Shown: in pieces, positions 1 to 64,000 of the stretch | How positions within the stretch are numbered: position 1 is the first letter of the stretch | Layout of the letters: every line of letters begins with the position of its first letter | IMG/VR virus record: IMGVR_UViG_3300045988_176106 | DNA length: 64,000 nt | Source: a virus | Direction: 5' to 3' (one strand) | Made by a program: the position numbers and the translations under genes | The notes under the pieces: model-generated | Databases searched by the model: none | Seen by the model: only the letters and a program-made list of their open reading frames with translations | What the model was told of the DNA's origin: nothing

Positions 1-288
1 AGACATATCTTTTTCAAATAACTTACCTTCAATCATTTTTACTCTATCATTAATAGAAACAGTTTCAGATACAGCCTCAATATTATTTCTATGAGAAATA
101 GCTCTATCTATATTTGCCTCTTCTTTAGCTTTTCTAATAGCAGCCAAATGAGAAGAAACGGTTCCATTTGATATATCTAATGCTTTTGCAGCAGGCAATT
201 GTCCGCCATATTGATCAATAGCGTCCAATATAAATTTTTGTCTATCCGTATAAGCATACGGTCTTAACTCTTGAGTGTTTATTGCCAT
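1..288 (-). CDS. Partial CDS (C-terminus outside window): helix-turn-helix DNA-binding protein
   Basis: Hand translation from ATG at 288-286: MAINTQELRPYAYTDRQKFILDAIDQYGGQLPAAKALDISNGTVSSHLAAIRKAKEE..., open to the window edge. AKALDISNGTVSSHLAAIRK resembles a LuxR/sigma-region-4 type HTH. Confidence 0.5.
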   Translation of the reverse strand, partial: MAINTQELRPYAYTDRQKFILDAIDQYGGQLPAAKALDISNGTVSSHLAAIRKAKEEANIDRAISHRNNIEAVSETVSINDRVKMIEGKLFEKDMS

Positions 289-330
289 CTTATTATTATT
301 CTTATTAAAATATTAATTACAAACATAAAA

Positions 331-360
331 AAGCACTAAGGTACAAATACCTTAGTGCTT
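331..360 (-). terminator. Intrinsic-terminator-like hairpin downstream of rnhA
   Basis: 13-bp perfect stem AAGCACTAAGGTA/TACCTTAGTGCTT with loop CAAA. A T-run follows on the minus strand. Confidence 0.6.
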
Positions 361-480
361 ATACTACATTGTTTTGTTTTACAAAAACAATTTAATTTTT
401 CTTTCAAGCATATACCAATTGCTTCTTCTACGTTGGCATTGGTACTTATTTATTCTTCGGCGCATACTAACTCCATAAAG

Positions 481-921
481 TTAACATCTTATTGATTCAG
501 CAGCATTACTAGCTAAAGTATCAACAATTTCATTTTCAACATGTCCAGAATGTCCTTTTACCCATTCCCATGACACATTAAATTTTTGAACTAAAGCATC
601 GAGTTGTTGCCACAAGTCAACATTTTTAACAGGCTTTTTATTGGAACTTTTCCATCCATTTTTTTTCCAATTATGTATCCACTCTTCCATTCCATTTTTA
701 ACATATTGGGAATCGGTAGAAATGATTACATTACAAAATTGGTTAAGCTTAGATAAGCCATTAATAACCGCCATAAGTTCCATACGATTATTTGTAGTGT
801 CTTTTTCGGAACCAGAATCCTGAATAGAATTTTCACCACATTTCAAAAGATATCCCCATCCTCCAGGACCAGGATTACCTTTGCATGCTCCATCTGTGTA
901 TAAATATACAGTACAAGACAT
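481..921 (-). CDS. rnhA: Ribonuclease HI
   Basis: 146 aa. YTDGACKGNPGPGGWG, NNRMEL, STDSQYV, WKKNGWK, VKGHSGHVENEIVDTLA match the RNase HI DEDD catalytic blocks. Confidence 0.9.
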   Translation of the reverse strand: MSCTVYLYTDGACKGNPGPGGWGYLLKCGENSIQDSGSEKDTTNNRMELMAVINGLSKLNQFCNVIISTDSQYVKNGMEEWIHNWKKNGWKSSNKKPVKNVDLWQQLDALVQKFNVSWEWVKGHSGHVENEIVDTLASNAAESIRC

Positions 922-933
922 TTTAAATCTCCT

Positions 934-1461
934 TTATTGGATAAAATATGATAAATACATAAGAAACATATCTTGAAATGTCATTTCATTCAACATATTA
1001 ATTATACTAGAAATATCTTCATATTCATATTCGTAATATTTAACTTTTCTTTCAATAGGTATATTATCGTTAAGTGAATTTTCACCTCTAATAAAAAGTT
1101 CAAAAAATTTTTTATTAGAATAATATAATTTAGGATAATTATATGATTTAATTGAAACAATAGTTTCATTATGCTTAAGTTTAATATCTAGTTTACCACG
1201 AATCGAATCAAGTTGTTCTTTTATCTTTATTTTAACAATATCATTATCATAAAAATGCTCTATATTAAAAACTTTTTCATTCGTATTAATAGTTAAGCAA
1301 AAATTTAAAAGATTTGAAAATTTATGAGACATATCCTCACAATCTAAAAGTAAACACTCTTTAATGTTTACAATACAGTCTGATGGATATGAGAATATCA
1401 TTCTATCGTCTTTGTATATAGCAAAATATTCATTCTTTTTAAGTCTTACATGATAACTCAT
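934..1461 (-). CDS. Hypothetical protein, paralog 1 of a 4-gene tandem family
   Basis: 175 aa. Shares N-terminal K-x-x-YF-x-I...I-x-x-YP and central S-x-N-x-P...F/Y-hydrophobic-RG motifs with the next three ORFs. Confidence 0.8.
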   Translation of the reverse strand: MSYHVRLKKNEYFAIYKDDRMIFSYPSDCIVNIKECLLLDCEDMSHKFSNLLNFCLTINTNEKVFNIEHFYDNDIVKIKIKEQLDSIRGKLDIKLKHNETIVSIKSYNYPKLYYSNKKFFELFIRGENSLNDNIPIERKVKYYEYEYEDISSIINMLNEMTFQDMFLMYLSYFIQ

Positions 1462-2027
1462 TTATAAATTCTTTTACATACTGTTAAAAAAATAAATTCA
1501 GGAAAAGAATATTTGTTCATTAATTCAATAATCCTAAAAGTTTCAAGAGCTAATAATATAGTTCTAGGTGATGAAAATTCACACGTAGACTTATATTTAC
1601 TACCAACATCATGCGATCCTTTTAAAAATATAAAACCAGGTCTTATATCAAAATACATTCTAGAAGCAACCACAATCTTTTCACCAGGATTAGAATAAGA
1701 AGGAAGTGTCATATAAAATTTATTTAAAAGAGGATCCTGCTCAATAATTTCAACTTCAATAATATTTTCTAGAGTAAATGAATTCTTTTTTGAATGACTA
1801 TATTTTGAAATCAAGGTCTTCTTATTATTATCCCAAGATAAAATAGCCTTAATTAAATTTTGATATTCGTATCGTTCAGCATAATAACAAAAGCTAGGTT
1901 TAAAATTACTAGAACTTTTTATATCATATTCTGTTAAAACATAATCATTTGGATATATATAAATAATATCAAGACCTCTAGTTATAAAAAAGAATTTATC
2001 TTGTTTATAATACATTTCATAATGCAT
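1458..2027 (-). CDS. Hypothetical protein, paralog 2
   Basis: 189 aa. 4-nt overlap with the downstream gene. Same family motifs (KFFFITRGLDIIYIYPNDY; PSYSNPGEK...FLKGSHD). Confidence 0.8.
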   Translation of the reverse strand: MHYEMYYKQDKFFFITRGLDIIYIYPNDYVLTEYDIKSSSNFKPSFCYYAERYEYQNLIKAILSWDNNKKTLISKYSHSKKNSFTLENIIEVEIIEQDPLLNKFYMTLPSYSNPGEKIVVASRMYFDIRPGFIFLKGSHDVGSKYKSTCEFSSPRTILLALETFRIIELMNKYSFPEFIFLTVCKRIYK

Positions 2028-2039
2028 AATTAATCCGAT

Positions 2040-2561
2040 CTAGAAATTAGAATATTTATCACTTAGTGAATCCAAAAATATTTGTTGAATACTATTATTA
2101 TTTAAATCCTCAATTATTTTAAAGATAATACTTGCATTAATATAATTTGTAGATTTTGATATACTAGCGTAATCTCTAGATTCATCACTGCCACGAAGAT
2201 ATATTGAAGTAGTAACAATATCTGGACATGATACACTTTGAATAGAAAATGGAGAACGTTTATTTCCAGTATTAATAGGAATCCAAAAGTTACCTCTTAT
2301 TAAAGGATTTTGACTTAAAATTCTAAAATATACAGTATTGTCATTTATTGAATGATAAGACTTTATAATAGGTTCCTTATCAGTAATATTTAAAAGACTT
2401 TTACAAACATATTGTACATCCCATTCAAATGCCAAGCTAGCACACCATCTATTACTTTTATCCATCTCTTCAAGTGGAAAATTTTCAGGATATTTATAAA
2501 TTATTCGACCATTATTTGTAATTAAAAAATATTTATTCTTTTCAAAAAATATATCAAACAT
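2040..2561 (-). CDS. Hypothetical protein, paralog 3
   Basis: 173 aa. KYFLITNNGRIIYKYPENF; QSVSCPDIVTTSIYLRGSDES. Confidence 0.8.
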   Translation of the reverse strand: MFDIFFEKNKYFLITNNGRIIYKYPENFPLEEMDKSNRWCASLAFEWDVQYVCKSLLNITDKEPIIKSYHSINDNTVYFRILSQNPLIRGNFWIPINTGNKRSPFSIQSVSCPDIVTTSIYLRGSDESRDYASISKSTNYINASIIFKIIEDLNNNSIQQIFLDSLSDKYSNF

Positions 2562-2567
2562 ACATTA

Positions 2568-3095
2568 CTATCTATAAAAATTAAATTGCAATTCGTTGAA
2601 TATTACTTCGCTAAGAGGCGTGTTGTTAAGATAATCGATTGTCATAACAAATCTGTCATAGTCTTCAGTTTTAATATAAACATCTTTATCAGATTTCTTA
2701 TTTAAATCCGTCCCTAACACAAAAAATGTATTTTCACTAGGTCTGATTTCAGGACAATTAACCGAACGTATCTCAAAACAATCCTTTTTTAATTTCATTA
2801 TAAATGTTGAACTTTGACCATTGGCTTTGATAAAATTTTTATCCTGATAATTAATAAAAGCAGAAATCCTTTTATGATATAAACCATCTTCAAGAATATT
2901 AATTTTTATATCAAACATTGGAGAATTGAGATCTGAAAATAATAACATATTATAAATATGTAAAAATTCAAAATTACATAATTTATATCTTTTAGTATTT
3001 TCATTTTTCTCTTTTTTGAATTTAGAATAAACAATTTTACCATTTACTTTAAATTCAAATTCGCAATCTTTATAAATAATTATTTCTTTTTGCAT
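2568..3095 (-). CDS. Hypothetical protein, paralog 4 (most divergent)
   Basis: 175 aa. RSVNCPEIRPSENTFFVLGTDLN aligns with the family core. Confidence 0.75.
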   Translation of the reverse strand: MQKEIIIYKDCEFEFKVNGKIVYSKFKKEKNENTKRYKLCNFEFLHIYNMLLFSDLNSPMFDIKINILEDGLYHKRISAFINYQDKNFIKANGQSSTFIMKLKKDCFEIRSVNCPEIRPSENTFFVLGTDLNKKSDKDVYIKTEDYDRFVMTIDYLNNTPLSEVIFNELQFNFYR

Positions 3096-3117
3096 TATAA
3101 TACCTTTAAAATAAAAG

Positions 3118-3142
3118 AAGGGCCAGTAAATATCTGACCCTT
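3118..3142 (-). terminator. Terminator-like hairpin after 3147..3539
   Basis: Minus-strand RNA GGGUCAG-AUAUUUA-CUGGCCC (one G-U pair, a C-A mismatch on the other strand), then a U-rich run. Confidence 0.55.
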
Positions 3143-3146
3143 TTAA

Positions 3147-3539
3147 TTAATCTTTAAAATGAATTTTGCAACACAGTTTGTCATATTTACTTTTAATAGG
3201 GCTCATTTTACTTACTAACCCTTTATAAAACTCTGATTTACCAATTTCATTTTTACCTTTTTCAAGGAAATAAAAGAATATAAATGCTACGGTAATTAAA
3301 AAGAGTACCAAAATAACCATTGATGAAAGAACTGAAAAGAATTTCAGGAAGTATAAAAATCCAGAAACATCAATTGATTTGTAATAAGAGAACAAAAATG
3401 TTCCAAGAGTCCCTGCAATAAAAACAAGGATTCCTAATATACCTAAAAATAATTGACGTACAAATATACAAAAGTTTTCACTAGGATTTGTATATAAATT
3501 TACAAATCGATAAATTAAATTTTTACGACTAAGTTCCAT
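3147..3539 (-). CDS. Membrane protein (about 3 TM segments)
   Basis: 130 aa. Long hydrophobic stretches LFLGILGILVFIAGTLGTFLF and VLSSMVILVLFLITVAFIFFYF. Confidence 0.75.
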   Translation of the reverse strand: MELSRKNLIYRFVNLYTNPSENFCIFVRQLFLGILGILVFIAGTLGTFLFSYYKSIDVSGFLYFLKFFSVLSSMVILVLFLITVAFIFFYFLEKGKNEIGKSEFYKGLVSKMSPIKSKYDKLCCKIHFKD

Positions 3540-3563
3540 ACCAAACCTTTCTAAATAAAAAAT

Positions 3564-3806
3564 TTACATGCCTAAATTTACAGGCATATATTTTAAAAAT
3601 GGCAATCTAGATTCCTGAAAGTTTTTTAAACATTCTGAACAAATAAATTTTTTGCCTTGGCGATGAAAAGGTAAATCATACAAAGTTTTAACCTTATTAC
3701 ATCTACAACATGTACCCTTTTCTGAATTAAATTCAGTATCTGTTATAATCTGTAAAGGCTTTTCGCCTGTAGCAACGAGACCTAAATTATTAAAAACTTT
3801 AGACAT
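3564..3806 (-). CDS. Small zinc-ribbon protein
   Basis: Start re-called at ATG 3806 (MSKVFNNLG...), because the track start 3839 runs into the hairpin. Contains CCRC...(x20)...CSEC. Confidence 0.7.
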   Translation of the reverse strand: MSKVFNNLGLVATGEKPLQIITDTEFNSEKGTCCRCNKVKTLYDLPFHRQGKKFICSECLKNFQESRLPFLKYMPVNLGM

Positions 3807-3829
3807 ATGTTCCCTTAATAAAAATAAAA

Positions 3830-3853
3830 AGAGAGACACTTTCGTGCCTCTCT
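3830..3853 (-). terminator. Stem-loop of the conserved GGCAC-loop-GUGUC family (variant outer stem)
   Basis: Plus strand AGAGAGACAC-tttc-GTGCCTCTCT preceded by an A-run. On minus RNA it is a 10-bp stem with one G-U and a GAAA loop, then a U-run. Lies directly after the stop of 3864..7250. Confidence 0.65.
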
Positions 3854-3863
3854 TTCTTATGCC

Positions 3864-6800
3864 TTAAAAACCAATTGCATCAAATGTATCCATAACTTCT
3901 GACATACTATTTTCTGCATTTTCGCCTAAAGGTATTAGACCTTGACTTTGACCATAAATGGTAAAAATTGGGGAAAGCATACCACCAAAGAATGTATAAT
4001 CCACAATATGTTTAAACCACATTTGGATATCTGCATCACTTAAGTCAACTAAGGCACCTTTATTGTGCATACGTAAAAACTTATTGCACATTTCAAGGGC
4101 ATTGGTGTTAACTGCCCAATTTACAATACGACAAATAGAAACGGCAACTTCTCTTGAATAACCTAAGTCATTCTCGATACTTTCAATTACCTTTTTAACA
4201 CTCTTGTCGTCTTTTGTCATGTTTTTAAGATAGAAGACAGCATGAGAGCTAGCACCACCAGAAACATGTTTAATCGCATTAATTACACGATCTTCAAGAA
4301 CCATTGTGTAAATATGATCATAGGTCGACAAGTCTTCCTCCTTAATGCGAAGTTGAACCTTGCGTTTACGTTCCCACGGCACATAAGATTTAGGATCATT
4401 ATTACATGCCAGCCCATAATATAATTGAACTAACATATAAAATACCCATGCATCATTAGTGCCTGGACCAACTGCATTCTTAGCCATAGCTGATGAACAC
4501 AGAAACTCCATATAGGCATTATCACCAGGATGTTTAGGATAAATTGGAACGTAATACAATTCGTACTTTTTACTCCAATCAACATCTTCAATAGATGAAT
4601 ATTCGGAAAGAAGAAAATCTTCATCCCACTTCTTTTGATCTTCAGTAAAATATTCCAATTCAAATTGAGCCATCATTTCTTGCTGCTCAATTCCTGGGAT
4701 TGTACTAATTTGCAATAAGTCGCCATCGTTATCACTATGGCTACGTTTTACAATTTCAATAGAAACTAAAGCACAATATAAATTACCTTGTACATCCAGA
4801 TAGTCATTGACTGTCATTCCATAATTTTCTTGAAGATAGTCATTGAATTCATCAATTCCCCAAAGTTGGGAAATGATCATCTGTGAACGCCATAAAAATG
4901 GATTACGCAAAGTAAATGCATTTAATGGACGGAACTGGTCAAGCATTGCCTCTTCAGGAGTTTTATCATTTGGCTTGCCATAAATATATTCACGAATACT
5001 CTCAAGAATATTACGATCAAGAATTACGACTTTACCTTCAGGAACATATTTATCATGAACCTGTTTAAGATTTACACCTTTAAGGCTTGGCTGAATAAGG
5101 GATTTAACATAAGTTTGACCACCTAATTCAGTGCGATACAGCATTGATTTAATTGCATTTAAATAGCCACTCCATGCAGAAGGGCGCTTTTGATTACGTT
5201 CATTACGATGCGGGGCAATAGTAAAATACTGACTAGGGCCAGTAATTGCAGCACGAATGATTTTAGACAATTCAATAAGCATAGTTGGATATACGTATTG
5301 ACCATCATTTTGTTTACCGCAGAATTTATTCAAAATCTCTGCAGAAGGCACACGAATACTTGTACCAGAACGTACCTTACTTAAGTCGATATAAAACCCC
5401 TTATTGAATTCAGGATCCAATAATTTACTGCTAGTAGGAATAATAGCAGAACGACTCAAAACTAAGTCTTGTTCATTAAACATTGATTTTAATTCAACCA
5501 ATGTATAAGATGGATAATTGTCAACGTATTCAAATACACGACCTTCGTCTGATAAGATTTTTGCCAATTCTTCAACAATAGCCTTATCAGTTTTATCAAT
5601 ACAATTGTCTAAAATATACTGACCCAATGGAGAGTCTTTTGTCTGACAAATATATTTCAAACAATTAAATGACATGCCTTGACTTTTAATCTTGGCAAAA
5701 TGGCTACCTAATTCAGTATAAGAATACTGAACTAATCCATATTTAACGTTTTCGATTACGATAATTTCATCATCGTAACCATCAATACGCTTAACACGTT
5801 TTTCATATGTAGCAGTTGGCAATGAATCAACAGCAGCATTGATTTCCTCTTCGTTTAAACTATCAAGGTAATCTTTGCCATTATTATAATAGCCATATTT
5901 AAATGCAAAAGCAGCTTGAGCAAGACGAATAGTATTCATTTTGCCTTTAAGACTATTAATGCCGGCTACAATATCCACATCGAGGACTTTATCTTCTTTG
6001 CCGTCTTCGTGAATTTTAATTTTGCCACAACTACGCATAGTCTTAGTAACGCCTTTCAAGCCTGTTTGACTTGTAATGCGGGCATTACCTGCTTTATAAT
6101 AGGCAACATAATCAATACGAGCAGACCCATTATATCCTGATTCTTCAATAGATGTAATCTGAATGTGATCTACCATATCAATGTAAATTGACTCGCCACC
6201 ACGTGAGCCAATTTTAATATATCCACCTTTGCTGTAAATAGTTTCACCAACTTTTACGTCAATTTCGTCAAATTCAGTTTCAATATGACGAGGCGTGAAT
6301 ACAATTTCTTTGCCTACTTTTGGCGATACTTCAATTTCACCGCCAACTAAACGATACGATTCAAGCTCGATATCGTTATAAACCATAACTGCATCAACCA
6401 AAGTATTATCTTTGGTTACTAATTCGCCATCCTTTTCAATTACATCTTGTAAAAAGATAGCTTTAGATGGATTACTTACACCAAATGCATTGCCATTAAG
6501 ATGAGTCTTAAATCGTGCAGGTAAAGCTTGTCCAACTTTAAACAAGCTTGAATAACCTACAAAACCACCATTTTCGTCTCTGAATACTTGGAATCCAGGA
6601 GCTTGAAACTCTTTACCATTTTTAGAAATGATAATTTTATTTGATTCTGCAAGTATAGATTCACTTCCAGGAAGTACATTAAAGTACATCGCAGAAGCTT
6701 TAATGGCGCGATCAGATGGATTAAACAAAATTGGCAAGGCATCACCCATCACTTTGTCGTGATGCAAATATGTTAGAACCTTACTGTACTCATTATAAGG

Positions 6801-7250
6801 AGAAATAATAACAAGTTCAGAAGATTCTTTCAACGCAGCATTATATGCATTACTTGTTACATACAATACATGGTTCTTAACATAATTGATATCTTTACGG
6901 ATCAATTCAGTAAATAACTGATCATATTTAAATAAAGATTCAAGGCGTTCATATAGCATCATAAACATAAGTTCATGATGACTCATCAATTCAATATCAG
7001 AATTTTTATCGATATGCTTGGTTGCAAACAGAAATTCAGGCCAATTCAATTTAGGATCATAAAATGATTTAGGAATCTCAATTGTAGTTGGTTCTGAAAA
7101 TTCGTTTACAATTTCCATTGCAATACGATCTTGCAACAATTTCCAATTAAGTCTTGGATCTTGTGGCAAATTCTTAGAATAAATATCGAAAACTTCCGCA
7201 ACAGTTGCATTACCATCAATAATCGGAATATCTTTCAAACGAATATACAT
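3864..7250 (-). CDS. Single-chain two-barrel (beta-like + beta'-like) DNA-dependent RNA polymerase, copy 1
   Basis: 1128 aa. GNARITSQTGLKGVTK...VLDVDIVAGINSLKGKMNTIRL resembles beta GDKxxGRHGNKGV...VDIVLNPLGVPSRMNIGQ (KG at 6048-6065). RNPFLWRSQMI...SHSDNDGDLL resembles beta' RxPxLH...NADFDGD (DNDGD = 4719-4733). Confidence 0.8.
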   Translation of the reverse strand: MYIRLKDIPIIDGNATVAEVFDIYSKNLPQDPRLNWKLLQDRIAMEIVNEFSEPTTIEIPKSFYDPKLNWPEFLFATKHIDKNSDIELMSHHELMFMMLYERLESLFKYDQLFTELIRKDINYVKNHVLYVTSNAYNAALKESSELVIISPYNEYSKVLTYLHHDKVMGDALPILFNPSDRAIKASAMYFNVLPGSESILAESNKIIISKNGKEFQAPGFQVFRDENGGFVGYSSLFKVGQALPARFKTHLNGNAFGVSNPSKAIFLQDVIEKDGELVTKDNTLVDAVMVYNDIELESYRLVGGEIEVSPKVGKEIVFTPRHIETEFDEIDVKVGETIYSKGGYIKIGSRGGESIYIDMVDHIQITSIEESGYNGSARIDYVAYYKAGNARITSQTGLKGVTKTMRSCGKIKIHEDGKEDKVLDVDIVAGINSLKGKMNTIRLAQAAFAFKYGYYNNGKDYLDSLNEEEINAAVDSLPTATYEKRVKRIDGYDDEIIVIENVKYGLVQYSYTELGSHFAKIKSQGMSFNCLKYICQTKDSPLGQYILDNCIDKTDKAIVEELAKILSDEGRVFEYVDNYPSYTLVELKSMFNEQDLVLSRSAIIPTSSKLLDPEFNKGFYIDLSKVRSGTSIRVPSAEILNKFCGKQNDGQYVYPTMLIELSKIIRAAITGPSQYFTIAPHRNERNQKRPSAWSGYLNAIKSMLYRTELGGQTYVKSLIQPSLKGVNLKQVHDKYVPEGKVVILDRNILESIREYIYGKPNDKTPEEAMLDQFRPLNAFTLRNPFLWRSQMIISQLWGIDEFNDYLQENYGMTVNDYLDVQGNLYCALVSIEIVKRSHSDNDGDLLQISTIPGIEQQEMMAQFELEYFTEDQKKWDEDFLLSEYSSIEDVDWSKKYELYYVPIYPKHPGDNAYMEFLCSSAMAKNAVGPGTNDAWVFYMLVQLYYGLACNNDPKSYVPWERKRKVQLRIKEEDLSTYDHIYTMVLEDRVINAIKHVSGGASSHAVFYLKNMTKDDKSVKKVIESIENDLGYSREVAVSICRIVNWAVNTNALEMCNKFLRMHNKGALVDLSDADIQMWFKHIVDYTFFGGMLSPIFTIYGQSQGLIPLGENAENSMSEVMDTFDAIGF

Positions 7251-7289
7251 CTTTTGTCCTTTCTGAGAACATTGTTACAAAAACAAAAA

Positions 7290-7313
7290 AGCCTAACACA
7301 TAAGTGCTAGGCT
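7290..7313 (-). terminator. Stem-loop related to the conserved family
   Basis: Plus strand AGCCTAACAC-ataa-GTGCTAGGCT after an A-run. Minus RNA has one G-U next to the CAC/GUG closing pairs. Lies after the stop of 7321..7752. Confidence 0.6.
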
Positions 7314-7320
7314 ACTAATA

Positions 7321-7752
7321 TTATCCATATAGGAAATGTCTTCCACGTTTCCCTTTAAATTTTACTTTATTGGATGGACGTGATCCATTAGAATTAAAAT
7401 AAAGACTTCCACTAGTAGAGTCTTGCCAATCACCTAAACGATATTTGGCATATTCAGATTCAACTTGTTCTGAAATCTTTTTATACAACCCTTGGTCTTT
7501 TTTACCTCCGGCCATTTTAGCCGTGGAGTATTGACCCTTTTTAATAAAATTAGCACAAACTCCATCAGGGAATTCATTACTTTTCATCCTATTAAACATT
7601 ACATCAGTAACAACTTTTATACCATGAGCACCTTCACCACGTGCCTCATAATAAGCCATTTCTGATAAACATTTAATTTCTTTAGCAAAACTTATAGATG
7701 GCATTGCTAATACCAATGCCAATATTTTCTTTCTCAAACTTAAATCCTCCAT
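7321..7752 (-). CDS. Cell-wall hydrolase, SleB/Hydrolase_2-like (candidate endolysin) with N-terminal signal sequence
   Basis: 143 aa. AYYEARGEGAHGIKVVTDVMFNRMKSNEFPDGVC...GQYS...GSLYFNS...GRHFLYG follows the SleB C-terminal domain pattern. N-terminus KKILALVLAMPSISFA. Confidence 0.8.
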   Translation of the reverse strand: MEDLSLRKKILALVLAMPSISFAKEIKCLSEMAYYEARGEGAHGIKVVTDVMFNRMKSNEFPDGVCANFIKKGQYSTAKMAGGKKDQGLYKKISEQVESEYAKYRLGDWQDSTSGSLYFNSNGSRPSNKVKFKGKRGRHFLYG

Positions 7753-7834
7753 TTATTATTAAAAAAGAATTTGTTCTTCCTATTAAAAATAGGCATCATA
7801 TGATAATACCATATGGAGGCAGAACATCATACCC

Positions 7835-8026
7835 CTAGGAGTCTAGTTGGAGAGATGGCACTAATAAAACTTTTTCAGAAAACATGCAATTAATATAATT
7901 AGCACATTTTCCACAACACGTAGTTGCACCTGTGTCAATAATCAAATCATCAACACTTTTATTCTTATCAATATAATCATTATTGATAGTGCTGGTGCTA
8001 ACATTATTACAAACACATACAACCAT
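7835..8026 (-). CDS. Bfd-like [2Fe-2S]-binding domain protein
   Basis: 63 aa. VCVCNNVS...(x28)...CCGKC matches the C-x-C...C-x-x-C pattern of bacterioferritin-associated ferredoxin. Confidence 0.65.
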   Translation of the reverse strand: MVVCVCNNVSTSTINNDYIDKNKSVDDLIIDTGATTCCGKCANYINCMFSEKVLLVPSLQLDS

Positions 8027-8100
8027 TATTATACCTCGATAAAGAATTTATATAAAATGCCATATCAATAGCATCTTGTATAAATAAATTAAATGGAGAA

Positions 8101-8132
8101 TGCGCCGGCGATCACATAAAGTGCGCCGACGC
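8101..8132 (-). terminator. GC-rich hairpin closing the RNA-gene cluster
   Basis: Minus RNA GUCGGCGCAC-UUUAU-GUG(AU)CGCCGGC, i.e. a CAC/GUG closing like the family, with a 2-nt bulge. Confidence 0.5.
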
Positions 8133-8139
8133 TATTCAG

Positions 8140-8212
8140 AGACAAACATAGGACTTGAACCTATATCATGGGTTTATATAACCCTATATGTTACCAATTA
8201 CAACAGTTTGCC
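8140..8212 (-). tRNA. tRNA-like gene with irregular anticodon arm (anticodon UAU/Ile if the loop is read UAUAUAA)
   Basis: Minus strand GGCAAAC-UG-UUGU-AAUUGGUA-ACAU...AUAGG-UUCAAGU-CCUAU-GUUUGUC-U. It has a 7-bp acceptor stem, a D-loop with GG, a canonical T-arm and a total of 72+1 nt. The anticodon stem needs a register shift (AGGGU/ACCCA with an A-A mismatch) and lacks U33. No CCA is encoded. Confidence 0.5.
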
Positions 8213-8215
8213 TAA

Positions 8216-8765
8216 AGTCAGGGGTACCCTGAGGTTGAGCTATAAGTGAATCGGCGAGTTAGGAGGGCCTATCACATTCAATGAACACATCTAGGATATA
8301 GCTCTTTATCCTAGAAGGGCCGATATAGTACCTCGGCAAGGTTTACGCGACCCGACAGCCCTTAGCATTTTGCTATTGGCAGTCTAGGGCATTTGCTACT
8401 ATCCAATAAGTATAGTAGTTTAACGACATTAGCATCCAATACCCATTTAACGATTGCTAATTGGTCGTATGGCTCAGGGTAGGAGACGGACCCATTATTG
8501 CCATAAATGCTATTTTGGGTCAACCCATAGCTGGATTTCTAGGACTACCCGGGTTTTACAACTACATTGAACTTATCCTAGCTCATCCAAATATAGTTGA
8601 TTTAATAGCACGTCTTAAGACGTACTACATAAATTTGTTTTCATCAGGCCGTCTTTCCGTTGCTGATGAACCAAATAGCAATTAATACAAATTGCTATGC
8701 TGTCAAGAAAGGACAATGGTATGCACCATTAATAAGGTTAAGCACCTTAGAGCTGCGGGGGAGAA
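8216..8765 (-). ncRNA. Candidate large structured RNA of unknown class (boundaries approximate)
   Basis: No credible ORF, and G+C visibly higher than the flanks. At least 13 local helices of 5-9 bp on the minus strand, e.g. 8715-8730, 8675-8698, 8640-8670, 8606-8627 (contains a G-U that is C-A on the plus strand), 8532-8589, 8468-8505, 8429-8460, 8396-8418, 8358-8390, 8291-8314, 8218-8232. Confidence 0.45.
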
Positions 8766-8866
8766 ATAATAAAATTATAAAGGAGTAAACACATTCAGAA
8801 ACCTTAAATTCTATGGAAGTCGCCACAAAATTCGATTCTTAAGGTATTTAAAACTTATGCAAAAAG

Positions 8867-8880
8867 TCGGTATATACCGA
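8867..8880 (-). terminator. Hairpin plus U-run ending the tmRNA transcription unit
   Basis: TCGGTATATACCGA followed on the minus strand by CTTTTTGC. Confidence 0.5.
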
Positions 8881-9470
8881 TATATGGATAAATTATTTCC
8901 ATGAAAAATATGCTTGTTTAAATTTCACTAGTTGGTAACTAGGTATGCCCAAACATATTTACTCTTTTATAATTGCTGGTTACGATTCCAGCTCTACCCA
9001 ATCGTAGACGATTACGAAACTTACTGAAGCACTAGCCGCAGTGTTAGAATTCTCGGACAGTTTCTGTTACCAGGTACTGTCCAAACCCTGTACATTTATG
9101 CTCAACTACCTAAATTAGGCAGCGGCGCGTACCATGTAAACATTATCGTTTGCATTTATTTTAAATTTTGCTTTTACGAAGCAACTCGTGCCGAGTAATT
9201 ATCCCTATTCATCGCTTGTCGAATTCCAATACAGCCCCATCAGAAGACATCTCATAAGACATTTTAACTCAATCACGATAACGTAATTAGGTTAAAAATA
9301 AACTGTATGGAATCGCTAACTCTTTTCAGAGTATAAATATCTTCGAAATGTCTTTTGGTGGAGCTGGCGGGAGTCGAACCCGCGTCCAAACAATCTTAAT
9401 GAATAACACCTTTACGGCAATTAATGAGCAAAAACTCATTAAGAAGTGTATACAATTATACTTTGGCCCA
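8881..9470 (-). ncRNA. ssrA: Circularly permuted (two-piece type) tmRNA gene: acceptor piece ~9356-9425+, intervening segment 9239-9355, coding piece from 9238 downward
   Basis: Minus strand 9387->9356 reads GGACGCGGGTTCGACTCCCGCCAGCTCCACCA (T-arm, acceptor 3' strand, CCA). 9238->9218 reads GGGGCTGTATTGGAATTCGAC (tmRNA 5' end, with GGGGCUG/CAGCUCC pairing including G3-U). P2-type pairing joins 9189-9219 with 9390-9419. A PK1-like pseudoknot and a tag ORF follow. Outer boundaries are uncertain. Confidence 0.8.
9115..9153 (-). other. tmRNA tag reading frame: ANDNVYMVRAAA*
   Basis: Resume codon GCA at 9153-9151 is preceded by AAAUAAAU. The frame reads GCA AAC GAT AAT GTT TAC ATG GTA CGC GCC GCT GCC TAA, and the stop lies in the loop of a CUGCC/GGUAG hairpin, as in known tmRNAs. 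Confidence 0.7.
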
Positions 9471-9600
9471 GTTAAAAAAAGTCGTTTGATATATCCGATG
9501 CATGATTACATGCTTATTGAGCTATTAAGAGTATACACTTTTTAATAAATTTTTACACAAAAATATTCATTTATATTTCAATGTGTTACAAGATTTTGTT

Positions 9601-9655
9601 TTTGTATGCATCATTTATACCAAATGTAAACCCGATATAAATAGATGCATACAAA
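9601..9655. repeat. Long inverted repeat (12 + 7 bp)
   Basis: TTTGTATGCATC (9601-9612) / GATGCATACAAA (9644-9655) is perfect, with an inner ATTTATA/TATAAAT pair. A T-run follows on the plus strand. Lies between 9696..10037 and the tmRNA gene. Confidence 0.7.
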
Positions 9656-9695
9656 TTTTGATTACTTTTTACATCAATTGATGCAATTTAAAGCA

Positions 9696-10037
9696 TCAAT
9701 TTTCGTAATGAACACGTTGGTTTTTGTCCGGATACCATGCACCGCCTTTTGGATATACAACCCAAAATTCACGTGCAGAATCACGCACTGCAAACCGTTT
9801 TGTTCCGATTTGAACAACCGAAACAATCTTACGTGTCAAAATTTCGTCACCAACGCCTTTACCTGTGCATTTTTCATACGCACCGGTAGGACCAAATTGA
9901 TCCATAACAGGCTTGATATCAATGATCAAATCATCACCAACTTTAGGCACTTTAATGCCATTGAATTTAGGTTTGGAATTAGATTTGTGGTCAAAGGCAC
10001 GTCGAACGTGTGCTTTGGCCTTTTTAGTTTGAGTCAT
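9696..10037 (-). CDS. Hypothetical protein
   Basis: Start re-called at ATG 10037 (MTQTKKAKAHV...), 113 aa. The upstream part of the track ORF is low-complexity F/L-rich. Confidence 0.65.
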   Translation of the reverse strand: MTQTKKAKAHVRRAFDHKSNSKPKFNGIKVPKVGDDLIIDIKPVMDQFGPTGAYEKCTGKGVGDEILTRKIVSVVQIGTKRFAVRDSAREFWVVYPKGGAWYPDKNQRVHYEN

Positions 10038-10192
10038 TTTAAATAAATAAACTTTCAAAAAAAAGAAATGGAAGTGTACGTTTTTAAGGAAAACGCACAA
10101 ACCTATCTACCGGAAATCTAAAATGGAAACTACTCATACCAACGATGTGGCGTTAGTCCATTTTGTTGTTTTTTTTGCACTTGCGATCTGTT

Positions 10193-10714
10193 TTAGTGTA
10201 CGATATCATTATCAGCTTTATCAAGACTGATAAGATTACCATCTGCATCAATAGCAAAAGATTTAATTTCTACACGATCGCCAAAAAGACCTTTTAATTG
10301 AGACATACATTCCTGAACTTCTTGAGGAACAGTCGCAACCGGAATATTGCCTTTATCTTCATTTTTGGATTCGACACTATTAGCTTTTTCAGCTTCATTA
10401 AGTGCCTGTTTAAACAAATCAAATTCACTTTGTTTTACCGGAATCTCTGTAATGATTTCGGCAATACAAAGGTCTTTAAGAGGCGGAGTATTACCAATAC
10501 CTTTTGATGAAACACGATCAGTGGATTCACCATACATATTCCATGCTACAGGAATCTTACCATGAGTTTTTGAATAAACAAAGCCAATTGCCATAGCAAC
10601 TTTGCCATCTGAAAGAATAGATCCAATGACACCTTTGTTACCAGTATGAGTAACAATTTCCAAAGGCATATATTTATTCATGCCTACGCTTAATTGAATT
10701 TTTTGTGCTTCCAT
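10193..10714 (-). CDS. Hypothetical protein
   Basis: 173 aa ORF with an AAGGG Shine-Dalgarno upstream. Confidence 0.75.
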   Translation of the reverse strand: MEAQKIQLSVGMNKYMPLEIVTHTGNKGVIGSILSDGKVAMAIGFVYSKTHGKIPVAWNMYGESTDRVSSKGIGNTPPLKDLCIAEIITEIPVKQSEFDLFKQALNEAEKANSVESKNEDKGNIPVATVPQEVQECMSQLKGLFGDRVEIKSFAIDADGNLISLDKADNDIVH

Positions 10715-10727
10715 TTTAAAGCCCTTT

Positions 10728-10982
10728 CTAAATTAAATTGAAATTAGACTTAATAAAGTCTATGGCGCGACCGCCATTTAAAGAATACAAAACTTTTCTA
10801 AGCTGTATGTCATTTGGACATAGCTTATCAATTTTAAATTCAATATAGAATGCACTACCCAAGGTAAAGTATTCTAATTGATGTTTTTTAATCTTTTCCA
10901 TAAAAGCTTTAAATTCTTTATAGCTTATATTTCCAAGCATAGGATTGTAACTTCTTGGGAAAGACCAAATTTTAAATGCCAT
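10728..10982 (-). CDS. Hypothetical protein
   Basis: Start re-called at ATG 10982 (MAFKIW...), which has GGAG 6-9 nt upstream. 84 aa. Confidence 0.7.
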   Translation of the reverse strand: MAFKIWSFPRSYNPMLGNISYKEFKAFMEKIKKHQLEYFTLGSAFYIEFKIDKLCPNDIQLRKVLYSLNGGRAIDFIKSNFNLI

Positions 10983-11006
10983 TTTAGTCTCCAATAATAT
11001 AGCATT

Positions 11007-11336
11007 TTATTCAGAAACAACGGAAATAATAAATTCTGGCGTATAGCCAATATACTTATTACAGTTTCCAACATTCATTACAGTATCAAATTTATGGACC
11101 CGTTGACATGTTGTTAAAACATTAGTTTCCGGGTCTTCTACGGTCAAAGATTTTATATAAGCATCTATTGATTCTTTATGATGCTTAATATACAAATCAC
11201 GATCTTTAGAAGATTCAAACAAGAGCCATTCAATATCTTCACTAATAGGATCAAAATTTACAAGAGTGAAAATACGAACAGCATATACCGGAGCATTTTC
11301 ATTATACTCTGATAACTTTTTAAAGATAAATTTCAT
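11007..11336 (-). CDS. Hypothetical protein
   Basis: The track start (TTG 11378) lies inside the stem-loop. Re-called at ATG 11336 (MKFIFKKLSEY...), 109 aa. Confidence 0.7.
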   Translation of the reverse strand: MKFIFKKLSEYNENAPVYAVRIFTLVNFDPISEDIEWLLFESSKDRDLYIKHHKESIDAYIKSLTVEDPETNVLTTCQRVHKFDTVMNVGNCNKYIGYTPEFIISVVSE

Positions 11337-11368
11337 AATAAAGATTCCAAAAAAATAGCCAATAAAAA

Positions 11369-11388
11369 ATCGACACAAAAGTGCCGAT
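11369..11388 (-). terminator. Conserved stem-loop family copy
   Basis: Plus strand AAAAAATCGACAC-aaaa-GTGCCGATT. Minus RNA AUCGGCAC/GUGUCGAU (one G-U) plus a U-run. Lies just after the stop of 11396..11836. Confidence 0.65.
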
Positions 11389-11395
11389 TTTAAAA

Positions 11396-11836
11396 TTAAT
11401 TAGACACAATTTCAAGATTCTTTAATATGCCTTTATTAACAATTTTAAGAGTACCAACAATACTGAAAATATACTCACCATCAGCAGTTTTGCCAACTAC
11501 ATAACATTTAAATTTATGGCTATCCCATTGAACAGGAAGCTTTTCTTTAAAAGCCTTCTCAAGTATATTAGTATTAACTGCAGACCAAAGAAATTCTTCT
11601 TCAACAATATCTTTGATTTCAAAAGCATCATGTTGAAGATTTTTACCATCTTCTGTCCAATATATCATAGACCATCTATTAGATTCTTTATTGAATCTGT
11701 ATCCATGAATAACATAATCTTTTTCACAAATATATGGGAAATTTTTTAAATTACAGGTAACTACAGCATAATCGCCATTTTTAAGTAAAACTGTTTGTCC
11801 TACTTTTATATTTGATAAATCAAGTTGTTCTTTCAT
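11396..11836 (-). CDS. Hypothetical protein
   Basis: 146 aa ORF. The antisense ORF 11516..11749 is rejected. Confidence 0.75.
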   Translation of the reverse strand: MKEQLDLSNIKVGQTVLLKNGDYAVVTCNLKNFPYICEKDYVIHGYRFNKESNRWSMIYWTEDGKNLQHDAFEIKDIVEEEFLWSAVNTNILEKAFKEKLPVQWDSHKFKCYVVGKTADGEYIFSIVGTLKIVNKGILKNLEIVSN

Positions 11837-11883
11837 TTTACATCTTTCTAGAAAAGATTAATAAAAATTTAATCAAAAAATAA

Positions 11884-11902
11884 TCGACACATAAAGTGCC
11901 GA
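11884..11902 (-). terminator. Conserved stem-loop family copy
   Basis: AAAAAATAATCGACAC-ataaa-GTGCCGAC, after the stop of 11917..12252. Confidence 0.65.
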
Positions 11903-11916
11903 CTACTATTAAACAA

Positions 11917-12252
11917 TTATTCAGATGCCTTTTTATCAGGCAATTGTTCCAATGCTGTAATTGCGCGATTATTTTTAACACCAACAGCCTTAGACATCTC
12001 AATAGAATGATTGATATGCTGGAATTGCATATCTTCAAAATGAGATTTGTCAATCAGACGGCATAAAGCTTTTGCTTCTTTGCCGGGAACCATATCATTA
12101 ACGCATTCTCGATAGATCATTTTATCATGATCAAGATATGACTCAATCCAATAATTTGAATTGATGTACATACGATTTACAGAATCATCCTTATAAGGAT
12201 TACATGCTGTCAGAGCCAAAGATGCGGCAATTACAATAGCAAATTTTTTCAT
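11917..12252 (-). CDS. Lipoprotein
   Basis: 111 aa. MKKFAIVIAASLALTAC has a signal peptide and an L-T-A-C lipobox. Confidence 0.8.
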   Translation of the reverse strand: MKKFAIVIAASLALTACNPYKDDSVNRMYINSNYWIESYLDHDKMIYRECVNDMVPGKEAKALCRLIDKSHFEDMQFQHINHSIEMSKAVGVKNNRAITALEQLPDKKASE

Positions 12253-12263
12253 TCAAGTCTCCA

Positions 12264-12572
12264 TTATTTGCAAGGTTCATTAAAATTAAGTACAGTATAT
12301 TCTCTTCCGAATTGCTGTACAAAAAGAATTTGTTTGCCATCAATACAAACATTTGTGGCTGTAAATTTATAGCCATCAATAGAGAATTGTGTCTTTGTCC
12401 CTACCAAATGTTTAGTGACGTTTTCAATTTTTACAGGATTATCAATTTTAGGTTTTTTACTTTGCGAATTAGAAGCAAGATAAAACAACAAAATTAAAAA
12501 CCCAATTACTGTTACTACAATACCTACAACAGGACCGATAATATCGCACATAAACTTTTTAAATTTAGACAT
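12264..12572 (-). CDS. Membrane-anchored protein
   Basis: 102 aa. GGAGG Shine-Dalgarno. N-terminal TM IIGPVVGIVVTVIGFLILLFYL. Confidence 0.8.
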   Translation of the reverse strand: MSKFKKFMCDIIGPVVGIVVTVIGFLILLFYLASNSQSKKPKIDNPVKIENVTKHLVGTKTQFSIDGYKFTATNVCIDGKQILFVQQFGREYTVLNFNEPCK

Positions 12573-12610
12573 AGTACACCTCCAATAAAAATAGTTTTAA
12601 TCAAAAAATA

Positions 12611-12630
12611 TTCGACACTATTGTGCCGAA
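12611..12630 (-). terminator. Conserved stem-loop family copy
   Basis: AAAAAATATTCGACAC-tatt-GTGCCGAA, after the stop of 12641..13069. Confidence 0.65.
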
Positions 12631-12640
12631 CATTTTAAAA

Positions 12641-13069
12641 TCAAAACATTGATTTAGGATAGATAGAAAAGTTAAATGATTTAAACTTTTCAAATTCATT
12701 ATGGATGCGACAAAGAATCCAATAAAAGTGTCTTAAACGGCCTTTAGCATTCTTTGAAATATTTTCGCTAGACATAAGGGCTTTTAAATCACATTTTGGA
12801 ATAGGATTATTATTGTCAATACCAAAATATTCAATCATTTTCAAAGATTGGAAATACATACGAATGTTAAAATAATATTTCCTAAATCTATCTGTGATAT
12901 GCATATAATTTGGATTGGGATTAATTAAGTCTGCAGGACTATAATAAACCTTACCAGAGATTTCTTTTTGCTGAGCAAATATAGCATTACCTGTCTTAAT
13001 ATCAGATAAAAATTCTTCATAATTTTGAATATTCAAACGATAGAAATAATTAAATTTTTCAATATTCAT
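12641..13069 (-). CDS. Hypothetical protein
   Basis: 142 aa ORF abutting the upstream gene. Confidence 0.75.
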   Translation of the reverse strand: MNIEKFNYFYRLNIQNYEEFLSDIKTGNAIFAQQKEISGKVYYSPADLINPNPNYMHITDRFRKYYFNIRMYFQSLKMIEYFGIDNNNPIPKCDLKALMSSENISKNAKGRLRHFYWILCRIHNEFEKFKSFNFSIYPKSMF

Positions 13070-13071
13070 TT

Positions 13072-13575
13072 TTATTTGCCTTTCTTAAAATGGGGCCTTA
13101 GATGCTTTTTCATAACAAGGCGAGCCTCATTATCTTTCTTACAAGAAGTCCATTTCCAGTTCCAATCAATTTTACTTTTACGAATAATTTTAACAATACC
13201 CGTCGCAGAAATTGATCCGTAGTGAACTTTAATACCTTGAAAATCTAAATCTTTGGCCATAACTATTTTTAATGGATCCATATAGTAGATTTTACCTTTA
13301 TATTTAAACCTAACCATAATATGATCCCAATTGGTATAATTGATAAGTGATAAAACATTATCATCTGTAAGTTTAAGTTTACGAATCTTAAACTCATCAC
13401 AATAATGATTTCCAACATACCATGTTATTACAACACCTACATTTGAAACGCCTTTTATTTTTAGAAGAAGCTTATAAATAGTGAAGGCAGATTTTCCACA
13501 TCCTCCCTGATTTATAAAATAAAATCTTTCTAACATCTTTTTATTCATTTCTTTGATAGTTTCAATCAAATCCAT
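13072..13575 (-). CDS. Possible papain-fold (C39-like) cysteine peptidase
   Basis: Start re-called at ATG 13575 (MDLIETIKE..., GGAG upstream), 167 aa. NQGGCGKSAFTIY and NWDHIMVRF resemble the Q-x-x-x-CG...H dyad context. The assignment is weak. Confidence 0.4.
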   Translation of the reverse strand: MDLIETIKEMNKKMLERFYFINQGGCGKSAFTIYKLLLKIKGVSNVGVVITWYVGNHYCDEFKIRKLKLTDDNVLSLINYTNWDHIMVRFKYKGKIYYMDPLKIVMAKDLDFQGIKVHYGSISATGIVKIIRKSKIDWNWKWTSCKKDNEARLVMKKHLRPHFKKGK

Positions 13576-13606
13576 GATAGACTCCAAAAATATTTTAATC
13601 AAAAAG

Positions 13607-13628
13607 AAATCGACACTAAGGTCGATTT
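13607..13628 (-). terminator. Conserved stem-loop family copy (variant 3' half)
   Basis: AAATCGAC-actaag-GTCGATTT, a perfect 8-bp stem, after the stop of 13681..13923. Confidence 0.6.
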
Positions 13629-13680
13629 CCAAAAAACTTTAAGATCAAAATATAAATGATATGTCATCAATGAGAAATTA

Positions 13681-13923
13681 TCATTTAGAAATTTTTGACA
13701 AGCTGCCATCCATAACAGCTTTAACGATACCAAAGGTAACATATCCAAAGATTGCCAATACTGCTAATGTTACGAAAAATTCAAGTACGCCTGGGGCATA
13801 CAAAATAACAAAAACGGAAATGCCAAGAATGGCACAAACTTTAGTAAGAGAGATATTGCCATCTTTCTTATAAAGCAAACGAGCAAGTGCAATAGTTGCT
13901 GCACCAATAAAATACTTTTTCAT
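13681..13923 (-). CDS. Small membrane protein
   Basis: 80 aa, two hydrophobic segments, AAGGTG Shine-Dalgarno. Confidence 0.75.
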   Translation of the reverse strand: MKKYFIGAATIALARLLYKKDGNISLTKVCAILGISVFVILYAPGVLEFFVTLAVLAIFGYVTFGIVKAVMDGSLSKISK

Positions 13924-13987
13924 ATTTTACACCTTAAAAGATGGAAACCAACAATAAATAAAGAATATATAAAGTCATGATAAACCT

Positions 13988-14350
13988 TTATGCAAACTTA
14001 CCAATATTTTTATTAGTAAATTTATTTAGCCAATTGGAAATCTTGAATTTGGGTTCATATTCAACCCATTTATAGGTACCATCTTCTTGCTTTTCGTAAC
14101 GAGCATAACCGTAAACCCGCGCGAGAATGAAAAGAGTAACACCAAAAATCAAACCAGTAGCTGCACCAATTACAAAACCAGACATAGTACCAGAAAAACC
14201 ACAAGCCATACCAATCAGCAATGAAAATGCTAAATCAACATAGGCTTCATATCCTAATACACGTTTTAACAACTTCGGCGATGCTTTAGCCAAAATAGAA
14301 ATAATGGCAACACTAGTAACTAGTGAACCAAATACAATAAGCCCAATCAT
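13988..14350 (-). CDS. Membrane protein
   Basis: 120 aa, three hydrophobic segments. Confidence 0.75.
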   Translation of the reverse strand: MIGLIVFGSLVTSVAIISILAKASPKLLKRVLGYEAYVDLAFSLLIGMACGFSGTMSGFVIGAATGLIFGVTLFILARVYGYARYEKQEDGTYKWVEYEPKFKISNWLNKFTNKNIGKFA

Positions 14351-14353
14351 GAC

Positions 14354-14467
14354 TTACCCTTTCTTTTGTAGTGACAAACCTTTAAGGACAGTAAAAGATA
14401 ACCATCCTAAAAACATAATAACAAACAGTCCAGACATATAGACTGAAATAGCAGTTTCAATTCCCAT
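14354..14467 (-). CDS. Small hydrophobic peptide (37 aa), below the track cutoff
   Basis: Hand translation MGIETAISVYMSGLFVIMFLGWLSFTVLKGLSLQKKG*. AAGGA lies 8 nt upstream, and the stop abuts the next start. Confidence 0.45.
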   Translation of the reverse strand: MGIETAISVYMSGLFVIMFLGWLSFTVLKGLSLQKKG

Positions 14468-14512
14468 ATTTAATCCTTTCTTAAAGTGGATATGGACAAA
14501 ACTTAATCAATA

Positions 14513-14538
14513 AAATATCGACACTAAAGTCGATATTT
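14513..14538 (-). terminator. Conserved stem-loop family copy (variant)
   Basis: AAATATCGAC-actaaa-GTCGATATTT, a perfect 10-bp stem, at the downstream (minus-sense) edge of the 1.2-kb ORF-free region. Confidence 0.6.
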
Positions 14539-14539
14539 A

Positions 14540-15750
14540 AATAAAATATTACAGGAATATACATATGCATATATACCCGCGCCACTTATTTCTCTATTGA
14601 TCAATTGTACATAAAATAAAATATACAATAAAAATAGAACAAACATAAAACAATAAAGCAATAATTAAATCTACACTAATCATAATAAAAAACACCTATA
14701 TAAGAATAAACAAATAAAAATACACTACAGGAGTACATAAATACATATACACCTATATAATAAGAATATACAACAAAGGCTATTCACATAGCCTTATTAC
14801 AATATAGTATTTAATCAATACAGGGATAGTTATACATATATAGTAATAGAAATACATTAATATAGGAATACATCTAGTACTGATTTAAATATCTATTTAG
14901 ATACTTTTTACCTGGTACAGCGATCAAAAATATATGTAATACAAGCCACTCTGTGGCTATAGATGTCAAAATAATTACACCTATATAGATACCAGTACAT
15001 ATTTTATAAATACCCTATTGCATTCTTATACTATATATACTATACTTATATATATTGTTAGAGAGTAGTCCTACTGGAGAGACTATAAACTCCTTAAGTG
15101 CATGGAAAGGCATACATATATTAGAATTTATCCCTTTTTATTCTTTATTTCCTGTATCGCATCAGTGCTTGTAGTATTCTTTTTAAAGGGTTCTTTGTCA
15201 ATGTATATTTATTTATACACTACAGAGATATTATACTTATTAGCGGCGTTTTATATCTAATAGGTGTACTATATAAGCAATGCTTGGTTCCTGAATTGGG
15301 CTGTGAAGCTGTAAGGTTACGTCCCCAGCGACATCACGTGGTGTGATGGGTATTAGCATATATAATATACTTGATGTAATCCCTGATAATATACTATTTC
15401 TTATTGTATATATTAGTATATATACTTAGTGAACAACTTAATTTTTAATTGCATCCTTTAAGTAGGAGCGCCCGCCGTATACTTATTTATAGTATTCGGT
15501 AATTTTGTCGTATCTGTACAATCTGTATTACTAATATTACAACACATGTCCCGCCGGCCCATGTGCTATTTTTATATCTGTCTTATATATACTGTATTGT
15601 ACACACTTATATAAACATACTATTGTATTTAATACGCTTATATATGTAAATAAAATGCAGCCAGTACCTCTTGTATTAAAAAATAGGTACTTCTTGTTGT
15701 AATCATTTATTAGTAAAGGGCTCGCTTACGCTCGCCCAGTATTGTATTAC
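14540..15750. other. 1.2-kb ORF-free, TATA-rich region with scattered GC-rich hairpins and short direct repeats
   Basis: No ORF of 60 aa or more. CACCTATATA x3 (14693, 14750, 14978). TACACTACAG x2 (14721, 15216). TATACTTA x4-5 (15045-15480). Hairpins at 14776-14795, 14944-14958, 15332-15348, 15544-15564. Confidence 0.6.
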
Positions 15751-15753
15751 CTT

Positions 15754-16014
15754 CTATATCAGAACAGTAATTAGCTTTCCTGTTAATACAGTTGCTATAT
15801 GTCCTAATACAATAGAGATTAGTATTAGTATTGTGATAAAGATTCGACTATTTTGTCGTTTCTTAAGCCACTTAATCTTATTAGCCGCGGCGGATAGATT
15901 AATTACTATCAGCGCCGTATATACTACTAATCCAATGATGTATAACAATCCAATAGGATTACTTACAATTGTGCTGTATAGCAGGTAATCCCAAACGCTT
16001 CCAAATACAAACAT
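15754..16014 (-). CDS. Membrane protein
   Basis: 86 aa, three hydrophobic segments, GAGG upstream. Confidence 0.75.
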   Translation of the reverse strand: MFVFGSVWDYLLYSTIVSNPIGLLYIIGLVVYTALIVINLSAAANKIKWLKKRQNSRIFITILILISIVLGHIATVLTGKLITVLI

Positions 16015-16024
16015 ACCAATACCT

Positions 16025-16144
16025 CTACATAAAAAGAAACTTAAATAACAAAGTCATTACCGTTTCTAATACATACAATATCCCTATTGTTGATAGTATA
16101 ACAATAATGGCCATAAGAAATGATATAAAATCATATTCTTTCAT
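16025..16144 (-). CDS. Small hydrophobic peptide (39 aa), below the track cutoff
   Basis: Hand translation MKEYDFISFLMAIIVILSTIGILYVLETVMTLLFKFLFM*. It fills the gap between two genes, but the Shine-Dalgarno is weak. Confidence 0.35.
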   Translation of the reverse strand: MKEYDFISFLMAIIVILSTIGILYVLETVMTLLFKFLFM

Positions 16145-16149
16145 GATTG

Positions 16150-16491
16150 TTAACTCAAATTAGTTACGCCAACTAATTTCTCTAAACGCTCTACTCGCTT
16201 TTTAAGCTCTTCAAGTTCGTTATCTAAATTTTTATTGCCGGCCTTTAATTTTAACGTTTGAATAAGAATATCCGTGGTAACATCATATCCTGGATATACA
16301 CTACTTGAACCAACCCAAAGTACTTTACCGACCCTGTCAAATTTAAAAACAGGATCTGTATGACTTTCTTTTACAAACTTGGTACATTTCAATTTTGCAA
16401 TACACATGGGTATATCAGTATCGATAACTTCGTATTCGTTTCCGAATTTATCTACAACGATCTGGCCAACATTGATATCTTTAATATCCAT
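16150..16491 (-). CDS. Hypothetical protein with C-terminal coiled coil
   Basis: Start re-called at ATG 16491 (MDIKDINVGQ..., GGAGG upstream), 113 aa. Confidence 0.7.
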   Translation of the reverse strand: MDIKDINVGQIVVDKFGNEYEVIDTDIPMCIAKLKCTKFVKESHTDPVFKFDRVGKVLWVGSSSVYPGYDVTTDILIQTLKLKAGNKNLDNELEELKKRVERLEKLVGVTNLS

Positions 16492-16528
16492 TTTTATTAC
16501 CTCCAACAAGAATTTAATCATAAAAAGA

Positions 16529-16548
16529 TCCCACTCCTAAAAGTGGGA
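16529..16548 (-). terminator. Intrinsic terminator (symmetric A-run/T-run flanks)
   Basis: TCCCACT-cctaaa-AGTGGGA flanked by AAAAAGA and CCTTTTTTT, after the stop of 16566..18005. Confidence 0.65.
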
Positions 16549-16565
16549 CCTTTTTTTACTACAAA

Positions 16566-18005
16566 TTAAGCAGCAGTTTCTGCTTGTGGACCTTTGTCTA
16601 CAGTACCATCAGCGCCGGAGAGCAATTCATCAACACTTTGTTCTTGATCTTTTGCTTCAGCTTCAGCAGGTTTAGCACCGCGAGCTAAACGTCGTGCACG
16701 TGCAGCTTGTACACCTGTTTGCTCTTTAGGTTTTTCAGAACCTACTGTTTCAATGCTGTTGATATCGATTTCTTCGGCAACTTCAACAGCTTCTACAGGT
16801 GCAGCCAACATGTCGAAGTCTTCAGATACGACAGGAGCGGCAACACCACTACCAGCGCGGTCGAAGATGTATTCAGAAATCACAACATTAGGTACAGTAA
16901 CCCAAGGTTGTCCTTGACCCATAATACGGCTTTCCATAGTTACACGGTTGCCGGATTGGTAAATAATAGCAGGATTGCTAGCGATACCACGTTCAAACGC
17001 TTCAGGGCGAGAGTTAGTGTTACCGCGATTGTTATCGTACAAAGTAGTACGGATAGCAATCTTATTACCTTGTGGGTTAGTTACCTCTACAATGCGGCGA
17101 GTATATTGGGTCTCGCTGTTTTGGGTAACTTGGATACCACAACCAAAGTCAGAATGCAGAGGATCAACATCAGCCATATTGACTGTTGCTTTACCTTGCA
17201 TAAACAGACCTGCAATTACACGGCTTGCAGGGAACAAGGTGTTTTCCCACAAGTCTTTAGCAGTGCTGCCAACACGGCCGTAACCAGCACCCAATTCTGG
17301 CAATGCGATCGGCAAAAGGGTGTCGCGGTTAGCATAAATCGCTACACCTTTGAACAGTTTTTCTTCTTTAACCAACTTTTGAACTTGTGCCAAATATTCT
17401 TTGTACAGTTCTTCCATACGTTGATTGATGGCATTAACATTCATTGCCTTTTCAATAGTACGGATTTCACCGGTATTGTGAACATATTGGCTGTTCATTG
17501 TAGACAGGTTTTCTTTTTGGGACTGCAAACCCAAAATTGCAAGAGCATTACGATTGATGACATCATACTCTGCTTGTTTTACTGCGTCGGATGGGCATAC
17601 AAAAGTGTATGTCCATTGGCCTTGAACTGACATTGCATTGAATACATCGGAACGCAAAGCAGTTTCCATAGCCCAGTGGTTATGGTCGCCAACAGGAGTG
17701 TTGACGAAATCTACAGCACCTTTTTGGGCTACAACCCAATGATCGTCTGCATTTGCCATAATCCAACCGGTGGCACGTGCATTACGAGTGTTGCTGTATG
17801 GTGCTGGGACCATAACGTTTTGAGTACGGTATACGCTGAATACTGGACCATTATCAGTATCGCGGCGGTTAATGCTGTAAATCACGCGACGATTTTCAGG
17901 GCGTGGCATGTATACAGTGCCAGATACTTCATGGAAGTCTTCAGGGTTGTTACGTACAACAGAGATGATGCGGGATGGATTGATTTCGAAGTTTTCTTGG
18001 TTCAT
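16566..18005 (-). CDS. Abundant-looking non-structural protein of unknown function with a disordered acidic/Ala-rich C-terminal tail
   Basis: 479 aa. Visibly G+C-richer than neighbours. AAGGA Shine-Dalgarno. Flanked by terminators. The last ~90 aa are low-complexity (AEEIDINS...ARARRLARGAKPAEAEAKDQEQ...). Confidence 0.85.
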   Translation of the reverse strand: MNQENFEINPSRIISVVRNNPEDFHEVSGTVYMPRPENRRVIYSINRRDTDNGPVFSVYRTQNVMVPAPYSNTRNARATGWIMANADDHWVVAQKGAVDFVNTPVGDHNHWAMETALRSDVFNAMSVQGQWTYTFVCPSDAVKQAEYDVINRNALAILGLQSQKENLSTMNSQYVHNTGEIRTIEKAMNVNAINQRMEELYKEYLAQVQKLVKEEKLFKGVAIYANRDTLLPIALPELGAGYGRVGSTAKDLWENTLFPASRVIAGLFMQGKATVNMADVDPLHSDFGCGIQVTQNSETQYTRRIVEVTNPQGNKIAIRTTLYDNNRGNTNSRPEAFERGIASNPAIIYQSGNRVTMESRIMGQGQPWVTVPNVVISEYIFDRAGSGVAAPVVSEDFDMLAAPVEAVEVAEEIDINSIETVGSEKPKEQTGVQAARARRLARGAKPAEAEAKDQEQSVDELLSGADGTVDKGPQAETAA

Positions 18006-18082
18006 TTTAAGATCCTTTTTTAAAAGTAGAATTAAAGTGGGCGAATACCCGTTGGTGAGGACACCATTATCCTCAATAAAAA

Positions 18083-18111
18083 ATCGACACTTCCTGTGAA
18101 GAAGTGCCGAT
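18083..18111 (-). terminator. Conserved stem-loop family copy (extended stem)
   Basis: AAAAAATCGACACTTC-ctgtgaa-GAAGTGCCGAT, 11 bp with one G-U on minus RNA. Confidence 0.65.
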
Positions 18112-18119
18112 CTTTATTT

Positions 18120-18392
18120 TTACTTGCAACTTTTGATGTACAAGTCTGCCAGGTTACTACTGCGAGGAACAAACACGACTTGCGGGTTATTTATACTAGT
18201 AACATTATTTAAGCTGTCACTAGCAACAATATCCCCATCGCTATTTTGCAAAGCGAATTCAATTGCTGCCTTTTCGGCGATATTGTTATCTTTCGCCTTA
18301 ATACGCTTGCAAGACCTTTTGCTATTGTTAGCAGAGATGTATCCGATTATGAATACATCCCCACTAACTCTAGATGCGTCAGCGTATATCAT
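18120..18392 (-). CDS. Mini RNase H-like domain protein
   Basis: 90 aa. YADAS...G...NNIAEKAAIEFAL...VASDS...PRSSNLADLY follows the D-E-D...N-x-x-AD pattern of small RNase H-like domains. ATGA overlap with the upstream gene. Confidence 0.5.
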   Translation of the reverse strand: MIYADASRVSGDVFIIGYISANNSKRSCKRIKAKDNNIAEKAAIEFALQNSDGDIVASDSLNNVTSINNPQVVFVPRSSNLADLYIKSCK

Positions 18393-19318
18393 GCTGCAGA
18401 ATCTTCTTCAGCAGTCATAGCCATCATGCCTTTACGGATGATGCCTTTAGCACCACTTGCACCAAAATCTTTGGTTGTTGCAGCGTCCAACAGATCAATA
18501 ATGCAAGACAGTGCCAGCGCAGATACTTTAATAATGGAACCAATTACTTTCTTGATACCATTATAAACATAAAACACCGCACCTTTGGCAAAGTCCCACA
18601 ACAGACCGCCTACTTTAGTCAGACCAACCATAATAGAGCCAGTCCAACCTTTCTTAACTGCATCAGGGGTTTTATCAATAGTCCCCTTAACAGATTCGAC
18701 AATCGCTTCAGCCTCTTCATGAGTGCTGACATTCATTTTCAGTTCAGAAAGAATGTCTTTAGCAGCTTCATTTACTGCAGGCATATTGCATTGAGCAATA
18801 CTGATACCTGTGATATCGCTCAAACCAAAATGGGCGATAGCACGGATATATTTGCGCACTTCAACATACAAGCGCACTTTGTTTTCTTCTGTATTATTCG
18901 TATCCAATTCAATATTAGCACGAATAACTGCTGAATGCAGCAAATGAATACTGGATTCGTCCAGTTTCTCGATTTCTTTCATTTCTGCATCGAGGACTTC
19001 TTGAGATTTGTAGTTTTGAGCGTTTACGGTTTTCATGATGGTTTCCTTGTAATTGGTGAAAATTGAATCGGCAACATTGCCAAGTTTAGTTTCTGGTTTA
19101 GATTCATCCATAACATCGTATGGATCCGTATCGATTATACCTTTCTGAATATAATCGTGTGCAACTGTTTTGTACTCAATAAAGCCGGCAATAACCTTTT
19201 CTTCATTGAGTTTTTTAACTGACTGATCAATAGCAGCGGCATAACCTTTAGCGGCATTCTTAATACCGTTTGCAATATTATGCAACTGCTTTCTCGCAGC
19301 TTTTGCTTTGTCGGCCAT
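18389..19318 (-). CDS. Hypothetical protein (helical, G+C-richer)
   Basis: 309 aa, AAGGAA Shine-Dalgarno. Antisense ORFs 18374..18934 and 18246..18566 are rejected. Confidence 0.8.
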   Translation of the reverse strand: MADKAKAARKQLHNIANGIKNAAKGYAAAIDQSVKKLNEEKVIAGFIEYKTVAHDYIQKGIIDTDPYDVMDESKPETKLGNVADSIFTNYKETIMKTVNAQNYKSQEVLDAEMKEIEKLDESSIHLLHSAVIRANIELDTNNTEENKVRLYVEVRKYIRAIAHFGLSDITGISIAQCNMPAVNEAAKDILSELKMNVSTHEEAEAIVESVKGTIDKTPDAVKKGWTGSIMVGLTKVGGLLWDFAKGAVFYVYNGIKKVIGSIIKVSALALSCIIDLLDAATTKDFGASGAKGIIRKGMMAMTAEEDSAA

Positions 19319-19354
19319 ATCATTTCCTTTCTATCAGATGGCTTTCAACAAAAA

Positions 19355-19388
19355 ATCGACACTAAACGTTAATTCGTCTAGTGCCGAT
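19355..19388 (-). terminator. Conserved stem-loop family copy (long loop)
   Basis: AAAAAATCGACACTA-(14 nt)-TAGTGCCGAT. Confidence 0.6.
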
Positions 19389-19395
19389 GGTCAGA

Positions 19396-19770
19396 TTAGT
19401 CTTCTTTGGTCAACTTGTCAGTATGAACCATGAACTCTTTCTGTTTTGTTACTGCAATTTTCAGCAGTGGCAAACATGTTACCATTGCTGTGAATCCAAC
19501 ATCAATCCATGCATGGACAACTTCGCCGAACTTATCGAAGAAGCCAACAGTCCAACCTTCGCTGATATTAATAACGACAGTACCTGATTTCTTTTCATCA
19601 ACAGATACTGTATCATTGCCAACGAATTCTTTGACTTTTACTTTCGCAAATTTCGGATCCTTGCCGAGAATGATGCACATCTTTTCGGCTGTTTTCTTTG
19701 CGACACCAGAAATCTTTGCAGAGAAACAATTGATTGCGGATACTTCTTTAGCGGTGAAAACGATTTTCAT
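19396..19770 (-). CDS. Hypothetical protein
   Basis: Start re-called at ATG 19770 (MKIVFTAKEV..., AAGGA upstream), 124 aa. Confidence 0.75.
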   Translation of the reverse strand: MKIVFTAKEVSAINCFSAKISGVAKKTAEKMCIILGKDPKFAKVKVKEFVGNDTVSVDEKKSGTVVINISEGWTVGFFDKFGEVVHAWIDVGFTAMVTCLPLLKIAVTKQKEFMVHTDKLTKED

Positions 19771-19816
19771 TTTGTTGTCCTTTCTTAAGACGTGGTTAAA
19801 AAATATAATCAAAAAG

Positions 19817-19851
19817 AAGTCGACACTTAACCTATAGTGGTGTGGCGACTT
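19817..19851 (-). terminator. Conserved stem-loop family copy (bulged)
   Basis: Minus RNA AAGUCG(CC)CACAC...GUGUCGACUU. Confidence 0.5.
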
Positions 19852-19936
19852 TCACTACGAAGAGCGTACGGAGAAAATAATCCCCGTCGACACTAATCCT
19901 GTGATAAAAACTTAATATACAACTTCCTTCAAAAAA

Positions 19937-19960
19937 GAATCGACACTAAAGCGCCGACTC
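19937..19960 (-). terminator. Conserved stem-loop family copy
   Basis: GAATCGACAC-taaa-GCGCCGACTC. 10 bp on minus RNA with three G-U pairs, so it cannot form on the plus-sense RNA. Confidence 0.6.
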
Positions 19961-19969
19961 TACAGTAAC

Positions 19970-20203
19970 TTAATGAACAATGCTACAAACTTTTCGGATA
20001 TCAGTTATAGTATCGACACCAGCACCATCAGACTGATACAGTAGCTCCCCATCTTTATCGAGTACTTGAACATACCCGAATCCGCAGATAACGGAGTTGC
20101 CATTATCTGAGTTCATTACACTTTTTAATTCAGGATTATTAATAGCTTCCTGAATTTTGTTTTTAAGCAGGACATCAAAGTCCTTTTTATCTACAAAAAA
20201 CAT
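19970..20203 (-). CDS. Hypothetical protein
   Basis: The track start is TTG 20239, next to the hairpin. Re-called at ATG 20203 (MFFVDKKDF..., GGAGAAGGG upstream), 77 aa. Confidence 0.7.
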   Translation of the reverse strand: MFFVDKKDFDVLLKNKIQEAINNPELKSVMNSDNGNSVICGFGYVQVLDKDGELLYQSDGAGVDTITDIRKVCSIVH

Positions 20204-20243
20204 ATTGATTCCCTTCTCCGTATAAAAGGTTTTACTCAAAAAA

Positions 20244-20268
20244 GAATCGACACTATATGTGCCGACTC
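20244..20268 (-). terminator. Conserved stem-loop family copy
   Basis: AAAAAAGAATCGACAC-tatat-GTGCCGACTC. Confidence 0.65.
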
Positions 20269-20273
20269 TTAAT

Positions 20274-20630
20274 TTATTTTCCTTCAGCTTCCAGTTCTTC
20301 GATAACCTCGTTATGGATATCGATATTGATCACATGCTCGCAGCTTGCAACTAAACGACGGAAGCTTTGTTCAGGAGTAATATCAGGGTGATTAGCCCAA
20401 TCGTCCTCTCTGTCACGTTCTTCACGGTAATCAAGCACATCGTGGAACAGGTCTGCACTACTGAACCCTTTGAGGTAGTCTTTGTACTCCTCAATATTTT
20501 TGTGCCCATCTTCTTTCAGTTCAGCGATGAAGTTTTCCTGAGCCTGTTTCATCGCAGCATCTTCAAATGCCTTACGTTCATCAGCATTGTGCCAAATTTG
20601 AAACATGTTTTTAGTTGGGATGAATTCCAT
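20274..20630 (-). CDS. Highly acidic small protein
   Basis: 118 aa, AGGAGG Shine-Dalgarno, D/E-rich throughout. Confidence 0.8.
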   Translation of the reverse strand: MEFIPTKNMFQIWHNADERKAFEDAAMKQAQENFIAELKEDGHKNIEEYKDYLKGFSSADLFHDVLDYREERDREDDWANHPDITPEQSFRRLVASCEHVINIDIHNEVIEELEAEGK

Positions 20631-20677
20631 TTTGGGGCCTCCTATAGCCGTGAAATTTAAAAAATAATCAAAAAAGA

Positions 20678-20711
20678 ATCGACACCGAAGCTATAAAGCT
20701 AAGGTGCCGAT
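20678..20711 (-). terminator. Conserved stem-loop family copy (two-tier stem)
   Basis: ATCGACACC-ga-AGCT-ataa-AGCT-aa-GGTGCCGAT. Confidence 0.6.
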
Positions 20712-20748
20712 AAAGTCCCTTACATGAAGATATGAAATCTTCAAAAAA

Positions 20749-20778
20749 GAATCGACACTAAAAATTTAGGCCGATTCT
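20749..20778 (-). terminator. Conserved stem-loop family copy (variant)
   Basis: AAAAAAGAATCGACAC-(loop)-GGCCGATTCT, after the stop of 20786..20989. Confidence 0.55.
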
Positions 20779-20785
20779 GTATTTT

Positions 20786-20989
20786 TTAATAGAAGCACTG
20801 GTCCTCATATCTGTCAAATTTTACTGATCCGTCCTCACTTATATCAAATATAACAGAGAACTTATCATCAATATGATCGACGATAGCTGAGTAGCATTGT
20901 ATCTTTACTGAGACGCCATCTTGTCGATGCATATCAGATTTAAATTCTTCAACAGAGTTGTAATGCATTTTAAATTTAAATGAAATCAT
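20786..20989 (-). CDS. Hypothetical protein
   Basis: 67 aa, GGAG upstream. Confidence 0.7.
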   Translation of the reverse strand: MISFKFKMHYNSVEEFKSDMHRQDGVSVKIQCYSAIVDHIDDKFSVIFDISEDGSVKFDRYEDQCFY

Positions 20990-21024
20990 GATGATTCTCC
21001 AGAAACAAAGTTGTCAAAAAGAAA

Positions 21025-21048
21025 TCGACACATATATTAATGTGCCGA
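21025..21048 (-). terminator. Conserved stem-loop family copy
   Basis: AAAAAGAAATCGACACA-tatattaa-TGTGCCGA. Confidence 0.65.
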
Positions 21049-21059
21049 CCTCTATTGTA

Positions 21060-21395
21060 TTACCGACCAGAAAAGGTATGTTCAGTAATCGGTGTCCACG
21101 GAGTATCATGAGATACACCTTTAGGTCTCCATTCAGCACCATTAGTACTGATTCTGGCGTCGTATTCTTTGGTCCCAAATGCACGTTGGAACCGTAATAA
21201 CAGTTCCTTGTTTTGGACGAAGCTAAGAACCTTTTCACGACTCTCATTGATAAGAGGACGTTGCTCCATAACGCCCTGATTTCGTTTAAGAGCCAGTTCC
21301 AACTCTTCAACTTTATTTTGCAGAGCCTGTACCTCTGCTTCTTTCTTTGCCAGCATTGCAATTAAGTCTTTCTTCAGAACATTGTTGTAATTCAT
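21060..21395 (-). CDS. Coiled-coil protein
   Basis: Start re-called at ATG 21395 (MNYNNVLKKDL..., GGAG upstream), 111 aa. The track start runs through hairpin 21429-21460. Confidence 0.7.
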   Translation of the reverse strand: MNYNNVLKKDLIAMLAKKEAEVQALQNKVEELELALKRNQGVMEQRPLINESREKVLSFVQNKELLLRFQRAFGTKEYDARISTNGAEWRPKGVSHDTPWTPITEHTFSGR

Positions 21396-21428
21396 AATAG
21401 TCTCCAAGGGTTGTAAACAATCATAAAA

Positions 21429-21460
21429 GTGTCGACACTCACCCTTACGAGTGCCGGCAC
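21429..21460 (-). terminator. Conserved stem-loop family copy (12-bp variant)
   Basis: GTGTCGACACTC-acccttac-GAGTGCCGGCAC. Confidence 0.55.
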
Positions 21461-21528
21461 CTTTTAAATAGATGGTGTGCATATCGGTGATCTCAATAGA
21501 GGCCGTAATACATCCTCACAAAGCGATC

Positions 21529-21574
21529 GACACTACTTGTCCGCTACAGAAATCTGTACCGGAGTTGTAGTGTC
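21529..21574 (-). terminator. Long compound hairpin after the RNAP-2 stop
   Basis: GACACTAC...TCCG-c-TACAG-aaat-CTGTA-c-CGGA...GTAGTGTC. Confidence 0.5.
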
Positions 21575-21600
21575 TTTCTCGGGTTTGTGTGTACGGAGTA

Positions 21601-24600
21601 TTAGAATCCCATGTCTTCCAATACTTCAGCTTGCTCAGCAGCAGTTGCAGACTCAGCACGTTCAGCTGCCACGTTGATGGCTTGAATAACCTTCAGCGAT
21701 TTAGAAGCTTTCTCAGCAGCTTCAAAGAAGTAGCCGATAGCACCATAAATGGAAGCTTTAGGAGCGGTAGAATGCTTCACGCCACGAGACTCAACTGTTT
21801 TGAAGAATCCATCAAATGTACGGCCGATGCTCATAGTTGCATCAACATAGTCTTTGATTTCAGCTTCTGTACCCTCAATGCTAGAATAAACAACTGAGTT
21901 AAGATTAGCCATGTATGAACCAAAGCCCATACGAGATAACGCTAAACCAGTTGCACGTACACCATAATGGTTGTAGTAGTTGTACTCACCATCAGAGTAC
22001 ACTTTACCTAACTGAACCATATTGGAGTGCTCAATGATACGAGGAGCTTTTTCTGCAATAATTGTAGCAATACGACGCGCTACTTCTTTATTGCCGATAG
22101 TAGACTCGATAGCTTCTTCCCAGGCATCTGCCAAAGAAATAGAGTCATCGTGTGCATTACGCTCAGATGCACTGAACAGATACATCATATCAATCAATGA
22201 GTATCCGCGGTTCTCGTGTTTCATTTGGCTAATAGCACCGTTTTGTACTGCCACACCCATGCTGGCAATAGCAATACGTGCTTCCTCTTTAGTCAGGCCA
22301 TCTTTTAATGCAGTCATGGCTTCAAACAGAGGAATGCTTTGTACAAGAGCATTGGTATACTTACCAGTGTCTTGTTTTGCCTTAACAAGTTTCTCAACAC
22401 CAGCTTGGAATTCTTCCACTGGATAGCATTTAATAGTGCTATCAGTAATAATATCCAAACCTTTCAGGAGAGACTCTTCTTCATCAGCCACATATGCAGC
22501 CTGATACGCACCGATAAGATTATCTTTGCCCAGAGTGTGTTCTGCTGTCCAGGTTTCATATCCTTCCAAACCTTTAGCGAAAAAGACGGTAGCACGGTCT
22601 CCGTCAAAGTCATCTTGGTTAGATAATGCCAGCATTGGAGGAATGCGCAATACAGATTCTTCCAAGATTCCGAAAATCCCGTATTCTTCTGTACTAGTCC
22701 AGAATGGGGTACCAGATTTGGCTGACACCAACTTAAATGACTGCAGCATCAGTTCTGGGTATTTAATATAACCCAGCTGACCATCCTCTTGAATACCCTT
22801 GCGGACAGTCTTATTAGTTGTGTATACATTTACAAGATCCTTTGTTTGTGGAACCAGCACCATATTGGCATTGCCAGTCATACGCATTTTAGTAATGCGA
22901 GCGCCCAAAAACAATTGTTCCAAAGTCAGGATGTGTTTAGCATATGTCAACACAGCACCTTTAGTGTTTTGGAACTTGATCATTTGATAGATGGACATCA
23001 AAGTGCCAACAAGTTTACCACCGATTAAGCCCTCAGACAAATCTTCCTCATTAGGAAGAATGATTTGGCCCTTCAGTTTATTCCAACCTGGGAACACAAA
23101 ATCGTAACCGGCAAACTCAATAGTAAATCCTGTATTGATCAGACCTACCCAACCAATAGAATCATCACCATTCAAAAGACGATCGATTGTATTAGCGATC
23201 ATTTGTTTGTCCTTACCGTATGATTTGAAGTTTTCAGCCTTCAATGTACCATTGCCCGCATAGGCAATAGTGTTATCAAACAGTTCTTTCAAGATAAACT
23301 TGATTTCACCCTCTTCGTAAATACGAGGAGAGAGATCTTTAGTCATCACTGAGGACTCAACAAGGTATGAGTTGTCGATGTTTGCTTTCAGGAATGACAC
23401 CAAAGCCTCTTCGCCAAATTGATCCTTAATAGAATCAAGGGTCAGCAGAGAGATACGTCCCACTTTCTTGGCTTTAGTAATCAAACCTTGACGTTTCATA
23501 TCCAGAAGCGCCTCACCAACCTTGAAATCAGGGTTAGTTTTAATGCTTTCAACAAATGACTTCATTACAGATGTAGCATTCAATGCTTCTACCTCCTCAT
23601 CTGTAAGGCTTTCTTCATCAATTTGTTCGACACCGAGTAATTCAAACTCTGCCTCATCTATTGAAGCATGTTTCTTAATCTCCTCTTGTTGAGACAGAAA
23701 CTTGTCAGTATACTCCCAACCCTCAAGAGCATAGAATGAAGTTGCATGCAGCTCCTCATCAATAACGATTGCCTTGTAAGTTAATGCGCCAATCTTAACA
23801 TCTCTAACAAAAGAAGCCAGCTCATTATTTACTTGTGTACGGAACTCAGCATCGTTGTACAAACTAATGATAAAGTCCTTCAGAGTTTTACCATTATTTA
23901 CAAGGTTAAATCCAAGACCAACTGATTTTGATTTCAGTTTACCAGAGATATAATCTACTCCCAACTCTTTTGAGGCAGATTCAAAGCTGTCATCAATGTA
24001 AGCTGCAACACCTTTAACATGGTTCTCAGAGATAACACGCATAGCACCATATTTCAGGTACTCCTCTTTTGAAGCATGAATGGCGCCACCAACAATACTG
24101 GTGTACACGCTATCCTCAAAGCGGTCATAGTCTTTAGGCATATCAACACCTACGATAACTGCAACTTTCTTAGTGCCGATGCTAACAGACTTATGATCTG
24201 ATGGATTCAGACCAAACCTTGCAATAGATTTGGTTGCATCATTGATGCTGTAAGTTGTATCACCATCAAAAACGGCAGCCATAGAGTCTACAGCGCCCTG
24301 ACTAAATGCACCAATAGATGCTAATTTGGCATTGATATCCGGACTCAAGTTCATAGAATCCAACTCTCCAGATTCAATCTCCCAACCCTGTAAGCGATAC
24401 TGCGCTAATTGTTGGCGCGGCATTACATGAGAAACAGGTGCGTAACGTAAGCCAGGACGTTGACGCATAGCGTCTAAGATGTCCTCGATCTTGGTTTTGC
24501 TATCTGAAGACAGTTTAATTACGAACATAAAGAACGCCTCCGCAGAGGTAATAATCTCTTTGCGGAACACGGTTTCTTTTCTTTTCTCTACGACAACCAC

Positions 24601-24951
24601 TTCTTTATTCAGCATAAAGAATTTGTTGCAGAAGCTTTCATATCCTGAGCACAGGGTACGATTGATCGCATAATTGCGACCCTCAGCAAGTTTAAGTGTA
24701 GACAATAATTGAAGTGCTGCCTGACTATTTTTGCCCTTCATAAAGGTAATAAATGCTTTACCCTTTTTAGAGACAGACTTAATGCGCATTGCTACTTCAG
24801 TACCGTGTACAGAGATCTTAACGTCTCTATGCTCTGTAGTGGCTACAGTGCCAATAGCTGATACCAGTTGATTTGCCACATCTTTAATCGCATCTTTACG
24901 ATCAGAGGTCAAAGAGTTGAATAAGTTGATTGTGTTAATAGTGTTAGCCAT
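21601..24951 (-). CDS. Single-chain two-barrel (beta-like + beta'-like) DNA-dependent RNA polymerase, copy 2
   Basis: 1116 aa. GAMRVISENHVKGVAAY...LGVDYISGKLKSKSVGLG is beta-like (24007-24021). KYPELMLQSF...LRIPPMLALSNQDDFDGDRATVF is the beta'-like NADFDGD equivalent (22597-22614). AAGGA Shine-Dalgarno. Confidence 0.8.
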   Translation of the reverse strand: MANTINTINLFNSLTSDRKDAIKDVANQLVSAIGTVATTEHRDVKISVHGTEVAMRIKSVSKKGKAFITFMKGKNSQAALQLLSTLKLAEGRNYAINRTLCSGYESFCNKFFMLNKEVVVVEKRKETVFRKEIITSAEAFFMFVIKLSSDSKTKIEDILDAMRQRPGLRYAPVSHVMPRQQLAQYRLQGWEIESGELDSMNLSPDINAKLASIGAFSQGAVDSMAAVFDGDTTYSINDATKSIARFGLNPSDHKSVSIGTKKVAVIVGVDMPKDYDRFEDSVYTSIVGGAIHASKEEYLKYGAMRVISENHVKGVAAYIDDSFESASKELGVDYISGKLKSKSVGLGFNLVNNGKTLKDFIISLYNDAEFRTQVNNELASFVRDVKIGALTYKAIVIDEELHATSFYALEGWEYTDKFLSQQEEIKKHASIDEAEFELLGVEQIDEESLTDEEVEALNATSVMKSFVESIKTNPDFKVGEALLDMKRQGLITKAKKVGRISLLTLDSIKDQFGEEALVSFLKANIDNSYLVESSVMTKDLSPRIYEEGEIKFILKELFDNTIAYAGNGTLKAENFKSYGKDKQMIANTIDRLLNGDDSIGWVGLINTGFTIEFAGYDFVFPGWNKLKGQIILPNEEDLSEGLIGGKLVGTLMSIYQMIKFQNTKGAVLTYAKHILTLEQLFLGARITKMRMTGNANMVLVPQTKDLVNVYTTNKTVRKGIQEDGQLGYIKYPELMLQSFKLVSAKSGTPFWTSTEEYGIFGILEESVLRIPPMLALSNQDDFDGDRATVFFAKGLEGYETWTAEHTLGKDNLIGAYQAAYVADEEESLLKGLDIITDSTIKCYPVEEFQAGVEKLVKAKQDTGKYTNALVQSIPLFEAMTALKDGLTKEEARIAIASMGVAVQNGAISQMKHENRGYSLIDMMYLFSASERNAHDDSISLADAWEEAIESTIGNKEVARRIATIIAEKAPRIIEHSNMVQLGKVYSDGEYNYYNHYGVRATGLALSRMGFGSYMANLNSVVYSSIEGTEAEIKDYVDATMSIGRTFDGFFKTVESRGVKHSTAPKASIYGAIGYFFEAAEKASKSLKVIQAINVAAERAESATAAEQAEVLEDMGF

Positions 24952-25113
24952 GATTATGTCCTTTCTTAAGACAAATATTAAAATAAAGGTTTATAGTAAG
25001 GCTGTACTAATAAACCCGTGAAGGAAGCTGTTTCGTACTTTTGTACTAATCAGTATGGATACACATCCATATACAGGAGCAGTTTATTGTCACGCTCAGG
25101 ACATTAAGACAAA

Positions 25114-25428
25114 TTAGAACGGAAGGTCTGACTCTTCCTCCTTAGTCCAACTGAGTGGGATAGTGCTTATAATGTTACTCATCAGAGTATCATAAAACTC
25201 GCTGTGAGACTCAGGAGAAGCCTCCCTTTCCATTCGGATGGCCTCTCGCATTGAGAGGATATGTTCCTCTCTGGCCTTCAAGGACTCACCGAAATGGGCC
25301 CTAAATTCCTTATGAAATTTCTCCATGTCTTCCTTAGTTCCGGGTAAATCACAATTGCAGGTTAACCATCTCAGAGCCTCCTCTTGTTGGGTATAGGCAA
25401 AAATAAATAAGTTAGCAGTATTCAACAT
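25114..25428 (-). CDS. Small protein ending in an SSB-tip-like tail (...KEEESDLPF)
   Basis: Start re-called at ATG 25428 (MLNTANLF..., AAGGAAA upstream), 104 aa. Confidence 0.7.
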   Translation of the reverse strand: MLNTANLFIFAYTQQEEALRWLTCNCDLPGTKEDMEKFHKEFRAHFGESLKAREEHILSMREAIRMEREASPESHSEFYDTLMSNIISTIPLSWTKEEESDLPF

Positions 25429-25563
25429 AATATGTTTCCTTTTTGAAGAAAGTTGATAAAAGACCAATCTCATCAGTAGTGGTAGGTCAATTCCACTAGA
25501 CACCCCATATACTACAGGGGTGTTTCGAATAAGCCCTATATTTCTATAAGGCTATATCTTAAT

Positions 25564-25896
25564 TTAGAAGGGGATTTCATCCTCTTCGATAGGTTTAATA
25601 AGCACTAGATAGGCAGTCTTACCTATCAATGCATCATTTATTATTGCATTCAGCTCATCTAATGATTTATTATTATTAATAAACCATTTAATTGCTTGAA
25701 CCAATCGAATATTGTAAAGCATTGGCTTAAACCAGCGATCACAATAATAATCCAATTGGATGCAAATATGACTTGGATCATCAAAACATTCCATTTTGAG
25801 GTAGAATTTATCTTTCTCAGATTGGAACACTTCAAGCCACAGATTAGCAGCATTGAACATATCAATCACTTGCTCATTAGTGTTGAATTTAATCAT
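25564..25896 (-). CDS. Small protein ending in an SSB-tip-like tail (...IEEDEIPF)
   Basis: 110 aa, AAGGAG Shine-Dalgarno. Confidence 0.8.
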   Translation of the reverse strand: MIKFNTNEQVIDMFNAANLWLEVFQSEKDKFYLKMECFDDPSHICIQLDYYCDRWFKPMLYNIRLVQAIKWFINNNKSLDELNAIINDALIGKTAYLVLIKPIEEDEIPF

Positions 25897-25912
25897 TTTT
25901 AATTCTCCTTAA

Positions 25913-26083
25913 TTATTTATTCAATTGATAACCAGTTACTACAGAACATTGCTCTTTAGACATCTTAGATGTAATAGTGCAATGATGGTAATCTGAACGT
26001 TTTAAGCTGTTATTAATACCATTAAAGGCAAACACAACAACAGCAATAACAATAATCCAACGGAATTTGATAGGTGATTTCAT
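25913..26083 (-). CDS. Small membrane-anchored/secreted protein
   Basis: Start re-called at ATG 26083 (MKSPIKFRWIIVIAVVVFAF..., AGGAG upstream), 56 aa. Confidence 0.6.
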   Translation of the reverse strand: MKSPIKFRWIIVIAVVVFAFNGINNSLKRSDYHHCTITSKMSKEQCSVVTGYQLNK

Positions 26084-26150
26084 TTTAAGACTCCTTAAAA
26101 AGTAAATAAAAAACAAAATAAAACAAAAGATAAAAGGTTAATAAAAGCAA

Positions 26151-26297
26151 TTATTTACAATTGCCATCGACAGCGCATTCAATTTGTGCATGACGATTAC
26201 TTAAGATGTTTTCAGCTTTAGCAGCTTGCATCAATGAATTGACACCACAAAATAAAACAGAAAAGAAAACTACAAGAATAATGATGAATTTAGTCAT
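26151..26297 (-). CDS. Small secreted protein
   Basis: Start re-called at ATG 26297 (MTKFIIILVVFFSVLFCGVNS..., AGGAG upstream), 48 aa. The rest of track ORF 26151..26489 is non-coding-like. Confidence 0.6.
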   Translation of the reverse strand: MTKFIIILVVFFSVLFCGVNSLMQAAKAENILSNRHAQIECAVDGNCK

Positions 26298-26757
26298 TTT
26301 AATAACTCCTAATAAAAATAAAAAATAATGTAACGAATGTGGATGATGTAATAACATAGGATACAGTCCAGGGGGCAAATCCCGGACCATACCCCACTCC
26401 ACAAGAAACCATAAAATACACACCAGGTGCTCAGTCGAAGTATATCTTGCTTTTAAAGATGCATTAGTGCTCAGACTAACAGTATCCATTTTTAAATAGG
26501 TATATTGCGCTACCCATAGCTCTCACACATAACTTCACCCCAGGGGGCAAAATAATACACTCTCACATCCAATCAAAAATAAATTCACCCAAAAATATAT
26601 ATATCAAAAATATTTCACCCATAAAGACATTATTTACATACTTTACGCACTTTCGGTCTACCCAAAATAAAATTTATGTAGTATTATATCTGAAACACTC
26701 TAAAAGTGTTTCTAGATCTAGAAAAATTTTAATTTAATCTTACAAGGAGCGTACTTT
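26298..26757. promoter_or_regulatory. Divergent early/late switch region
   Basis: Strand polarity flips here. TTCACCC x3 (26534, 26584, 26614). CCAGGGGGCAAA x2 (26368, 26540). Hairpin 26692-26712. 12-bp palindrome TCTAGATCTAGA at 26711-26722. Confidence 0.45.
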
Positions 26758-27300
26758 ATGGCTATCGCCAATAAACGTTTCAGTATGTATGCTAGAGTAC
26801 AAAACTTCCTTGGTAAATCCGAAATTGCTCCACAATGGACAGGTGGGGTCGGTGTTGGTGCAGCTGCTGGTGCAGCATACGGATTAGGAAATGGCATCCT
26901 ATCCGACAACACTACAGCATTTGGAGGTGCGGTTGGTGGTGGCACCTTCGGTGCAATTGCCGGCGCGGGCATTGCTTACGCTGCTCACAAATCTACAGGA
27001 TTCCGAAATCTTGCTAGTGATTTGGCTGCCAGTGCAACTGGCGCTAAAAAAGCTGTTTCGGATGCTATGTCTGGATTTGATGCTGGATCAGGGATGAATG
27101 GTGGACATAAACACATGGACAAAGCTTTTGCTAGTGCATTTGCTGGTGCTGAAGCTGGAGATGCTAAAGCATTTGAAGGTTTGTTCAGGAAAGACTTCCA
27201 GGCAAGAAATTCTGCTAACAGTTGGAGTCCAAGTCCTAAAGGGGACTTTGATAGATCAGCTGAATTTGAGAGTTTCTTAAAACGTAACGGAGTCGTTTGA
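26758..27300 (+). CDS. Gly/Ala-rich glycine-zipper protein
   Basis: 180 aa, AAGGAG Shine-Dalgarno, GGVGVGAAAGAAYGLGNG...GGAVGGGTFGAIAGAGIAYA. Confidence 0.8.
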   Translation: MAIANKRFSMYARVQNFLGKSEIAPQWTGGVGVGAAAGAAYGLGNGILSDNTTAFGGAVGGGTFGAIAGAGIAYAAHKSTGFRNLASDLAASATGAKKAVSDAMSGFDAGSGMNGGHKHMDKAFASAFAGAEAGDAKAFEGLFRKDFQARNSANSWSPSPKGDFDRSAEFESFLKRNGVV

Positions 27301-27302
27301 TT

Positions 27303-27890
27303 ATGGGTCTGTTTAATAAAATTGCAGGTGCATTTGCAAAAAATGGAACTAGTCCTGCATCAGCTGCTGATGAAACTATGAGTATTCTTACACGGAAGGT
27401 CTTAAATACCCCTGCTTCGCAAACAGAACAACTATTTAAGAACTCTGGTTTTATCACACAAGCAGAACAGCGTTCAAGATTCCTTGGGTCTATCACTACA
27501 GGTGCTGCTACAGTTGGTGGTATGAATGCTGCTATTGCTATGGCTACTGGTGGAGACCTGACTGATAAAACTCTTGATGGATTGAAGGCAGGTGCTGCAC
27601 TTGGTGCTGCATTTGGTGGATTCAGGGGTTTTAGAAGAGCTACTGCTGGAAGAGTTATTTCTGATATGGACTCGTTCAAACGTGCACATATTATGAGTCG
27701 TAGTTCTGGAAAAGATATGGTTTCCAAGCTACCTAGAATGACCTTCTCACAATCTTTAATACAGAATTCTGAGAAAGCACGTGCTGCTTCGCAATCAGCA
27801 CTGGATAGCTTTTCTATGTATCGGAAGACTGCTCCTGAGAGCGTGGGAGGATACGGATGGAAAAGAGCAACTATGAACATGGGTAAATAA
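27303..27890 (+). CDS. Gly/Ala-rich glycine-zipper protein
   Basis: Start re-called at ATG 27303 (MGLFNKIAG..., GGAG upstream), 195 aa. Confidence 0.8.
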   Translation: MGLFNKIAGAFAKNGTSPASAADETMSILTRKVLNTPASQTEQLFKNSGFITQAEQRSRFLGSITTGAATVGGMNAAIAMATGGDLTDKTLDGLKAGAALGAAFGGFRGFRRATAGRVISDMDSFKRAHIMSRSSGKDMVSKLPRMTFSQSLIQNSEKARAASQSALDSFSMYRKTAPESVGGYGWKRATMNMGK

Positions 27891-27980
27891 TGATCATAGC
27901 ATGTGACCTCAAACACACTCTTTTCTTGATAAAATCCCTTGCATGAATTTTTTAACACAATGCTAAGATAGGGGATTTAA

Positions 27981-28307
27981 ATGTCTGAAGCAAAAGAAAG
28001 TAACAACAACGGCTATGTTGTTTTTGGGGTGACAATTCCTAAAACAATTGGTATTGCTACCTTTTGGTCGATGATGTGCTTTGTTGTATATAGTACATGG
28101 AGCCTGGCTTCAATCAACAATAATATACAAAATTCTGCAAATCAGGTTGCACAGTTATCACAGGATATTCAAAAGATCCGAAATGATATGTATACCAGAT
28201 CTGAAGCTGCTATGCAAAATGAATCTTATAAAAGAGAAATGGACGAAATGAGAAAAATTCTTGACAGACATGAATCTGATATCAAATACTTAATGAAGGA
28301 AAGATAA
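27981..28307 (+). CDS. Single-pass membrane protein with coiled coil
   Basis: 108 aa, TM IGIATFWSMMCFVVYSTWSLA. Confidence 0.75.
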   Translation: MSEAKESNNNGYVVFGVTIPKTIGIATFWSMMCFVVYSTWSLASINNNIQNSANQVAQLSQDIQKIRNDMYTRSEAAMQNESYKREMDEMRKILDRHESDIKYLMKER

Positions 28308-28308
28308 A

Positions 28309-28608
28309 ATGTCTATCAAAGAATATGCTATGAACTTCCTATCAAGAAAGTTCGTCTTCTCGCTAACTGTCATAATGTTAGTAAGTAGTATTCTATTTGC
28401 TAATAAAATAGACAGCACTGTCTATAAAGATATTGTTATCACAATTTCTATGGCATATTTAGGATCTAATGTTGCATCTAAATTTGTAAATGAAAAGTAT
28501 AAAGCTGCGGTTGATGACACATCAAAAGAGACAGCTGATGAAGATGCTCCTGTTGTTGAAAGGGAAACTTCACAAGACGAACCAATATATTTTCCACATA
28601 AGAGTTGA
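28309..28608 (+). CDS. Single-pass membrane protein
   Basis: 99 aa, TM FVFSLTVIMLVSSILFA, acidic C-terminus. Confidence 0.75.
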   Translation: MSIKEYAMNFLSRKFVFSLTVIMLVSSILFANKIDSTVYKDIVITISMAYLGSNVASKFVNEKYKAAVDDTSKETADEDAPVVERETSQDEPIYFPHKS

Positions 28609-28638
28609 TTAGCAACTAATAACTTAGGGAGTTTTTAA

Positions 28639-29031
28639 ATGGATTGCAGAAAAATATGGTGCAATCACATATTCTTAACACTAACTTCTCTTATAGTATT
28701 GATTATAAATATATCTACAAATTATTATATTGATGCAAAATACAACGATCTTAATGAGAATATTACTAGATTAGGGTATAGGATTAGCGGAGCTGAAGAT
28801 ATGATAAAAGATGTGATTGCTATGTCATATAGCAATAGAGTAGATATAGCTACTATAAGAAAGTATGAAGAGGAAAATGTGAAAAGCAAGTTTAATGCCA
28901 TTCGAAATGATTTAAACTCTATTAAAACGCAGTTGAGAAAAGTAAAAAATCTTGATAAGTTTGATAGAGAATTGGAATCAGTGAGAAAATCCGTAGATAA
29001 AATAGAAGACACTATGGATAATAAAAAATGA
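28639..29031 (+). CDS. Single-pass membrane protein with coiled coil
   Basis: 130 aa, GGGAG Shine-Dalgarno, TM IFLTLTSLIVLIINIS. Confidence 0.75.
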   Translation: MDCRKIWCNHIFLTLTSLIVLIINISTNYYIDAKYNDLNENITRLGYRISGAEDMIKDVIAMSYSNRVDIATIRKYEEENVKSKFNAIRNDLNSIKTQLRKVKNLDKFDRELESVRKSVDKIEDTMDNKK

Positions 29032-29516
29032 TATTAGAAAGATTAAAACAAAACCACGCAATAGCGCGAGAGTATGGCGTACATGGACGTATTAAGCTTA
29101 ATCTTTCTGGTAAAGATATTTACATTTATACACTAGAGTCTCCTTGGGATTACAACAATGATTCTCCAAATGGTATTACGGGTTTATCATGCATAAAAGA
29201 AGGTTCATATACCATATCCATTGAAAAATCCCCTGTTAATGGAAAAAGATATCCATTCATATTCAATGAGTCACTAGGTGTGTGCCTAAAGGCTAAAGTT
29301 AAATCTACAGATAGAACTGGACATTGTTTTTTGCCAGTTGCCGCAGACGGAATAGATAAAATATATGGAAGATTTATCCTTGTAGGCGCAAGTACAAAGT
29401 TTGATTCTAGAGGGTTCTATGAACCAATTGATGGATTTGAAGCAATAAGCTATCTTTTAAAGTATATAGAAGAGTCTGGTGATAATACATTAAAAATAAC
29501 ATGGATTAAGCCATAA
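29028..29516 (+). CDS. Hypothetical protein
   Basis: 162 aa, ATGA overlap with the upstream gene. YTLESPW..N...SCIKEGSY loosely recalls the DUF5675 pattern; not asserted. Confidence 0.7.
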   Translation: MILERLKQNHAIAREYGVHGRIKLNLSGKDIYIYTLESPWDYNNDSPNGITGLSCIKEGSYTISIEKSPVNGKRYPFIFNESLGVCLKAKVKSTDRTGHCFLPVAADGIDKIYGRFILVGASTKFDSRGFYEPIDGFEAISYLLKYIEESGDNTLKITWIKP

Positions 29517-29519
29517 AAA

Positions 29520-29543
29520 AGCCCTAGCACAGAAGCTAGGGCT
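29520..29543. terminator. Bidirectional terminator between convergent genes
   Basis: AAAAA-AGCCCTAGC-acagaa-GCTAGGGCT-TTTCTC. Confidence 0.7.
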
Positions 29544-29551
29544 TTTCTCTA

Positions 29552-30379
29552 TTATAGAGGGTTTGAAACAAATGATCCTCTGTAAACATCTATTAATTCT
29601 CTGTATACAGCAGGAAGGTTATTATCTGCTTTTACTTCTGTAGAGTCGTCTATTATTCTAATCTTAAATTTATCTTTATTAAATTTATTAGAAAAGCTTC
29701 CAAAATCTGGACCCAAGACATTTGCAAGAAGTTTTATAAGTAATGCTTCACTATCAAAATCTGTTTGGTCGCTGTCTTGTTCTATTCTTATCTCGTCCAT
29801 TACAGATTGTGGAATACAAAGCTCAATAATCATATCTTGATGTGGGACAAATTTTATAGATCTATTATAGTTTATCGCAGAAACTGTCATTCTTGCTATA
29901 AGTTCACGTATAGGTAGCACAACACCATCTAGTGATTGCTCAAGAACTATATTATAGTTCATTTTTACTTTAACATTATTATAATCAGTTTTTGCTACAG
30001 AAACATTGCTTTCAGGATGTTTACCTGATCTATAAACCATCAATGCAGAATTAAGAATATATTTATTTTCAAGTTCTTCAATTCCTGCCATTGATTTTCT
30101 TTCTTCTTCTGAAACCATATACACTACAGGGTATATTTCCAGCTTATATACTTTTTCGTTATAGTCTTTCTTTTGCATGTTTACAAAAGCATTTGATAAA
30201 TATCCTGTGCAGTAATCGTTTGAGCCCCAGATATCAAGAATATTGCCGTATTTTCTATGTGTTGTTACCATTGTGCGGCCTGTACGGCACAATGCACATG
30301 TGTTTTGTAGATTATAAAATGTCAATCTTTCTGGCTGGTGAAAGAAAATTCTGTCTTCATATGTATTGCCAAAACGCAT
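29552..30379 (-). CDS. Hypothetical protein (lone minus-strand gene in the late block)
   Basis: 275 aa, AAGGA Shine-Dalgarno. Confidence 0.8.
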   Translation of the reverse strand: MRFGNTYEDRIFFHQPERLTFYNLQNTCALCRTGRTMVTTHRKYGNILDIWGSNDYCTGYLSNAFVNMQKKDYNEKVYKLEIYPVVYMVSEEERKSMAGIEELENKYILNSALMVYRSGKHPESNVSVAKTDYNNVKVKMNYNIVLEQSLDGVVLPIRELIARMTVSAINYNRSIKFVPHQDMIIELCIPQSVMDEIRIEQDSDQTDFDSEALLIKLLANVLGPDFGSFSNKFNKDKFKIRIIDDSTEVKADNNLPAVYRELIDVYRGSFVSNPL

Positions 30380-30539
30380 AATTTAGATCCTTAAGTAAAA
30401 AAAATAATAATCTTCTTTGTGGCGACTAAGATTTGAATTATACAGATGTTTTTATAAAAAGTCAAAACTTTTTTACTTATATAATCAATGACTTATTTTT
30501 ATAATGTGTAAAAATATTTTTACATTATTTTTTACACTC

Positions 30540-31190
30540 CCTTAACACACAAGCGCATAAATTGAGAGTATAATTCGCCATGTTAACTCGTTGAGGTTAG
30601 TATCTAGTCGGGATAAACTACGGCATCGGAACTAAAAGAGAGTTGACCTTATACCAAGTAGCTCATAGAATAATCGGTAGAGGCCGGTAGCGAAAGTATA
30701 ATGATCTCCCAAGATGTGGGCAAGCCTAGCTAGGGAGGTATCGAAAACTGTTTGTTGAAGTGGCGTAATTCTCCCTGTGTAAGCTCCCTTACTAAAAGTA
30801 ATACATAAAGAATTATGAAAGTTGGGCAGTATAAAAATAATGACCTGTTGCAAATAACGGATTATCCTCGAAATCGAGCCGTATGGTCAGACAGACAACT
30901 TTAGGGTTATATAGATAGTGCAATGAGATATAACCTAGTAACTTAAAGTTACTCGACTACAAATATAATGAACCAGAACTTAACAGAGTGTTGCGAAATA
31001 ACGACACTTGGAGTAATCAATATCCTGTTAGTTAAGACACGACAAAGTGTAATAGCTTACTTCTGATGATCACTTGGATCACTGCTTGATAATCGCAAAG
31101 GAAGTTACGAAAGTGGAACTGGGAATAACATGGCAGATACAGCTATATCTTTTTAGATGAAAGCCTTGCTTTGCTAGGCCTAATTGTATC
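30540..31190. ncRNA. Candidate structured RNA of unknown class (strand tentative, plus favoured)
   Basis: A 1.1-kb gap without a credible ORF. Helices at 30706-30737 (CTCCC/GGGAG), 30905-30935 (8 bp), 30938-30952 (6 bp), 30987-31008 (has a G-U valid only on the plus RNA), 31067-31081, and 31103-31120 (GAAA tetraloop). Confidence 0.35.
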
Positions 31191-31507
31191 TATTAAAAAT
31201 GTGTACAACCGATTTTAAACAATTCTTCAACAGATGTTTAAAACATTTTTAAATTTTAAAACACGGCGTTCCTCAAGAACGCAGTGTTATAGTACACTAC
31301 AGAAAATATAGGATCATATTAAAAATATAAATAAATATATTGTTTAAAATATATACATATTGTATACTATATTAAAAAGATTATAAGCTTAAATGAAATG
31401 TCTTATTAAATAACGAGACTTACTTCTATCATTTACAGCTTTTCATATATTATTAGTTATTTAAAACATTTCTAAAAGATTATAAGATATTTAACAATAG
31501 GAAAAAT

Positions 31508-32890
31508 ATGAGTAATGAATTCAATTACGGTAAAGGAATTCCTAAATCGGAATTAGATACTGTATTCAATTTGTCAGAACAACTGACAAATTTTAATAAA
31601 AGTAAAACAGTTGTAGAATCTGTTTTAGAAGATAAAATGAAATCCGTATCCTCTGGTAGTGATACTAATAAAACAATTCCAATTTTGTTGTCTTCACAAG
31701 CAATTTCTATTAGTGGAGATAAACTAACCAAAACAAATTATTTAAAAGCATTCGATATTGATGAAGATCAATACAAACATATAGCATTGACAGAAGATGA
31801 AGCAAAGAATCTTAATAAAAGTATTGCTAAGATGACTTCTGGTGGCGTAACAGCTGCTGCACCAATGATATGTAGAGGTTCCAAATGTCCTTTCTCTGAA
31901 ACCTGTGTAACAGGTGATACATTAGTATCTATGAGGTATGGAACAGCTAAGAAAATAAAAGATATAGTAGACAAAGATAAAATATACAGCTTTGACACAA
32001 AAACACAAGAAATCCGTAGTGATTTTGTTATAGGATCAGTTATTCCAACAGGTAGACGAGAAGTCTACACTGTTATTACTGAACATGGACATTCTTTAAA
32101 GGTTACAACAAACCATTTATTTTATGCATATAACGGAGATGTATATTCATATATCTCTATTGATGATGGGTTAGAAGTTGGACATAAGGTTTTAGTTACT
32201 GACTTATTTTATAATGAAGAACTAGAAGCAGATATAGAAAATGTGAATCAATATGGAGATCTTTTAGAATCAGAAATAGTAGCTATAGAGTATTCTGGTA
32301 TAGAGGATGTGTACGACATAACAGTAAATCTGAATTCTAATTTCTTTGCAAATGGTATCTTAGTTCACAATTGTGAACTTAATAAGATTAATAAAGCTCC
32401 TATAGGTTCACAATGTATATATGAACAAACATATTTAAGACAATCTATTGAGGGGTACCTAGAAGAGTTTAATGCAGATCCAAGCAGAATAACTGAAATG
32501 CATCTTATATCCGAATTATCAGAATTAGACCTATACGAAAGAAGAGCTACATTAATGTTAGCTCTACAAGACCAAAATATGTCTCAAGAAGATTTTTACG
32601 GATTTGATGCCAATGGTGGGCAAATAATAAAAGAAGATGTATCTAAATATTTCAATATAAAAGAGCGTATCAAAAAGAATCGCTTAAAAATATTAGAAAC
32701 ATTAATGGCCACAAGAAAAGACGCTGCAAAAGTTGCAGTAGATACACTTCAAAGTGGAGTATCATCAGAAATGGCATCATTAGCATCCAAAGTTGATATG
32801 ATATTAAAAAATGTCGGAAATTCAAGCGGTGGTCATTATGTAGATCCAGCAATTCAGGAATTCTTAAATGCCAAGAAAAAAGAGCAATAA
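31508..32890 (+). CDS. Intein-interrupted Cys4 protein, first gene of the packaging operon (small-terminase role is a guess)
   Basis: 460 aa. The spliced product would be ~304 aa, with CRGSKCPFSET-C...(x13)...C around the splice junction. Confidence 0.8.
   Translation: MSNEFNYGKGIPKSELDTVFNLSEQLTNFNKSKTVVESVLEDKMKSVSSGSDTNKTIPILLSSQAISISGDKLTKTNYLKAFDIDEDQYKHIALTEDEAKNLNKSIAKMTSGGVTAAAPMICRGSKCPFSETCVTGDTLVSMRYGTAKKIKDIVDKDKIYSFDTKTQEIRSDFVIGSVIPTGRREVYTVITEHGHSLKVTTNHLFYAYNGDVYSYISIDDGLEVGHKVLVTDLFYNEELEADIENVNQYGDLLESEIVAIEYSGIEDVYDITVNLNSNFFANGILVHNCELNKINKAPIGSQCIYEQTYLRQSIEGYLEEFNADPSRITEMHLISELSELDLYERRATLMLALQDQNMSQEDFYGFDANGGQIIKEDVSKYFNIKERIKKNRLKILETLMATRKDAAKVAVDTLQSGVSSEMASLASKVDMILKNVGNSSGGHYVDPAIQEFLNAKKKEQ
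31904..32371 (+). mobile_element. Mini-intein (156 aa, no homing-endonuclease domain)
   Basis: Block A is CVTGDTLVSM (Cys1 at 31904). Block B is LKVTTNHLF. Blocks F/G are VYDITVNLNSNFFANGILVHN, followed by the +1 Cys at 32372. Confidence 0.9.
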
Positions 32891-33323
32891 GAATAACAAG
32901 AATAATGGTATATATTTCAATAAAAATGATATGTATAAGAGCGGTATGTTTAAGTCTGTCAAAAATAGACAGTATATGAAATACCGCTCAGCATATGAAT
33001 ATGCATTTTTTGAAAAACTTGAATCTGACCCAAATGTTATAAAATATTTGGCTGAAGCTATACATATACCATATGTGGACATAGACTTAAAAAAGAGAAC
33101 ATATATTCCTGATGTCCTGGTTCTTTATAAAGATGGCAGAATGGAGCTTTGCGAGGTTAAACCAACTATAATGCTTAAAGATCCAAATGTGCAACTAAAA
33201 GCAAGGGCAGCAGTAAGGAAAATAAAATCTACTGGCAAAAATATGTCATTCAGATTTATAACTGAAAATGACCTATTTAAGAGTAATAAAGAATATTTAG
33301 CTATACTGGATAAAATAAAATGA
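32868..33323 (+). CDS. PD-(D/E)XK nuclease, TnsA-N-terminal-like
   Basis: 151 aa. YRSAYEYAFFEKLESDPNVIKY...RTYIPDVLVLY...ELCEVKP matches the Y-x-S-x-x-E...Y-x-PD...E-x-K layout. 23-nt overlap with the intein host gene. Confidence 0.65.
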   Translation: MPRKKSNKNNKNNGIYFNKNDMYKSGMFKSVKNRQYMKYRSAYEYAFFEKLESDPNVIKYLAEAIHIPYVDIDLKKRTYIPDVLVLYKDGRMELCEVKPTIMLKDPNVQLKARAAVRKIKSTGKNMSFRFITENDLFKSNKEYLAILDKIK

Positions 33324-34993
33324 ATAAAGATTTATGGCAATATGTTACATCTTTCGATATAGAAACTACATCATTAACTCCTAATGGCAATATAACTTTA
33401 GATTATAATGGTGTAACCAGGAATATAGGAAAAGGTAGAATATGGTCTATAGGTGCATACGGAAGAAGTAAGGATAAAACTATTGCCAAAGAATTCCATT
33501 ATGATCCAGATAGTGTTATAGATAAAAAAGCAGAATGGAATGCCCTAAAAAATAAAGAGTTCTACTCTACGAATAAGGTCGTAAGAGACTATTTTGAATA
33601 TGATACTGAAAATTTTAGAAACAATGATATTTACAGGCATATAGATGATGATATATTTGGCGATGGTGGCAATAAGAGGGGCATGATATTAATACAAAAC
33701 TCTCAATTTGAAAGAAGATGGATGTCTTCACTGCCATATTCAGAAATGTTGTCTATACATCGTAATATGATAGAATCTCAAATGTACAATGGTGAAAGGG
33801 TAAATCAGTTGTACAGACCGGCGGAAGTGAGTAGGCATTTACAAGATGCCAAGAATGCCAAAACACTAGCGGCTAGTGATAAAGCATACGACAGAATGAT
33901 TGAAGCTTATAAAGAGATAGATAAGAGAATCTCGTCTTTACCAGCAGGTCAAAATAAATTTTATGTAGCAGACCTTATGGATTTTACTGCAGCAACATTG
34001 ACAAAGGCAGCTGCTCAAGGTAAAGTCCCTGAATCGTATTCTAAAATGGGTCATAATGTTGACTTCTTGGCAAAGTTAATGCTTGGAGAAGAAGAGATAC
34101 ATGGAGCCATGTCAGATGCTAGACAGCAGTATGCAATATTCAAAAAGATGAATATGATAAGAGAAGAGCTTGTATCTGGTAGTTTATCTGACGAGACAAA
34201 AGATATATTTACAAGGATGAGAGAAGCTGAACCATACCTAAGAGAAGTTATGGGTATGAAAGTTTTAAAATCTAATATTCAAAAATATAAAGAGACTGGC
34301 AAATTTGATACAAGACGTAGAGCTGGAGATGCAACTATAACAATAGTTGACAATATCAGTGGTGAAGAGAAGAATATATCTGTTCCTAAATATGTATATA
34401 CTGGATCAAAAGAAGATTCTATAAAACGTATAATGGAAGAGGTAGACAAATATGGCAACACATCTGCAAAGAGGCATCTTGATGACGCATGGGCTAGGTC
34501 TAGTGGTAATATAGATGATTTTATAGATATAATAAGAAATATAGACTCTCCGTCGATAAATAATATAGAGAATTTAGCAGATAATGCTGTAGAGAGCATA
34601 TTGTTAGGTGGAACTGTAGATAGCGATACAAAAAAGCTCATAGAAGAATCATCAAAAATAGACCATAAAAAAGAGTTTATACGAAAAGCAGAAAACATAT
34701 ATGACACTAGAATAAAAAATATACCAGTAATTGGTGAGCTATTACCAAGTAACTTCAAAAAGGGGTATGGCGTATTAGGTCTAGGAGCCGCTGCATTAGG
34801 ATTATATGCGTCAATGGATTCGTTTGATGATGATTTAAAGGTTAGGGCAATAAGAGAAGATCAACAAAGGCTAAGACAAAGACAATATGCAGACCCAACT
34901 ATAAGACAATTCCAGTCACTAGATTATGCATCAATGCCAGCTGGTGTAGGAAAAGCTAACTGGGAGGAGCGGAATAAACACTATGAGTATTGA
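33320..34993 (+). CDS. DEDDh (DnaQ-like) 3'-5' exonuclease domain protein with C-terminal hydrophobic segment
   Basis: 557 aa. Exo I is SFDIETTSL, Exo II-like is LIQNSQFERRWM, Exo III is HGAMSDARQQY. GYGVLGLGAAALGLYASM lies near the C-terminus. Confidence 0.7.
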   Translation: MNKDLWQYVTSFDIETTSLTPNGNITLDYNGVTRNIGKGRIWSIGAYGRSKDKTIAKEFHYDPDSVIDKKAEWNALKNKEFYSTNKVVRDYFEYDTENFRNNDIYRHIDDDIFGDGGNKRGMILIQNSQFERRWMSSLPYSEMLSIHRNMIESQMYNGERVNQLYRPAEVSRHLQDAKNAKTLAASDKAYDRMIEAYKEIDKRISSLPAGQNKFYVADLMDFTAATLTKAAAQGKVPESYSKMGHNVDFLAKLMLGEEEIHGAMSDARQQYAIFKKMNMIREELVSGSLSDETKDIFTRMREAEPYLREVMGMKVLKSNIQKYKETGKFDTRRRAGDATITIVDNISGEEKNISVPKYVYTGSKEDSIKRIMEEVDKYGNTSAKRHLDDAWARSSGNIDDFIDIIRNIDSPSINNIENLADNAVESILLGGTVDSDTKKLIEESSKIDHKKEFIRKAENIYDTRIKNIPVIGELLPSNFKKGYGVLGLGAAALGLYASMDSFDDDLKVRAIREDQQRLRQRQYADPTIRQFQSLDYASMPAGVGKANWEERNKHYEY

Positions 34994-36098
34994 TAACGAA
35001 ACATTAAAACAGCGTAAATCCAAGGCGTTTCAAAGAAAAGTTGATCAAATAGATTTACAATGGGACCAAACTGGTAGAGGTTCATCCTTTAAAAAGAATA
35101 TAGATTATGCTAAAACTATATTCAAGGTTGATAATAATGGTGCTCTTAATACAGGTCTTAGATTTGACAAAAGGAAGATAACAGGTGGATTTGAAGATTT
35201 GGCATCAAAATATGACAGTATGAAAAAGTCTGGCATATCAAATATAGAAGATGTCATGAAGATAAGGTCACAATCTGCAGCAAGGGAACAAACATTTGCA
35301 CAGAGATGGCTTGGTTACGGACATAAAGATTTTCAAACACTTACAACTCCAAGATCAGGGGGAGGTATTGGTAATTTATATATGATGCCTTCTTATGAAG
35401 CATTTGCAACAGCCGGTGTTGGAACTCACTTAAATAGGGCAGCAGCATTCGCATCTGGTATCGGGTTAAAAGATGACCTTATGAACTCAATAGGTGTTGC
35501 AACTGCACATCAAAAGAAAATTATGGCATCAAAAAGTGTTGGCAAGCTTGACAAGTTATTTGCAGGTGTTGCGCCAATGATGGGGGCAGTGTTTTCAGGT
35601 GCAGAAGCATTACCATATTTGACAGGAGAGAAAGAGTCCACCATTACGGATAATGCTATAGTTAGCGTTGCAGGAATGGCTTTATCTTTAGCTGCAGGAA
35701 CATATGGATTTAGGGTTGGAAAAGAACTTACACATGCTGCAACATCGCTTATTCCTAAATTCTCAAAACAAGGTCAAACATTAGGTAAGTTAAGTAAGGC
35801 CCGTGGAGGCCTTAAAATGGCAACTGGTGTAACAGGTGGTCTAGCTGGAGGTATTGGCGCTACATTGGCTGTAGATATGGCTGTAGACATGTTTAAAACA
35901 GCTTCTGACCAGAATAACTCTATCAATAGAGTTAAGAACGCACTGTATAGAAACGATATGGTTGGCAATACATCTGTAAACACTAATCAGCTGTTAACTA
36001 GTAGACAAAAGGCTATGTCAGCATTAAGTAAATCATCATTGAACGATAAAGCATATATAATGGGCAACGAAGCAGCAATACTAAAAGGAATATATTAA
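34983..36098 (+). CDS. Gly/Ala-rich protein (glycine zippers)
   Basis: 371 aa, GVTGGLAGGIGATLAVDMAVDM. Confidence 0.8.
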   Translation: MSIDNETLKQRKSKAFQRKVDQIDLQWDQTGRGSSFKKNIDYAKTIFKVDNNGALNTGLRFDKRKITGGFEDLASKYDSMKKSGISNIEDVMKIRSQSAAREQTFAQRWLGYGHKDFQTLTTPRSGGGIGNLYMMPSYEAFATAGVGTHLNRAAAFASGIGLKDDLMNSIGVATAHQKKIMASKSVGKLDKLFAGVAPMMGAVFSGAEALPYLTGEKESTITDNAIVSVAGMALSLAAGTYGFRVGKELTHAATSLIPKFSKQGQTLGKLSKARGGLKMATGVTGGLAGGIGATLAVDMAVDMFKTASDQNNSINRVKNALYRNDMVGNTSVNTNQLLTSRQKAMSALSKSSLNDKAYIMGNEAAILKGIY

Positions 36099-38050
36099 TG
36101 GGTGTTATACCAATAGTTGATGAAAGTAAAATAAAATCTCCTGTAGAAATAGATATTTCAGATGATAAAGTTGCAGGCAGCATACTTGGACTATATGAAA
36201 CATACTGGAAAGATTATCTAAAGAAAAAGAACTATAATACAGATCCTAATGAAATGTGCAGAATCTGCCAGATGAATCAGATTAAAAAGTTTGGTGAGAT
36301 AACAATAGAATGTAGTGGTCCAAAAACAGTTGTAGGCAAAATGCCAGATGAGATTAAGGCTAATTTCTCAGACGAAGAACTTGATAAGATAGAGCAAACT
36401 AAAAATCCATATGCATGGGCAGATGCAAATATAGATATAGATCAGCCAGACCCTGATAAAAGACTTTTTGCAAGAAGATGGCATCAAGAAATGATGGTAG
36501 TATGCTCTGCCAAAAAGAAAACTATTAGATGTGGACGACGTGCCGGTAAAACATTTGGTTTAGCAATAGACATCGTAGACAGACTAATAAAAAATGAAAA
36601 CTACCAAATCCTCGTAGTGACCCCATTTGAATCTCAAGCAAAAGAGATAACAGATACAGTAAGAAAACTATTAAGAAAAATAAATCCAGAAATAGGATCA
36701 TGGAATTCTTTGGTTACACAGTCTGTAGCATCACCTTATCAAAAGATAACACTAAAAAATGGTTCTACATTAAAAGCATTTACAGCAGGTAATGATGGTG
36801 GATCAATTCGTGGTCAAGGTGCAAACTGGCTTATAATTGACGAGGCAGACTTTTTAACTAAGGCTGCATTTGACTCTGTAATAGCAATTCTGATGGATAA
36901 AAAAGACACAGAATTTACATGTACGTCTACACCTATGGGTGAGAATATATTATTCAAATTATCAAATTCTAAAGAGTATAAAGAATTCCACTTCCCATCA
37001 TTCGTAATCCCTCATTACAGTGATGAGATGGATAAAGACCTTAGGTCTTCTACCTCTGTAATGGGCTATATACAAGAGATCCAAGCAGAGTATGGTGTAG
37101 CAGATAATGCAGTTTTCCAAACTGAATTTATCACAAGAGCAGAAGAGACAAAACTATCAGCACCAATAGTTGATGTACTGATGAATAGACAAGATTATAT
37201 ATTAATACTTGGATGTGACTGGAACGCGGACAAAGTTGGTACAAGAATATGTATTGTTGCATATTCTAAAAAAGAGGATAAGGTTTTTGTATGCTCTATG
37301 GACAATGTGAGAAAAGAGGGGTGGACTCAAGTTGCAGCTGTTGAAAAAATAAAAGAGCTTAATAGGCAGTATATTCCTGACTTTATATTTGTTGATGAGG
37401 GTTTCGGTGAAGCAAACGTGCAACAATTAAAACTTGTTGCGCTAGACTCATATGGAAAACTTCCAAAGGATCATCCAGATTTAAGATTGGCGAATGTACA
37501 ACCAGTAAACTTTTCATCTACATTGGACCTAGTGGATGTTGTTACGGGAGAGATACGTAAAAAATACTATAAAAACTTTATGGTAGAAACAGTGAAAAGG
37601 ATGCTTGAAAAAGGTCTTATATCGTTAAATAATAAGTTAGCAGAACCCATAGTAGAGCAAATGAAGGGCTATGTTGTAAAATCTAGGAATGCTTCTGGAA
37701 GAGAGATATATGAAGCTAAGAACCCAGAAGTTGGTGATCATGACCTAGATGCCTTTATGATAGCGGTATGCGGCCTTCACATGAAATATGAATCAATCCT
37801 TGACACTAGAAGATATTCAGAGTATACAATTTTGCCTTTTGAAAAACAGACGTCTAAGGGTTATAATAGTCAAACTACTATAGAAAAAAGAAAAACAACT
37901 GATGAATTATCCAGAGATGCTAAAAAACTTTATGGAAGAGCTGGTTTAGTTAGACCAAGTTCTGGAAGAGCTGGTAAGCTTATTACTAGAAGTAGTGCAT
38001 ACGGTAAATTCAAGGATTATAGATCAAATATGAGTAAAACATATAGATAG
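36098..38050 (+). CDS. Terminase large subunit
   Basis: 650 aa. Walker A is CGRRAGKTF, Walker B is NWLIIDEADF. Nuclease acidic residues at ILGCDWN, FVDEGFGE, GDHDLDAFM. Confidence 0.9.
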   Translation: MGVIPIVDESKIKSPVEIDISDDKVAGSILGLYETYWKDYLKKKNYNTDPNEMCRICQMNQIKKFGEITIECSGPKTVVGKMPDEIKANFSDEELDKIEQTKNPYAWADANIDIDQPDPDKRLFARRWHQEMMVVCSAKKKTIRCGRRAGKTFGLAIDIVDRLIKNENYQILVVTPFESQAKEITDTVRKLLRKINPEIGSWNSLVTQSVASPYQKITLKNGSTLKAFTAGNDGGSIRGQGANWLIIDEADFLTKAAFDSVIAILMDKKDTEFTCTSTPMGENILFKLSNSKEYKEFHFPSFVIPHYSDEMDKDLRSSTSVMGYIQEIQAEYGVADNAVFQTEFITRAEETKLSAPIVDVLMNRQDYILILGCDWNADKVGTRICIVAYSKKEDKVFVCSMDNVRKEGWTQVAAVEKIKELNRQYIPDFIFVDEGFGEANVQQLKLVALDSYGKLPKDHPDLRLANVQPVNFSSTLDLVDVVTGEIRKKYYKNFMVETVKRMLEKGLISLNNKLAEPIVEQMKGYVVKSRNASGREIYEAKNPEVGDHDLDAFMIAVCGLHMKYESILDTRRYSEYTILPFEKQTSKGYNSQTTIEKRKTTDELSRDAKKLYGRAGLVRPSSGRAGKLITRSSAYGKFKDYRSNMSKTYR

Positions 38051-38064
38051 GAATAAAATTAGAT

Positions 38065-38484
38065 ATGAATGCTAACAATATAACAGTTACAAATGAGACA
38101 GTACAATCGGATGTTGGCATATGCTATTTTGATCCAATTGATGAAACTATAAAAGAGATTGGTTCTAGCTATATTTTAAGTAGCAATTCATATGGCCCAA
38201 TAGTACATAAGCTGATGGTTGCAGTTTCATCTAAATCATTGTCAAAAGTTAGCATTAAGCTTGTAGAGTCTGAAGACTTAAGTAGTAAACTAGATATAAA
38301 ATTGTTACCTGGCGCAGTGACTCCTTCATATTATGAGTTTGATAATGTTCCAAGTTACAACAGTATAAATATAAATGGTCCGCTACAACCATATTCCCTG
38401 ATACCATTCTTTATGCATATAAAGGCAAAATCAGATATAGCGGCTATAAGCAACCTTCCTCTTGAGGTTTCATATGAATTCTAA
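38065..38484 (+). CDS. Hypothetical structural-module protein
   Basis: 139 aa ORF. Confidence 0.75.
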   Translation: MNANNITVTNETVQSDVGICYFDPIDETIKEIGSSYILSSNSYGPIVHKLMVAVSSKSLSKVSIKLVESEDLSSKLDIKLLPGAVTPSYYEFDNVPSYNSININGPLQPYSLIPFFMHIKAKSDIAAISNLPLEVSYEF

Positions 38485-38743
38485 TCAAGTAGAACTATCA
38501 GATGTAATGAAAGTGATAGAGGACTTAGTTAATGCTAAGTCCTCATTATTCGAGAAATTAAAAGATCTAAGAGTTGCTGTATCACAAGAAAAGAATCCAG
38601 AAATAATAACAGCAATAGTCTCACTATTCGGTAGTGATAAAGTAGTAAATGGTAAAGCATACATAACCTTTGAAATGGTTACTCAATGTATGAGAGTTGT
38701 TTATAAGGCTGGGGCAGCAAAAGCCTCTGAATTAATAAAATGA
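38474..38743 (+). CDS. Hypothetical protein
   Basis: The track start is TTG 38462. Re-called at ATG 38474 (MNSNQVEL..., GAGG upstream), 89 aa. Confidence 0.7.
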   Translation: MNSNQVELSDVMKVIEDLVNAKSSLFEKLKDLRVAVSQEKNPEIITAIVSLFGSDKVVNGKAYITFEMVTQCMRVVYKAGAAKASELIK

Positions 38744-39321
38744 CAGACGCTACATTATTTACAGATTTAACTCAAAATAATATAACTGCGCAGCATAGAG
38801 CAGAATTATATCAGAGAATATATCCATTTATGGCTGAAGATTTTGTAAACCACCAAGATTTTACAACATTTATGGAAAACCTTACAAAATGGATGTCATC
38901 AATAGAGGAAAAGCTAACTAAGCAAGGTGCTGCATTAGCTAAGCATACTCACGGTATCACACCACATACACATACAATACCTCAGCACACACACATGATA
39001 CCACCTCATTTTCATCCTCATGCGTATGGACCTACGGGCCCTGTGCCATTAGTTACACTTGTTGAAACACCAAGATCAACACTTCCAAATAATATGCTTC
39101 AAACTCAAGTTCCTGAGGAGCCATCTGGAGTAAACTGGTCTACAGGAACAATACCGAATCCATATTCAAATACATCTGGGGCTACAACAAATCTTGTTAA
39201 CTCCATAGTTGTAGGATCCGGTACAATAGGTGATTCAACACCAAGGGCAAGAAGGTCTATAGTAAACCCACAAGCGGCAACACCAGTGATTCCGCCATAT
39301 TTAACACCTAATGTAGTATAA
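38740..39321 (+). CDS. HxH-repeat protein
   Basis: 193 aa, KHTHGITPHTHTIPQHTHMIPPHFHPH at ~38941-39022. Confidence 0.8.
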   Translation: MTDATLFTDLTQNNITAQHRAELYQRIYPFMAEDFVNHQDFTTFMENLTKWMSSIEEKLTKQGAALAKHTHGITPHTHTIPQHTHMIPPHFHPHAYGPTGPVPLVTLVETPRSTLPNNMLQTQVPEEPSGVNWSTGTIPNPYSNTSGATTNLVNSIVVGSGTIGDSTPRARRSIVNPQAATPVIPPYLTPNVV

Positions 39322-39329
39322 GGACTTTT

Positions 39330-41222
39330 ATGGAATTAGAAAGAAAAGTGTCCTCTACGGACAACACTGCATATGCTACTGCTTATGCACAACAAATTGT
39401 TGACCATTTTGCAAAAGCTTTGCAAGAAAACGGATGCTTAATTCAGGTTCCAGCATCTTTATATATAGAATTAGATAATCTTCATAATCAAATAACAGAT
39501 TATATAGATAGTGCTATAAATTCAGCATCATTAATAGATGATGGGTCTAGTAATGCAAAACAAGATCAAAATGGTGCCACTAATACTGAAGATAGTAATA
39601 CAACTGAAAATGGTATAACTAACGCAGCAGTTGCATCTGCTATAAGAAAAGTAAGTAATGACTGTTTTAACTGCTCAATTCCGAAACCAAAGTTTGACTT
39701 CTCTGGCATATTTGATAGATTAATAGCGGATATACAATCTGCGCTAAGTCAATTTGAACATATGTTTAAATATAAAAAGTCAAATGTATGTCAATACTCA
39801 TACTTCTTTTCGTATTTATGTATACCAGACCTTTTAAAACTTTTATCTCTTATATTAGCAGCGATAGTAAAATTAATGTCAAATATTAATTTGCCTAGAA
39901 TAACTATTGCAGCTTTCATAAATGGAATTTTATCTGCTATAATAGAGGCTTTGGTAAAGAATATATCTATACTTGCTAGATTCGCACTTACTCCTGTATT
40001 GTGTATATTAGATGCAATTGATTCCATAATCGGCCAACTGCCAACACCAGAAAATATAAGACAATCTTCATCAGAAGATCTTAAAAAACTTGGCGTTAGT
40101 GAAGAATTCCTAAATGGAACATACGATACAAATCTTAAAAAACAGACTGCAAGCCTAAGAGATGCTTATTCATCAAGAGTAAATAATCTTTCAAATTCTG
40201 CAACATCATCTATTCAATCTTACGCAGAAGAAACATTTGCTCCACTTAAAAATACAATAAATAAGAGTGTAGAGTCTTTAAATAATAGCATAGCTGAATT
40301 AGCAGCATTATTAAATCATTATTCATGTGAACCATCTAGATCTGGAATATCTATATCAAATTACTTATCGAATATTTCAGAATTAATGGCACTGGCAAAT
40401 CTATTAAGATATATAATAAGATTTAAAGCAGGAAAGAGTGCGTATGAAAAACTGTGTAATACTCCAGTCGATGGAAGTAACGCACTAAATGATAATGATG
40501 TAGGTGATATAGCTGGAAACCTATCTGTTGAAAATATAGGATCTATAATAGCAGAGACTATTGAGAGCGATGTTGAAATAATAACAGATGACAAAGGTAA
40601 TCCAACTGCATTTATAGTTGATAAAGATAATAAGAATAAGGATTCTAATCCAAATAATTTATCATTTTATTCATGTAATCTTGAGGACTTTACAAATTCT
40701 GTAAAAATCCCTAATATAATAAAAGAGATAGTTGACAACGGTATTCCAACTGATAATATACCTGGACTTCCTAATGGTGGATGGACAATAACAATAACTC
40801 CTGAAGATAAATTTACTACTCCACCAGATGATAAAATGATAGTGCCTATACGTGATGATAATGGATGGGATCTTCCAGATCATATTAGAAATATCGTATC
40901 ATTGATAAGTAAATACGACGGCACAGTAAAAAACCCAAAAACAGAAGCAGATATAATCTTTGTAAATGATGATTATATTAATAAACTTATAAATAAGAAG
41001 ACTCCTAGTCTTCCTACAAATAATGTTACAAATCCTGATGGTACAACAACTGCTATAACTACAAACGGTACAGAAGGTATAACTCCAGTAAGAGAAAGAG
41101 AATCTGTTCGTAATATCGTTGCAACATTGTCCCCAGGTAATAATCTCGGCATCAATATGTTAGATTGTGCTAGTGATGAAGAGTTGAACAATATATTGAA
41201 AAACCTTGGCGGAGATATTTAA
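39330..41222 (+). CDS. Hypothetical virion-module protein
   Basis: 630 aa, hydrophobic block YFFSYLCIPDLLKLLSLILAAIVKL. Confidence 0.8.
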   Translation: MELERKVSSTDNTAYATAYAQQIVDHFAKALQENGCLIQVPASLYIELDNLHNQITDYIDSAINSASLIDDGSSNAKQDQNGATNTEDSNTTENGITNAAVASAIRKVSNDCFNCSIPKPKFDFSGIFDRLIADIQSALSQFEHMFKYKKSNVCQYSYFFSYLCIPDLLKLLSLILAAIVKLMSNINLPRITIAAFINGILSAIIEALVKNISILARFALTPVLCILDAIDSIIGQLPTPENIRQSSSEDLKKLGVSEEFLNGTYDTNLKKQTASLRDAYSSRVNNLSNSATSSIQSYAEETFAPLKNTINKSVESLNNSIAELAALLNHYSCEPSRSGISISNYLSNISELMALANLLRYIIRFKAGKSAYEKLCNTPVDGSNALNDNDVGDIAGNLSVENIGSIIAETIESDVEIITDDKGNPTAFIVDKDNKNKDSNPNNLSFYSCNLEDFTNSVKIPNIIKEIVDNGIPTDNIPGLPNGGWTITITPEDKFTTPPDDKMIVPIRDDNGWDLPDHIRNIVSLISKYDGTVKNPKTEADIIFVNDDYINKLINKKTPSLPTNNVTNPDGTTTAITTNGTEGITPVRERESVRNIVATLSPGNNLGINMLDCASDEELNNILKNLGGDI

Positions 41223-43006
41223 TGGACGCATTAGACGCTCACATCATAATGGAGACTAATTATCTACCTATTGGTGATAGAAAAATATTTTCCAACGCTG
41301 TAAAAACTGCCAATAAGATTCCTAAAAGAAGATTAGATACACCAGGATATTCATATTTTGGATCTAGAAGATATTATAGGAATGACGAATCTGGTTATAA
41401 AGGTCATGAGTATGACCTGTTTGAATATTCCAGAATAATAGATACAGAAGCAATTGTTGCTAGGGCTTTTGAAAGAAAAAGAGCCCTAATATTTAAAAAT
41501 GGATATTTCTTCAAATCAAATAATGATGCTAATATAAAATATATTAAGCAAAGATTAAGAGAGATAGAATATGTATCCGGCGTTACATTTAAGTCTTTTG
41601 TTGAGGAATTGACAAATAACCTTATTATGTTTCATAATGCATACGTTGTACTTGTAAGAGATAAAGACAAGTCAAACGGAAAAACTGTATTTATAGATGG
41701 CAATGAAGTTGAACCTATAGCTGGATGGTTCAATCTTCCAACTGAATCAATGCAGCGGAAGATAAAACCAAATGGTGAAATATCTGTATACAGGCAATAT
41801 ATAGATTCTAATAATTTTAGAGTCTTTAAGCCAGAGAAGATTGCTCACCTAACCTATAATAAACGTACAGGGTTTACTATGGGTACACCGCCATTAGAGT
41901 CTGTAAAAGACGATATAATGGCATTAAGAAGAATCGAAGAATCAGTAGAAACATTAATATATAAGTCCCTGTTCCCACTTATCCACGTCAAAGTTGGTAC
42001 AGAGTCAAAGCCGGCAACTATATTAAGCAATGGTGAAGATGAAGTGGCTTCTATGACTAGTGTTATGTCTGATTTGGATGATTATGGTGGTGTAACTACA
42101 AACGAAAGAGTTGAGATAAAAGCTATAGGTGCAGAATCTTTAGCTCTTCGTGTTGAGTCATACCTAGAATATTTCAAAGATAGAGTAATGCTTGGTCTAG
42201 GTGTTTCAGATCTTGATATGGGTATAGGTGATTCATCTGGTAAAGCTACAGGTCAAATCGTATCTCAGACACTAAAAGAAGCAGTAATAAATATGCAGCA
42301 CGTAATTGCTGACTTTATTACACATAGATTCTTTAAGCCTCTTCTAGTAGAGTCTGGCATGTACTCTGCAGAGTATGAAATATCTGATGAAGATCTAGTT
42401 TCGTTTGAGTTTAATAATGTAGATCAGGATTCTCAAATAAAATCAGAATCTCACATATTGAATATGTTCAATAGCGGACTACTTACATTTAATGAGGCTA
42501 GAAAAGAGAACGGATATAGAGAATTATCTGAAGAGCAAATAAAGGATATAGGTAAAGAGAAGGAATATATACTTCCTCCAACAGAGGTTGACTTAAATAA
42601 AGCCTCTGCTGAATCTACTAGAATATCTGCACATGCAGCATCAGTTGCGTCAAAAGAAACTAATAGTTCTGGAAATTCTACAAAAAGTGATGGAAGTAAA
42701 TCTGAAACAAGATCAAAAGTTTCTCCTACAAACCAGTATTCTGACTCGTTAGAGTTATGTTCTCCAATAGATTTGCTAGATAGTATCGCAAAATCTAAAA
42801 GTGATATTAATATAACCTCTCAAACGATATCAAATTATTTAAAATGCAGCATTGACAAAACGAACATATTTTCAGATAATATAATAGATGATATAAGTTC
42901 TCTTGCAGCATTAGAAATATCAGAGTTAAGAGATAACGAAAATACAATAAAGGATATTGACAATATCCTATTTGACACGTATATTACATTAGGGGACTTA
43001 GTTTGA
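41222..43006 (+). CDS. Portal protein (by position and size)
   Basis: 594 aa, between the terminase region and the protease/scaffold. No motif-level proof. Confidence 0.6.
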   Translation: MDALDAHIIMETNYLPIGDRKIFSNAVKTANKIPKRRLDTPGYSYFGSRRYYRNDESGYKGHEYDLFEYSRIIDTEAIVARAFERKRALIFKNGYFFKSNNDANIKYIKQRLREIEYVSGVTFKSFVEELTNNLIMFHNAYVVLVRDKDKSNGKTVFIDGNEVEPIAGWFNLPTESMQRKIKPNGEISVYRQYIDSNNFRVFKPEKIAHLTYNKRTGFTMGTPPLESVKDDIMALRRIEESVETLIYKSLFPLIHVKVGTESKPATILSNGEDEVASMTSVMSDLDDYGGVTTNERVEIKAIGAESLALRVESYLEYFKDRVMLGLGVSDLDMGIGDSSGKATGQIVSQTLKEAVINMQHVIADFITHRFFKPLLVESGMYSAEYEISDEDLVSFEFNNVDQDSQIKSESHILNMFNSGLLTFNEARKENGYRELSEEQIKDIGKEKEYILPPTEVDLNKASAESTRISAHAASVASKETNSSGNSTKSDGSKSETRSKVSPTNQYSDSLELCSPIDLLDSIAKSKSDINITSQTISNYLKCSIDKTNIFSDNIIDDISSLAALEISELRDNENTIKDIDNILFDTYITLGDLV

Positions 43007-44652
43007 ATCATTTTTCAGAAAAGTCAGGAATCCCAATTATAGTTGATATAGATAGAGATCTTGAAATAAAAATTCAAGACTCTATTAAATCTGGAAGTTT
43101 AAAAAGTGTTACCGTTAAAATGGAGGCAACACATTCCGGAAAAGTAAATGGGAACTACTGGTATTACTCTCCATATGGAATGAGTAATGGAGCTAAAAGT
43201 TTTATTCGCCCATACGCCAAAAGGGTTACAAGAGATCATTTAGATGATTCTGAAACACTTGGCCGCGTAATAGAGGCAAATTATATTTCCTATAGTGATG
43301 CTCCAGAAAAATTACTTAATCCTGTAAATAAAAACTCTATTAGAGAGATAAAAGATTTTATAAAAAGCCCTAATTACAGAAAAAGTGATTATAAAGGGTT
43401 GGGTCATGTTGAGCTTATAGCAAAGATTACAGATCCAGACGCCATTAATAAGATATTAGACAACAAATATGTTTCTGTATCTGTTGGCGGTAATGCTAAA
43501 TCTGCTATATGTTCTGTTTGTGGTGAAAATGTTAAAAATGACCACAGGCATATGAGGGGAGCACAATATAATGGCGAACCATGCTTCTATATTGGAGGAG
43601 ACATGGTTTTTGAACATGTCTCATATGTAGATGTCCCTGCAGATAAAAAAGCAGTATCAACATTAATACGAGATGCTGAAGAGCATAGATCGTATTTATC
43701 AATATTAGATTTTGAAACATCAACACAAGGCAATACAACAATGGTAAAACTGGACGATCTTGATAAGTCAAATACAATCCTTGTAGACCACGCTAAGGAA
43801 TTAGGTATTAAAGACTTTGTATGTCCTACAGACATCAAAGATAAATCAAATTATGTATTTATCGAGGAACAATCATTTCCTATTTCTGATGCATTAAGTG
43901 CATCATTGGTTAAAGATTTCTTCGTTACAAAAATTGAAGATTCAGAAGATAAACAGAGTATCTTGCAACTTGTAGATGAAAAACTAGCTGAGCTTGGGGT
44001 ATCAGATTACACATCTGTAATTGAGGGCGCCAAAGCAACTAAAGATCCAGAAAATGTAGTTAAAGACAGTCTAGACACTGGTGCATTAGCTGATTTAGTT
44101 GTAGCTAAAATTCAAGATTCATTAGGAATTAAAGCTAGTTCATATCAAAGTGCAAGAACTAAAGCATTAGCAAAAGAAAATCAAATACTTTCAAATAAAG
44201 TTGCTGAATTAGAATCACAACTTCGTGATTCATTAGTTTCTCAAATTTCAGCTCTTGATAAAATTGAAGACTCTGATAAAATAGAGAGATTGAAAGAAAG
44301 ATCAATTGATTCTCTTATGGACAAATTGCAAGACATCAAAGATTCTCAGTCAAAAGAAGTAAAAGAGGATAAAGAAGATAAAGATGTCAAAAATGAAGAG
44401 GGTACTGAAGTAAAAGACTCTCAAGATAAAAATACTCTTCCTAAAGATGGAATCGCAATCACAGACTCCGTTGATGGTGAAGGGCAGACAGATACTGGTA
44501 AAGAAGGCGAACCTCAGAATGAAATTAAAGACTCAGAAAGCCTAGTCTTTAAAGATAAAAAAGAACTTGAAGAAGCGTACAGAAAAGTTCTGAAAGAGAA
44601 AGGCCTAACAAAAGCTTTACAATTTAAACGCAGTGCAAAAATTGCTGCATAA
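43003..44652 (+). CDS. Prohead serine protease (S78-like) fused to an acidic coiled-coil scaffold region
   Basis: 549 aa, TTG start with AGGGGA upstream. RDHLDDSETLGRV (His), VSVGG (Ser) and FEHVSYVDVPADKKAV follow the S78 layout. The C-terminal 250 aa are E/D/K-rich coiled coil. Confidence 0.65.
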   Translation: MNHFSEKSGIPIIVDIDRDLEIKIQDSIKSGSLKSVTVKMEATHSGKVNGNYWYYSPYGMSNGAKSFIRPYAKRVTRDHLDDSETLGRVIEANYISYSDAPEKLLNPVNKNSIREIKDFIKSPNYRKSDYKGLGHVELIAKITDPDAINKILDNKYVSVSVGGNAKSAICSVCGENVKNDHRHMRGAQYNGEPCFYIGGDMVFEHVSYVDVPADKKAVSTLIRDAEEHRSYLSILDFETSTQGNTTMVKLDDLDKSNTILVDHAKELGIKDFVCPTDIKDKSNYVFIEEQSFPISDALSASLVKDFFVTKIEDSEDKQSILQLVDEKLAELGVSDYTSVIEGAKATKDPENVVKDSLDTGALADLVVAKIQDSLGIKASSYQSARTKALAKENQILSNKVAELESQLRDSLVSQISALDKIEDSDKIERLKERSIDSLMDKLQDIKDSQSKEVKEDKEDKDVKNEEGTEVKDSQDKNTLPKDGIAITDSVDGEGQTDTGKEGEPQNEIKDSESLVFKDKKELEEAYRKVLKEKGLTKALQFKRSAKIAA

Positions 44653-44679
44653 TAGCTACTAATAGCGGAGTTTTAAAAT

Positions 44680-45552
44680 ATGTTTTCACCATATTCTATT
44701 AATAAAAAACAAAATACAAAACACTATAATAAAGGTGACTGGCAGACCCCAGCGGTGATGTTCTCTGAGGGTATGCACCCTGCAGGCCAGTTTATGCCTG
44801 CCCCATACTTGCCATTTGTTCGTGGTAAGGGCGAAGAAGTATACACCCATGTAGTTGTATCAACTGGTAAAGTTGTTGCATTTGATAGCAATGGTTATTT
44901 GGTTCCAGCTGGTATCCTAGATTCTGATGCTGCTTACACTGTAGTAGATGTACAAGAAGGCGTTGTTGGTCCTGATGGTAATCCTGTAGTAGCTGGCGAA
45001 AAAGTTGCTGACAAAATGAAAGCTGCCGGTATTACAGTTTCTGCCCCAGTAGGCGTTGCATTCTTCGACTACCTGCGTAACCCAGGCGGCGATGGTATTA
45101 ACCCACTGGATCTGAACTTCCAAAACTTAAATTATCAAAACCGTGTAACATTCACTACTGACTATGTAATTGAATTGCCTATTGTTGAGAGCGATGAAGT
45201 TTATGCTAAAGCTCCTATGGCTGGCATTGCTGCATTTATTGCTGCTAAAGGTCCTAATGCTGGGACTGGTACAGTTGCTGATTTCACCACAATTAAACCT
45301 GGTGATTTTGTAACATTTGATAAAAATTCTAACTTGATCGTTACTACAGATAAGACAGGCGACAAAGTTATTGGTCAAGTATTGCAAGTTGTTAAACCTC
45401 GTGCAAATAGCATGTTGAAATATGTTCGCACATCATCAAATGGTGGCGGTGAATTGAATAAGATGCCTGGTAGTGCGACTGATGGTGTTGGTCACAAATT
45501 ATCATATTCTGGTGGCTATGGCTTAGTTCGTGTTAACCTTATAAATAGATAA
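44680..45552 (+). CDS. Abundant head-module protein (decoration or auxiliary capsid protein?)
   Basis: 290 aa, GGAG Shine-Dalgarno, G+C-richer codon usage like the capsid gene. Confidence 0.8.
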   Translation: MFSPYSINKKQNTKHYNKGDWQTPAVMFSEGMHPAGQFMPAPYLPFVRGKGEEVYTHVVVSTGKVVAFDSNGYLVPAGILDSDAAYTVVDVQEGVVGPDGNPVVAGEKVADKMKAAGITVSAPVGVAFFDYLRNPGGDGINPLDLNFQNLNYQNRVTFTTDYVIELPIVESDEVYAKAPMAGIAAFIAAKGPNAGTGTVADFTTIKPGDFVTFDKNSNLIVTTDKTGDKVIGQVLQVVKPRANSMLKYVRTSSNGGGELNKMPGSATDGVGHKLSYSGGYGLVRVNLINR

Positions 45553-45583
45553 TATAGCAAAATAAATTAGGAAAATACATAAT

Positions 45584-46807
45584 ATGTCTACAACAGAAGA
45601 AAAACTGAATATCAGAGACGAACTACAGACCTTACACTCTCTGTTTAAAAACAACGGTCGAGATATCACTGGTGAAGTGATGTCAATTAAAGATACATTG
45701 GCAACTCCGAATATCGCTACAATTATGAAGCGTGTTATTGAGGAAGTTGTTCTTGAAGGTATCGAGCCAAATCTTATTGGTCAATCATTGCTGCAACGTA
45801 TCGAATTCAATGGTCCATATGTTACTGAAGTTAAATTCCGTACACTAGGCGCAATTGATGTTGGTGATATCTCTATGGCGGAAGGCCAAGAATATCCAGA
45901 ATTCAGCACCACTAACGGTGGTGGACAAGTAAGCGCCATTATCGGTAAATACGGTTTGGCTGTCCGAATCACTGAAGAAATGCTGAATAACAACCAATGG
46001 GACGTTGTTGGTTATACCCTGCGCGAACTTGGTAAAGCTATGGCTCGTGCACGTGAAGAAAACATCTTCAATGTAATTAATAACGCGGGTGTTGTTGTAT
46101 TTGATAACTTGCACCCTAACCAATCTCTGTTAGGTCGTACAACTGGTCGTGATCTGTCTGGTGCTGGTAACGGTTCATTTACAGCTGACGATATGTATGA
46201 TATGTATGCATCAACTCTGGAACGCGGATTTACTCCTGACGTAATTCTGTGTCACCCATTGGCTTGGGCAACATTTGCTAAAGATCCAGTTCTGCGTGAA
46301 TATGCTCTGCAAGGTGGTGGTTTGAATGACTGGTTCAACACAATGCCTAATGCTAACGTAGGTCAAGGTAAATTTATTCCTGAAGTTTGGCGCAATGCTA
46401 ACCGCCTGTCTGGTGATACTGCTTTCAATCCTACTGCAAATGAACGCGTTGGTACACAAGAAAGTACATTCAACTTCCCATCATACTTCCCTGGAACTGC
46501 TGGTCTGCGCATTATAGCATCTCCACATGTACGTTTTGATCCAGTAGCCAAAACTACTGACATCATCATGATTGATACTAAAGAACTTGGTGCTCTGTGT
46601 GTTATCGAGAATCCTACTATGGATGAATGGGATGACCCAGCACGAGACATCAAAAAAGTTAAAATCCGTGAACGCTATGGTATTGCAATCTTTAACGAAG
46701 GACAAGCTATTTCTGTTGCTCGCAATGTAAGCATCGAGCCTAATGAAATTGTTCTGCCTCCTCAAGCAATTGTTAATAATATCCCACGTATTCAACGTAA
46801 AGACTAA
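45584..46807 (+). CDS. Major capsid protein (HK97-fold expected)
   Basis: 407 aa, follows the protease/scaffold, G+C-richer, and a strong terminator follows. The call rests on synteny and size. Confidence 0.7.
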   Translation: MSTTEEKLNIRDELQTLHSLFKNNGRDITGEVMSIKDTLATPNIATIMKRVIEEVVLEGIEPNLIGQSLLQRIEFNGPYVTEVKFRTLGAIDVGDISMAEGQEYPEFSTTNGGGQVSAIIGKYGLAVRITEEMLNNNQWDVVGYTLRELGKAMARAREENIFNVINNAGVVVFDNLHPNQSLLGRTTGRDLSGAGNGSFTADDMYDMYASTLERGFTPDVILCHPLAWATFAKDPVLREYALQGGGLNDWFNTMPNANVGQGKFIPEVWRNANRLSGDTAFNPTANERVGTQESTFNFPSYFPGTAGLRIIASPHVRFDPVAKTTDIIMIDTKELGALCVIENPTMDEWDDPARDIKKVKIRERYGIAIFNEGQAISVARNVSIEPNEIVLPPQAIVNNIPRIQRKD

Positions 46808-46837
46808 TATAAACCCATAAGTGTTTATTGGCTAATT

Positions 46838-46871
46838 GGGAGGTAGGGTCTACTCCCTACCTCCCTTTTTT
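46838..46871 (+). terminator. Strong intrinsic terminator after the capsid gene
   Basis: GGGAGGTAGGG-tctact-CCCTACCTCCC-TTTTTT. Confidence 0.85.
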
Positions 46872-46887
46872 ATTGGATTAAAAATAT

Positions 46888-47475
46888 ATGCAAATAAAAA
46901 TTAAATTAGTTGGCTCATCATTCTTATTTGGTGAAAAGTTCTCTATGATAAGAGGACAAGAAAAAGTTCTCGATTCTGACAAATTAAATATTGCAGATCT
47001 TGAAATTATCTCACATTACATTCGTTCAGGTACACTGGAATCAACTGCCAATGCTGATGATATTATGAGCATTGCTCTTGAGTTGAGAGAGCAAGTTTCA
47101 AATGGCGACACAGATAAAGTGTTTCATCTTCAAAATGAGGCATCTGTAGAAGTTGTTGATGCAGAGATTGTTGATGAAAATGGTAATGTTACAACAACTG
47201 CTGAAATTCTGGAAAGAAAACAATTGAAATCAGATATGGAAACATTTGTTGCAGATAAAGTTGTTAATGCTAATGGAGCTCAAGCTCTTGTAGCACTTAA
47301 AAATTCTCCATATCAAACTAAAGAAGATTTAGAGTACGCATTAAATGCAGAAGTTGAATCTAAAAATCGTAAAACAGTTGTAGCGTTAATTGAAGAGCAA
47401 TTAGCCGCTCTTAATACTAAACAAGAAGAGCAGATTCAAGAAGAAGAACAAGAAGAAGTAGTATCAGAAGAGTAA
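46888..47475 (+). CDS. Acidic head-module protein
   Basis: 195 aa, C-terminus EEQIQEEEQEEVVSEE. Confidence 0.75.
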   Translation: MQIKIKLVGSSFLFGEKFSMIRGQEKVLDSDKLNIADLEIISHYIRSGTLESTANADDIMSIALELREQVSNGDTDKVFHLQNEASVEVVDAEIVDENGNVTTTAEILERKQLKSDMETFVADKVVNANGAQALVALKNSPYQTKEDLEYALNAEVESKNRKTVVALIEEQLAALNTKQEEQIQEEEQEEVVSEE

Positions 47476-47482
47476 CATAATT

Positions 47483-48520
47483 ATGTCAGATAATATATTA
47501 AAAGTATTAAATTCAGAAGATGAATTAAAATTTATGCCATTAAAGGGCGCTATAAAACTTAAATTATCTGGCAGTTACTTTCCATATGCGCTTAATGAAC
47601 ATATATCTCTTAAAAGAATTCATAATAAAGAAGGAATAAATCATTATTCTAAATCGTATAGTGATATGTTCAGAATAGATGAATTCAGAAAAGAGGAAGT
47701 AGATGTAGAGTATAAGGATGGCGTAATAACAATTATTCCTAAAGAGATGTTTCAGGACAATTCCAAATACGCCCTTTACATTGATTCCGGTTTAATGAGT
47801 ATATCAAATGTTCATCAAATAAATGGCAATGATACTGATCTTATATCAAGCACCCTTAACGATAAAAATGTTTTAATAAAAGTTTCGTCAGGGTTTCTCA
47901 ACGAAAATAATAAAATATTTGTAGCTAGTGTATCTATTGAAGGGCAGCTTGTAGAAAACTCTAAGCTAATAACAGTTCCTAGTAATATTAATATTAGAGG
48001 AGTAGATATTTCATTTAAAGATGGATTTATCCCTCATATAGACGATGAGATATCAATAACTGTTACAGCATCACAAATACTTGATAAAGATTTTAAATTA
48101 GAATTTGGAACTGGCACAGCAAGCCCATTAGAAGATAAAACTCCTAAATCTACATCTGGTAGGATAGGCGAATCAGACCTGAAAGAGTTTTACAATGGTT
48201 TAAGTGGATCAAATACAGCTAAAACGACTAATGGTGTAACTACAAGTTCTGTATCATACAGACTTGAAGTAAGACAGCCATCAAAAGCTATGATCGTATT
48301 TGATAAAGAAATAGATAAAGACACTACAGATATAAATTCATTTGATGTAGAATTTATGGAGGCATTTGATAATTACCATTTATCCATGATGGGATTATAT
48401 GAATTGCCGAAGTATATATTAGAATTCTCTATAATTAGGGGTGGAAAAGTATTACAAATAGAGCTAATACAAAATGTAAACCCTAGTGCACCAAATGTAA
48501 TACGTAGGTGGAAAGAATGA
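47483..48520 (+). CDS. Structural-module protein
   Basis: 345 aa ORF. Confidence 0.8.
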   Translation: MSDNILKVLNSEDELKFMPLKGAIKLKLSGSYFPYALNEHISLKRIHNKEGINHYSKSYSDMFRIDEFRKEEVDVEYKDGVITIIPKEMFQDNSKYALYIDSGLMSISNVHQINGNDTDLISSTLNDKNVLIKVSSGFLNENNKIFVASVSIEGQLVENSKLITVPSNINIRGVDISFKDGFIPHIDDEISITVTASQILDKDFKLEFGTGTASPLEDKTPKSTSGRIGESDLKEFYNGLSGSNTAKTTNGVTTSSVSYRLEVRQPSKAMIVFDKEIDKDTTDINSFDVEFMEAFDNYHLSMMGLYELPKYILEFSIIRGGKVLQIELIQNVNPSAPNVIRRWKE

Positions 48521-50031
48521 CAGAGTTAGTAGACTATAAAAAGCTTGCAGGAGATAATTATCTTGTAAGGGATCCAGAATTTAAAACTGGGCCAACATTT
48601 ATATATAATACTATTGGAACATTTGCTATCCCATCTGTACATTCTACATTTGACGGATTTGAAGGTCCACCAAGAGCAATCAAAAAAGAGCTTATAAGAG
48701 AAAAAGTCCAAAAGGATAATGGTAAAACTAAGTATGAGACTGTGGAAAGAACAACATTCTTATATAGAGAGCCATTTCATACTTTTAAATACTTTGAAGC
48801 TTTGGGATCTACATATGGCATGCATGAGATAATAAATGACAGAGAAGCATTTGATGGGTCATTCGCATCTATTATAGATAGATGGAAAACTGAGCCTGCA
48901 TATATTGAAAAAATGAATGCACTAAGATCATCTAATGGATATTCATATAACTCTTCTACTATAAATGGTTGTGCCATAACTATACATGCAAATATACAAT
49001 CTGATGGCGAAGTATCATATTCATTTAAAGATCAGATAAAGAAAGACCAATATGACAATGACTATATAGACATACATATTGGGGAATTCCATCTTATGCC
49101 TAATACACCAAGAAATATTTATAGGTGTAATTTGGCATATGATATACAGTTTATAGAAAAAGGTTCTGATAATTTTAATTCAAATATGGATAAAACAGCA
49201 CCTATGCTAACAGGAATTCCAAAACCTAAAGCTACAGAAGATTCTCCAGTAGAATTTTATTTCGGAACAACAAGGTTAGTAGACGAATCGAGTCGCCCTA
49301 AAGAGTTCTATGAAAAAGATTTAAATATAAGACATCCACAATATCTTGAGGCAGGTGCACAAATAAGATGGAAATCTATGAGTGAGCAATGTCAATCATG
49401 GGTAAGGATATATGATGGATTAGATCTAAAGCGTGTAATGTCAAAGAATGTATACAAACCTGGCGCGTATGTATGCAACTCAAAAGTCAAAGTAAATCTT
49501 ACAAAGCTAACAAAGCTTATCAAACAAAATAATCCTGTACCATTATCTACATTTAAAGTTATAATATATCCACCATCATATAATGTACTTGCATATGATG
49601 TAATAGACAGAGTTTCTCATCCTCATTTCTCTATGTTTATATATGAAATGGACTATATAGACTTTGATGTACAAAGAAATTTCAAATCTAGTGGTGGATT
49701 TCAATATTCAATAGAAATATATCATAACGATAAAGAAACTCTTTTGTTTAGAGATTCTACGTCAGATGAGGTAGAAAGATATATAGCTCCACAATATGCT
49801 AATATATTAAAATATGGACTATGGTATCATCATACTAATGGTAATGATTTAAAAACAATAGGAAGAGAATTCCCTGAATTCTCACATACATTCTTAGAAT
49901 ATAAAGGTATAAAAACAGAGGATTATGGAAAAATACGATACTATCCTAATGAGTCATTAATTAAATTTATTGAGAGCAATGGCGGCGTATATATTTCTAT
50001 AACCACATATGATGGAACTAAGAGAGAATAA
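48517..50031 (+). CDS. Structural-module protein
   Basis: The track start is GTG 48508. ATG 48517 gives an ATGA overlap with the upstream stop and has AGGTGG upstream. 504 aa. Confidence 0.8.
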   Translation: MTELVDYKKLAGDNYLVRDPEFKTGPTFIYNTIGTFAIPSVHSTFDGFEGPPRAIKKELIREKVQKDNGKTKYETVERTTFLYREPFHTFKYFEALGSTYGMHEIINDREAFDGSFASIIDRWKTEPAYIEKMNALRSSNGYSYNSSTINGCAITIHANIQSDGEVSYSFKDQIKKDQYDNDYIDIHIGEFHLMPNTPRNIYRCNLAYDIQFIEKGSDNFNSNMDKTAPMLTGIPKPKATEDSPVEFYFGTTRLVDESSRPKEFYEKDLNIRHPQYLEAGAQIRWKSMSEQCQSWVRIYDGLDLKRVMSKNVYKPGAYVCNSKVKVNLTKLTKLIKQNNPVPLSTFKVIIYPPSYNVLAYDVIDRVSHPHFSMFIYEMDYIDFDVQRNFKSSGGFQYSIEIYHNDKETLLFRDSTSDEVERYIAPQYANILKYGLWYHHTNGNDLKTIGREFPEFSHTFLEYKGIKTEDYGKIRYYPNESLIKFIESNGGVYISITTYDGTKRE

Positions 50032-50553
50032 ATGGCAAATATTGAATTAAGACTTTCTACTGGTAGTGCTACCAATAAATCAGTTTCAAATATTAGAGAC
50101 TCTATTGGCGGGAAAATGGCCGAATCTGGTACAATATCTCATATAATAACAGAGAACTCATTCAAATTAAATGACGTATGGGATGATATAAGTCAGGCTG
50201 ATAATGCATCTAATACATCTGATTATAGATGTTTATATATTTACAATAATCCAACTGGACCAAATAAGGGCCCATTTTTGGGCACAAAAATATACGTTGG
50301 TGGTGTAACATATGCTAAATTTACGTTAGCCAAAGTAGATGCAAAAAATACAGATGCTAATATAGCAGCATCAGAAACAACACCTCCAGATGGTATAACA
50401 TTTGAAAAATATACAAAAGAAAATCCATTAAGACTTGATACACTTGATGCAGGTGACAGATACGCAATATGGATTAAGCGAACAGCAGAGAATGTATCTG
50501 GAGCAGGGGAAATTAGAGAAGCATTTGAGCTTAATATTGTAGGTTCAGACTAA
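50032..50553 (+). CDS. Structural-module protein
   Basis: 173 aa. Confidence 0.8.
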   Translation: MANIELRLSTGSATNKSVSNIRDSIGGKMAESGTISHIITENSFKLNDVWDDISQADNASNTSDYRCLYIYNNPTGPNKGPFLGTKIYVGGVTYAKFTLAKVDAKNTDANIAASETTPPDGITFEKYTKENPLRLDTLDAGDRYAIWIKRTAENVSGAGEIREAFELNIVGSD

Positions 50554-50568
50554 TATAAAGGATAAGAG

Positions 50569-52224
50569 ATGGCAGAGATAGAATATGGAAGTTCAGGCAG
50601 TACTAGAGAATCAGTAATGGATTATTTTGATATCTACCTGCCATCTAGTCTTCTAGATCAGTTTGAAGACAGGGTTGATAACTCTTGGGCCCCTGTAAAC
50701 GGATTGACACCGTGGGAATCACCTTCCGGAAGGGATGCATTAAATAAATCTATATTGGCTATGGCATCCGGATTATTTGATAACGTTCCTACACCTAGAT
50801 ACCCAGATGAATGTGGATTCAAAAAATTTAAATTTGATAGAATTTATAAAAGTTATGATACTGAACAGTCTATATCAGATGGGGTAGATATAAATATATC
50901 TGGACAATCTTATTTTTCAAATGAATTAACAAACAGATTATTTAGACATAAATTTATGTCGCCACTTATAAAGGCGTCTAACCCTAGTGAATTAGAGTAC
51001 TATAATTCAGAGATTAACATTGGTGTGACATCAACAGTATTATCTTTATTAATAAATAATTATATAGTTAATAGTGGATCTACTTTTATCGGCAATAAGA
51101 ATTTTGTAAAAGCAGAAGAAAAAAGCAGAAAAGTTCTTGATGGTGGAACATCTAATAGAACAGTAATGATACCAATAATGATATCCAGAAATTTGAACTA
51201 TGGTGAAAATGCCCCAAATGGAATACAGATAGATGTAAATGCCTATAATACTATAGAGTTGGATCAGGATTTTTCTGAAGACCTAAACAAGCAGAAAATT
51301 TTTAATGGTGTAACATTTTTAGGGTATAAGAAGAAAATTACTGGTGTTTCAGTTGGCGGTGCACATTCATACAATAATGATAGCAACATTATAAACGCTA
51401 TAAGATACACAGTAGGTCAAAAATCATTTGCTGTTGCATCAACTGTTCATTGCGAGGGAAATAAGTATTCTGAACTCACATTGATTCCAAGCATTGAGAG
51501 AAATGCCAATTTGGCTTTATCAGGATTAAAATATGATAAGTTGCCAAAAATAAAAAGTCCAACCGAGTTTTTCGTATACATCAATAAAATATATGAGGAT
51601 GGAGGCAGCTACTATATAGATATATTTGTTCCAGATAAAACTATTAAAGTTTGGAATCAAGGGATAAATAATTATGAAGATAAAAATGTAAAGGATATTA
51701 AAATATCTAATATATCTAAAGCTTCAGCAATGATAAGTGTTAATGTATGGAACTATATAGATCCATTTTCGGGAGTTTCAGACGAAAAAAATTCTAATCC
51801 TAAAACGCCGATGTTCGAGGGTGTAGATAGTAGATCTTTACCTGGATTACTAAATAATAATAAAAATTTACACAATCTATTTATAAATAGTATAACAGGA
51901 ATGTCAACATATGGAGTGTCAAATCCAGTAGTTGTCGGATCAGCATTTTCAGATACATCTAATACATTTTGCGGATCATCAATCGTAAAAGATAAATTCT
52001 CAAAAGGCGCCTATATGGTTATTATAGTAGGTATACAATACAATCCATATCTTGAAGACGACTTTATAGGAAGCAAAGTTAAAAGTTCATTTATGTCATA
52101 TATAAATGAGTTTACCCCATCATCGTCTAGGTATGACGGAAGTCTTAGTCAAATTGCCGATATGTTTGGTGTAAGTATAAACTTTAGGCCAATAGGAGGC
52201 AAAACAGATGTATTTGAAGCTTGA
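50569..52224 (+). CDS. Structural-module protein
   Basis: 551 aa. Confidence 0.8.
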   Translation: MAEIEYGSSGSTRESVMDYFDIYLPSSLLDQFEDRVDNSWAPVNGLTPWESPSGRDALNKSILAMASGLFDNVPTPRYPDECGFKKFKFDRIYKSYDTEQSISDGVDINISGQSYFSNELTNRLFRHKFMSPLIKASNPSELEYYNSEINIGVTSTVLSLLINNYIVNSGSTFIGNKNFVKAEEKSRKVLDGGTSNRTVMIPIMISRNLNYGENAPNGIQIDVNAYNTIELDQDFSEDLNKQKIFNGVTFLGYKKKITGVSVGGAHSYNNDSNIINAIRYTVGQKSFAVASTVHCEGNKYSELTLIPSIERNANLALSGLKYDKLPKIKSPTEFFVYINKIYEDGGSYYIDIFVPDKTIKVWNQGINNYEDKNVKDIKISNISKASAMISVNVWNYIDPFSGVSDEKNSNPKTPMFEGVDSRSLPGLLNNNKNLHNLFINSITGMSTYGVSNPVVVGSAFSDTSNTFCGSSIVKDKFSKGAYMVIIVGIQYNPYLEDDFIGSKVKSSFMSYINEFTPSSSRYDGSLSQIADMFGVSINFRPIGGKTDVFEA

Positions 52225-53506
52225 TGATAACCCAAAAAGTTCATTAAGATATCCTTCACTCTCATTAAACCTAAAGGTTGTATTTGATAATTACAGAGTT
52301 AGAACTTTTAAAAGTTTATATAATAATAAAACAAACACTATTAAAGAGAAAACATTTAAAACTCAATACAGGGTTAAATTTGGCGATACGACATATAAGT
52401 TTGTAGATATATATTATATAAATAAAAAACATGTATTCAGAACAAAATCATTCCTGTCAGAATATATATCGTATTCATTATCTGAAAAAAGGATAAGATA
52501 TAAATCTGGATATCGTTTTAGTGTTGCGAGTAAAAGAGAGCATACGCTTACATTTAGAAGTATATTTAAAGTTAAATTTGGACATGTTAAACGTACAATA
52601 AAATTTAAATCTAGATATAAAAATGATAATGTGAATGGTAGAGTTTATAGATTTAAATATTACGACTACTACAGTTATCAAAAAACTAAAAAATCTGAAT
52701 TTAAGTATATAGGAAGTTATATATCAACACATGTAAAAGATGCTCAATATAGGTTTACTTCTGAATACAGAAATGATGACTCATTCCTATTAAATATAAG
52801 CGAGGGATATACAGTAGATGCATCAGGCGGTAAAATAATAATAGATCCAGAAATCTTAAAGCTTAATATTGCAAAAGATAAGATACGTGTATTCTTTAAT
52901 ATGCCGCCATTATTTATAAACTACTGTTTTACTATGGATTCTCAATTTGCACCTATAGCAGTAGAAGATTCAAAATATGTTATAAATATATCAAACATAT
53001 TATCAAGAGCATCTGTAGATATATCAGATTTACTACCATATATCTCTTTATCTATATATAGACATAATACAGAAAAAGTAGATACAAGAGTTATAAGGGC
53101 GGGCAATATATTTGTATCTGAAAATGTGTACGACCATAATGTATTCTCAAATCTATTATATAAGCGAATAGATGTAAGAGACGAATCAATACATATAGGT
53201 AAATCTTCTATTGTTCCATCAGATTCTCAATTATGGAATATTAAAATCAGAAATAATGGAGAATGCTGTCTTAATAGAGTTATCAAAATTAAATCTGGTA
53301 AAGTATCTTGTTATATTCCTAATATTACTATTAGACATAATGTTAATAAGATGTATGAAGATACAACTCAGCAATCTGAATTTGTAGCTAATGGATTTAG
53401 ACGTATCCCTTCGACATATGTAAGTAAAATGAAAATTTCTGAAATTATGGAAAAAGCTAAAAAATCCAAACTTGACGAATGGACAAGACCAGAACGTGAA
53501 TTTTAG
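52208..53506 (+). CDS. Structural-module protein with a very basic, aromatic repeat-rich N-terminal half
   Basis: 432 aa, repeated Y-[RK]-[FV]-K type strands in residues ~20-190. Confidence 0.8.
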   Translation: MYLKLDDNPKSSLRYPSLSLNLKVVFDNYRVRTFKSLYNNKTNTIKEKTFKTQYRVKFGDTTYKFVDIYYINKKHVFRTKSFLSEYISYSLSEKRIRYKSGYRFSVASKREHTLTFRSIFKVKFGHVKRTIKFKSRYKNDNVNGRVYRFKYYDYYSYQKTKKSEFKYIGSYISTHVKDAQYRFTSEYRNDDSFLLNISEGYTVDASGGKIIIDPEILKLNIAKDKIRVFFNMPPLFINYCFTMDSQFAPIAVEDSKYVINISNILSRASVDISDLLPYISLSIYRHNTEKVDTRVIRAGNIFVSENVYDHNVFSNLLYKRIDVRDESIHIGKSSIVPSDSQLWNIKIRNNGECCLNRVIKIKSGKVSCYIPNITIRHNVNKMYEDTTQQSEFVANGFRRIPSTYVSKMKISEIMEKAKKSKLDEWTRPEREF

Positions 53507-53517
53507 AGTGATATAAA

Positions 53518-55440
53518 ATGATTAAAGCACCAAATGGCGATATTTTAATTGATAAGAATATAACAGGAATTGAAAACCTGTTAGAACTTATAGTTGATGC
53601 AACAGGACTCCAAAAGGGAGATATAAGAATAGATGAATCTACTATTAGGGAAGTTTCTGAAAAAGACAGAAATACCGCTGTTGATGTTGAGATTACTAAA
53701 GGCGGCCACACAAATAGAGTGGTCGCCTATTATAATAGGGTATCACTAGCAGAAATAGGTAATGTCGAAGCAGAAAAAAATAACGCTGCCGTTTTAAATT
53801 ATATAGATGGAGAGAACGGCGACTTTAGTACAGCATTTAATGACAAAGCTATTAAGACTAAACTAAAGCAAACAGTGGCTGATAGAGTTAATATCCCTAG
53901 TGATGAAATAGTAGTTGAATCAATTGATTACAGCAAAAAATATGAAGGCTATACATCTGTAACATTTAAAATGAACGGAGATGATGCTAAAACTGTAAAG
54001 GATAATTTTACTGTTAAATCATGGTATGTTCCGCCAATATATACAATTAATGATGAAGATTTCGACAGGAAGCTTGGTACTCCAAATGATTTTTCAGACA
54101 GGGTATTTATAGAAGTAAAAAATGATAGAGATCTTTTATTGGATACGAGTAGACATGTGGCAAATGGACGTAGAAAAGCTAATAATCCATTATTTTTCCC
54201 TAAAGGCAATATAACAGATTTTGAATCGACAAATTACAGTTATGGGAATACTGATGATGAGCTTGTTGGGTACTTAGTTGATGCGTATCACACTAGAGAG
54301 ATACAGGATTCTGGTAATAATAAGTATGAGATAACCGAAGTCAAACAACTCGAAAATGGATTCTCTAAAGTATGGGTTGAAAATAAAAACAAAGACATAA
54401 TAGACCGTAATGGATTTTACAAAATAAGACAATTTGATCTTAATCGCCATGCACAATGGGCAATATTTAAAAATGAATTATCAGACACGGTAAAATATGT
54501 TCACGGAGTTATACAAGGATCCTGGAAATATAAAGAGTTTTATAGTGATGATAATAAAAGATATACTATATTTTATTCAACTAAGGAAGGATATTTGATA
54601 TATCCAATAGAAGACTTATTAAATAGCTTAGGCCTTAAATATGAAAGTCAATTAAGATATCTTAATCCCGATCCTAATGAAAGAGTAACACCACCTAGTG
54701 ACTTTAAAATCCCAGAACTCACAGACGATAAAAGAAAAGAGTTAGATAGATATTTTAAAATTAATAAAAAATATAAATCATTAGATATACAACTTTATGG
54801 CGAAGATAGTATTGGATTATTTAATCTTAAATATGGCCAAGTATTTAAATTTGAGAAAAAAGAAGTAGATAATAATTCTTATAATGAATCTGGGAGTCCT
54901 GCATATAAAATACGTGGAACTGCAAAAATACTACAGAGAGAATATGACTATAACCGCAATGACATCATAAATGATGAGAATAAAACGTATTATTCACACT
55001 CAAATTATGGAAGGATATATAAATATAACGGAGACGCTGTATATTTTGCAAAAATGACAGCAGGAACATCACATTCTGACGAAGAAATAAGAGAAGAAAA
55101 AGAACTCATAAAAAGAGAGATATTTAATAGGTACGGTTTGCCTTACAATAAGATAACTATAGATTGGGATAAAACTTTATCATCAAATTTCGATAAAATA
55201 TATTACAATGTAAAACAGGCTGTATCATGTAAAGAAACTTCCGAAAAATTAATACCTGTTTATAAACGTATAACTCCTGAATTCACAGGACGCCCAGCAA
55301 TAAGTGCTGACATAAGATATATAAATAGACAAGAATTAAAATATACAGTAAGTAATAAGTACCCTCTTGAAAGAGAAGTTCGTAAACTTCCAGAAGATAA
55401 AAACTCTGTAGAAGAATATTATTATTTCTCAGGCGGTTAG
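53518..55440 (+). CDS. Structural-module protein
   Basis: 640 aa. Confidence 0.8.
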   Translation: MIKAPNGDILIDKNITGIENLLELIVDATGLQKGDIRIDESTIREVSEKDRNTAVDVEITKGGHTNRVVAYYNRVSLAEIGNVEAEKNNAAVLNYIDGENGDFSTAFNDKAIKTKLKQTVADRVNIPSDEIVVESIDYSKKYEGYTSVTFKMNGDDAKTVKDNFTVKSWYVPPIYTINDEDFDRKLGTPNDFSDRVFIEVKNDRDLLLDTSRHVANGRRKANNPLFFPKGNITDFESTNYSYGNTDDELVGYLVDAYHTREIQDSGNNKYEITEVKQLENGFSKVWVENKNKDIIDRNGFYKIRQFDLNRHAQWAIFKNELSDTVKYVHGVIQGSWKYKEFYSDDNKRYTIFYSTKEGYLIYPIEDLLNSLGLKYESQLRYLNPDPNERVTPPSDFKIPELTDDKRKELDRYFKINKKYKSLDIQLYGEDSIGLFNLKYGQVFKFEKKEVDNNSYNESGSPAYKIRGTAKILQREYDYNRNDIINDENKTYYSHSNYGRIYKYNGDAVYFAKMTAGTSHSDEEIREEKELIKREIFNRYGLPYNKITIDWDKTLSSNFDKIYYNVKQAVSCKETSEKLIPVYKRITPEFTGRPAISADIRYINRQELKYTVSNKYPLEREVRKLPEDKNSVEEYYYFSGG

Positions 55441-55442
55441 AC

Positions 55443-56768
55443 ATGGAAACACTTTTAAGTAGAAATACTGATACTAAAAACAATCTAAAAAAACAGATTG
55501 CAGATATGAAAGCAGTTCCAGAATCATATATAGAAATATTAGGCATAGAAGAAGACAAAAATGGTGAATATGGATCAATTAATGTTAAATATTCGTATGC
55601 TGGCGAGGAACATACTGTATCTGTATTAAGATCAATTTTAAACACAATTTCTATATATAGTCCTTCAAGAGGAAGGACATATGACCAGGAATACAGTATA
55701 TTTTCTGATATGGATCTAAATAGTTGGACAAAAGATAAACATCTTAAACTTGTATGTGACCAGCTAGATATACCAAGTAGTGAGGTACACCTAGAAGATA
55801 TATCCATAAGTTTTAATTATTATAATGATATAGTAGTTGGTGCAATTATAGCCGCAAATGAAAATTCTCAATATACGTGCGGCGAATTATATACTAGAAC
55901 AGTATACTATGCTCAGAATTATATTAATGCATATACAGATAATATAAAAGAGTTATCACCAAAAACATTTAGGCATGATTATGTTGAGGAGTATATAAGA
56001 CTGTATAATGATTACCCTGGAGACATCCCATCTGATAAATTATTAGAGTTAGAAAATAAAAAAATACAAGAAGCTGGTAGAGAATCGTTTTTTGTAAAAA
56101 CTCCAGGATATACATATAATCTAATGGAAACATATTATAAGGATGATTTAGCTATACATACTGGAGCTATATTAGAAAAATATTTATTGGGGACACCTAG
56201 CGGCAGGAATATTTATAGCACAAGCATAGCATATTCATGGGGGGAATATAAATGGGGCGTAGAACACTGTCTTATTGCTGGATTAAGAACAGATGGTGGA
56301 AATGATAATATATTCGGAATGTTTTCTACAAGAAAATTTAATATTACAAGAGATTTGGTTCAGGTTATGCCAAAAAGAGGGTATATCAGAAATAGTACAA
56401 CAAACAAATCTATATATCTTTCAAAAAGTAATAACTCTAATTATTATATAGAATCTATAAAGCATATTGAGGGATCAAAGTTTAAGCTTAGATCAGACCC
56501 GCATTCTGGTACTGTTATATACTATTCTGGAATAAAGTTAAAAGATTCATATAACGATAATGAACTTGAGGAAGTTAGAAATTCTATTATAATGGGAATA
56601 GAAGACCAACTATATAATGTGTATAATCTTCCAAGATCAATTGTTAGACTTGTATTCACGAGTCAGATTAAACTTAAATATAATGATAGTGTATCATTAG
56701 ATGTAAGTTATAGTGATACAATGATGAAATCTGGAATATTTACTATTAAAATAGTATATGAGAAATAA
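55443..56768 (+). CDS. Structural-module protein
   Basis: 441 aa. Confidence 0.8.
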   Translation: METLLSRNTDTKNNLKKQIADMKAVPESYIEILGIEEDKNGEYGSINVKYSYAGEEHTVSVLRSILNTISIYSPSRGRTYDQEYSIFSDMDLNSWTKDKHLKLVCDQLDIPSSEVHLEDISISFNYYNDIVVGAIIAANENSQYTCGELYTRTVYYAQNYINAYTDNIKELSPKTFRHDYVEEYIRLYNDYPGDIPSDKLLELENKKIQEAGRESFFVKTPGYTYNLMETYYKDDLAIHTGAILEKYLLGTPSGRNIYSTSIAYSWGEYKWGVEHCLIAGLRTDGGNDNIFGMFSTRKFNITRDLVQVMPKRGYIRNSTTNKSIYLSKSNNSNYYIESIKHIEGSKFKLRSDPHSGTVIYYSGIKLKDSYNDNELEEVRNSIIMGIEDQLYNVYNLPRSIVRLVFTSQIKLKYNDSVSLDVSYSDTMMKSGIFTIKIVYEK

Positions 56769-56770
56769 AA

Positions 56771-57442
56771 ATGAATAATAGAATGCTTATAAACTCTATA
56801 TCAATAGGATTTAAAGACGAGACAAAAACAACGCTTACAGGTGTTGTTTTTGATTTTGATCTTAATCCATTTTATGCATCAATAAGAGATATAGAAATAT
56901 CTTTTCCAACTGAAATATCATTTTCGGAGGATTTTATAGTTCGTTTAAATGAAATGATATTCAGAAAGTCTGTATGGATAAGTAATTACATAAAAAGAAA
57001 AAATCTCAAATTGACATACGAAGAGATATATGCGATATGTAGAGACTATGTTATATGTGCTATAGTTTCTGATGTTGCAAATCTTTTATATGGAACATCA
57101 TCTAAGAATGAATCAGTTAAAAAGATTCTTGGCGATTTTACTGTAGAAAGAACTAAATCATCTAATTCTGGTAATAATAATTCTAAGATAGCCGATGAGG
57201 CTAAGGAATGTGCCGAGTCTATATTAGCATTAATAGACGATATGTCCAGAGTTAAGGCTATGGGATTTGTAAAAGGTGAAAATAACTGTGGAAATAAATC
57301 TAGTAATAGATTATGGCATAGTCCTAAATTTCTTAGCAAAATGCCTATAGGGGCAAATAAGATATTAGAGTCTGACGGAAAACTATATAAGACTGGATAC
57401 GGATATGGCAACGAATCAGAGCCCCTTTATACAAGAAATTGA
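56771..57442 (+). CDS. Structural-module protein
   Basis: 223 aa. Confidence 0.8.
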   Translation: MNNRMLINSISIGFKDETKTTLTGVVFDFDLNPFYASIRDIEISFPTEISFSEDFIVRLNEMIFRKSVWISNYIKRKNLKLTYEEIYAICRDYVICAIVSDVANLLYGTSSKNESVKKILGDFTVERTKSSNSGNNNSKIADEAKECAESILALIDDMSRVKAMGFVKGENNCGNKSSNRLWHSPKFLSKMPIGANKILESDGKLYKTGYGYGNESEPLYTRN

Positions 57443-57926
57443 TCTAAGACATGAATTCCAGATGCTGTTTTCTGGAGGAGAGTTCGTAAAAAAGGGTGAG
57501 ACTTACATATATAGAAAAGTAAGAATCAAAGATGGCTCAAAAGAGAAATGTTCATGTTGGAATAATATATCAAATGAGGGCAGATCTGACTGTCCTCATT
57601 GTGATGGGATAGGATATCTATGGGATGATGTATTGCTTAAGGGTCATATGTGGATGCCTAGAAATACACTAATGCCGGGAGAAAACTCTTATAAATCTTA
57701 CGGAGGTAAGGCCGGCAGACTCAACAACTCTGAATGGTTATTGGCAACATCTTATTCTTTAGACTTTTCTGATAGAGATATAATATACCGCCCAGAAGTA
57801 GATGATAGTGGAAAAGTAATACTTCCAATAAAATCAAAAAAGACATATTATATAACATCTGTATATAGATATGGTTTCGATTTTGATAGGGAAGATTTTA
57901 CAGTCTTAGGGTTATCAGAAGTATGA
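57405..57926 (+). CDS. Neck/tail-module protein with a DnaJ-type CxxCxGxG zinc finger
   Basis: 173 aa, CSCWN...(x11)...CPHCDGIGY. Confidence 0.75.
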   Translation: MATNQSPFIQEIDLRHEFQMLFSGGEFVKKGETYIYRKVRIKDGSKEKCSCWNNISNEGRSDCPHCDGIGYLWDDVLLKGHMWMPRNTLMPGENSYKSYGGKAGRLNNSEWLLATSYSLDFSDRDIIYRPEVDDSGKVILPIKSKKTYYITSVYRYGFDFDREDFTVLGLSEV

Positions 57927-58681
57927 CAATACAAGTAAACAATGAAAATGATTACGCACTAGATCGTCTCCATAGAATGTCTATTGATAATAGCTTTGTT
58001 GTTACAAACCCAGACGAAGTTTTAAAGAATTATAGGAAATTGACGATTGACAAATTCATAGTATTCCTGTATTCTTTACTAAGCAATAAAGAGATGATTT
58101 TAGAAAACCCTGAAAAGGGTATTGGGCCAAAAGATAGAAATAAATTCTCATTTACAGAGATTTATCCAGATTACGGCGATGTAACTAACACTCATAACAA
58201 TGTTACTTTTGAAATATGGAGCAGAGCTCCGGCAACATTAAAAGCTACAGCAGTATCAACAAATTCCACTAAATGGAATAAGCCAAGGACATTATTTGAA
58301 AAGAAAATGTCAGATGGAGATACATATGAGTTTAAAGAATTTATATATGAAAATATATTAAAATTTACAGTTTGGTCAGAAAAAGCAGATGATGCTAGAA
58401 GATTAGCAACATCATTAGAAAACTTTTTTGCCGATAATTATCATGTATTAAGGATGCATGTAGGCGGACTATATTATGAGGGCAGAAGCCCAACAATATT
58501 ATCCTCAGACTTTGGTTCAAAAAGATTATTCGGAATACCCTTGGTTTATAAAGTAATAACTGAGGAACCTGGATATACACGACGTGGAAATATAGTATCT
58601 ATCGATACTTCATTACAAATAGTTGACTCTTTATTAAACGAAGAGCTCGAAGAACTACAAAAAAGAATAAATAAAAATTAA
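57923..58681 (+). CDS. Tail-module protein immediately upstream of the sheath gene
   Basis: 252 aa, ATGA overlap. Confidence 0.8.
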   Translation: MTIQVNNENDYALDRLHRMSIDNSFVVTNPDEVLKNYRKLTIDKFIVFLYSLLSNKEMILENPEKGIGPKDRNKFSFTEIYPDYGDVTNTHNNVTFEIWSRAPATLKATAVSTNSTKWNKPRTLFEKKMSDGDTYEFKEFIYENILKFTVWSEKADDARRLATSLENFFADNYHVLRMHVGGLYYEGRSPTILSSDFGSKRLFGIPLVYKVITEEPGYTRRGNIVSIDTSLQIVDSLLNEELEELQKRINKN

Positions 58682-58696
58682 TGGAGCATAATATTT

Positions 58697-60943
58697 ATGG
58701 CTACATATGAAAATCTACCAGGCGTAAATCTGGAGCTTTTAGACGGTAATTTAAGAGTAGACGCTACATCAGATGCCAATCGTGTCTTAATTATCGGTCG
58801 TGCTGAAACAGGTACATCTGGAAGAATATATAATGTTGGTGACACCAACAAGGCTGCTAATACATTTGGCCCAGAATCTCCTCTGATCAGGAAGATGTCT
58901 GAGGCTCGCTTAGGTGGTGCAACAGAAGTATCTCTATATCGTATTGGTGGATCTCCAGCATCATTAAATGGTCTATGGGGTGAAGGTTCTCAACTTGCAA
59001 CAGTAGAAGAATCTGTTGTAGCTGGTGACAGCTTCCGTATTTATTGCGGTCCTCGTCCTAGCAACGATGGTAAATCATGCTTGATCGTATTCAAGGGTAA
59101 AAATATTGTTTACTCTAACGTTCCTGGTTCTGAAATTGACCTTAACCAAGTAACAGTTACAGGGTTTGATGAAACAACAGGTGTTGTAATCGGTACTCCT
59201 ACTGAACCTGTTCTGATGTCAAACATTATCCCAGTAACCAAAAAAGGTGAATCAAATCACATTAGCAATGGCGTTAATACAGAATTTAGACTTATTGGTA
59301 CAACAAAAACTGATAACGTTACAAATGTTGTTGTTAAAGTTAATGAAGAAGAGAAAACATCTGGTACAGATTACACTCTAACAAAAGACACTTTAAATAA
59401 CTACTGGAAAATAAAATTCAATTCTGCACAAGATGCACGTGCAAAAATTAATGTAACATATGACTATATCGCTACTGGTAATGAAGCTGGTGCAGCTGTA
59501 TTCAGCGGCGACGGCGCTAAAACTAAATTTGTTTTAGCAGGCACTCATCCTAGCAGCAATGTTACCGTTGACCGTGTTGTAGTTGCTGGTGTAGATAAAA
59601 CATCTGAAGCCACAGTTGAAGACAGCGACGATAATCTAAGCAAAGCGCTTGTACTGCAAACTGCTCCAGGCGATCAAGAAGCAATTGCTGTTGACTACAC
59701 TATTGCTAAAACAGGATCTTCAGTTCCTGGTACATTTAAAGAAGGTAAAGACAGCCTGAACTGTACATGGAAAGAATACTACGAGATTCTTTACGCTGGG
59801 CTTAAAGATCTTGAAACAGTAAATGCAATGTCTGTTGTTACAGACTACGCTATCGTTGATGCACCAAATATTGCATCTGGTTCTACTGCCAAAGACAGAC
59901 TGGAATATGTATATGTTTCAGAAGAAGATGGCGAATACAAATTCGAATGGTCTACATCTAAAGTTGTATATCGTAAAGGCAGTGGTACCACATTGAACTC
60001 CTCTGAGGCAGATATTAACGGTAACGGACAACCTATCGTTTACAGACGTTATCATGAGGCTGATTTTGCACACTTGCTGGCAGAATTCGCATACAATATC
60101 TCTGAAAATGAACAATTTACACTTGTAACAATTGGTACATCAGTTCCTCAAACTACATCTACATTTGCAGTTAACAAATGGGTTGGATCTGCTCCTACCT
60201 ATGATGCCGCTGGTAATATCATCACTAACGGTACTGGTCTGCTTGGTGTTCGCCATATGGTAGAACGTGCTGACCAAGCTCAAGGTTACTACAAAACTTC
60301 ATCTGGCTTCGTTGACGGTGTTGTTCAAGTAGATAGTAATGGCGCCAACATTGACATTGGTAAATACTTATCAGTTGTTCCACAATTAGTTATTACTCCA
60401 GCTAGCTCATCTACTGGTACATCAACCAGAATCACAAATGCTGCAGCTATCTATGCTGGTCTATTAACAACAATTGTAGCTGGTAACTCTACTACAAATG
60501 CTCCTCTGCCAAGATTGAGCCTGCCATTTGAGATGAAGAAAACCAAATTGAACCAACTGTCTAGCGCCGGTTATGTAACATTCCAAACTAAGAATAACAC
60601 TGTTCGCGTAGTGTCTGGTGAATTGGCTACTAACATAAATTCAGACTATGATTATGTTTCTACATCAATCATCATCAACTCTGTTATTACTGGTATTCGT
60701 AACGTATGTATTCCTTACATTGGTAAGGGTCTAACAGAGGCAACTAAAGTTGCTCTTGATACAGCTATCGAATCTGTACTTGACCAAGCAGTTGCTGCAG
60801 ATGCAGTAGTTAAATATGCTCACGTTGTTAACCAACCTACTGTTATCAACGGAAAAGGTACTTTAAACGTAGCGTTAACAATCGTTCCAGCCTTCGAGCT
60901 TCGTGAAGTTAACGTAGCAGTTAAATTAGCTTTAGATCTTTAA
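58697..60943 (+). CDS. Tail sheath protein
   Basis: 748 aa. N-terminus YENLPGVNLELLDG...RVLIIGRAETG...FGPESPL...LYRIGG and C-terminus GYVTFQTKNNTVRVVSGELAT are sheath-like. The tube gene follows. Confidence 0.8.
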   Translation: MATYENLPGVNLELLDGNLRVDATSDANRVLIIGRAETGTSGRIYNVGDTNKAANTFGPESPLIRKMSEARLGGATEVSLYRIGGSPASLNGLWGEGSQLATVEESVVAGDSFRIYCGPRPSNDGKSCLIVFKGKNIVYSNVPGSEIDLNQVTVTGFDETTGVVIGTPTEPVLMSNIIPVTKKGESNHISNGVNTEFRLIGTTKTDNVTNVVVKVNEEEKTSGTDYTLTKDTLNNYWKIKFNSAQDARAKINVTYDYIATGNEAGAAVFSGDGAKTKFVLAGTHPSSNVTVDRVVVAGVDKTSEATVEDSDDNLSKALVLQTAPGDQEAIAVDYTIAKTGSSVPGTFKEGKDSLNCTWKEYYEILYAGLKDLETVNAMSVVTDYAIVDAPNIASGSTAKDRLEYVYVSEEDGEYKFEWSTSKVVYRKGSGTTLNSSEADINGNGQPIVYRRYHEADFAHLLAEFAYNISENEQFTLVTIGTSVPQTTSTFAVNKWVGSAPTYDAAGNIITNGTGLLGVRHMVERADQAQGYYKTSSGFVDGVVQVDSNGANIDIGKYLSVVPQLVITPASSSTGTSTRITNAAAIYAGLLTTIVAGNSTTNAPLPRLSLPFEMKKTKLNQLSSAGYVTFQTKNNTVRVVSGELATNINSDYDYVSTSIIINSVITGIRNVCIPYIGKGLTEATKVALDTAIESVLDQAVAADAVVKYAHVVNQPTVINGKGTLNVALTIVPAFELREVNVAVKLALDL

Positions 60944-60952
60944 TAAAGAATA

Positions 60953-60971
60953 GGAGAGGGTAATCCTCTCC
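60953..60971 (+). terminator. Hairpin after the sheath gene (weak U-run, possible attenuator)
   Basis: GGAGAGG-gtaat-CCTCTCC. Confidence 0.45.
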
Positions 60972-60991
60972 TTAACAATCAGGATAAAATT

Positions 60992-61666
60992 ATGTCAGAA
61001 TTTAAGGAATACCACAGCTTTGGTGGTGTAGATATCACACCTGTATTCGGTAGCAAAGTATTCGGCGAAATGTCAATGGTTTCTTACCGTGTAGACAGAG
61101 AGAAAGCCCCTGTATTTACAATGGGTTCTCCTGATGCCAAAGCAATTGCACGTGGTAAACGTTATGTTTCTGGAGCTTGTGTCTTCACTGTATTCGACCG
61201 TGACTCTCTGCTTGAAGCGATGGATGAACAAGATAATACAACCGTTTATCTAAGCAAACATGAGTCTGCAAACTACCAACGTGGTGGTATTTACAGTCAA
61301 ATTAATGGTGGTAAATATCAGGACGGTTATGCATCTACTGCTGCTTCTGCTGCAACTAGATCAGGCGGTACAGTTGCTGCTGACTACAACTTCACTGCAA
61401 ACAGTCTTACTTCTAATACAAACATCAATAACGCATTGCGTACCAAAACGAAAGCTAACCTTGCCGACCAAGTATTGGCATTTGATATTAGCCTTGTTGC
61501 TACAAATGAATATGGTCATACATCTAAGATGGTAATCTACGGTGTAGAGCTTATGAGTGAAGCTGGTGGTGTGTCTGTTGATGACCTTGTTCTAGAAAAA
61601 CAAATGTCATTTATTGCTAAACGTGTTTCTAACTGGATGGCAATTGACAGCTATAATAGCAAATAA
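60992..61666 (+). CDS. Tail tube protein
   Basis: 224 aa, directly after the sheath gene, G+C-richer. Its N-terminal 90 aa are paralogous to the next ORF. Confidence 0.7.
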   Translation: MSEFKEYHSFGGVDITPVFGSKVFGEMSMVSYRVDREKAPVFTMGSPDAKAIARGKRYVSGACVFTVFDRDSLLEAMDEQDNTTVYLSKHESANYQRGGIYSQINGGKYQDGYASTAASAATRSGGTVAADYNFTANSLTSNTNINNALRTKTKANLADQVLAFDISLVATNEYGHTSKMVIYGVELMSEAGGVSVDDLVLEKQMSFIAKRVSNWMAIDSYNSK

Positions 61667-61693
61667 TAATTACTAATCCTTTCGGAGCCACAT

Positions 61694-63085
61694 ATGTCAT
61701 ACGACAATATACGAAAGGGAGAGTATCATTCAGTGGGTGGCGATGCCACCCACATTATTTTTAACTTTCCTGGATACGGCGCACTGTATATGGGAAGTTT
61801 GATATCTCTCTCATATCAGACATACAGGGATAAAGTACCTGTCTACAATCTAGGAAATACTAATATTGATGGGTTTGCTATTGGGAAGAGATATGTAGCT
61901 GGCTCTATTATAAAAGCAATGTTTCTAAATGATGACCTTAGGGCATTCTTAAATGAAGTATCAAAAGATATAGGTCTAAATAAAGATATAGATTCTATAT
62001 ATCAATTAAAATATGAAAATTCTAAAACATATCATCATCTTATGATGGATGATATATTGCCATTCGATATAATAATAGTATTAAGCTCTGAGTACGGAAA
62101 TTTTTCAGTATCAGAAGTAATATATGGCGCAACACTTATAAATTCTGGTCAAGTACATTCTATACAAGACCTTATTGTTGAGAACACAATATCATTTGTA
62201 GCTCGTGATGCTAGACAGACTCTTGAAAGTTTGAATTCTACAAAGTACAATATAACTACAGGTGGTGCAGGAACAAAGGCATCTGAACTCTCAGATACAT
62301 CTAATACAAAATACAAATCAGATAAATCAAATAGTAATCCAGATCAAGAATGGTTTAAAGATGCTTTAGAGAAATATAAGTATCAGGCAAATCTTGATGG
62401 ACAACTTACTGCAGATGAGCAGAAAGTTATATCAACATTATCCCAATTGGCAGGATTAGGAGAAGATCCTAATTATAATTGGGAATCTTTACCGGCTGAA
62501 TATAAAATATATAAAAATGACCCATATACAAATGGCGGCACTAAAAAATATGTATATCCAAAATCTCAAGATATAGATTCATCATCTCTTACTGCACTAG
62601 ATAAAGGCGATAAATTTATAGTTGACGATGGTGATACATTAGTGTGGACAGGGGGTGTAAAAACATCTACGGGAAGTGACTATAGTGGTAAATTTACTAT
62701 ACGTCTCTTAGGAATAGATACTCCTGAAACAGAACATAAGGACCTGAAGCCACAAGAGTATGGATATAAAGCATCAGATTTTATGAAAGAGTATGTCAAA
62801 TCTGGCAAATGGGATCAGGATGTAAGAGATGGTGTAGTTAAAATTGCTGGCACAGATGTTTATGGCCGTACACTAGTGTATAATTATAATTATGTACTAG
62901 CAGCTGTATCTGCTGGCACTGCACATTATATGGACGGCGGTGTCAAACAAATAGGCGAATCAGAGGATAGAAGAGCCAAGCTCAATGAAGCCGCATTGGA
63001 AGCTAAAAGAGAAAAACGTGGGTTATGGGGAACTGGCAATACAGTAATAATGCCGTCTGTTTGGCGTAAAAATAATAAGAAATAG
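61694..63085 (+). CDS. Tail-tube-fold paralog fused to a staphylococcal (micrococcal) nuclease domain
   Basis: 463 aa. The N-terminus EYHSVGG...ISLSYQTYRDKVPVYNLG...AIGKRYVAGS aligns with the tube protein EYHSFGG...MVSYRVDREKAPVFTMG...ARGKRYVSGA. The C-terminus (~62596-63040) has DGDT...IRLLGIDTPE...YGYKASDF...DVYGRTLVY...EAKREKRGLW, i.e. the SNase blocks. Confidence 0.85.
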   Translation: MSYDNIRKGEYHSVGGDATHIIFNFPGYGALYMGSLISLSYQTYRDKVPVYNLGNTNIDGFAIGKRYVAGSIIKAMFLNDDLRAFLNEVSKDIGLNKDIDSIYQLKYENSKTYHHLMMDDILPFDIIIVLSSEYGNFSVSEVIYGATLINSGQVHSIQDLIVENTISFVARDARQTLESLNSTKYNITTGGAGTKASELSDTSNTKYKSDKSNSNPDQEWFKDALEKYKYQANLDGQLTADEQKVISTLSQLAGLGEDPNYNWESLPAEYKIYKNDPYTNGGTKKYVYPKSQDIDSSSLTALDKGDKFIVDDGDTLVWTGGVKTSTGSDYSGKFTIRLLGIDTPETEHKDLKPQEYGYKASDFMKEYVKSGKWDQDVRDGVVKIAGTDVYGRTLVYNYNYVLAAVSAGTAHYMDGGVKQIGESEDRRAKLNEAALEAKREKRGLWGTGNTVIMPSVWRKNNKK

Positions 63086-63093
63086 GATAGTGA

Positions 63094-63918
63094 ATGAGTA
63101 CAATAACCGCATTAGTTGATAGAGATGATGGAACTGTGGATACAGTTTATGCATCTGAAAATAGAGATGGAAGTGTATCATTGACTACCGTAAACTCGGG
63201 GACTGGTGAAACAAGAAGTGGAGCCAGTCCAAAAGGAACTGCTAGGGCAGCTAATACTTCTAATAGTTCAAATAAGAATTCTAAAACAGGCACATTGTAT
63301 CATGCAGATGTAGACGAGATAGAAGTTAAAGGTAAGAGACAACCAAAAGGTCATAGCTTCGTAAACGGCCTGTATAATAAATACTATTCATCGAGTGACT
63401 GTATGATCTATATAGAAGATATATGGCTTGATAAAGTTTCTGGCATAGGTATAAATGAGTCACTGTCTAGTGTTCCTATATATACAATAGGAAATTCTAG
63501 GTACAGTTTTCTATCAAGAGGAAACAATATAGTAACTGGTTTCATATCTATAAATAAATGTACTAAAGATTATTTGCCAATAGTTCTGGAAAATATAAAT
63601 AAAAATTCTGAGTTTAGAAAATTGACCCCATATGAACAAATGCAGCTTACATCTGAAGAGTTGAGAGTATACAAAGAAAAAGAAGCTGCAATGGAATCTG
63701 GTAAGGTGTCTAATAAATCTGTATTAGACTGGGCAGACTTAGATACATTTAATATAACTATATCATACAATAACGGAGACCCAACTATGGCTGGTGTAAA
63801 ACAATATGTTGATATACAAGAAATAAGAATAATAGGGTTCGAAACTAGTATAGATATAGGAAGTGATGGACAACTAATAGATGGCTACAGATTTATAGCT
63901 AAAGAAGTAAGAGGATAA
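63094..63918 (+). CDS. Possible third tube-fold paralog
   Basis: 274 aa. ...ESLSSVPIYTIGNSRYSFLSRGNNIVTGFISI echoes the S-x-x-x-VP[VI][YF]-x-x-G...G-x-x-x-V-x-G core. The similarity is weaker. Confidence 0.75.
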   Translation: MSTITALVDRDDGTVDTVYASENRDGSVSLTTVNSGTGETRSGASPKGTARAANTSNSSNKNSKTGTLYHADVDEIEVKGKRQPKGHSFVNGLYNKYYSSSDCMIYIEDIWLDKVSGIGINESLSSVPIYTIGNSRYSFLSRGNNIVTGFISINKCTKDYLPIVLENINKNSEFRKLTPYEQMQLTSEELRVYKEKEAAMESGKVSNKSVLDWADLDTFNITISYNNGDPTMAGVKQYVDIQEIRIIGFETSIDIGSDGQLIDGYRFIAKEVRG

Positions 63919-63919
63919 T

Positions 63920-64000
63920 ATGTCATTAACAGTAGACGAAGTAAAAGGCCTAAGTACATTACCGGAAGATGATCTTACAGTTGAAGAAGCAATAGAGATA
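63920..64000 (+). CDS. Partial CDS (N-terminus only)
   Basis: ATG 63920 with GAGGA upstream. MSLTVDEVKGLSTLPEDDLTVEEAIEI... is open to the window edge. Confidence 0.6.
   Translation, partial: MSLTVDEVKGLSTLPEDDLTVEEAIEI

What the first reader, a model, noticed from the sequence alone, without database searches (positions are those of the whole stretch)
3864..7250. Single-polypeptide beta+beta'-type RNA polymerase (copy 1)
One 1128-aa chain carries both double-psi beta-barrel signatures of multisubunit RNAPs in beta-then-beta' order.
- GNARITSQTGLKGVTK...VLDVDIVAGINSLKGKMNTIRL parallels bacterial beta GDKMAGRHGNKGV...VDIVLNPLGVPSRMNIGQ.
- RNPFLWRSQMI...(x45)...SHSDNDGDLL parallels beta' RAPTLHRLGIQAF...NADFDGDQM.

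At ~1.1 kaa it is far smaller than beta plus beta' together. That places it among minimal single-chain two-barrel RNAPs such as the YonO type, rather than the split multisubunit RNAPs of phiKZ/AR9-like jumbo phages.
Basis: partly seen in the sequence, partly recalled or inferred. Interest (0 to 1): 0.7.

Follow-up and report, generated by a model that had tools for sequence, protein, structure and literature searches.

The report
Unannotated single-chain two-barrel phage RNA polymerase
This 1128-residue phage gene very probably encodes a compact RNA polymerase of the same ancient fold as cellular RNA polymerases. It belongs to a protein family that no database or paper I could search names, and the same phage carries a second, very distant copy.

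Summary
No Pfam, PHROGs, NCBIfam or PDB sequence search recognises it.

- **Family.** It belongs to a family of at least 193 clusters (50% identity), almost all metagenomic.
- **Conservation.** In 56 full-length members the catalytic residues never vary: R391, K399 and K435 in the first barrel; R782, P784, D840, D842 and D844 in the second.
- **Fold.** A confident AlphaFold model (pLDDT 85.9) matches only RNA polymerases in the PDB. The second-largest subunits come first, then the largest subunits and the crAss-like phage polymerase gp66.

It is not a detectable member of the YonO/PF05183 lineage. Its only isolate homologue is Acinetobacter jumbo phage ME3 gp152+gp154, annotated hypothetical and split by a group I intron.

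"Copy 2" (21601-24951) is a true but very distant paralogue (profile-profile E 6.7e-10), and related phages keep it in the same position. An 18-nt sense-strand motif, often preceded by a hairpin, fills the gene block between the two polymerase genes. It is a candidate promoter or terminator signal.

Activity, template, timing and virion packaging are untested.

The parts
3864..7250 (-). ORF1: 1128-aa single-chain two-barrel RNA polymerase candidate, the finding itself
   Evidence: ORF, translation. Family of 193 clusters. AlphaFold model pLDDT 85.9. Foldseek PDB hits are all RNAPs.
5898..6125 (-). Beta-like barrel (DPBB-B), residues about 376-451. It carries invariant R391, G397, K399 and K435. 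A variable loop (405-425) is expanded by up to about 60 aa in relatives. No large flap-like insertion is present.
   Evidence: Strands 376-386, 390-394, 398-405, 410-414, 421-424, 427-429 and helix 438-451 in the model. Invariants and alignment block. Best hhalign local match to E. coli beta 1069-1108.
6054..6080 (-). RITSQTGLK: the two basic active-site residues R391 and K399, 8 residues apart as in E. coli beta K1065/K1073
   Evidence: Translation. Both are 100% conserved. The same spacing holds in ORF2 (R305/K313) and its counterparts.
4701..4925 (-). Beta'-like barrel (DPBB-A), residues about 776-850. It holds R782-N-P784 and W787, a lineage-specific helical insert (799-817), and the metal-binding loop.
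   Evidence: Secondary structure. R782, P784, W787, D840, D842, G843 and D844 are all 100% conserved. hhalign to E. coli beta' 450-477 gives E 0.0036-0.023.
4719..4733 (-). DNDGD (D840, D842, D844): predicted Mg2+-binding aspartate triad
   Evidence: Translation. Invariance.
4254..4514 (-). Residues 913-999: a long helix (913-949) with invariant K924, T931 and W935, and a helix ending in invariant K994-H995 followed by GG. These are candidate bridge-helix and trigger-loop equivalents. This is inference only.
   Evidence: Helices, invariants, sequence. The same residues align in ORF2 (K859, T866, K911-H912). Direct hhalign to E. coli beta' bridge helix and trigger loop found nothing.
7278..7313 (-). 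Hairpin plus T-run directly upstream of ORF1 (AGCCTAGCAC-TTAT-GTGTTAGGCT-TTTTTGTTTT). It is a diverged copy of the intergenic element. In 45-48% relatives a canonical copy sits at this position.
   Evidence: Relatives: L007:9951, L021:9787 and 9951.
11355..21540 (-). Gene block between the two polymerase genes. It carries 15 sense-strand copies of GTGTCGA-TTnTTTTTT-GA, most preceded by the complementary arm TCGGCAC, each roughly 40-57 nt upstream of a start codon where measured. Candidate promoter and/or terminator signal of a phage RNAP.
   Evidence: The same distribution in relatives starts right after the ORF2 counterpart.
21601..24951 (-). ORF2: 1116-aa distant paralogue ('copy 2') with R305/K313-G, K730-x-P732, D781-F-D783-G-D785, K859/T866 and K911-H912
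   Evidence: Family-family hhalign gives probability 96.6%, E 6.7e-10 over 745 columns. The structure model failed with pLDDT 32.6.

Best explanation
ORF1 encodes a single-polypeptide, two-barrel (double-psi beta-barrel), most probably DNA-dependent RNA polymerase. It belongs to a so far unannotated family carried by large lytic myovirus-like phages.

**Shown**
- One chain holds a beta-like barrel that supplies two basic residues (R391, K399) plus K435.
- About 380 residues downstream it holds a beta'-like barrel that supplies R782-x-P784 and the D840-x-D842-x-D844 triad.
- These residues never vary across the family.
- The predicted fold matches only RNAP catalytic subunits.

**Inferred**
- The two barrels face each other and form a two-metal active site that extends RNA on a DNA template. 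A long helix (913-949) and a K994-H995-containing element would act as bridge helix and trigger loop.
- The enzyme is made after infection (non-virion) and lets the phage transcribe part of its genome without the host polymerase. It would work in a cascade with the distant paralogue ORF2.
- ORF2 lies about 1.5 kb from the divergent start region of the leftward arm. The conserved 18-nt motif GTGTCGR-T-rich-TGR begins immediately downstream of ORF2 and continues to just upstream of ORF1.
- My preferred order is therefore: ORF2 is expressed first, the motif-marked block including ORF1 comes next, and the ORF1 enzyme serves later genes. That order is the weakest part of the model.
For: **Gene and family**
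- A single intact ORF.
- 22 word-index homologues and 193 representative clusters, 99 of them at E<=1e-30.
- Invariant R391, G397, K399, K435, R782, P784, W787, D840, D842, G843, D844, K924, T931, W935 and K994 in 56 full-length members.
- These cover 7 of the 8 residues that Ruprich-Robert & Thuriaux list as shared by all two-barrel polymerases (PMC2919709, read). One Lys is replaced by Arg.

**Fold**
- AlphaFold model with pLDDT 85.9 and pTM 0.82.
- Foldseek against the PDB: Pol III RPC2 7d58_B E 1.8e-5, M. tuberculosis beta 6bzo_C E 3.5e-5, bacterial beta' 5vo8_D E 1.3e-3, crAss-like phi14:2 gp66 6vr4_A E 3.2e-3 with the highest TMq (0.26). Also Rpb1, ASFV RNAP and AR9 nvRNAP. No non-RNAP appears in the listed top 50.
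- BFVD hits beyond ME3: a 'minor tail protein' of a gut siphovirus (E 2.2e-7, TMq 0.41), giant-virus and poxvirus RNAP subunits, and crAss-like phage proteins.
- Best local hhalign matches to E. coli RpoB and RpoC land on the catalytic motifs.

**Context**
- Phage setting: terminase, portal, major head protein and tail sheath lie in the same window.
- ORF1 sits among small unannotated genes in the non-structural arm.
- Sigma-70-like promoters are not enriched between 7 and 27 kb: 83 found against 81.7 +/- 9.3 in shuffles.
- A paralogous second enzyme is conserved in synteny.
- The motif block lies between the two genes, here and in relatives.
- In ME3 a group I intron with a homing endonuclease sits inside the RNP motif codons. 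In my knowledge such elements favour highly conserved sites of essential genes.
Against: - There is no biochemical evidence of any kind.
- All sequence-level links to known RNAPs are non-significant on their own (E 0.0036-0.3). The case rests on conservation plus a predicted structure.
- Foldseek TM-scores to known RNAPs are low (0.13-0.26) because only the core superposes.
- The eighth universal residue (the Rpb2 D837 equivalent) could not be assigned.
- The bridge-helix and trigger-loop assignment failed the direct hhalign test.
- Template specificity (DNA or RNA) cannot be read from sequence. QDE-1, a relative in this superfamily, uses both.
- Nothing here shows whether ORF1 or ORF2 is packaged in the virion, when either is expressed, or which one, if either, reads the GTGTCGR motif.
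- The hairpin plus U-run form of many motif copies looks like ordinary intrinsic terminators.
Confidence: 0.8

Rival explanations
1. ORF1 is a divergent but true member of the YonO / 0305phi8-36 gp99 / eukaryotic RdRP-like lineage (Pfam PF05183 and relatives). On this reading it is already known in kind and has merely drifted beyond sequence detection.
For: - The architecture class is the same: one chain with beta-like then beta'-like barrels.
- ME3, the only isolate with an ORF1 homologue, shares its structural module with Bacillus phage 0305phi8-36 (annotations).
- 0305phi8-36 gp99, a YonO-related RNAP (BLASTP to YonO E 3.4e-9; PF05183 E 1.2e-18), lies near the right genome end next to the terminal repeat. 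ME3 gp152-154 lies in a similar place, at 222-227 kb of 234.9 kb.
- hhalign of the ORF1 family against gp99 puts RSPLIH and ADTDGD in register with RNPxLW and SDxDGD.
Against: - That alignment is not significant (E 0.037, probability 1.4%).
- YonO gives no motif-level alignment at all.
- None of the 22 members of alignment A1 or the 8 further distant members scanned hits PF05183, even at E<=1.
- The layout differs. The aspartate triad is at 74% of the chain here, against 47% in gp99 and 64% in YonO.
- The top Foldseek hits are cellular second-largest subunits, not QDE-1.
- Only single-sequence templates were available for YonO and gp99, so sensitivity was limited.
Confidence: 0.2
2. ORF1 is a two-barrel nucleotide polymerase but not the phage's transcriptase. 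It might be an RNA-dependent RNA polymerase, a primer-synthesising enzyme for replication, or a PolD-like DNA polymerase.
For: - The two-barrel superfamily includes RdRPs (QDE-1 uses both RNA and DNA templates; PMC9508822 abstract, listed) and, according to Iyer et al. 2021 (PMC7824862), archaeal DNA polymerases.
- Nothing in the sequence fixes the template or the product.
Against: - No RdRP or PolD chain appears in the listed top 50 Foldseek PDB hits. All are DNA-dependent RNAPs.
- Two paralogues per genome, a gene-class-specific upstream motif and no excess of sigma-70-like promoters fit a transcription cascade better.
- The characterised phage enzymes of this architecture (YonO, gp66, P23-45 gp64/gp96) are described as DNA-dependent transcriptases (PMC5467207; PMC10770324 and its preprint).
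Confidence: 0.08
3. The role assignment is reversed. ORF1 is the virion-packaged enzyme injected with the DNA to transcribe the first genes, and ORF2 is the enzyme made after infection.
For: - Phages with two two-barrel RNAPs (phiKZ/AR9, P23-45) use one packaged and one non-packaged enzyme (PMC7598289 abstract; PMC10770324 preprint).
- ORF1 is much better conserved than ORF2: about 46% against about 28% identity between the same phage pairs.
- The closest non-family BFVD hit is annotated as a minor tail protein.
- Both proteins end in acidic-aromatic tails that could be packaging or docking signals.
Against: - ORF1 lies about 24 kb from the structural module, in the opposite orientation, among small genes of early type.
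- It is preceded by the same kind of element as the other genes of that block. This suggests it is transcribed with them rather than with late genes.
- There are no proteomic data.
Confidence: 0.2
4. ORF1 is a catalytically inert descendant of an RNAP that now serves a structural or regulatory role.
For: None directly. This possibility is only open because activity is untested.
Against: Every residue expected to bind metal or substrate is 100% conserved across homologues that are 21-48% identical, and in the paralogue family as well. This is the signature of purifying selection on catalysis.
Confidence: 0.03

Closest known systems
Acinetobacter phage vB_AbaM_ME3 gp152 + gp154 (annotated 'hypothetical protein')
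   Same: True homologue and the only one in 50,697 GenBank phage records apart from a fragment in the PBAB25 record. tblastn gives 29% identity over 95% of ORF1, E 1e-65. The BFVD model of gp152 matches at E 4.9e-50 with TMt 0.79. It has the same motifs, RNP... and SDVDGD.
   Different: The ME3 gene is interrupted inside the RNP motif by a group I intron (RF00028, 51 bits) carrying an endonuclease gene, gp153. It is therefore annotated as two hypothetical proteins. ME3 is a 235-kb phage of a gammaproteobacterium, whereas the window phage group is about 170-188 kb and about 33% GC. No ORF2-like paralogue was found in the phage collection, which includes ME3, by tblastn. Only 70 kb of the ME3 genome was inspected directly.
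YonO of Bacillus prophage SPbeta (single-chain two-barrel RNAP, 839 aa)
   Same: One polypeptide with a beta-like then a beta'-like barrel, and even the same DNDGD sequence. It is phage-encoded, and homology to cellular RNAPs is limited to a few catalytic residues (PMC5467207). The yonO genes of several SPbeta-like phages are also split by inserted nuclease genes.
   Different: There is no detectable sequence or profile similarity. ORF1 is 290 residues longer, with the triad much nearer the C-terminus. Forrest et al. report that YonO has no trigger-loop homology, whereas this family has an invariant K-H-x-x-G-G element in the corresponding region (inference). YonO is a late-gene enzyme of a temperate siphovirus of Firmicutes.
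Bacillus phage 0305phi8-36 gp99 (1218 aa, 'hypothetical DNA-directed RNA polymerase', Pfam PF05183 RdRP)
   Same: A single-chain two-barrel enzyme in a large myovirus whose structural genes are related to those of ME3. The gene lies near the right genome end in the early arm. Size is similar.
   Different: gp99 hits PF05183 (E 1.2e-18) and YonO (E 3.4e-9), and ORF1 does neither. hhalign of the ORF1 family against gp99 gives E 0.037. 0305phi8-36 is annotated with one such gene in the 169 kb of its record that I read; the window phage has two.
crAss-like phage phi14:2 gp66 virion RNAP (PDB 6vr4)
   Same: Single-chain two-barrel phage RNAP. It is the best global superposition among solved structures (TMq 0.26, E 3.2e-3). 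crAss-like phage proteins also appear among the BFVD hits.
   Different: gp66 is 2166-2180 residues long, is virion-packaged and resembles QDE-1 (the P23-45 paper, PMC10770324, whose preprint I read). ORF1 is half that size, lies outside the structural module, and its top Foldseek E-values go to cellular beta-type subunits.
Thermus phage P23-45 gp96 (tape-measure-fused virion RNAP) and gp64 (non-virion RNAP)
   Same: One phage carries two highly diverged paralogous single-chain two-barrel RNAPs that arose by an ancient duplication (PMC10770324; preprint read). That is the situation shown here for ORF1 and ORF2. Each P23-45 enzyme has its own DNA motif.
   Different: Here there is no fusion to a tail protein, and both genes lie in the non-structural arm. 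The P23-45 structures were not among the listed top 50 Foldseek hits. Sequence relatedness was not tested directly.
Split multisubunit RNAPs of phiKZ/AR9-type jumbo phages
   Same: The same catalytic fold, and phages with two sets of enzymes. AR9 nvRNAP beta' fragment 7s01_d is a Foldseek hit (E 4.9e-2).
   Different: Those enzymes consist of 4-5 separate polypeptides homologous along their length to bacterial beta and beta' (PMC7598289; PMC7824862). ORF1 is one chain of 1128 aa, and Pfam RNAP domains do not detect it.

Membership tests
Two-barrel (DPBB) RNA polymerase superfamily | DxDxD metal-binding triad in the beta'-type barrel | tested here: met
   D840-N-D842-G-D844. 100% conserved in 56 homologues. 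Aligns to E. coli beta' NADFDGD.
Two-barrel (DPBB) RNA polymerase superfamily | R-x-P motif 20-100 residues upstream of the triad (Rpb1 R446/P448) | tested here: met
   R782-N-P784 lies 55 residues before D840 and is 100% conserved. It fits the [RK]xPx{20,100}DxDxD filter used in PMC10770324 Supplementary Data 4.
Two-barrel (DPBB) RNA polymerase superfamily | Two invariant basic residues 8 apart in the beta-type barrel (Rpb2 K979/K987; E. coli beta K1065/K1073) | tested here: met
   R391 and K399 are 100% conserved. The first is Arg instead of Lys, in ORF2 as well (R305/K313). K399-G400 aligns to beta K1073-G.
Two-barrel (DPBB) RNA polymerase superfamily | Eighth universal residue, the acidic Rpb2 D837 equivalent | tested here: inconclusive
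   The candidates are D281 (invariant in alignment A1) and E305 (93%), next to invariant G304. No alignment to a known RNAP covers this region.
Two-barrel (DPBB) RNA polymerase superfamily | Fold: two double-psi beta-barrels within an RNAP-like core | tested here: met
   Model pLDDT 85.9. Foldseek probability is 1.00 to RPC2 and Mtb beta, and the listed top 50 PDB hits are all RNAPs. Caveats: this is a predicted structure, TM-scores are 0.13-0.26, and the tool gave no residue-level superposition.
Two-barrel (DPBB) RNA polymerase superfamily | Template-dependent RNA synthesis | not testable with these tools
   Needs purified protein.
YonO family | Detectable sequence or profile homology to YonO | tested here: not met
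   hhalign of A1 or the 56-sequence profile against YonO gives E 0.26-0.47 on irrelevant segments. tblastn with YonO finds 40 phage records, none of them ME3-like. YonO was used as a single sequence, so sensitivity was limited.
Pfam PF05183 RdRP (includes 0305phi8-36 gp99 and eukaryotic RdRPs) | Match to the PF05183 model | tested here: not met
   No hit for ORF1, ORF2, the 22 members of A1 or 8 distant members, even at relaxed E-value cut-offs (0.01 to 1). The positive control gp99 scores E 1.2e-18.
Multisubunit RNAP (bacterial or phiKZ/AR9 type) | Beta and beta' functions on separate polypeptides, detected by the Pfam RNA_pol_Rpb1/Rpb2 domains | tested here: not met
   A single 1128-aa ORF carries both barrels. 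No Pfam RNAP domain is detected.
Phage systems with paired virion and non-virion two-barrel RNAPs (P23-45, phiKZ-like) | Two paralogous two-barrel RNAPs in one genome | tested here: met
   The ORF1 family against the ORF2 family by hhalign gives probability 96.6%, E 6.7e-10, with motifs in register. Syntenic ORF2 counterparts occur in 8 related contigs.
Phage systems with paired virion and non-virion two-barrel RNAPs (P23-45, phiKZ-like) | One enzyme packaged in the virion | not testable with these tools
   No proteomics are available. Neither gene lies in the structural module.

The most novel reading that the evidence does not exclude
ORF1 and ORF2 define a previously unrecognised lineage of paired single-chain two-barrel RNA polymerases. 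Together with their own conserved 18-nt signal (GTGTCGR-T-rich-TGR), they would form a host-independent transcription cascade in a widespread group of about 180-kb, probably human-associated phages and in Acinetobacter jumbo phage ME3.

The lineage is sequence-unrelated to YonO/RdRP-type enzymes. Its nearest structural matches are cellular beta-type subunits, and it keeps a trigger-loop-like invariant His. It could therefore branch between the cellular multisubunit clade and the phage/RdRP clade of two-barrel polymerases.
Probability: 0.35. Interest if true: 0.75.

Novelty: new variant of a known kind. Interest (0 to 1): 0.62.

Why it matters
**For the field.** Single-chain two-barrel RNAPs (YonO, crAss gp66, P23-45 gp64/gp96) are few. 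They are studied as minimal models of the universal transcription enzyme and as clues to its origin. This family adds a fourth, sequence-independent lineage of at least 193 clusters. It has two deeply diverged paralogues per genome and a cultured representative, ME3 on Acinetobacter baumannii, so it can be tested directly.

**For annotation.** It corrects the record that ME3-like jumbo phages encode no RNAP (Iyer et al. 2021, PMC7824862). It also shows that Pfam, PHROGs and NCBIfam miss an entire RNAP family.

**For applications.** If the 18-nt motif is its promoter, this would be a compact enzyme-promoter pair of potential biotechnological use. It would also mark a rifampicin-independent step in phages of a priority pathogen.

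Tried and rejected
- **Database searches, all negative.** Direct sequence searches of ORF1 and of the family profile against Pfam, PHROGs, NCBIfam and PDB sequences found only chance hits such as MjAgo_N, GNA1 and NUB1.
- **ORF1 against ORF2.** BLASTP and single-sequence hhalign were not significant. This was resolved only after I found diverged ORF2 counterparts.
- **AlphaFold model of ORF2.** It used a shallow 84-93% identity alignment and failed with pLDDT 32.6. I did not run Foldseek on it, because a low-confidence model gives meaningless matches.
- **Attempts to reach diverged ORF2 relatives that failed:**
  - the word-index search returned only relatives of at least 84% identity;
  - The search for related loci with alignment A2 did no better;
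  - a homologue search with the neighbouring 479-aa gene returned only a 91% relative;
  - chunk-walking with exact DNA patterns failed;
  - a back-translated QDDFDGD pattern hit only close relatives, because the counterparts read RDDADGD.
- **Bridge helix and trigger loop.** The assignment by hhalign against E. coli beta' found no support and is kept only as inference.
- **0305phi8-36 ORF201 (802 aa).** I suspected it was that phage's RNAP, but it has no DxDxD and carries a P-loop, so I rejected it. The real one is gp99.
- **ME3 second polymerase.** tblastn with ORF2 and with its L062 counterpart found nothing in the phage collection. I inspected only 70 kb of ME3 directly.
- **Genome-contig scan.** Alignment A3 found only 4 MAG contigs, so there is no evidence for prophages or cellular copies.
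- **Sigma-70 promoter scan.** It showed no enrichment, so I did not assign host promoters.

Full report
**1. The observation**

The ORF listing returns one ATG-initiated ORF at 3864..7250 on the minus strand, 1128 aa (translation). Translating window:4719-4733(-) gives DNDGD, and 6054-6080(-) gives RITSQTGLK.

As a bare pattern the evidence is modest. The loose ordered regex [RK]x7KG...[RK]xP...DxDxD appears in 0.9% of shuffles of the protein. Among the 21 stop-free segments of at least 300 aa in all six frames of the window, only this ORF and the ORF at 21601-24951 contain it. Its weight comes from what follows.

**2. Databases do not recognise it**

Pfam gives nothing above noise, PHROGs only a meaningless 20-bit hit, and NCBIfam nothing. 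PDB sequence searches with the protein or with a 22-sequence profile return only chance hits. Scanning all 22 members of the first alignment, and eight more distant members, against Pfam gave no RNA-polymerase family for any of them.

**3. The family**

- The word-index search found 22 homologues, mostly on metagenomic contigs of 170-186 kb.
- The exhaustive profile search found 193 representative clusters at E<=1e-3, of which 99 at E<=1e-30.
- Among 50,697 GenBank phage records, only Acinetobacter jumbo phage ME3 carries a homologue (29% identity over 95% of ORF1), plus a fragment in the PBAB25 record.
- One genome per 185,579 prokaryotic species yielded only four MAG contigs: one unclassified bin, one Saccharimonadales bin and two contigs of a Neisseriaceae bin. 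This is a phage family, not a cellular or prophage one.
- IMG/VR relatives are 107-188 kb contigs. Several come from samples numbered 7000000xxx, which in my recollection are Human Microbiome Project samples.
- A close relative (the L003 contig) and a 45%-identity relative (the L007 contig) encode YadA-anchor adhesins. The close relative also has a faint BamE match, and the 45% relative has rIIA/rIIB-like and NAD-salvage proteins. This points to a Gram-negative host.

**4. Conservation**

In a MAFFT alignment of ORF1 with 55 full-length homologues, the following are 100% conserved:
- R391, G397, K399 and K435
- R782, P784 and W787
- D840, D842, G843 and D844
- W875, E883, K924, T931, W935 and K994

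H995 is 98% conserved.

R391 and K399 are 8 apart, like E. coli beta K1065/K1073. R782-x-P784 precedes the triad by 55 residues. These are seven of the eight residues that Ruprich-Robert & Thuriaux list as common to all two-barrel polymerases (PMC2919709), with Arg replacing one Lys. I could not assign the eighth (Rpb2 D837).

hhalign of the family profile against full-length E. coli RpoB and RpoC is not significant. Even so, its best local matches are ORF1 396-439 to beta 1070-1108 and ORF1 830-857 to beta' 450-477.

**5. Fold**

AlphaFold2 with the 22-sequence alignment gave mean pLDDT 85.9 and pTM 0.82.
- The region 376-451 is a run of short strands followed by a helix.
- The region 776-850 reads strand-strand-helices-strand-helix-loop(DNDGD)-strand. 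Both are as expected for the two barrels.

Foldseek against the PDB returned, in order:
- Pol III RPC2 (E 1.8e-5)
- M. tuberculosis beta (3.5e-5)
- further RPC2 and beta chains
- bacterial beta' (1.3e-3)
- crAss-like phi14:2 gp66 (3.2e-3, highest TMq at 0.26)
- many Rpb1/RPA1/RPC1 chains, ASFV RNAP and the AR9 nvRNAP beta' fragment

All 50 listed hits are RNAPs. TM-scores are low (0.13-0.26), so only the core is shared.

Against BFVD, the ME3 proteins come first (gp152 E 4.9e-50). Next is a 'minor tail protein' of a gut siphovirus (E 2.2e-7, TMq 0.41), then giant-virus and poxvirus RNAP subunits and crAss-like phage proteins.

The barrel region 376-451 has only a short variable loop. It has no large flap-type insertion, which Iyer et al. 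describe for cellular beta subunits and say is lacking in YonO/RdRP-type enzymes (PMC7824862).

**6. Relation to known single-chain enzymes**

- **YonO** (fetched) shows no motif-level alignment to the family profile.
- **0305phi8-36 gp99.** ME3's structural genes are annotated as homologous to those of Bacillus phage 0305phi8-36, so I located that phage's RNAP, gp99. It is related to YonO (BLASTP E 3.4e-9) and to Pfam RdRP PF05183 (E 1.2e-18). Against the ORF1 family, hhalign gives only E 0.037, although RSPLIH and ADTDGD fall in register.
- **Conclusion.** Membership in the YonO/PF05183 lineage was tested and not met. A very remote relationship is not excluded, because the templates were single sequences.

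The literature I could search does not describe this family:
- Iyer et al. [quoted passage not shown]
- The census of viruses with two RNAPs in PMC10770324 has no Acinetobacter or ME3 entry.
- The crAss gp66 preprint does not mention it.
- Several full-text searches found nothing.

**7. Why ME3 was missed**

In ME3 the gene is annotated as two hypothetical proteins, gp152 (798 aa) and gp154 (333 aa), flanking an endonuclease gene.
- gp152 ends ...GLHVRNPS, inside the RNP motif.
- gp154 contains ...EHSDVDGD.
- Rfam finds a group I intron (RF00028, 51 bits, E 1.8e-11) between them.

Across the family, many representative proteins end or begin at profile positions 776/777, 833/834 and 919/920. 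The first two lie next to the R-N-P and the triad motifs. The third lies a few residues upstream of the invariant A923-K924 motif. I suspect recurrent intron or homing-endonuclease insertion at the most conserved codons, but some breaks may simply be contig ends.

**8. The second copy**

The ORF at 21601-24951(-), 1116 aa, has GAMRVISENHVKGV, IKYPELM and NQDDFDGD. It shows no BLASTP similarity to ORF1 and only a weak hhalign signal (E 0.002-0.007). Its database relatives were all at least 84% identical, and the AlphaFold model failed with pLDDT 32.6.

I then walked along IMG/VR contigs of phages whose ORF1 is 45-48% identical. There I found syntenic 1135-1168-aa ORFs that are only about 28% identical to ORF2. 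They keep every motif:
- G.MR[VI].S..H.KGV
- LKSK.VG
- IK[YF]P.LM
- N[QR]DD[FA]DGDR
- AK...G..TN
- MKH

With this nine-sequence profile, hhalign against the 56-sequence ORF1 profile gives probability 96.6% and E 6.7e-10 over 745 columns (ORF1 137-1045 to ORF2 96-967), with all motifs in register.

The phage therefore has two anciently diverged paralogous single-chain two-barrel enzymes. The pair is conserved, and ORF2 evolves much faster. This mirrors P23-45, whose virion and non-virion enzymes arose by an old duplication (preprint of PMC10770324).

**9. Context and a candidate cis-signal**

The window is a myovirus-type phage.
- Terminase (36098-38050), portal (41222-43006), major head protein (45584-46807) and tail sheath (58697-60943) lie on the plus strand.
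- All genes from 481 to 26489 are on the minus strand.
- Sigma-70-like promoters are not enriched between 7 and 27 kb (83 found against 81.7 +/- 9.3). Terminator-like hairpins are enriched (39 against 10.1 +/- 3.5).

The hairpins are not generic. Fifteen sites on the minus strand between 11.3 and 21.6 kb share GTGTCGA-TTnTTTTTT-GA at fixed spacing.
- Most are preceded by the arm TCGGCAC and a loop of 4-18 nt.
- The stem has a conserved G.U wobble, so it pairs fully only in the sense strand.
- Where I measured it, each site lies roughly 40-57 nt upstream of a start codon.
- A position-weight scan finds no other site in the 64 kb on either strand.
- A diverged copy precedes ORF1 (7313-7278).

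In the 45-48% relatives the core reads GTGTCGGT-nn-TTTT-A-Y-G-R.
- It occurs 17 times on the sense strand and 0 on the antisense strand in L062.
- The stem base changes from T-A to C-G, a compensatory change.
- Several copies lack the left arm.
- The first copy lies just after the ORF2 counterpart's stop, none lies upstream of it, and the last lies right before the ORF1 counterpart.

An 18-nt sense-strand core that is conserved across phages with otherwise diverged proteins, sometimes without a hairpin, is more than a generic intrinsic terminator needs. I read it as a candidate promoter, or a promoter-terminator unit, for one of the phage polymerases. This is inference.

**10. Mechanism**

*Shown:* the anatomy of a two-barrel active site on one chain, its conservation and its predicted fold.

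*Inferred from established knowledge of two-barrel RNAPs:* D840, D842 and D844 hold the catalytic Mg2+, and R391, K399, K435 and R782 contact the substrate and the 3' end. The 913-949 helix and the K994-H995 element may act as bridge helix and trigger loop, but the direct alignment test failed.

*Inferred from context:* the enzyme is made after infection as part of the motif-marked gene block. Together with ORF2 it makes phage transcription partly independent of the host enzyme. Which enzyme reads the motif, whether either is packaged, and the temporal order all remain open.

**11. Verdict**

The one correction is that 'YonO type' is an architectural analogy, not family membership. The thing is a known kind (a phage single-chain two-barrel RNAP) in a new, unannotated, sizeable family, with a paralogous pair and a candidate signal. 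I rate it a new variant of a known kind, interest 0.62.

Noticed in passing
window 11355-21540 (minus strand); variant at 7278-7313; relatives L062, L065, L021, L007: Fifteen sense-strand copies of GTGTCGA-TTnTTTTTT-GA lie roughly 40-57 nt upstream of start codons where measured. Most follow a TCGGCAC arm that forms a hairpin with a conserved G.U wobble. None occurs elsewhere in the window. In 45-48% relatives the core is GTGTCGGT..TTTTAYGR, with a compensatory change at the stem base, and some copies lack the hairpin. The series starts right after the ORF2 counterpart and ends before the ORF1 counterpart.
   Followed up: partly
window 26490-26757: The divergent region between the leftward and rightward gene arms holds two tandem hairpin-less repeats facing left, GGGTGAA[AT]TTATTTTTGAT. 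They resemble the right half of the intergenic element and could be the first promoters of the leftward arm.
   Followed up: no
window 9024-9479 (minus strand): A phage-encoded permuted (two-piece) tmRNA. ARAGORN reports the tag ANDNVYMVRAAA. Rfam matches tmRNA_permuted at 118 bits and alpha_tmRNA at 105 bits.
   Followed up: no
window 8139-8212 (minus strand): tRNA-Ile with anticodon TAT in the ORF-poor stretch upstream of the polymerase gene.
   Followed up: no
window 30582-30952 (plus strand): A full-length match to the large non-coding HOLDH RNA (RF02997, 322 bits against a gathering score of 319) in the gap before the structural module.
   Followed up: no
L001:10278-11614 (ME3 record 223116-224452): The ME3 homologue is interrupted inside the R-N-P motif by a group I intron (RF00028, E 1.8e-11) that carries endonuclease gene gp153. 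Many family members in the protein library break at profile positions 776/777, 833/834 and 919/920, beside or a few residues from the catalytic motifs. yonO of several SPbeta-like phages is split in a similar way.
   Followed up: partly
window 3864-3900 and 21601-21640 (C-termini of ORF1 and ORF2): Both polymerases end in an acidic stretch with a terminal aromatic residue (...EVMDTFDAIGF and ...EVLEDMGF). ORF2 counterparts end ...ETVEAESY, and many ORF1 relatives end DIDFL, SLFSMF, DLLSF or FDMSGF. From memory this resembles C-terminal docking peptides such as SSB tips or T4/RB69 clamp-binding tails. It could be a tether or an autoinhibitory tail.
   Followed up: no
window 21601-24951 against 3864-7250: The two paralogues evolve at very different rates. 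Between the same phage groups ORF1 is about 46% identical and ORF2 only about 28%. ORF2 also lies in a stretch of higher G+C: 39-41% at 16-28 kb, against 26-35% around ORF1.
   Followed up: partly
BFVD A0A8S5SD80_1 (Siphoviridae sp. ctnpt50): The best structural match outside the family is the first segment of a protein annotated as minor tail protein (E 2.2e-7, TMq 0.41, 1244 aligned columns). It might be another tail-fused RNAP like P23-45 gp96. I could not retrieve the sequence.
   Followed up: no
GenBank MG366115.1 (Acinetobacter phage PBAB25, 40,260 bp): This unannotated record contains pieces 100% identical to ME3 gp152 that cover only 37% of it. The record may be chimeric or may contain ME3-like fragments.
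   Followed up: no
L003 and L007 (relatives' loci around the polymerase gene): Relatives encode a YadA-anchor trimeric autotransporter-like protein. One or other of them also has matches to BamE (faint), RNase H, NADAR, Tad2-like, rIIA/rIIB-like, NAMPT and PRPP-synthetase-like proteins close to the polymerase gene. These hint at a Gram-negative host and at anti-defence or NAD-salvage functions.
   Followed up: no

What the first reader, a model, noticed from the sequence alone, without database searches (positions are those of the whole stretch)
8216..8765. ~550-nt helix-dense ORF-free RNA candidate wedged between the tmRNA gene and a tRNA-like gene
- The stretch has no credible ORF and is visibly G+C-richer than its surroundings.
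- On the minus strand it contains at least 13 local helices of 5-9 bp, including nested ones. Examples are TGGAT-gag-CTAGGA...TCCTAG-aa-ATCCA at 8532-8589 and TATGGC...GGGT...ACCC...GCCATA at 8468-8505.
- One helix (8606-8627) uses a G-U pair that would be a C-A mismatch on the other strand. This agrees with the minus polarity of the flanking RNA genes.
- It is bounded upstream by a hairpin plus U-run (8867-8880) and downstream by the tRNA-like gene and a GC hairpin (8101-8132).

Large ornate RNAs such as GOLLD and ROOL are known to sit next to tRNAs in phages. I cannot recognise any family from memory, so this could be one of those or something new.
Basis: partly seen in the sequence, partly recalled or inferred. 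Interest (0 to 1): 0.65.

Follow-up and report, generated by a model that had tools for sequence, protein, structure and literature searches.

The report
New circularly permuted phage structured RNA
The ORF-free stretch encodes a large folded non-coding RNA of a family found only in one group of uncultured ~180-kb phages and absent from RNA databases; in this phage the gene's parts are in rotated (circularly permuted) order, which is rare for natural RNAs.

Summary
Window 8213-8766 (minus strand) has no conserved ORF, is G+C-richer than its flanks, and folds better than dinucleotide shuffles (z = -4.65). It matches none of 4227 Rfam families, even at E<=10.

Relatives occur only on 107-190 kb phage contigs and in none of 185,579 bacterial or archaeal genomes. 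They share an invariant core: CCUUUCUUGACAGC, a variable hairpin, then a hairpin presenting CGACGGAAAGACGGC. Both hairpin stems covary strongly (13 of 18 pairs with double changes).

The gene has three layouts:
- **Type A (~450 nt):** core at the 3' end, before a terminator.
- **Type C (~250 nt):** a minimal form.
- **Type B (this window, ~555 nt):** core at the 5' end, fused to the sequence that starts type A. This is a circular permutation.

tRNA adjacency is not conserved. Position upstream of a small ferredoxin gene and a single-chain RNA-polymerase-like gene is conserved.

I read it as a new trans-acting structured phage RNA. Its function is unknown. A cis-regulatory leader is the main rival.

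The parts
8861..8880 (-). Hairpin plus U-run that ends the upstream permuted tmRNA transcript. It marks the upstream boundary of the RNA gene.
   Evidence: Terminator-like site UCGGUAUAUACCGA + CUUUUU. Invariant in the five close relatives.
8774..8779 (-). Putative -10 box (TATAAT; TATGAT in L003/L004). The transcript would start near 8766.
   Evidence: Read from the sequence. No good -35 was found and the promoter scan did not list it, so this is an inference only.
8733..8749 (-). Helix H10 (UAAGGU/ACCUUA). It has the same sequence and the same position before M1 as H10 of type A member L014.
   Evidence: In type A, H10 covaries: CAGGAU/AUCCUG versus CUAAGGU/ACCUUAG, 3 of 6 pairs with double changes. 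Model R1 aligned L001's copy in the H10 columns.
8716..8729 (-). Small hairpin AUGGU-gcau-ACCAU, specific to type B.
   Evidence: RNAalifold on 8 type B sequences. It hardly varies, with only one A-U to G-U change.
8699..8712 (-). Core motif M1, CCUUUCUUGACAGC. It is invariant in types A and B; type C has CCUUUCUGACAGC. Its GAC is predicted to pair with the GUC at 8425-8427. Its CUUUC is complementary to the GAAAG of the M2 loop.
   Evidence: The GUC/GAC pairing was predicted by RNAalifold on type A. None of these bases vary, so neither pairing can be tested by covariation.
8675..8698 (-). Helix H11, a variable hairpin (AUAGCAAUU/AAUUGCUAU here).
   Evidence: 7 of 9 pairs show changes on both sides across types A, B and C, and 96% of cells are paired.
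8640..8670 (-). Helix H12 (UUCAUCAG/CUGAUGAA) presenting the invariant M2 loop CAACGGAAAGACGGC (8648-8662). Inside the loop, a GAAAGA hexaloop is closed by G-C and C-G.
   Evidence: The H12 stem reads AGGG/CCCU, AAGGA/UCCUU, UCAUCAG/CUGAUGA or ACGGC/GCCGU in different members. 5 of 7 pairs have double changes. The inner C-G becomes U-A in type C.
8628..8641 (-). AAAACAAAUUUAUG, the motif that begins the type A RNA (AAAACAAGUUUGUG). Here it is fused directly to the 3' strand of H12. This is the permutation junction.
   Evidence: nhmmer with the type A profile places type A positions 13-35 at type B positions 143-165, directly after the core hit. It is the only exact match to AAAACAARTTTRTG in the 64-kb window. 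My own arithmetic puts the chance expectation at about 0.002 exact matches. The rotation scan peaks here.
8605..8629 (-). Helix H1 (UGUAGUACGUC-uuaa-GACGUGCUA), the counterpart of the variable first hairpin of types A and C.
   Evidence: L003 has a 16-nt insertion at the hairpin tip. G-U/G-C and C-G/U-G alternations occur.
8424..8604 (-). Domain of about 180 nt specific to type B. It contains hairpins 8509-8531 (GCUAU..AUAGC) and 8468-8505 (UAUGGC..GCCAUA, loop CCGUCUCCU), plus a variable hairpin at 8424-8467.
   Evidence: RNAalifold on type B. Double changes occur at GGGU/ACCC (G-C to A-U in 3 of 8) and in the 8424-8467 hairpin. No counterpart was found in types A or C.
8396..8427 (-). Junction GUCGUUAAAC followed by helix H2 (CUACUAU/AUAGUAG). 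It corresponds to AGUCNUUAAAUAA + H2 of type A.
   Evidence: Read. H2 has U-A to C-G double changes within type B and A-U to G-C within type A.
8352..8386 (-). Hairpin UAGACUGCC...GGGCUGUCGG. It is shorter in other type B members (GAUCGC/GCGGUC). It is flanked by the AGAC...GUCGG bases shared with type A.
   Evidence: The window has an 11-nt longer loop, and the stem sequences differ between members.
8314..8337 (-). Helix H7 (GCCGA/UCGGC) followed by CCCUUC. It corresponds to CCCCG/CGGGG (or CCGAG/CUCGG, UUGGC/GCCAA) + CCCCAUUC of type A. There it encloses a long variable hairpin.
   Evidence: One of the three H7 pairs found by RNAalifold has C-G to G-C in 5 of 12 type A sequences.
8273..8314 (-). 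Hairpin CUAGGAU..AUCCUAG (8291-8314) and the H8-like hairpin GUGUUCAUUGAAUGUG (8273-8288).
   Evidence: The 12-mer GUGUUCAUUGAA is shared exactly with type A member L012 at the equivalent place. L002 has a 25-nt insertion at the hairpin tip. In type A, H8 reads GUGU/GCAC, GCAC/GUGC or ACAC/GUGU (by eye).
8213..8272 (-). 3' tail and terminal hairpin (CAGGG-ua-CCCUG, 8217-8232). The RNA would end where RNase P cuts the tRNA 5' end.
   Evidence: The terminal hairpin has double changes: CAGGG/CCCUG versus CAGAC/GUCUG. The 3' end is inferred from the tRNA position and the known action of RNase P.
8139..8212 (-). tRNA-Ile (anticodon UAU), probably co-transcribed. It is a variable accessory and not part of the RNA family.
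   Evidence: ARAGORN. Rfam tRNA 40.9 bits. It is absent from L001-L004, where other sequence replaces it, and present in L035.
8102..8132 (-). GC-rich hairpin followed by a U-rich run. It is the probable terminator of the RNA (+tRNA) transcript, upstream of the ferredoxin gene.
   Evidence: Nearly invariant in all five close relatives. The simple terminator scan did not list it.

Best explanation
Window ~8766-8213 (minus strand) is the gene for a previously undescribed, phage-specific, highly structured non-coding RNA of about 555 nt.

**Transcript (inferred).** It is made from its own promoter just after the tmRNA terminator. It is co-transcribed with tRNA-Ile, freed at its 3' end by RNase P, and the transcript stops at the 8102-8132 hairpin.

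**Core (the elements are shown; the GUC/GAC and CUUUC/GAAAG contacts are inferred).**
- A short long-range helix, GUC/GAC.
- The single strand CCUUUCUU.
- A variable hairpin, H11.
- Hairpin H12, which displays an invariant GAAAGA loop. That loop can pair with the CUUUC of the single strand.

**Family layouts (shown).** Around this core different phages carry nothing (type C), a ~330-nt multi-helix domain on the 5' side (type A), or the rotated arrangement seen here (type B). In type B the core comes first and is fused directly to what is the 5' end of type A. The gene is therefore a circular permutation of the type A gene.

**Mode of action (inferred).** The permutation keeps the elements but destroys their order relative to the terminator and the downstream genes. 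What is selected is therefore most likely the three-dimensional fold of a stable trans-acting RNA, such as a protein- or ligand-binding scaffold or RNP component. A co-transcriptional switch is less likely. Its target is unknown. Candidates are the phage's own single-chain RNA-polymerase-like enzyme encoded just downstream, or the translation apparatus.

**Confidence by sub-claim.** A real conserved structured RNA family: about 0.9. Circular permutation: about 0.75. Trans-acting rather than a leader: about 0.6.
For: **It is a structured RNA**
- It is ORF-free and G+C-rich, with z = -4.65 against shuffles.
- The unfitted MAFFT alignment of 12 type A sequences (40-99% identical) was scored with its RNAalifold structure. 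17 of 54 pairs have double changes, against 6.8 in shuffles (0/500). The covariation score is 0.227 against 0.128, and <=0.066 when partners are slid.
- The hand-registered core alignment of types A, B and C gives 95.6% paired against 67%. 13 of 18 pairs have double changes. The score is 0.657 against 0.196 (0/500), and slid <=0.133.
- Indels fall at hairpin tips.
- G-U pairs are frequent and would be mismatches on the other strand.

**The family is real and phage-specific**
- The core pattern occurs in 12 viral and 16 metagenome loci, all that are long enough being 107-190 kb contigs.
- It has no match in 185,579 genomes. The looser pattern gave only chance-level hits there.
- A covariance model built from type A only finds type B at E 2e-7 to 6e-5 and type C at E 0.005-0.27.

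**The gene is permuted**
- The type A 3' block maps to window 8626-8818, the 5' end of the RNA.
- The type A 5' leader motif follows it immediately.
- The other shared motifs stay collinear.
- A rotation scan gives the best global alignment at the end of H12 in 6 of 8 comparisons.

**It is probably not a leader**
- In type B the core lies more than 500 nt, including a tRNA gene, from the terminator.
- L009 keeps the RNA but has lost the ferredoxin gene.
Against: - There is no expression data of any kind. The promoter, 5' end and 3' end are inferred.
- Outside the core, type A and type B share only short motifs. Sequence profiles alone find only the core with confidence, so the homology of the large domains rests on motif order.
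- The core alignment used for one search was registered by hand and leans towards the structure.
- Within type B the sequences are close (roughly 70-90% identical over the full-length pairs), so most helices of the window RNA never vary.
- The GUC/GAC helix and the CUUUC x GAAAG contact are invariant and therefore untested.
- In every layout the RNA is upstream of, and on the same strand as, the same operon with a terminator in between. That also fits a leader.
- The function is a guess.
Confidence: 0.65

Rival explanations
1. It is a cis-acting leader, either riboswitch-like or a protein-dependent attenuator. The conserved core senses a signal and sets read-through of the following terminator into the operon of ferredoxin, cell-wall hydrolase and RNA-polymerase-like protein.
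For: - In all three layouts the RNA lies directly upstream of this operon on the same strand, with an intrinsic terminator in between.
- In types A and C the terminator starts only about 15-65 nt after H12.
- No separate promoter for the ferredoxin gene was recognised, so downstream genes probably depend on read-through.
- An invariant loop and strand in a pseudoknot-capable arrangement is typical of aptamers. This last point is from general knowledge.
Against: - In type B the core is moved more than 500 nt away from the terminator, with a tRNA gene in between in two members. That breaks any aptamer-to-expression-platform coupling while the elements are kept.
- L009-type phages keep the RNA without the ferredoxin gene.
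- 250-555 nt is far larger than known riboswitch leaders.
- No alternative anti-terminator pairing was found.
Confidence: 0.2
2. In this phage the locus makes two RNAs rather than one: a ~140-nt core RNA (8626-8766) and a separate ~410-nt RNA (8213-8641). They either assemble in trans, like two-piece tmRNA, or act independently.
For: - Type C shows that the core with one hairpin is a viable unit of about 250 nt.
- The neighbouring tmRNA is itself a permuted two-piece gene.
- The junction motif AAAACAA.UUU.UG is the start of the RNA in types A and C.
Against: - There is no terminator or processing signal between H12 and the junction motif.
- The motif is not a repeated promoter-like element in the window.
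- The predicted GUC/GAC pairing links the two halves.
Confidence: 0.1
3. It is a very diverged member of a known large RNA family: GOLLD, ROOL, RNase P RNA, a group I or II intron, OLE, HEARO or raiA.
For: It has the size, many helices, phage origin and proximity to a tRNA reported for GOLLD and ROOL (PMC5737381).
Against: - No Rfam 15 family matched at E<=10 on the window RNA, nor at E<=5 on types A and C.
- tRNA adjacency is not conserved.
- No flanking exons or ORF exist for an intron.
Confidence: 0.03
4. It is not an RNA at all but a DNA-level element such as an origin, a packaging site or a promoter cluster. M1 contains TTGACA.
For: M1 contains the sigma-70 -35 hexamer, and the H3 loop of type A contains TTGACT.
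Against: - No conserved -10 follows the hexamer.
- The sequence that follows it covaries as a hairpin, with G-U pairs that exist on one strand only.
- Terminators lie on the same strand.
Confidence: 0.03

Closest known systems
GOLLD and ROOL (large ornate RNAs of phages and bacteria, function unknown)
   Same: It is several hundred nucleotides long with many helices and pseudoknot potential. It is phage-borne, has no known function, and in this window sits next to a tRNA and is probably co-transcribed with it (GOLLD/ROOL context as described in PMC5737381).
   Different: - It has no sequence or structure match to their covariance models.
- tRNA adjacency is not conserved in this family.
- The family is confined to one clade of ~170-190 kb uncultured phages.
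- It has a minimal ~250-nt form.
- Oligomerisation, as shown for GOLLD and ROOL (PMC12286853), was not tested.
Circularly permuted (two-piece) tmRNA genes
   Same: The same structural elements are encoded in rotated order in some lineages and in standard order in others. This implies that the fold, not the transcription order, is selected. A permuted tmRNA gene lies immediately upstream.
   Different: It has no tRNA-like domain, no tag reading frame, and no match to any tmRNA model. ARAGORN and Rfam end the tmRNA at 9024-9053. Whether the permuted RNA is cut into two pieces is unknown.
Riboswitch or attenuator leaders
   Same: In types A and C a conserved, pseudoknot-capable core sits just before an intrinsic terminator and a downstream operon.
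   Different: It is much larger. The permuted form separates the core from the terminator. No known aptamer family matches.
HOLDH RNA (Rfam RF02997), another orphan RNA in the same window at 30582-30952
   Same: It is also a large orphan structured RNA carried by this same phage.
   Different: The sequences look unrelated by eye, and neither M1 nor M2 occurs in HOLDH. It lies on the other strand and in a different genomic context.

Membership tests
Any Rfam 15 family (includes GOLLD, ROOL, HEARO, OLE, raiA, RNase P, group I/II introns, 6S, SRP, riboswitches) | Match to the family's covariance model (sequence plus secondary structure) | tested here: not met
   At gathering score the window gave only HOLDH, tmRNA and tRNA, all at other positions. 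With permissive filters, at E<=10 on 7900-9100, the only non-trivial hits were short chance matches to eukaryotic miRNA/snoRNA models. Nothing appeared at E<=5 on type A or type C.
GOLLD / ROOL-like ornate phage RNAs | Frequent location next to tRNA genes | tested here: not met
   A tRNA follows the RNA only in the window and L035. L001-L004 have none. No tRNA or tmRNA matched in the type A loci scanned.
GOLLD / ROOL-like ornate phage RNAs | Homo-oligomeric assembly | not testable with these tools
   This needs cryo-EM or native gels. The feature is known from PMC12286853.
tmRNA (including the permuted two-piece form) | tRNA-like acceptor/T-arm domain and a tag-peptide reading frame | tested here: not met
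   ARAGORN and the Rfam tmRNA models cover 9024-9479 only. Type A and C members occur in loci without any tmRNA.
Circularly permuted RNA genes (as a class) | The same conserved elements in cyclically rotated order relative to the standard form, with the old ends joined | tested here: met
   - The type A 3' block is found at the type B 5' end by a model built from type A only.
- The type A 5' leader motif is fused to H12.
- The remaining motifs are collinear.
- The rotation scan peaks at the junction in 6 of 8 comparisons.
Riboswitch / transcription-attenuation leader | The sensor domain directly abuts or overlaps the expression platform (terminator) of the regulated gene | tested here: inconclusive
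   This is met in types A and C, where the terminator starts about 15-65 nt after H12. It is not met in type B, where the core is more than 500 nt and a tRNA gene away from the terminator.
Group I / group II intron | Insertion within a host gene with flanking exons, plus the catalytic core (P3-P7 or domain V) | tested here: not met
   No interrupted gene flanks the RNA, and there is no Rfam intron match.

The most novel reading that the evidence does not exclude
A new class of large phage RNA whose pseudoknotted invariant core is an active site or a specific binding pocket. It would be a ribozyme, or an RNA cofactor or regulator of the phage's own single-chain two-barrel RNA polymerase encoded just downstream. 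Its gene has been naturally circularly permuted in one lineage, next to a permuted tmRNA gene. That would give a natural experiment on fold-versus-order constraints in a large RNA.
Probability: 0.2. Interest if true: 0.85.

Novelty: new variant of a known kind. Interest (0 to 1): 0.7.

Why it matters
- **A new orphan class.** Large structured bacterial and phage RNAs of unknown function are few, and each has led to unexpected biology. Examples are the OLE, GOLLD, ROOL and raiA RNAs, and the HEARO RNA, which turned out to be a guide RNA. This adds an orphan class that Rfam does not hold.
- **A ready map for experiments.** Three natural architectures exist: minimal, extended and circularly permuted. 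Together they show which parts are essential (M1-H11-H12) and which are peripheral.
- **A rare natural permutation.** Circular permutation of a large RNA gene is rare in nature. It argues that the folded RNA, not the act of transcription, is the functional entity.
- **A testable link.** The constant link to a gene for a single-chain RNA-polymerase-like enzyme in uncultured ~180-kb sewage- and human-associated phages suggests a role in phage-controlled gene expression. The core motif gives a simple marker for this phage clade.

Tried and rejected
- **Sequence searches in GenBank phages.** blastn with type B, A and C queries found no match.
- **Type B profile against distant relatives.** nhmmer found nothing. 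The family link was found by reading the syntenic gaps.
- **Bacterial and archaeal genomes.** The strict core pattern gave 0 hits. The loose pattern gave 20 hits that are chance: about 17 are expected by my arithmetic, and they fall in G+C-rich contexts that look coding, without H11 or M2 context.
- **AAAACAAGTTTGTG as a general phage promoter.** Rejected. There is one exact copy in 64 kb, and near matches are at or below chance.
- **TTGACA in M1 as a -35 box.** Rejected. There is no conserved -10, and the following sequence covaries as an RNA hairpin.
- **A leader-tail helix joining the 5' and 3' ends of types A and C.** Only A-G/C-U is constant and there is no consistent compensation, so I do not claim it.
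- **A degenerate second copy of the core in the 3' tail of L001-type members.** The tail contains GACGGAAAG, but model R1 finds nothing there. Left as an observation.
- **A local GAC/GUC hairpin versus a GUAUAC/GGAUAU helix in type A.** This stays ambiguous.
- **Helix H9 (CAUGG/CCAUG).** It would form a pseudoknot with H10, but only one-sided changes were seen, so it is tentative.
- **MAFFT alignment of the core across types.** It misplaced H11. I replaced it with an N-padded hand registration.
- **The 1128-aa protein.** Pfam, PHROGs and PDB sequence searches found nothing. Only the fold search was informative.
- **Acinetobacter phage ME3, the nearest cultured relative.** It has no RNA-sized gap at the syntenic place.
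- **Literature.** Searches, and the first 200 of 408 supplementary files of PMC8040213, gave no description of this RNA.
Full report
**1. The observation**

The window is part of a large uncultured phage.
- Its terminase is 42% identical to that of Acinetobacter phage ME3, and a 1128-aa protein is 29% identical to an ME3 counterpart.
- On the minus strand lie a permuted tmRNA (about 9024-9479), the candidate region, and tRNA-Ile(UAU) at 8139-8212.

- It has no ORF above 74 aa.
- It is G+C-richer than its flanks: 0.44-0.475 over 8100-8500 against about 0.28-0.34.
- On the minus strand it folds 4.65 standard deviations better than dinucleotide-preserving shuffles. On the plus strand the figure is 3.11.
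The upstream hairpin plus U-run at 8880-8867 is a terminator-like site.

**2. Not a known family**

cmscan against all 4227 Rfam 15 families gave nothing for this stretch at gathering score. With permissive filters at E<=10 it gave only short chance matches. The same held at E<=5 for the two other forms of the family found later. GenBank phages hold no similar DNA.

**3. Close relatives**

The flanking 1128-aa protein led to four IMG/VR contigs with 94-99% identical protein.
- The RNA region in them is only 84-92% identical. It differs by insertions at hairpin tips, replaced hairpins and several compensatory changes.
- The tRNA is missing from these four. About 95 nt of other sequence replaces it. 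Only L035 shares the tRNA.
- tRNA adjacency is therefore incidental.

**4. The wider family**

Homologs of the 1128-aa protein at about 45% identity lie on 86-186 kb contigs without a tmRNA or tRNA in the loci scanned. A profile of the window RNA found nothing in them.

The ORF-free gap at the syntenic spot, just upstream of a small BFD-like ferredoxin gene, nevertheless carries two motifs identical to the window RNA. These are CCUUUCUUGACAGC (M1) and ACGGAAAGACGGC (M2), separated by a variable hairpin.

Pattern scans gave the following.
- The strict M1-M2 pattern hit 12 viral loci and 16 metagenome loci, but no bacterial or archaeal genome.
- A looser pattern added six members of a short form.
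- In genomes the looser pattern gave only chance-level hits.

In all there are about 33 distinct sequences. Those on contigs long enough to judge come from phage contigs of 107-190 kb in sewage and human-associated samples.

**5. Three architectures**

- **Type A (17 distinct sequences, 40-99% identical, about 450 nt).** The elements run in this order:
  - leader AAAACAAGUUUGUG and variable hairpin H1;
  - AGUCNUUAAAUAA, then H2 and H3 (loop AUUGACUAC);
  - H4, enclosing a conserved segment;
  - H7, enclosing a long variable hairpin, then CCCCAUUC;
  - H8 and H10;
  - M1, H11 and H12 (M2 in its loop);
  - a short tail and an intrinsic terminator.
- **Type C (6 loci, about 250 nt).** A similar leader, one long hairpin, M1 with one U fewer, H11, H12, a tail and a terminator.
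- **Type B (the window and 9 other distinct sequences, about 555 nt).** The elements run in this order:
  - H10, a small hairpin, M1, H11 and H12;
  - then, with no spacer, AAAACAAAUUUAUG and H1;
  - a type-B-specific domain of about 180 nt;
  - GUCGUUAAAC and H2, then a hairpin flanked by AGAC...GUCGG;
  - H7 and CCCUUC, two hairpins including GUGUUCAUUGAA, and a tail with a terminal hairpin.

**6. Evidence for conserved structure**

*Unfitted alignment.* On the MAFFT alignment of 12 type A sequences with the RNAalifold structure, 95.9% of cells pair, against 90.3% in shuffles.
- 17 of 54 pairs show changes on both sides, against 6.8 in shuffles (0 of 500 reach it).
- The covariation score is 0.227 against 0.128.
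- Sliding the partners by 1-3 columns drops the score to <=0.066.

*Core alignment.* MAFFT misplaced H11 across types, so I registered M1-H11-H12 of types A, B and C by hand.
- 95.6% of cells pair, against 67% in shuffles.
- 13 of 18 pairs have double changes.
- The score is 0.657 against 0.196 (0/500), and slid <=0.133.
- This alignment leans towards the structure and should be read with that in mind.

*By eye.* These helices change sequence completely while staying complementary.
- H4 reads GGCGAUA/UAUCGCC, CCGGCGA/UCGCCGG, GCACC/GGUGC, GGGAAC/GUUCCC or CUGGUGAC/GUCACCAG.
- H7 reads CCCCG/CGGGG, CCGAG/CUCGG or UUGGC/GCCAA. Type B has GCCGA/UCGGC.
- H8 reads GUGU/GCAC, GCAC/GUGC or ACAC/GUGU.

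*Strand.* Frequent G-U pairs, the better z-score and the terminators all place the RNA on the minus strand of the window.

*Untested parts.* The GUC/GAC long-range helix and the complementarity between CUUUC of M1 and GAAAG of the M2 loop never vary. Covariation therefore cannot test them. Helix H9, which would make a pseudoknot with H10, has only one-sided changes.

**7. Evidence for circular permutation**

- A covariance model built only from the 3' block of type A finds type B at E 2e-7 to 6e-5. In the window the hit is at 8626-8818, the 5' end of the RNA. The same model finds type C at E 0.005-0.27.
- nhmmer with the type A profile places the type A leader directly after that hit.
- The leader pattern has one exact match in the 64-kb window, at 8628-8641.
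- The other shared motifs follow in type A order.
- I aligned type A globally to every rotation of the type B RNA. The best score falls at rotation 115-120 in 6 of 8 comparisons. H12 ends at position 121.
- The type A ends are thus joined in type B. New ends open between H8 and H10.
- Outside the core the similarity is limited to short motifs. I therefore rate the permutation as likely, about 0.75, not proven.

**8. Genomic context**

In all layouts the RNA lies upstream of, and on the same strand as, a small BFD-like [2Fe-2S] ferredoxin gene and a cell-wall hydrolase gene (Pfam). These are followed by the 1128-aa gene.
- The 1128-aa protein has an invariant SHSDxDGDLL motif.
- A confident AlphaFold model of it (pLDDT 81.8) resembles both the beta and beta' subunits of cellular RNA polymerases, and also QDE-1. 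The scores are E about 1e-5 with low TM-scores.
- I infer a single-chain two-barrel RNA polymerase.
- L009-type phages keep the RNA but lack the ferredoxin gene.
- The cultured relative ME3 has no RNA-sized gap at this place.

**9. Interpretation**

The permutation preserves the elements but moves the invariant core from just before the terminator to more than 500 nt upstream of it. In two members a tRNA gene also lies in between.
- That is hard to reconcile with a co-transcriptional switch. It is easy to reconcile with a stable folded RNA that acts in trans, as for permuted tmRNA.
- I therefore favour a trans-acting structured RNA whose invariant loop and strand form a binding or active centre.
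- The leader/attenuator reading remains the main rival, at about 0.2, because of the constant position before a terminator and the same operon.
- The actual function is unknown.
- I found no description of this RNA in the literature.

**10. Verdict**

This is a new family of large structured phage RNA with a natural circular permutation.

Noticed in passing
window 30582-30952 (+): A full-length HOLDH RNA (Rfam RF02997) scoring 322.4 bits, just above the family's gathering score of 319.4. It is a second orphan structured RNA in the same phage and shows no evident relation to the RNA studied here.
   Followed up: partly
window ~9024-9479 (-): A permuted (two-piece type) tmRNA gene with tag peptide ANDNVYMVRAAA (ANDDVYMVRAAA in L003/L004). 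It is present in type B phages only. It sits immediately upstream of an RNA gene that is itself permuted.
   Followed up: partly
window 8139-8212 (-); L001 9036-9113: tRNA-Ile(UAU) is a presence/absence polymorphism. The window and L035 have it. L001-L004, L030 and L036 instead carry ~80-95 nt of other sequence beginning with the hairpin UUCCGUC..GACGGAA. Its GACGGAAAG 9-mer repeats part of core motif M2, and its CCGUCUUU is complementary to M2's AAAGACGG. Model R1 does not recognise it as a second core.
   Followed up: partly
window 3864-7250 (-): A 1128-aa protein with no Pfam, PHROG or PDB sequence match. It has an invariant DxDGD motif. Its AlphaFold model resembles both RNA polymerase beta and beta' subunits and QDE-1, so it is probably a single-chain two-barrel RNA polymerase. 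In phage ME3 the matching region is annotated as three separate proteins, one of them called an endonuclease in the RefSeq copy of the record.
   Followed up: partly
window 7835-8026 (-): A 63-aa BFD-like [2Fe-2S] ferredoxin gene directly downstream of the RNA in all three architectures, except in L009-type phages, which lack it.
   Followed up: partly
L016 1588-2183 (+): In a more distant phage (polymerase-like protein 38% identical) there is an ORF-free gap a few genes upstream of the polymerase-like gene. It holds a look-alike: CAGGAU..AUCCUG, AUGAUACUCCUU, UUAGUUAAAUAAG, GUUGUCCUUUAC and a terminator. Model R1 does not detect it. It may be a fourth, diverged architecture.
   Followed up: no
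window 8044-8087: An AT-rich near-perfect palindrome lies between the RNA terminator and the ferredoxin start codon. It gives spurious weak matches to a eukaryotic miRNA model on both strands.
   Followed up: no
window 21601-24951 (-): A second very large protein (1116 aa) has no Pfam or PHROG match. It was not examined further.
   Followed up: no

What the first reader, a model, noticed from the sequence alone, without database searches (positions are those of the whole stretch)
8881..9470. Phage-borne circularly permuted (two-piece type) tmRNA gene with its own tag ANDNVYMVRAAA
- **Ends.** On the minus strand, 9387->9356 spells GGACGCGGGTTCGACTCCCGCCAGCTCCACCA. That is a T-arm, acceptor 3' strand and encoded CCA, very close to the E. 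coli ssrA 3' end as I remember it. 9238->9218 spells GGGGCTGTATTGGAATTCGAC, the canonical tmRNA 5' end. GGGGCUG pairs with CAGCUCC, including the Ala-identity G3-U.
- **Permuted order.** The 5' half lies downstream of the CCA end in the direction of transcription. This is the gene order known from the two-piece tmRNAs of Alphaproteobacteria, some Betaproteobacteria and marine cyanobacteria.
- **Inter-piece helix.** The two halves carry a compensatory P2-type helix: ACAA/ATGAATA/TTAC(tc)GGCA at 9219-9189 against TGCC-GTAA/TATTCAT/TTGT at 9419-9390.
- **Coding piece.** It has a PK1-like pseudoknot (ACGA-g-TTGC-t-TCGT-aaaa-GCAA), a GCA resume codon at 9153, a 12-codon tag and a stop inside a hairpin loop.
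- **Intervening segment.** The 117-nt segment is closed by AAGACAT/ATGTCTT, bringing the CCA end and the GGGG start together like an excisable loop.

A lytic-looking phage carrying a permuted tmRNA would be unusual. It also hints at the host clade and at manipulation of trans-translation.
Basis: partly seen in the sequence, partly recalled or inferred. Interest (0 to 1): 0.8.

Follow-up and report, generated by a model that had tools for sequence, protein, structure and literature searches.

The report
Phage-encoded two-piece tmRNA gene
A large, uncultured phage from the human mouth carries its own circularly permuted (two-piece) tmRNA, the RNA that frees stalled ribosomes; the gene is real and conserved, but similar genes already sit in many other phages, so it is a new example, not a new kind.

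Summary
ARAGORN calls a permuted tmRNA at 9024-9448 (-) with tag ANDNVYMVRAAA. Rfam tmRNA_permuted scores 118 bits (cut-off 47) and alpha_tmRNA 105 bits (cut-off 50).

The window is a phage (terminase, portal, capsid). Its lineage has ~177-187 kb genomes at ~33% GC and comes from human oral metagenomes. Ten related contigs carry the gene at the same place.

Compensatory changes preserve the acceptor stem and the inter-piece P2 helix, and G3·U is invariant. The 117-nt intervening segment folds into a stable rod (z = -4.5).

The gene is not unusual in kind. Published work already counts 53 two-piece phage tmRNAs. I also found related permuted genes in cultured Alcaligenes, Xanthomonas and Stenotrophomonas phages, mostly unannotated, and 32 more in IMG/VR contigs. 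Alcaligenes phage QDWS595 encodes ANDNVYAAAA. It shares ANDNVY with this tag through four synonymous codon differences, so the tag peptide is under selection.

The gene form does not indicate the host clade. RNase HI points to a beta/gamma-proteobacterial host, which is not proven. No SmpB gene was found in window positions 1-47475.

The one odd feature is the (R/C)AAA tag end instead of the usual LAA.

Verdict: a new member of a known kind, of moderate interest.

The parts
9455..9460 (-). Possible -10 box TATAAT about 13 nt upstream of the 5' hairpin. The promoter is not established.
   Evidence: Read directly from the sequence. The strict sigma-70 scan found no full promoter here. In the second subgroup the box is CATATT. 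A TGTATAC(A/T)CTT motif occurs twice, at 9444-9454 and 9527-9537.
9421..9442 (-). 5' hairpin of the acceptor piece: UUAAUGAGU-UUUU-GCUCAUUAA.
   Evidence: It matches the 5' hairpin of the Rfam alpha_tmRNA model. 94.9% of cells pair, with U.G->C-G and A-U->G.U changes.
9387..9419 (-). 5' strand of the inter-piece helix P2. UGCCG is at 9419-9415, UAUUCA at 9405-9400 and UUG-U-UUG at 9393-9387.
   Evidence: RF04321 alignment. Compensatory C-G->U-A in P2c in L003, and one-sided wobble-preserving changes in P2a and P2b. The two-piece cofold reproduces the helix.
9367..9383 (-). T arm: GCGGG / UUCGACU / CCCGC.
   Evidence: Invariant in 11 lineage copies. Shared with the Alcaligenes, Xanthomonas and Stenotrophomonas phage copies, which have loop UUCGACU or UUCGAUU.
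9356..9366 (-). Acceptor 3' strand CAGCUCC, discriminator A and encoded CCA. This is the 3' end of the acceptor piece.
   Evidence: The strand pairs with GGGGCUG. The G3.U pair is invariant. Pair 5 changes G-C->A-U in 5 copies, and further covariants occur in other phages.
9239..9355 (-). 117-nt intervening segment that must be excised. It is a long rod (AAGACAUUUCGAAGAUAUU paired with AAAUGUCUUAUGAGAUGUCUU) with two inner hairpins, one of them ACUCU-GAAA-AGAGU.
   Evidence: MFE -33.1 kcal/mol, z = -4.53, 0 of 200 shuffles as stable. RNAalifold predicts the rod and an inner hairpin with a compensatory G-C->A-U change. Both ends are 100% conserved while the middle drifts.
9232..9238 (-). Acceptor 5' strand GGGGCUG. 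This is the 5' end of the coding piece and the expected RNase P site.
9189..9231 (-). D-loop analogue (UAUUGGAAUUCGAC) and the 3' strand of P2. CAA-G-CGA is at 9218-9212, UGAAUA at 9211-9206 and CGGC(A) at 9193-9189.
   Evidence: RF04321 alignment, pair counts and cofold.
9168..9189 (-). PK1-like H-type pseudoknot: ACGA-g-UUGC-u-UCGU-aaaa-GCAA.
Evidence: All 8 pairs are invariant in 11 copies, so covariation neither supports nor contradicts it.
9115..9153 (-). Tag reading frame: GCA resume codon, ANDNVYMVRAAA, then a TAA stop.
   Evidence: ARAGORN. The resume region and the GCUGCCUAA end align to the Rfam consensus. Lineage variants are ANDDVYMVRAAA and ANDNVYMVCAAA. ANDNVY is shared with Alcaligenes phage QDWS595 through 4 synonymous codon differences.
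9106..9122 (-). Hairpin holding the stop codon: CUGCCUA-AUU-UAGGUAG.
   Evidence: Invariant.
9055..9090 (-). Pseudoknot after the tag. GGACAGU pairs with ACUGUCC, and upstream CAGG pairs with CCUG in the loop. It contains ACCUGGUAACAGAAAC.
   Evidence: It aligns to the conserved ACCuGGCAACAGAA element of alpha_tmRNA. One G-C->G.U change occurs.
8928..9054 (-). Extended 3' domain of the coding piece, with several hairpins. It is almost invariant across the lineage and lies beyond ARAGORN's 3' end.
   Evidence: Near-100% conservation in 11 copies. Its fold is z = -2.05. No Rfam family, including riboswitches, matches it.
8861..8880 (-). Intrinsic terminator: UCGGUAUAUACCGA followed by CUUUUU.
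   Evidence: Terminator scan. Conserved in all copies.
8139..8212 (-). tRNA-Ile(UAU) about 650 nt downstream of the terminator. It is an accessory neighbour, not part of the tmRNA.
   Evidence: ARAGORN and Rfam. It is present only in the window and in L015, and the surrounding stretch diverges in relatives.

Best explanation
This is a functional, phage-encoded, circularly permuted ssrA gene.

**Transcription and layout (inferred from the sequence).** One minus-strand transcript runs from about 9447 to the terminator at 8880-8861. In order it contains a 5' hairpin, the 5' strand of P2, the T arm, the acceptor 3' strand with encoded CCA, a 117-nt rod-shaped intervening segment, the acceptor 5' strand GGGGCUG, the 3' strand of P2, PK1, the tag frame, and a long structured 3' domain.

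**Processing (inferred, by analogy with bacterial two-piece tmRNA).** Host tRNA-processing enzymes remove the intervening rod. RNase P cuts at G9238, and 3' trimming proceeds back to the CCA at 9356. This leaves an acceptor piece of about 90 nt and a coding piece of about 370 nt. The acceptor stem and P2 hold the two pieces together.

**Action (inferred).** Host AlaRS charges the RNA through G3.U and the A discriminator. Host SmpB and EF-Tu deliver it to ribosomes stalled on broken mRNAs. Translation resumes at GCA and appends ANDNVYMVRAAA.

**Benefit to the phage (inferred).** During infection, host mRNA decay or host nuclease defences create non-stop complexes, so keeping ribosomes recycling would help. 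The tagged fragments are probably sent to proteolysis. The non-canonical AAA end may make that step weaker or dependent on an adaptor.

**Shown versus inferred.** The gene's anatomy, its conservation, covariation, and selection on the tag peptide are shown. Expression, processing, charging and tagging are inferred.
For: - **Detection.** ARAGORN calls a permuted tmRNA with this tag. RF04321 scores 118 bits and RF01849 105 bits, both far above their cut-offs.
- **Phage context.** Large terminase, portal and major capsid protein are present. The gene lies internal to recurrent 177-187 kb contigs.
- **Retention.** It is kept at the same locus in 10 further contigs of two subgroups that differ by about 13-17% in flanking DNA. 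The coding piece is the most conserved, or second most conserved, 200-nt block: 96.5% against about 50-95% elsewhere.
- **Covariation within the lineage.** Acceptor pair 5 changes G-C->A-U in 5 copies. P2c changes C-G->U-A. Ten one-sided changes all preserve pairing. 99.4% of cells pair, against 36-46% in slid controls.
- **Covariation across phages.** Five different complementary acceptor-stem variants occur, and G3.U is always kept.
- **Two-piece pairing.** The cofold reproduces the tRNA-like domain and P2: -104.6 kcal/mol against -89.1 kcal/mol for the pieces folded apart.
- **Intervening rod.** z = -4.53.
- **Terminator.** A conserved intrinsic terminator follows the gene.
- **Selection on the tag.** ANDNVY is shared with Alcaligenes phage QDWS595 although 4 of 6 codons differ synonymously. 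Within the lineage there are two synonymous changes (GAT->GAC, CGC->CGT), and the resume and stop codons are invariant.
- **Precedent.** Two-piece tmRNAs are processed by tRNA enzymes (PMC11915505), and phage-encoded two-piece tmRNAs are documented (PMC9004378).
Against: - There are no expression, processing or aminoacylation data.
- No sigma-70-type promoter was detected by the strict scan.
- No SmpB gene was found in the ORFs scanned from window positions 1-47475. The system must therefore rely on host SmpB, and the host is unknown.
- PK1, the stop-codon hairpin and the 3' domain are invariant, so covariation does not test them.
- The tag ends in (R/C)AAA, whereas all 32 other viral permuted tmRNAs sampled end in [L/M/I]AA. 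Proteolytic targeting is therefore uncertain.
- The alpha_tmRNA score is less than half that of a bona fide alphaproteobacterial gene: 105 against 237 bits.
Confidence: 0.85

Rival explanations
1. The RNA is a decoy rather than a rescuer. The phage tRNA-like domain soaks up host SmpB, AlaRS or EF-Tu and thereby inhibits host trans-translation. Tagging would be irrelevant.
For: A TLD-only phage tmRNA (mycobacteriophage DS6A type) inhibits endogenous tmRNA when expressed in E. coli (PMC11915505, PMC4131195). No phage SmpB was found in the part of the window scanned. The tag has a non-canonical C-terminus.
Against: The full mRNA-like domain is retained and is the most conserved part of the locus. 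The resume codon, the frame and the stop codon are invariant. The peptide ANDNVY is conserved between two very different phages despite 4 synonymous codon differences, which implies the frame is translated.
Confidence: 0.07
2. The gene is a relic or an integration-site mimic. The ssrA-like 3' end would serve as an attP core for integration into a host ssrA gene, or the whole gene would be a decaying capture from a host.
For: The last 37-40 nt resemble gammaproteobacterial ssrA 3' ends, which temperate Klebsiella, Salmonella and Escherichia phages carry as att fragments.
Against: A complete permuted gene is present, not a 3' fragment. No integrase family was found in the ORFs scanned. Conservation is higher than in the flanks, and compensatory changes argue for purifying selection on the RNA.
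Confidence: 0.03
3. The contig is not a phage. The gene would be the chromosomal ssrA of a low-GC bacterium that happens to lie next to a prophage.
For: IMG/VR contigs sometimes include host flanks, and tmRNA genes are common integration sites (PMC11915505). One capsid fragment of this lineage was binned with a Veillonella MAG.
Against: The gene lies tens of kb inside recurrent 177-187 kb contigs, and a few contigs of about 356-360 kb are roughly twice that size. Both flanks consist of small phage-type ORFs with uniform ~33% GC and no housekeeping genes. Veillonella is a Firmicute, a group in which permuted tmRNA is not known (prior knowledge).
Confidence: 0.02

Closest known systems
Permuted tmRNA of Alcaligenes phage vB_Af_QDWS595 (Schitoviridae, OK149171.2, about 55.0-55.35 kb; not annotated in the record)
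   Same: It has the same gene order and an identical T arm (GCGGG-UUCGACU-CCCGC). The P2a/T-arm/CCA stretch is about 90% identical. The tag starts ANDNVY and ends AAA (ANDNVYAAAA). It sits in a lytic-type phage next to tRNA genes.
   Different: The phage is unrelated, a 70-kb N4-like podovirus. Its intervening segment is 74 nt, not 117 nt, and the tag is shorter. Rfam's best clan model is beta_tmRNA (93.8 bits) rather than alpha_tmRNA. It lacks the ACCUGGUAACAGAAAC pseudoknot in the same form.
Permuted tmRNAs of Xanthomonas and Stenotrophomonas phages: X1, BUDD, Rb1, DLP_6 and Menderavirus members such as Marzo
   Same: All have a permuted order, a GCGGG-UUCGAUU-CCCGC T arm and G3.U. Intervening segments are long in some (107-127 nt). 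They sit in large lytic phages, often within tRNA clusters.
   Different: The tags differ: AANDADYSVARYA, AANDDSYTVRIAA, ANDDSFAPMAIAA and ANDDNFRPALRLAA. They score as beta_tmRNA or reach threshold only on tmRNA_permuted. The hosts are known Gammaproteobacteria from soil and water.
Two-piece tmRNAs of marine phages (OM43 phage Melnitz, pelagimyophages, cyanophages), Buchholz et al. 2022, PMC9004378
   Same: These are phage-encoded two-piece ssrA genes. Their gene type need not match the host clade. Some IMG/VR copies sit next to tRNA-Ile(UAU), as here.
   Different: They are marine. Some carry a glutamine riboswitch in the 3' domain, and none is detected here. No sequence similarity was detectable by blastn. 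Their tags end in LAA-type motifs.
Alphaproteobacterial two-piece tmRNA (Rfam RF01849; Caulobacter, Keiler et al. 2000)
   Same: RF01849 is the best-scoring clan model at 105 bits. Shared features are the 5' hairpin, the UAAA and AUUAAG motifs in the 5' strand of P2, the UGAU leader before GGGG, the AUAAAUGCAAACGAU resume region and the ACCUGGNAACAGAA element.
   Different: The score is under half that of a real alphaproteobacterial gene (237 bits). The T loop here is canonical UUCGACU, not the alpha consensus. The intervening segment is 117 nt against 38 nt in the alphaproteobacterial MAG compared. The 3' domain is longer. The gene is encoded by a phage.
One-piece tmRNAs of mycobacteriophages (Bxz1 group) and Bacillus phage G; TLD-only gene of DS6A (PMC4131195)
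   Same: These are also phage-borne ssrA genes presumed to act with host SmpB.
   Different: They are standard one-piece genes or truncated ones, not permuted.

Membership tests
tmRNA (ssrA), any gene form | tRNA-Ala-like acceptor stem of 7 bp with G3.U70, an A discriminator and a CCA end | tested here: met
   GGGGCUG pairs with CAGCUCC, followed by A and CCA. The G.U pair is invariant in 11 copies, and the other pairs covary.
tmRNA (ssrA), any gene form | T arm with a canonical T loop, and a D-loop analogue (GG..UUCGAC) | tested here: met
   GCGGG-UUCGACU-CCCGC and UAUUGGAAUUCGAC.
tmRNA (ssrA), any gene form | Tag reading frame with an Ala resume codon, no start codon, an A-rich upstream stretch and an in-frame stop | tested here: met
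   UUUAAAAUAAAU-GCA, then 12 codons and UAA. The frame aligns to the Rfam consensus at both ends. Selection at the peptide level is seen against QDWS595.
tmRNA (ssrA), any gene form | Pseudoknot PK1 between P2 and the resume codon | tested here: inconclusive
   The ACGA/UCGU and UUGC/GCAA pairings are possible, but all 8 pairs are invariant, so there is no covariation test.
tmRNA (ssrA), any gene form | Proteolysis tag ending in a hydrophobic residue followed by AA (LAA type) | tested here: not met
   The tag ends RAAA (CAAA in L015). All 32 other viral permuted tmRNAs sampled end in [L/M/I]AA, and LAA is the common motif (PMC9382460). This is a typical feature rather than a strict defining one. 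QDWS595 also ends in AAA.
Permuted (two-piece) tmRNA, Rfam RF04321 | The acceptor 3' half with CCA lies upstream of the acceptor 5' half on the same strand, separated by an intervening segment | tested here: met
   The 3' half is at 9387-9356 and the 5' half at 9238-9218, with a 117-nt gap. ARAGORN calls tmRNA*, and RF04321 scores 118.3 bits against a cut-off of 47. There is no second 3' half in the window.
Permuted (two-piece) tmRNA, Rfam RF04321 | Inter-piece helix P2 holds the two RNAs together | tested here: met
   100% of cells pair in P2a, P2b and P2c. One compensatory change and five one-sided pairing-preserving changes occur. The cofold gains 15.5 kcal/mol.
Permuted (two-piece) tmRNA, Rfam RF04321 | The precursor is cleaved into two mature RNAs that are not religated | not testable with these tools
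   This needs RNA end mapping. The structured, end-conserved intervening rod is consistent with excision.
Permuted (two-piece) tmRNA, Rfam RF04321 | Works with SmpB | tested here: inconclusive
   No SmpB (PF01668) hit was found among the ORFs scanned from window positions 1-47475. The remaining ~120 kb of the genome and the host were not examined.
Alphaproteobacterial subtype (RF01849) | Scores as alpha_tmRNA and shares subtype-specific sequence and structure | tested here: inconclusive
   The score of 105 bits exceeds the cut-off of 50 and is the best in the clan. A true alphaproteobacterial gene scores 237 bits. The T arm matches phage copies that Rfam types as beta_tmRNA.

The most novel reading that the evidence does not exclude
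A sublineage of phage-borne two-piece tmRNAs, comprising this oral phage and Alcaligenes phage QDWS595, has kept the adaptor-binding-like ANDNVY part of the tag but replaced the ClpX-binding LAA end with AAA.

Under this reading the phage runs its own variant of trans-translation inside a host that has one-piece tmRNA. Ribosomes would be rescued, while the fate of the tagged products would be rerouted. Degradation might become weaker, depend on an SspB-like adaptor, or go through another protease. This could spare phage proteins or outcompete the host tmRNA.

Nothing in my data excludes this. The AAA end is conserved in all 11 copies and in QDWS595.
Probability: 0.15. Interest if true: 0.6.

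Novelty: new member of a known kind. Interest (0 to 1): 0.33.

Why it matters
- **Extends the known habitat.** It adds a widespread human-oral, ~183-kb phage lineage to the phages known to carry two-piece tmRNA. Its capsid protein is seen unchanged on 144 contigs. Published examples were described as overwhelmingly marine or aquatic.
- **Reveals an annotation gap.** Following it up showed that several cultured Alcaligenes, Xanthomonas and Stenotrophomonas phages in GenBank carry related permuted tmRNA genes that are not annotated.
- **Warns against host prediction from gene form.** These phage genes share a tRNA-like domain and blur the alpha/beta subtype boundary. The gene form should therefore not be used to predict the host.
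- **Offers a testable variation.** The conserved AAA-ending tag is a small, testable departure in how a phage might tune ribosome rescue and tagging.

None of this changes the picture of what phage tmRNAs are.

Tried and rejected
- **Near and distant DNA searches of GenBank phages.** The window's first 25 kb found no related phage, only the 52-nt tRNA-like stretch. The tmRNA alone matched only T-arm/CCA stretches. That lead later proved useful.
- **Genome scan with the alpha-type pseudoknot element.** It found only three high-GC Alphaproteobacteria MAGs at 59-65% GC, which cannot be the host.
- **Search for a shared promoter motif.** TGTATACWCTT occurs twice upstream of the gene but is not enriched across the window. 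The sigma-70 scan found no promoter.
- **Riboswitch in the conserved 3' domain, as in Melnitz.** No Rfam hit, even at E <= 10.
- **SmpB in the window.** None was found in the ORFs scanned from positions 1-47475. ORFs from 47483 onward were not scanned.
- **Host clue from the BFD-like small ORF.** Only copies from the same phage lineage matched.
- **Literature on HOLDH RNA and on oral jumbo phages.** Nothing usable.
- **Founding two-piece tmRNA papers.** PMC516066 and PMC16621 are not held.
- **A 117-nt intervening segment as unusual.** Rejected. Viral permuted tmRNAs range from 10 to 159 nt.
- **The Rfam-induced 4-bp P2b.** It fares worse on the MAFFT alignment (87% paired). The extended 7-bp version from the cofold is also preserved once a 1-nt deletion is taken into account, so the middle of P2 remains ambiguous.
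Full report
**1.

- The T arm, acceptor 3' strand and encoded CCA run 9387->9356.
- GGGGCTGTATTGGAATTCGAC runs 9238->9218, downstream in the direction of transcription.
- A 117-nt segment (9355->9239) lies between them.
- A GCA codon at 9153 opens a 12-codon frame ending in TAA at 9117-9115.

ARAGORN independently calls a permuted tmRNA (tmRNA*) at 9024..9448 (-) with tag ANDNVYMVRAAA*. Rfam at curated thresholds gives tmRNA_permuted RF04321 at 118.3 bits (cut-off 47) and alpha_tmRNA RF01849 at 105 bits (cut-off 50). No second T-arm/acceptor-3' half exists anywhere in the window, so there is no hidden conventional 3' end.

**2. Context: a phage from the human mouth**

The window encodes a large terminase (36098-38050), a portal (41222-43006) and a major capsid protein (45584-46807). 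It also encodes an RNase HI (481-921) and a SleB/T5-type cell-wall hydrolase (7321-7752). GC content is about 26-41%.

No close relative exists among 50,697 GenBank phage records. The nearest cultured relatives, by terminase and capsid, are Acinetobacter jumbo phage ME3 (42% and 33% amino-acid identity) and the Bacillus 0305phi8-36 group.

Related contigs in IMG/VR and public metagenomes are 177-187 kb. The capsid protein is found unchanged on 144 contigs. Record names identify human oral metagenomes.

No integrase and no SmpB were found among the ORFs scanned from positions 1-47475.

**3. The gene is conserved and its helices covary**

Ten other contigs of the lineage carry the gene at the same position. 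Their tags are ANDNVYMVRAAA, ANDDVYMVRAAA or ANDNVYMVCAAA.

Conservation is above background.
- Against the closest relative, the 600-nt locus differs at 3 positions, while the flanks differ by 5-7%.
- Against the more distant subgroup, the coding piece is the most or second most conserved 200-nt block of a 10-kb stretch: 96.5% against about 50-95% elsewhere.

I wrote out a 79-pair structure on the 11-sequence alignment. It covers the 5' hairpin, P2a/b/c, T arm, acceptor stem, PK1, stop-codon hairpin, the pseudoknot after the tag, and the intervening rod.
- 99.4% of cells pair, against 36-46% when partners are slid.
- Acceptor pair 5 changes G-C->A-U in five copies.
- A P2c pair changes C-G->U-A in one copy.
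- Ten one-sided changes all preserve pairing.
- Only one base pair, at the foot of the 5' hairpin, is lost.

The lineage is shallow. PK1, the stop-codon hairpin and the 3' domain never vary, so covariation does not test them.

A two-strand fold of the putative mature pieces reproduces the acceptor stem, T arm and P2. It is 15.5 kcal/mol better than the pieces folded apart.

Both survive the observed substitutions.

**4. The intervening segment and the transcription unit**

The intervening segment is a long irregular hairpin that continues the acceptor stem. Both AUGUCUU repeats pair with AAGACAUUUCGAAGAUAUU. It folds at -33.1 kcal/mol with z = -4.53, and none of 200 shuffles folds as well. Its two ends are invariant while the middle drifts at the background rate. 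One inner hairpin shows a compensatory change. This fits an excised spacer whose ends carry processing signals.

Conservation runs well beyond ARAGORN's 3' end, down to a conserved intrinsic terminator at 8880-8861. The coding piece would therefore be about 370 nt, with an extra structured 3' domain that matches no Rfam family.

A perfect TATAAT sits at 9460-9455, but no full sigma-70 promoter was detected.

**5. Comparison with what is known**

Phage tmRNAs are known, including two-piece ones.
- Buchholz et al. found tmRNA in 402 of 18,146 phage genomes. Of 133 unique forms, 53 were two-piece, and 50 of those 53 came from marine or aquatic phages. They also showed that phage Melnitz carries an alpha-type gene although its host is not an alphaproteobacterium (PMC9004378).
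- The 2025 tmRNA database lists 79 phage sequences and created RF04321 (PMC11915505).

My own searches add to this.
- The short blastn matches to the tRNA-like domain led to related permuted genes in cultured phages. These are Alcaligenes phage vB_Af_QDWS595, Xanthomonas phages X1, BUDD and Rb1, and Stenotrophomonas phages DLP_6 and Marzo. Of the six records inspected, only Marzo annotates the gene; one search also showed tmRNA/ssrA labels on a few further Stenotrophomonas phage records.
- All of these share the T arm GCGGG-UUCGA(C/U)U-CCCGC with the window copy.
- Across them the acceptor stem appears in five mutually complementary versions, always with G3.U.
- Intervening segments in viral copies range from 10 to 159 nt, so 117 nt is unremarkable.

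Rfam types the Alcaligenes and Stenotrophomonas copies as beta_tmRNA (94-104 bits) and the window copy as alpha_tmRNA (105 bits). A genuine alphaproteobacterial gene scores 237 bits. The subtype label is therefore soft.

**6. The tag**

QDWS595 encodes ANDNVYAAAA. The first six residues are identical to the window tag, although four of the six codons differ synonymously: GCA/GCC, AAC/AAT, AAT/AAC and TAC/TAT. That is the signature of selection on the peptide. It argues that the frame is translated and that the RNA is a working tmRNA, not only an SmpB decoy.

The C-terminus is unusual. (R/C)AAA occurs in all 11 lineage copies and AAA in QDWS595. All 32 other viral permuted tmRNAs sampled end in [L/M/I]AA, and LAA is the common ClpX-recognition motif (PMC9382460). 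Whether this weakens or reroutes proteolysis is open.

**7. Host**

- RNase HI is 61-68% identical to enzymes of Neisseriaceae (Eikenella, Neisseria, Wielerella, Bergeriella) and of several Gammaproteobacteria.
- The hydrolase resembles those of T5-like phages of enterobacteria.
- The relatives of the tRNA-like domain sit in phages of Xanthomonadales and Alcaligenes.
- One capsid fragment was binned with a Veillonella MAG.

A beta- or gammaproteobacterial oral host is the best guess, and it is not shown. By established knowledge such hosts have one-piece tmRNA.

**8. Verdict**

The finding is real and correctly interpreted. It is a new member of a known kind. The modest points of interest are:
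- the human-oral habitat;
- the AAA-ending tag shared with one Alcaligenes phage;
- the extended conserved 3' domain;
- the by-product that several GenBank phages carry unannotated permuted tmRNA genes.

Noticed in passing
window 30582-30952 (+): A full-length match to Rfam HOLDH RNA (RF02997): 322.4 bits against a cut-off of 319.4, E 2e-86. This large structured RNA of unknown function lies in the gap between the leftward and rightward gene blocks, just upstream of an intein-containing ORF.
   Followed up: partly
window 8139-8212 (-) and surroundings 8078-8432: tRNA-Ile(UAU) is present in the window and in L015 but absent from the other related contigs. The surrounding ~350 nt are only 60-80% alignable in relatives, which marks a small replacement or indel hotspot just downstream of the tmRNA.
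   Followed up: partly
window 14350-15754: A 1.4-kb AT-rich stretch has no ORF of 60 aa or more and carries many short TATATA-rich direct and inverted repeats. Alignments to relatives break at 14498-14526. It could be a replication origin or a regulatory region.
   Followed up: partly
window 31508-32890 (+) and 32868-33323 (+): The first ORF carries an intein (Intein_splicing 5.9e-15 and Hint). The next ORF carries a TnsA-like endonuclease N-terminal domain (1.3e-09). Both are mobile-element-type genes lying between the HOLDH RNA and the terminase.
   Followed up: no
L141 (OK149171.2, about 55.0-55.35 kb), L142 (OQ427096.1), L146 (ON758385.1), L144 (KU682439.2), L145 (PQ569993.1): The GenBank records of Alcaligenes phage vB_Af_QDWS595, Xanthomonas phages X1, BUDD and Rb1, and Stenotrophomonas phage DLP_6 contain permuted tmRNA genes. 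ARAGORN calls tmRNA* and RF04321 scores 77-137 bits. The records do not annotate them, and in BUDD a hypothetical protein is annotated over the site.
   Followed up: yes
window 9605-9650 (-): A long imperfect inverted repeat (TGCATCTATTTATA...TATAAATGATGCA) lies between the upstream ORF (9696-10100) and the tmRNA locus. It is picked up only as spurious microRNA-like Rfam hits and may be a terminator or an operator.
   Followed up: no
L018 (WBZS01000211.1, 102-kb contig, 35% GC), 4143-4470 (-): A different low-GC metagenomic contig carries a permuted tmRNA with the same pseudoknot element but an odd predicted tag, GDTSTVPA. Its origin, bacterium or phage, was not examined.
   Followed up: no
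window 7835-8026 (-): A 63-aa ORF with a BFD-like [2Fe-2S]-binding domain (PF04324, precomputed) lies between the hydrolase and the tRNA. Its only detectable homologues are in the same phage lineage.
   Followed up: partly
L143 720-1037 and L145 696-1036: ARAGORN additionally calls overlapping 'standard' tmRNAs with implausible tags (APDLGSDASA, AGPRGCNWIV...). These reuse the same acceptor 3' half as the permuted call and are probably false positives. They are a caution for automated annotation.
   Followed up: no
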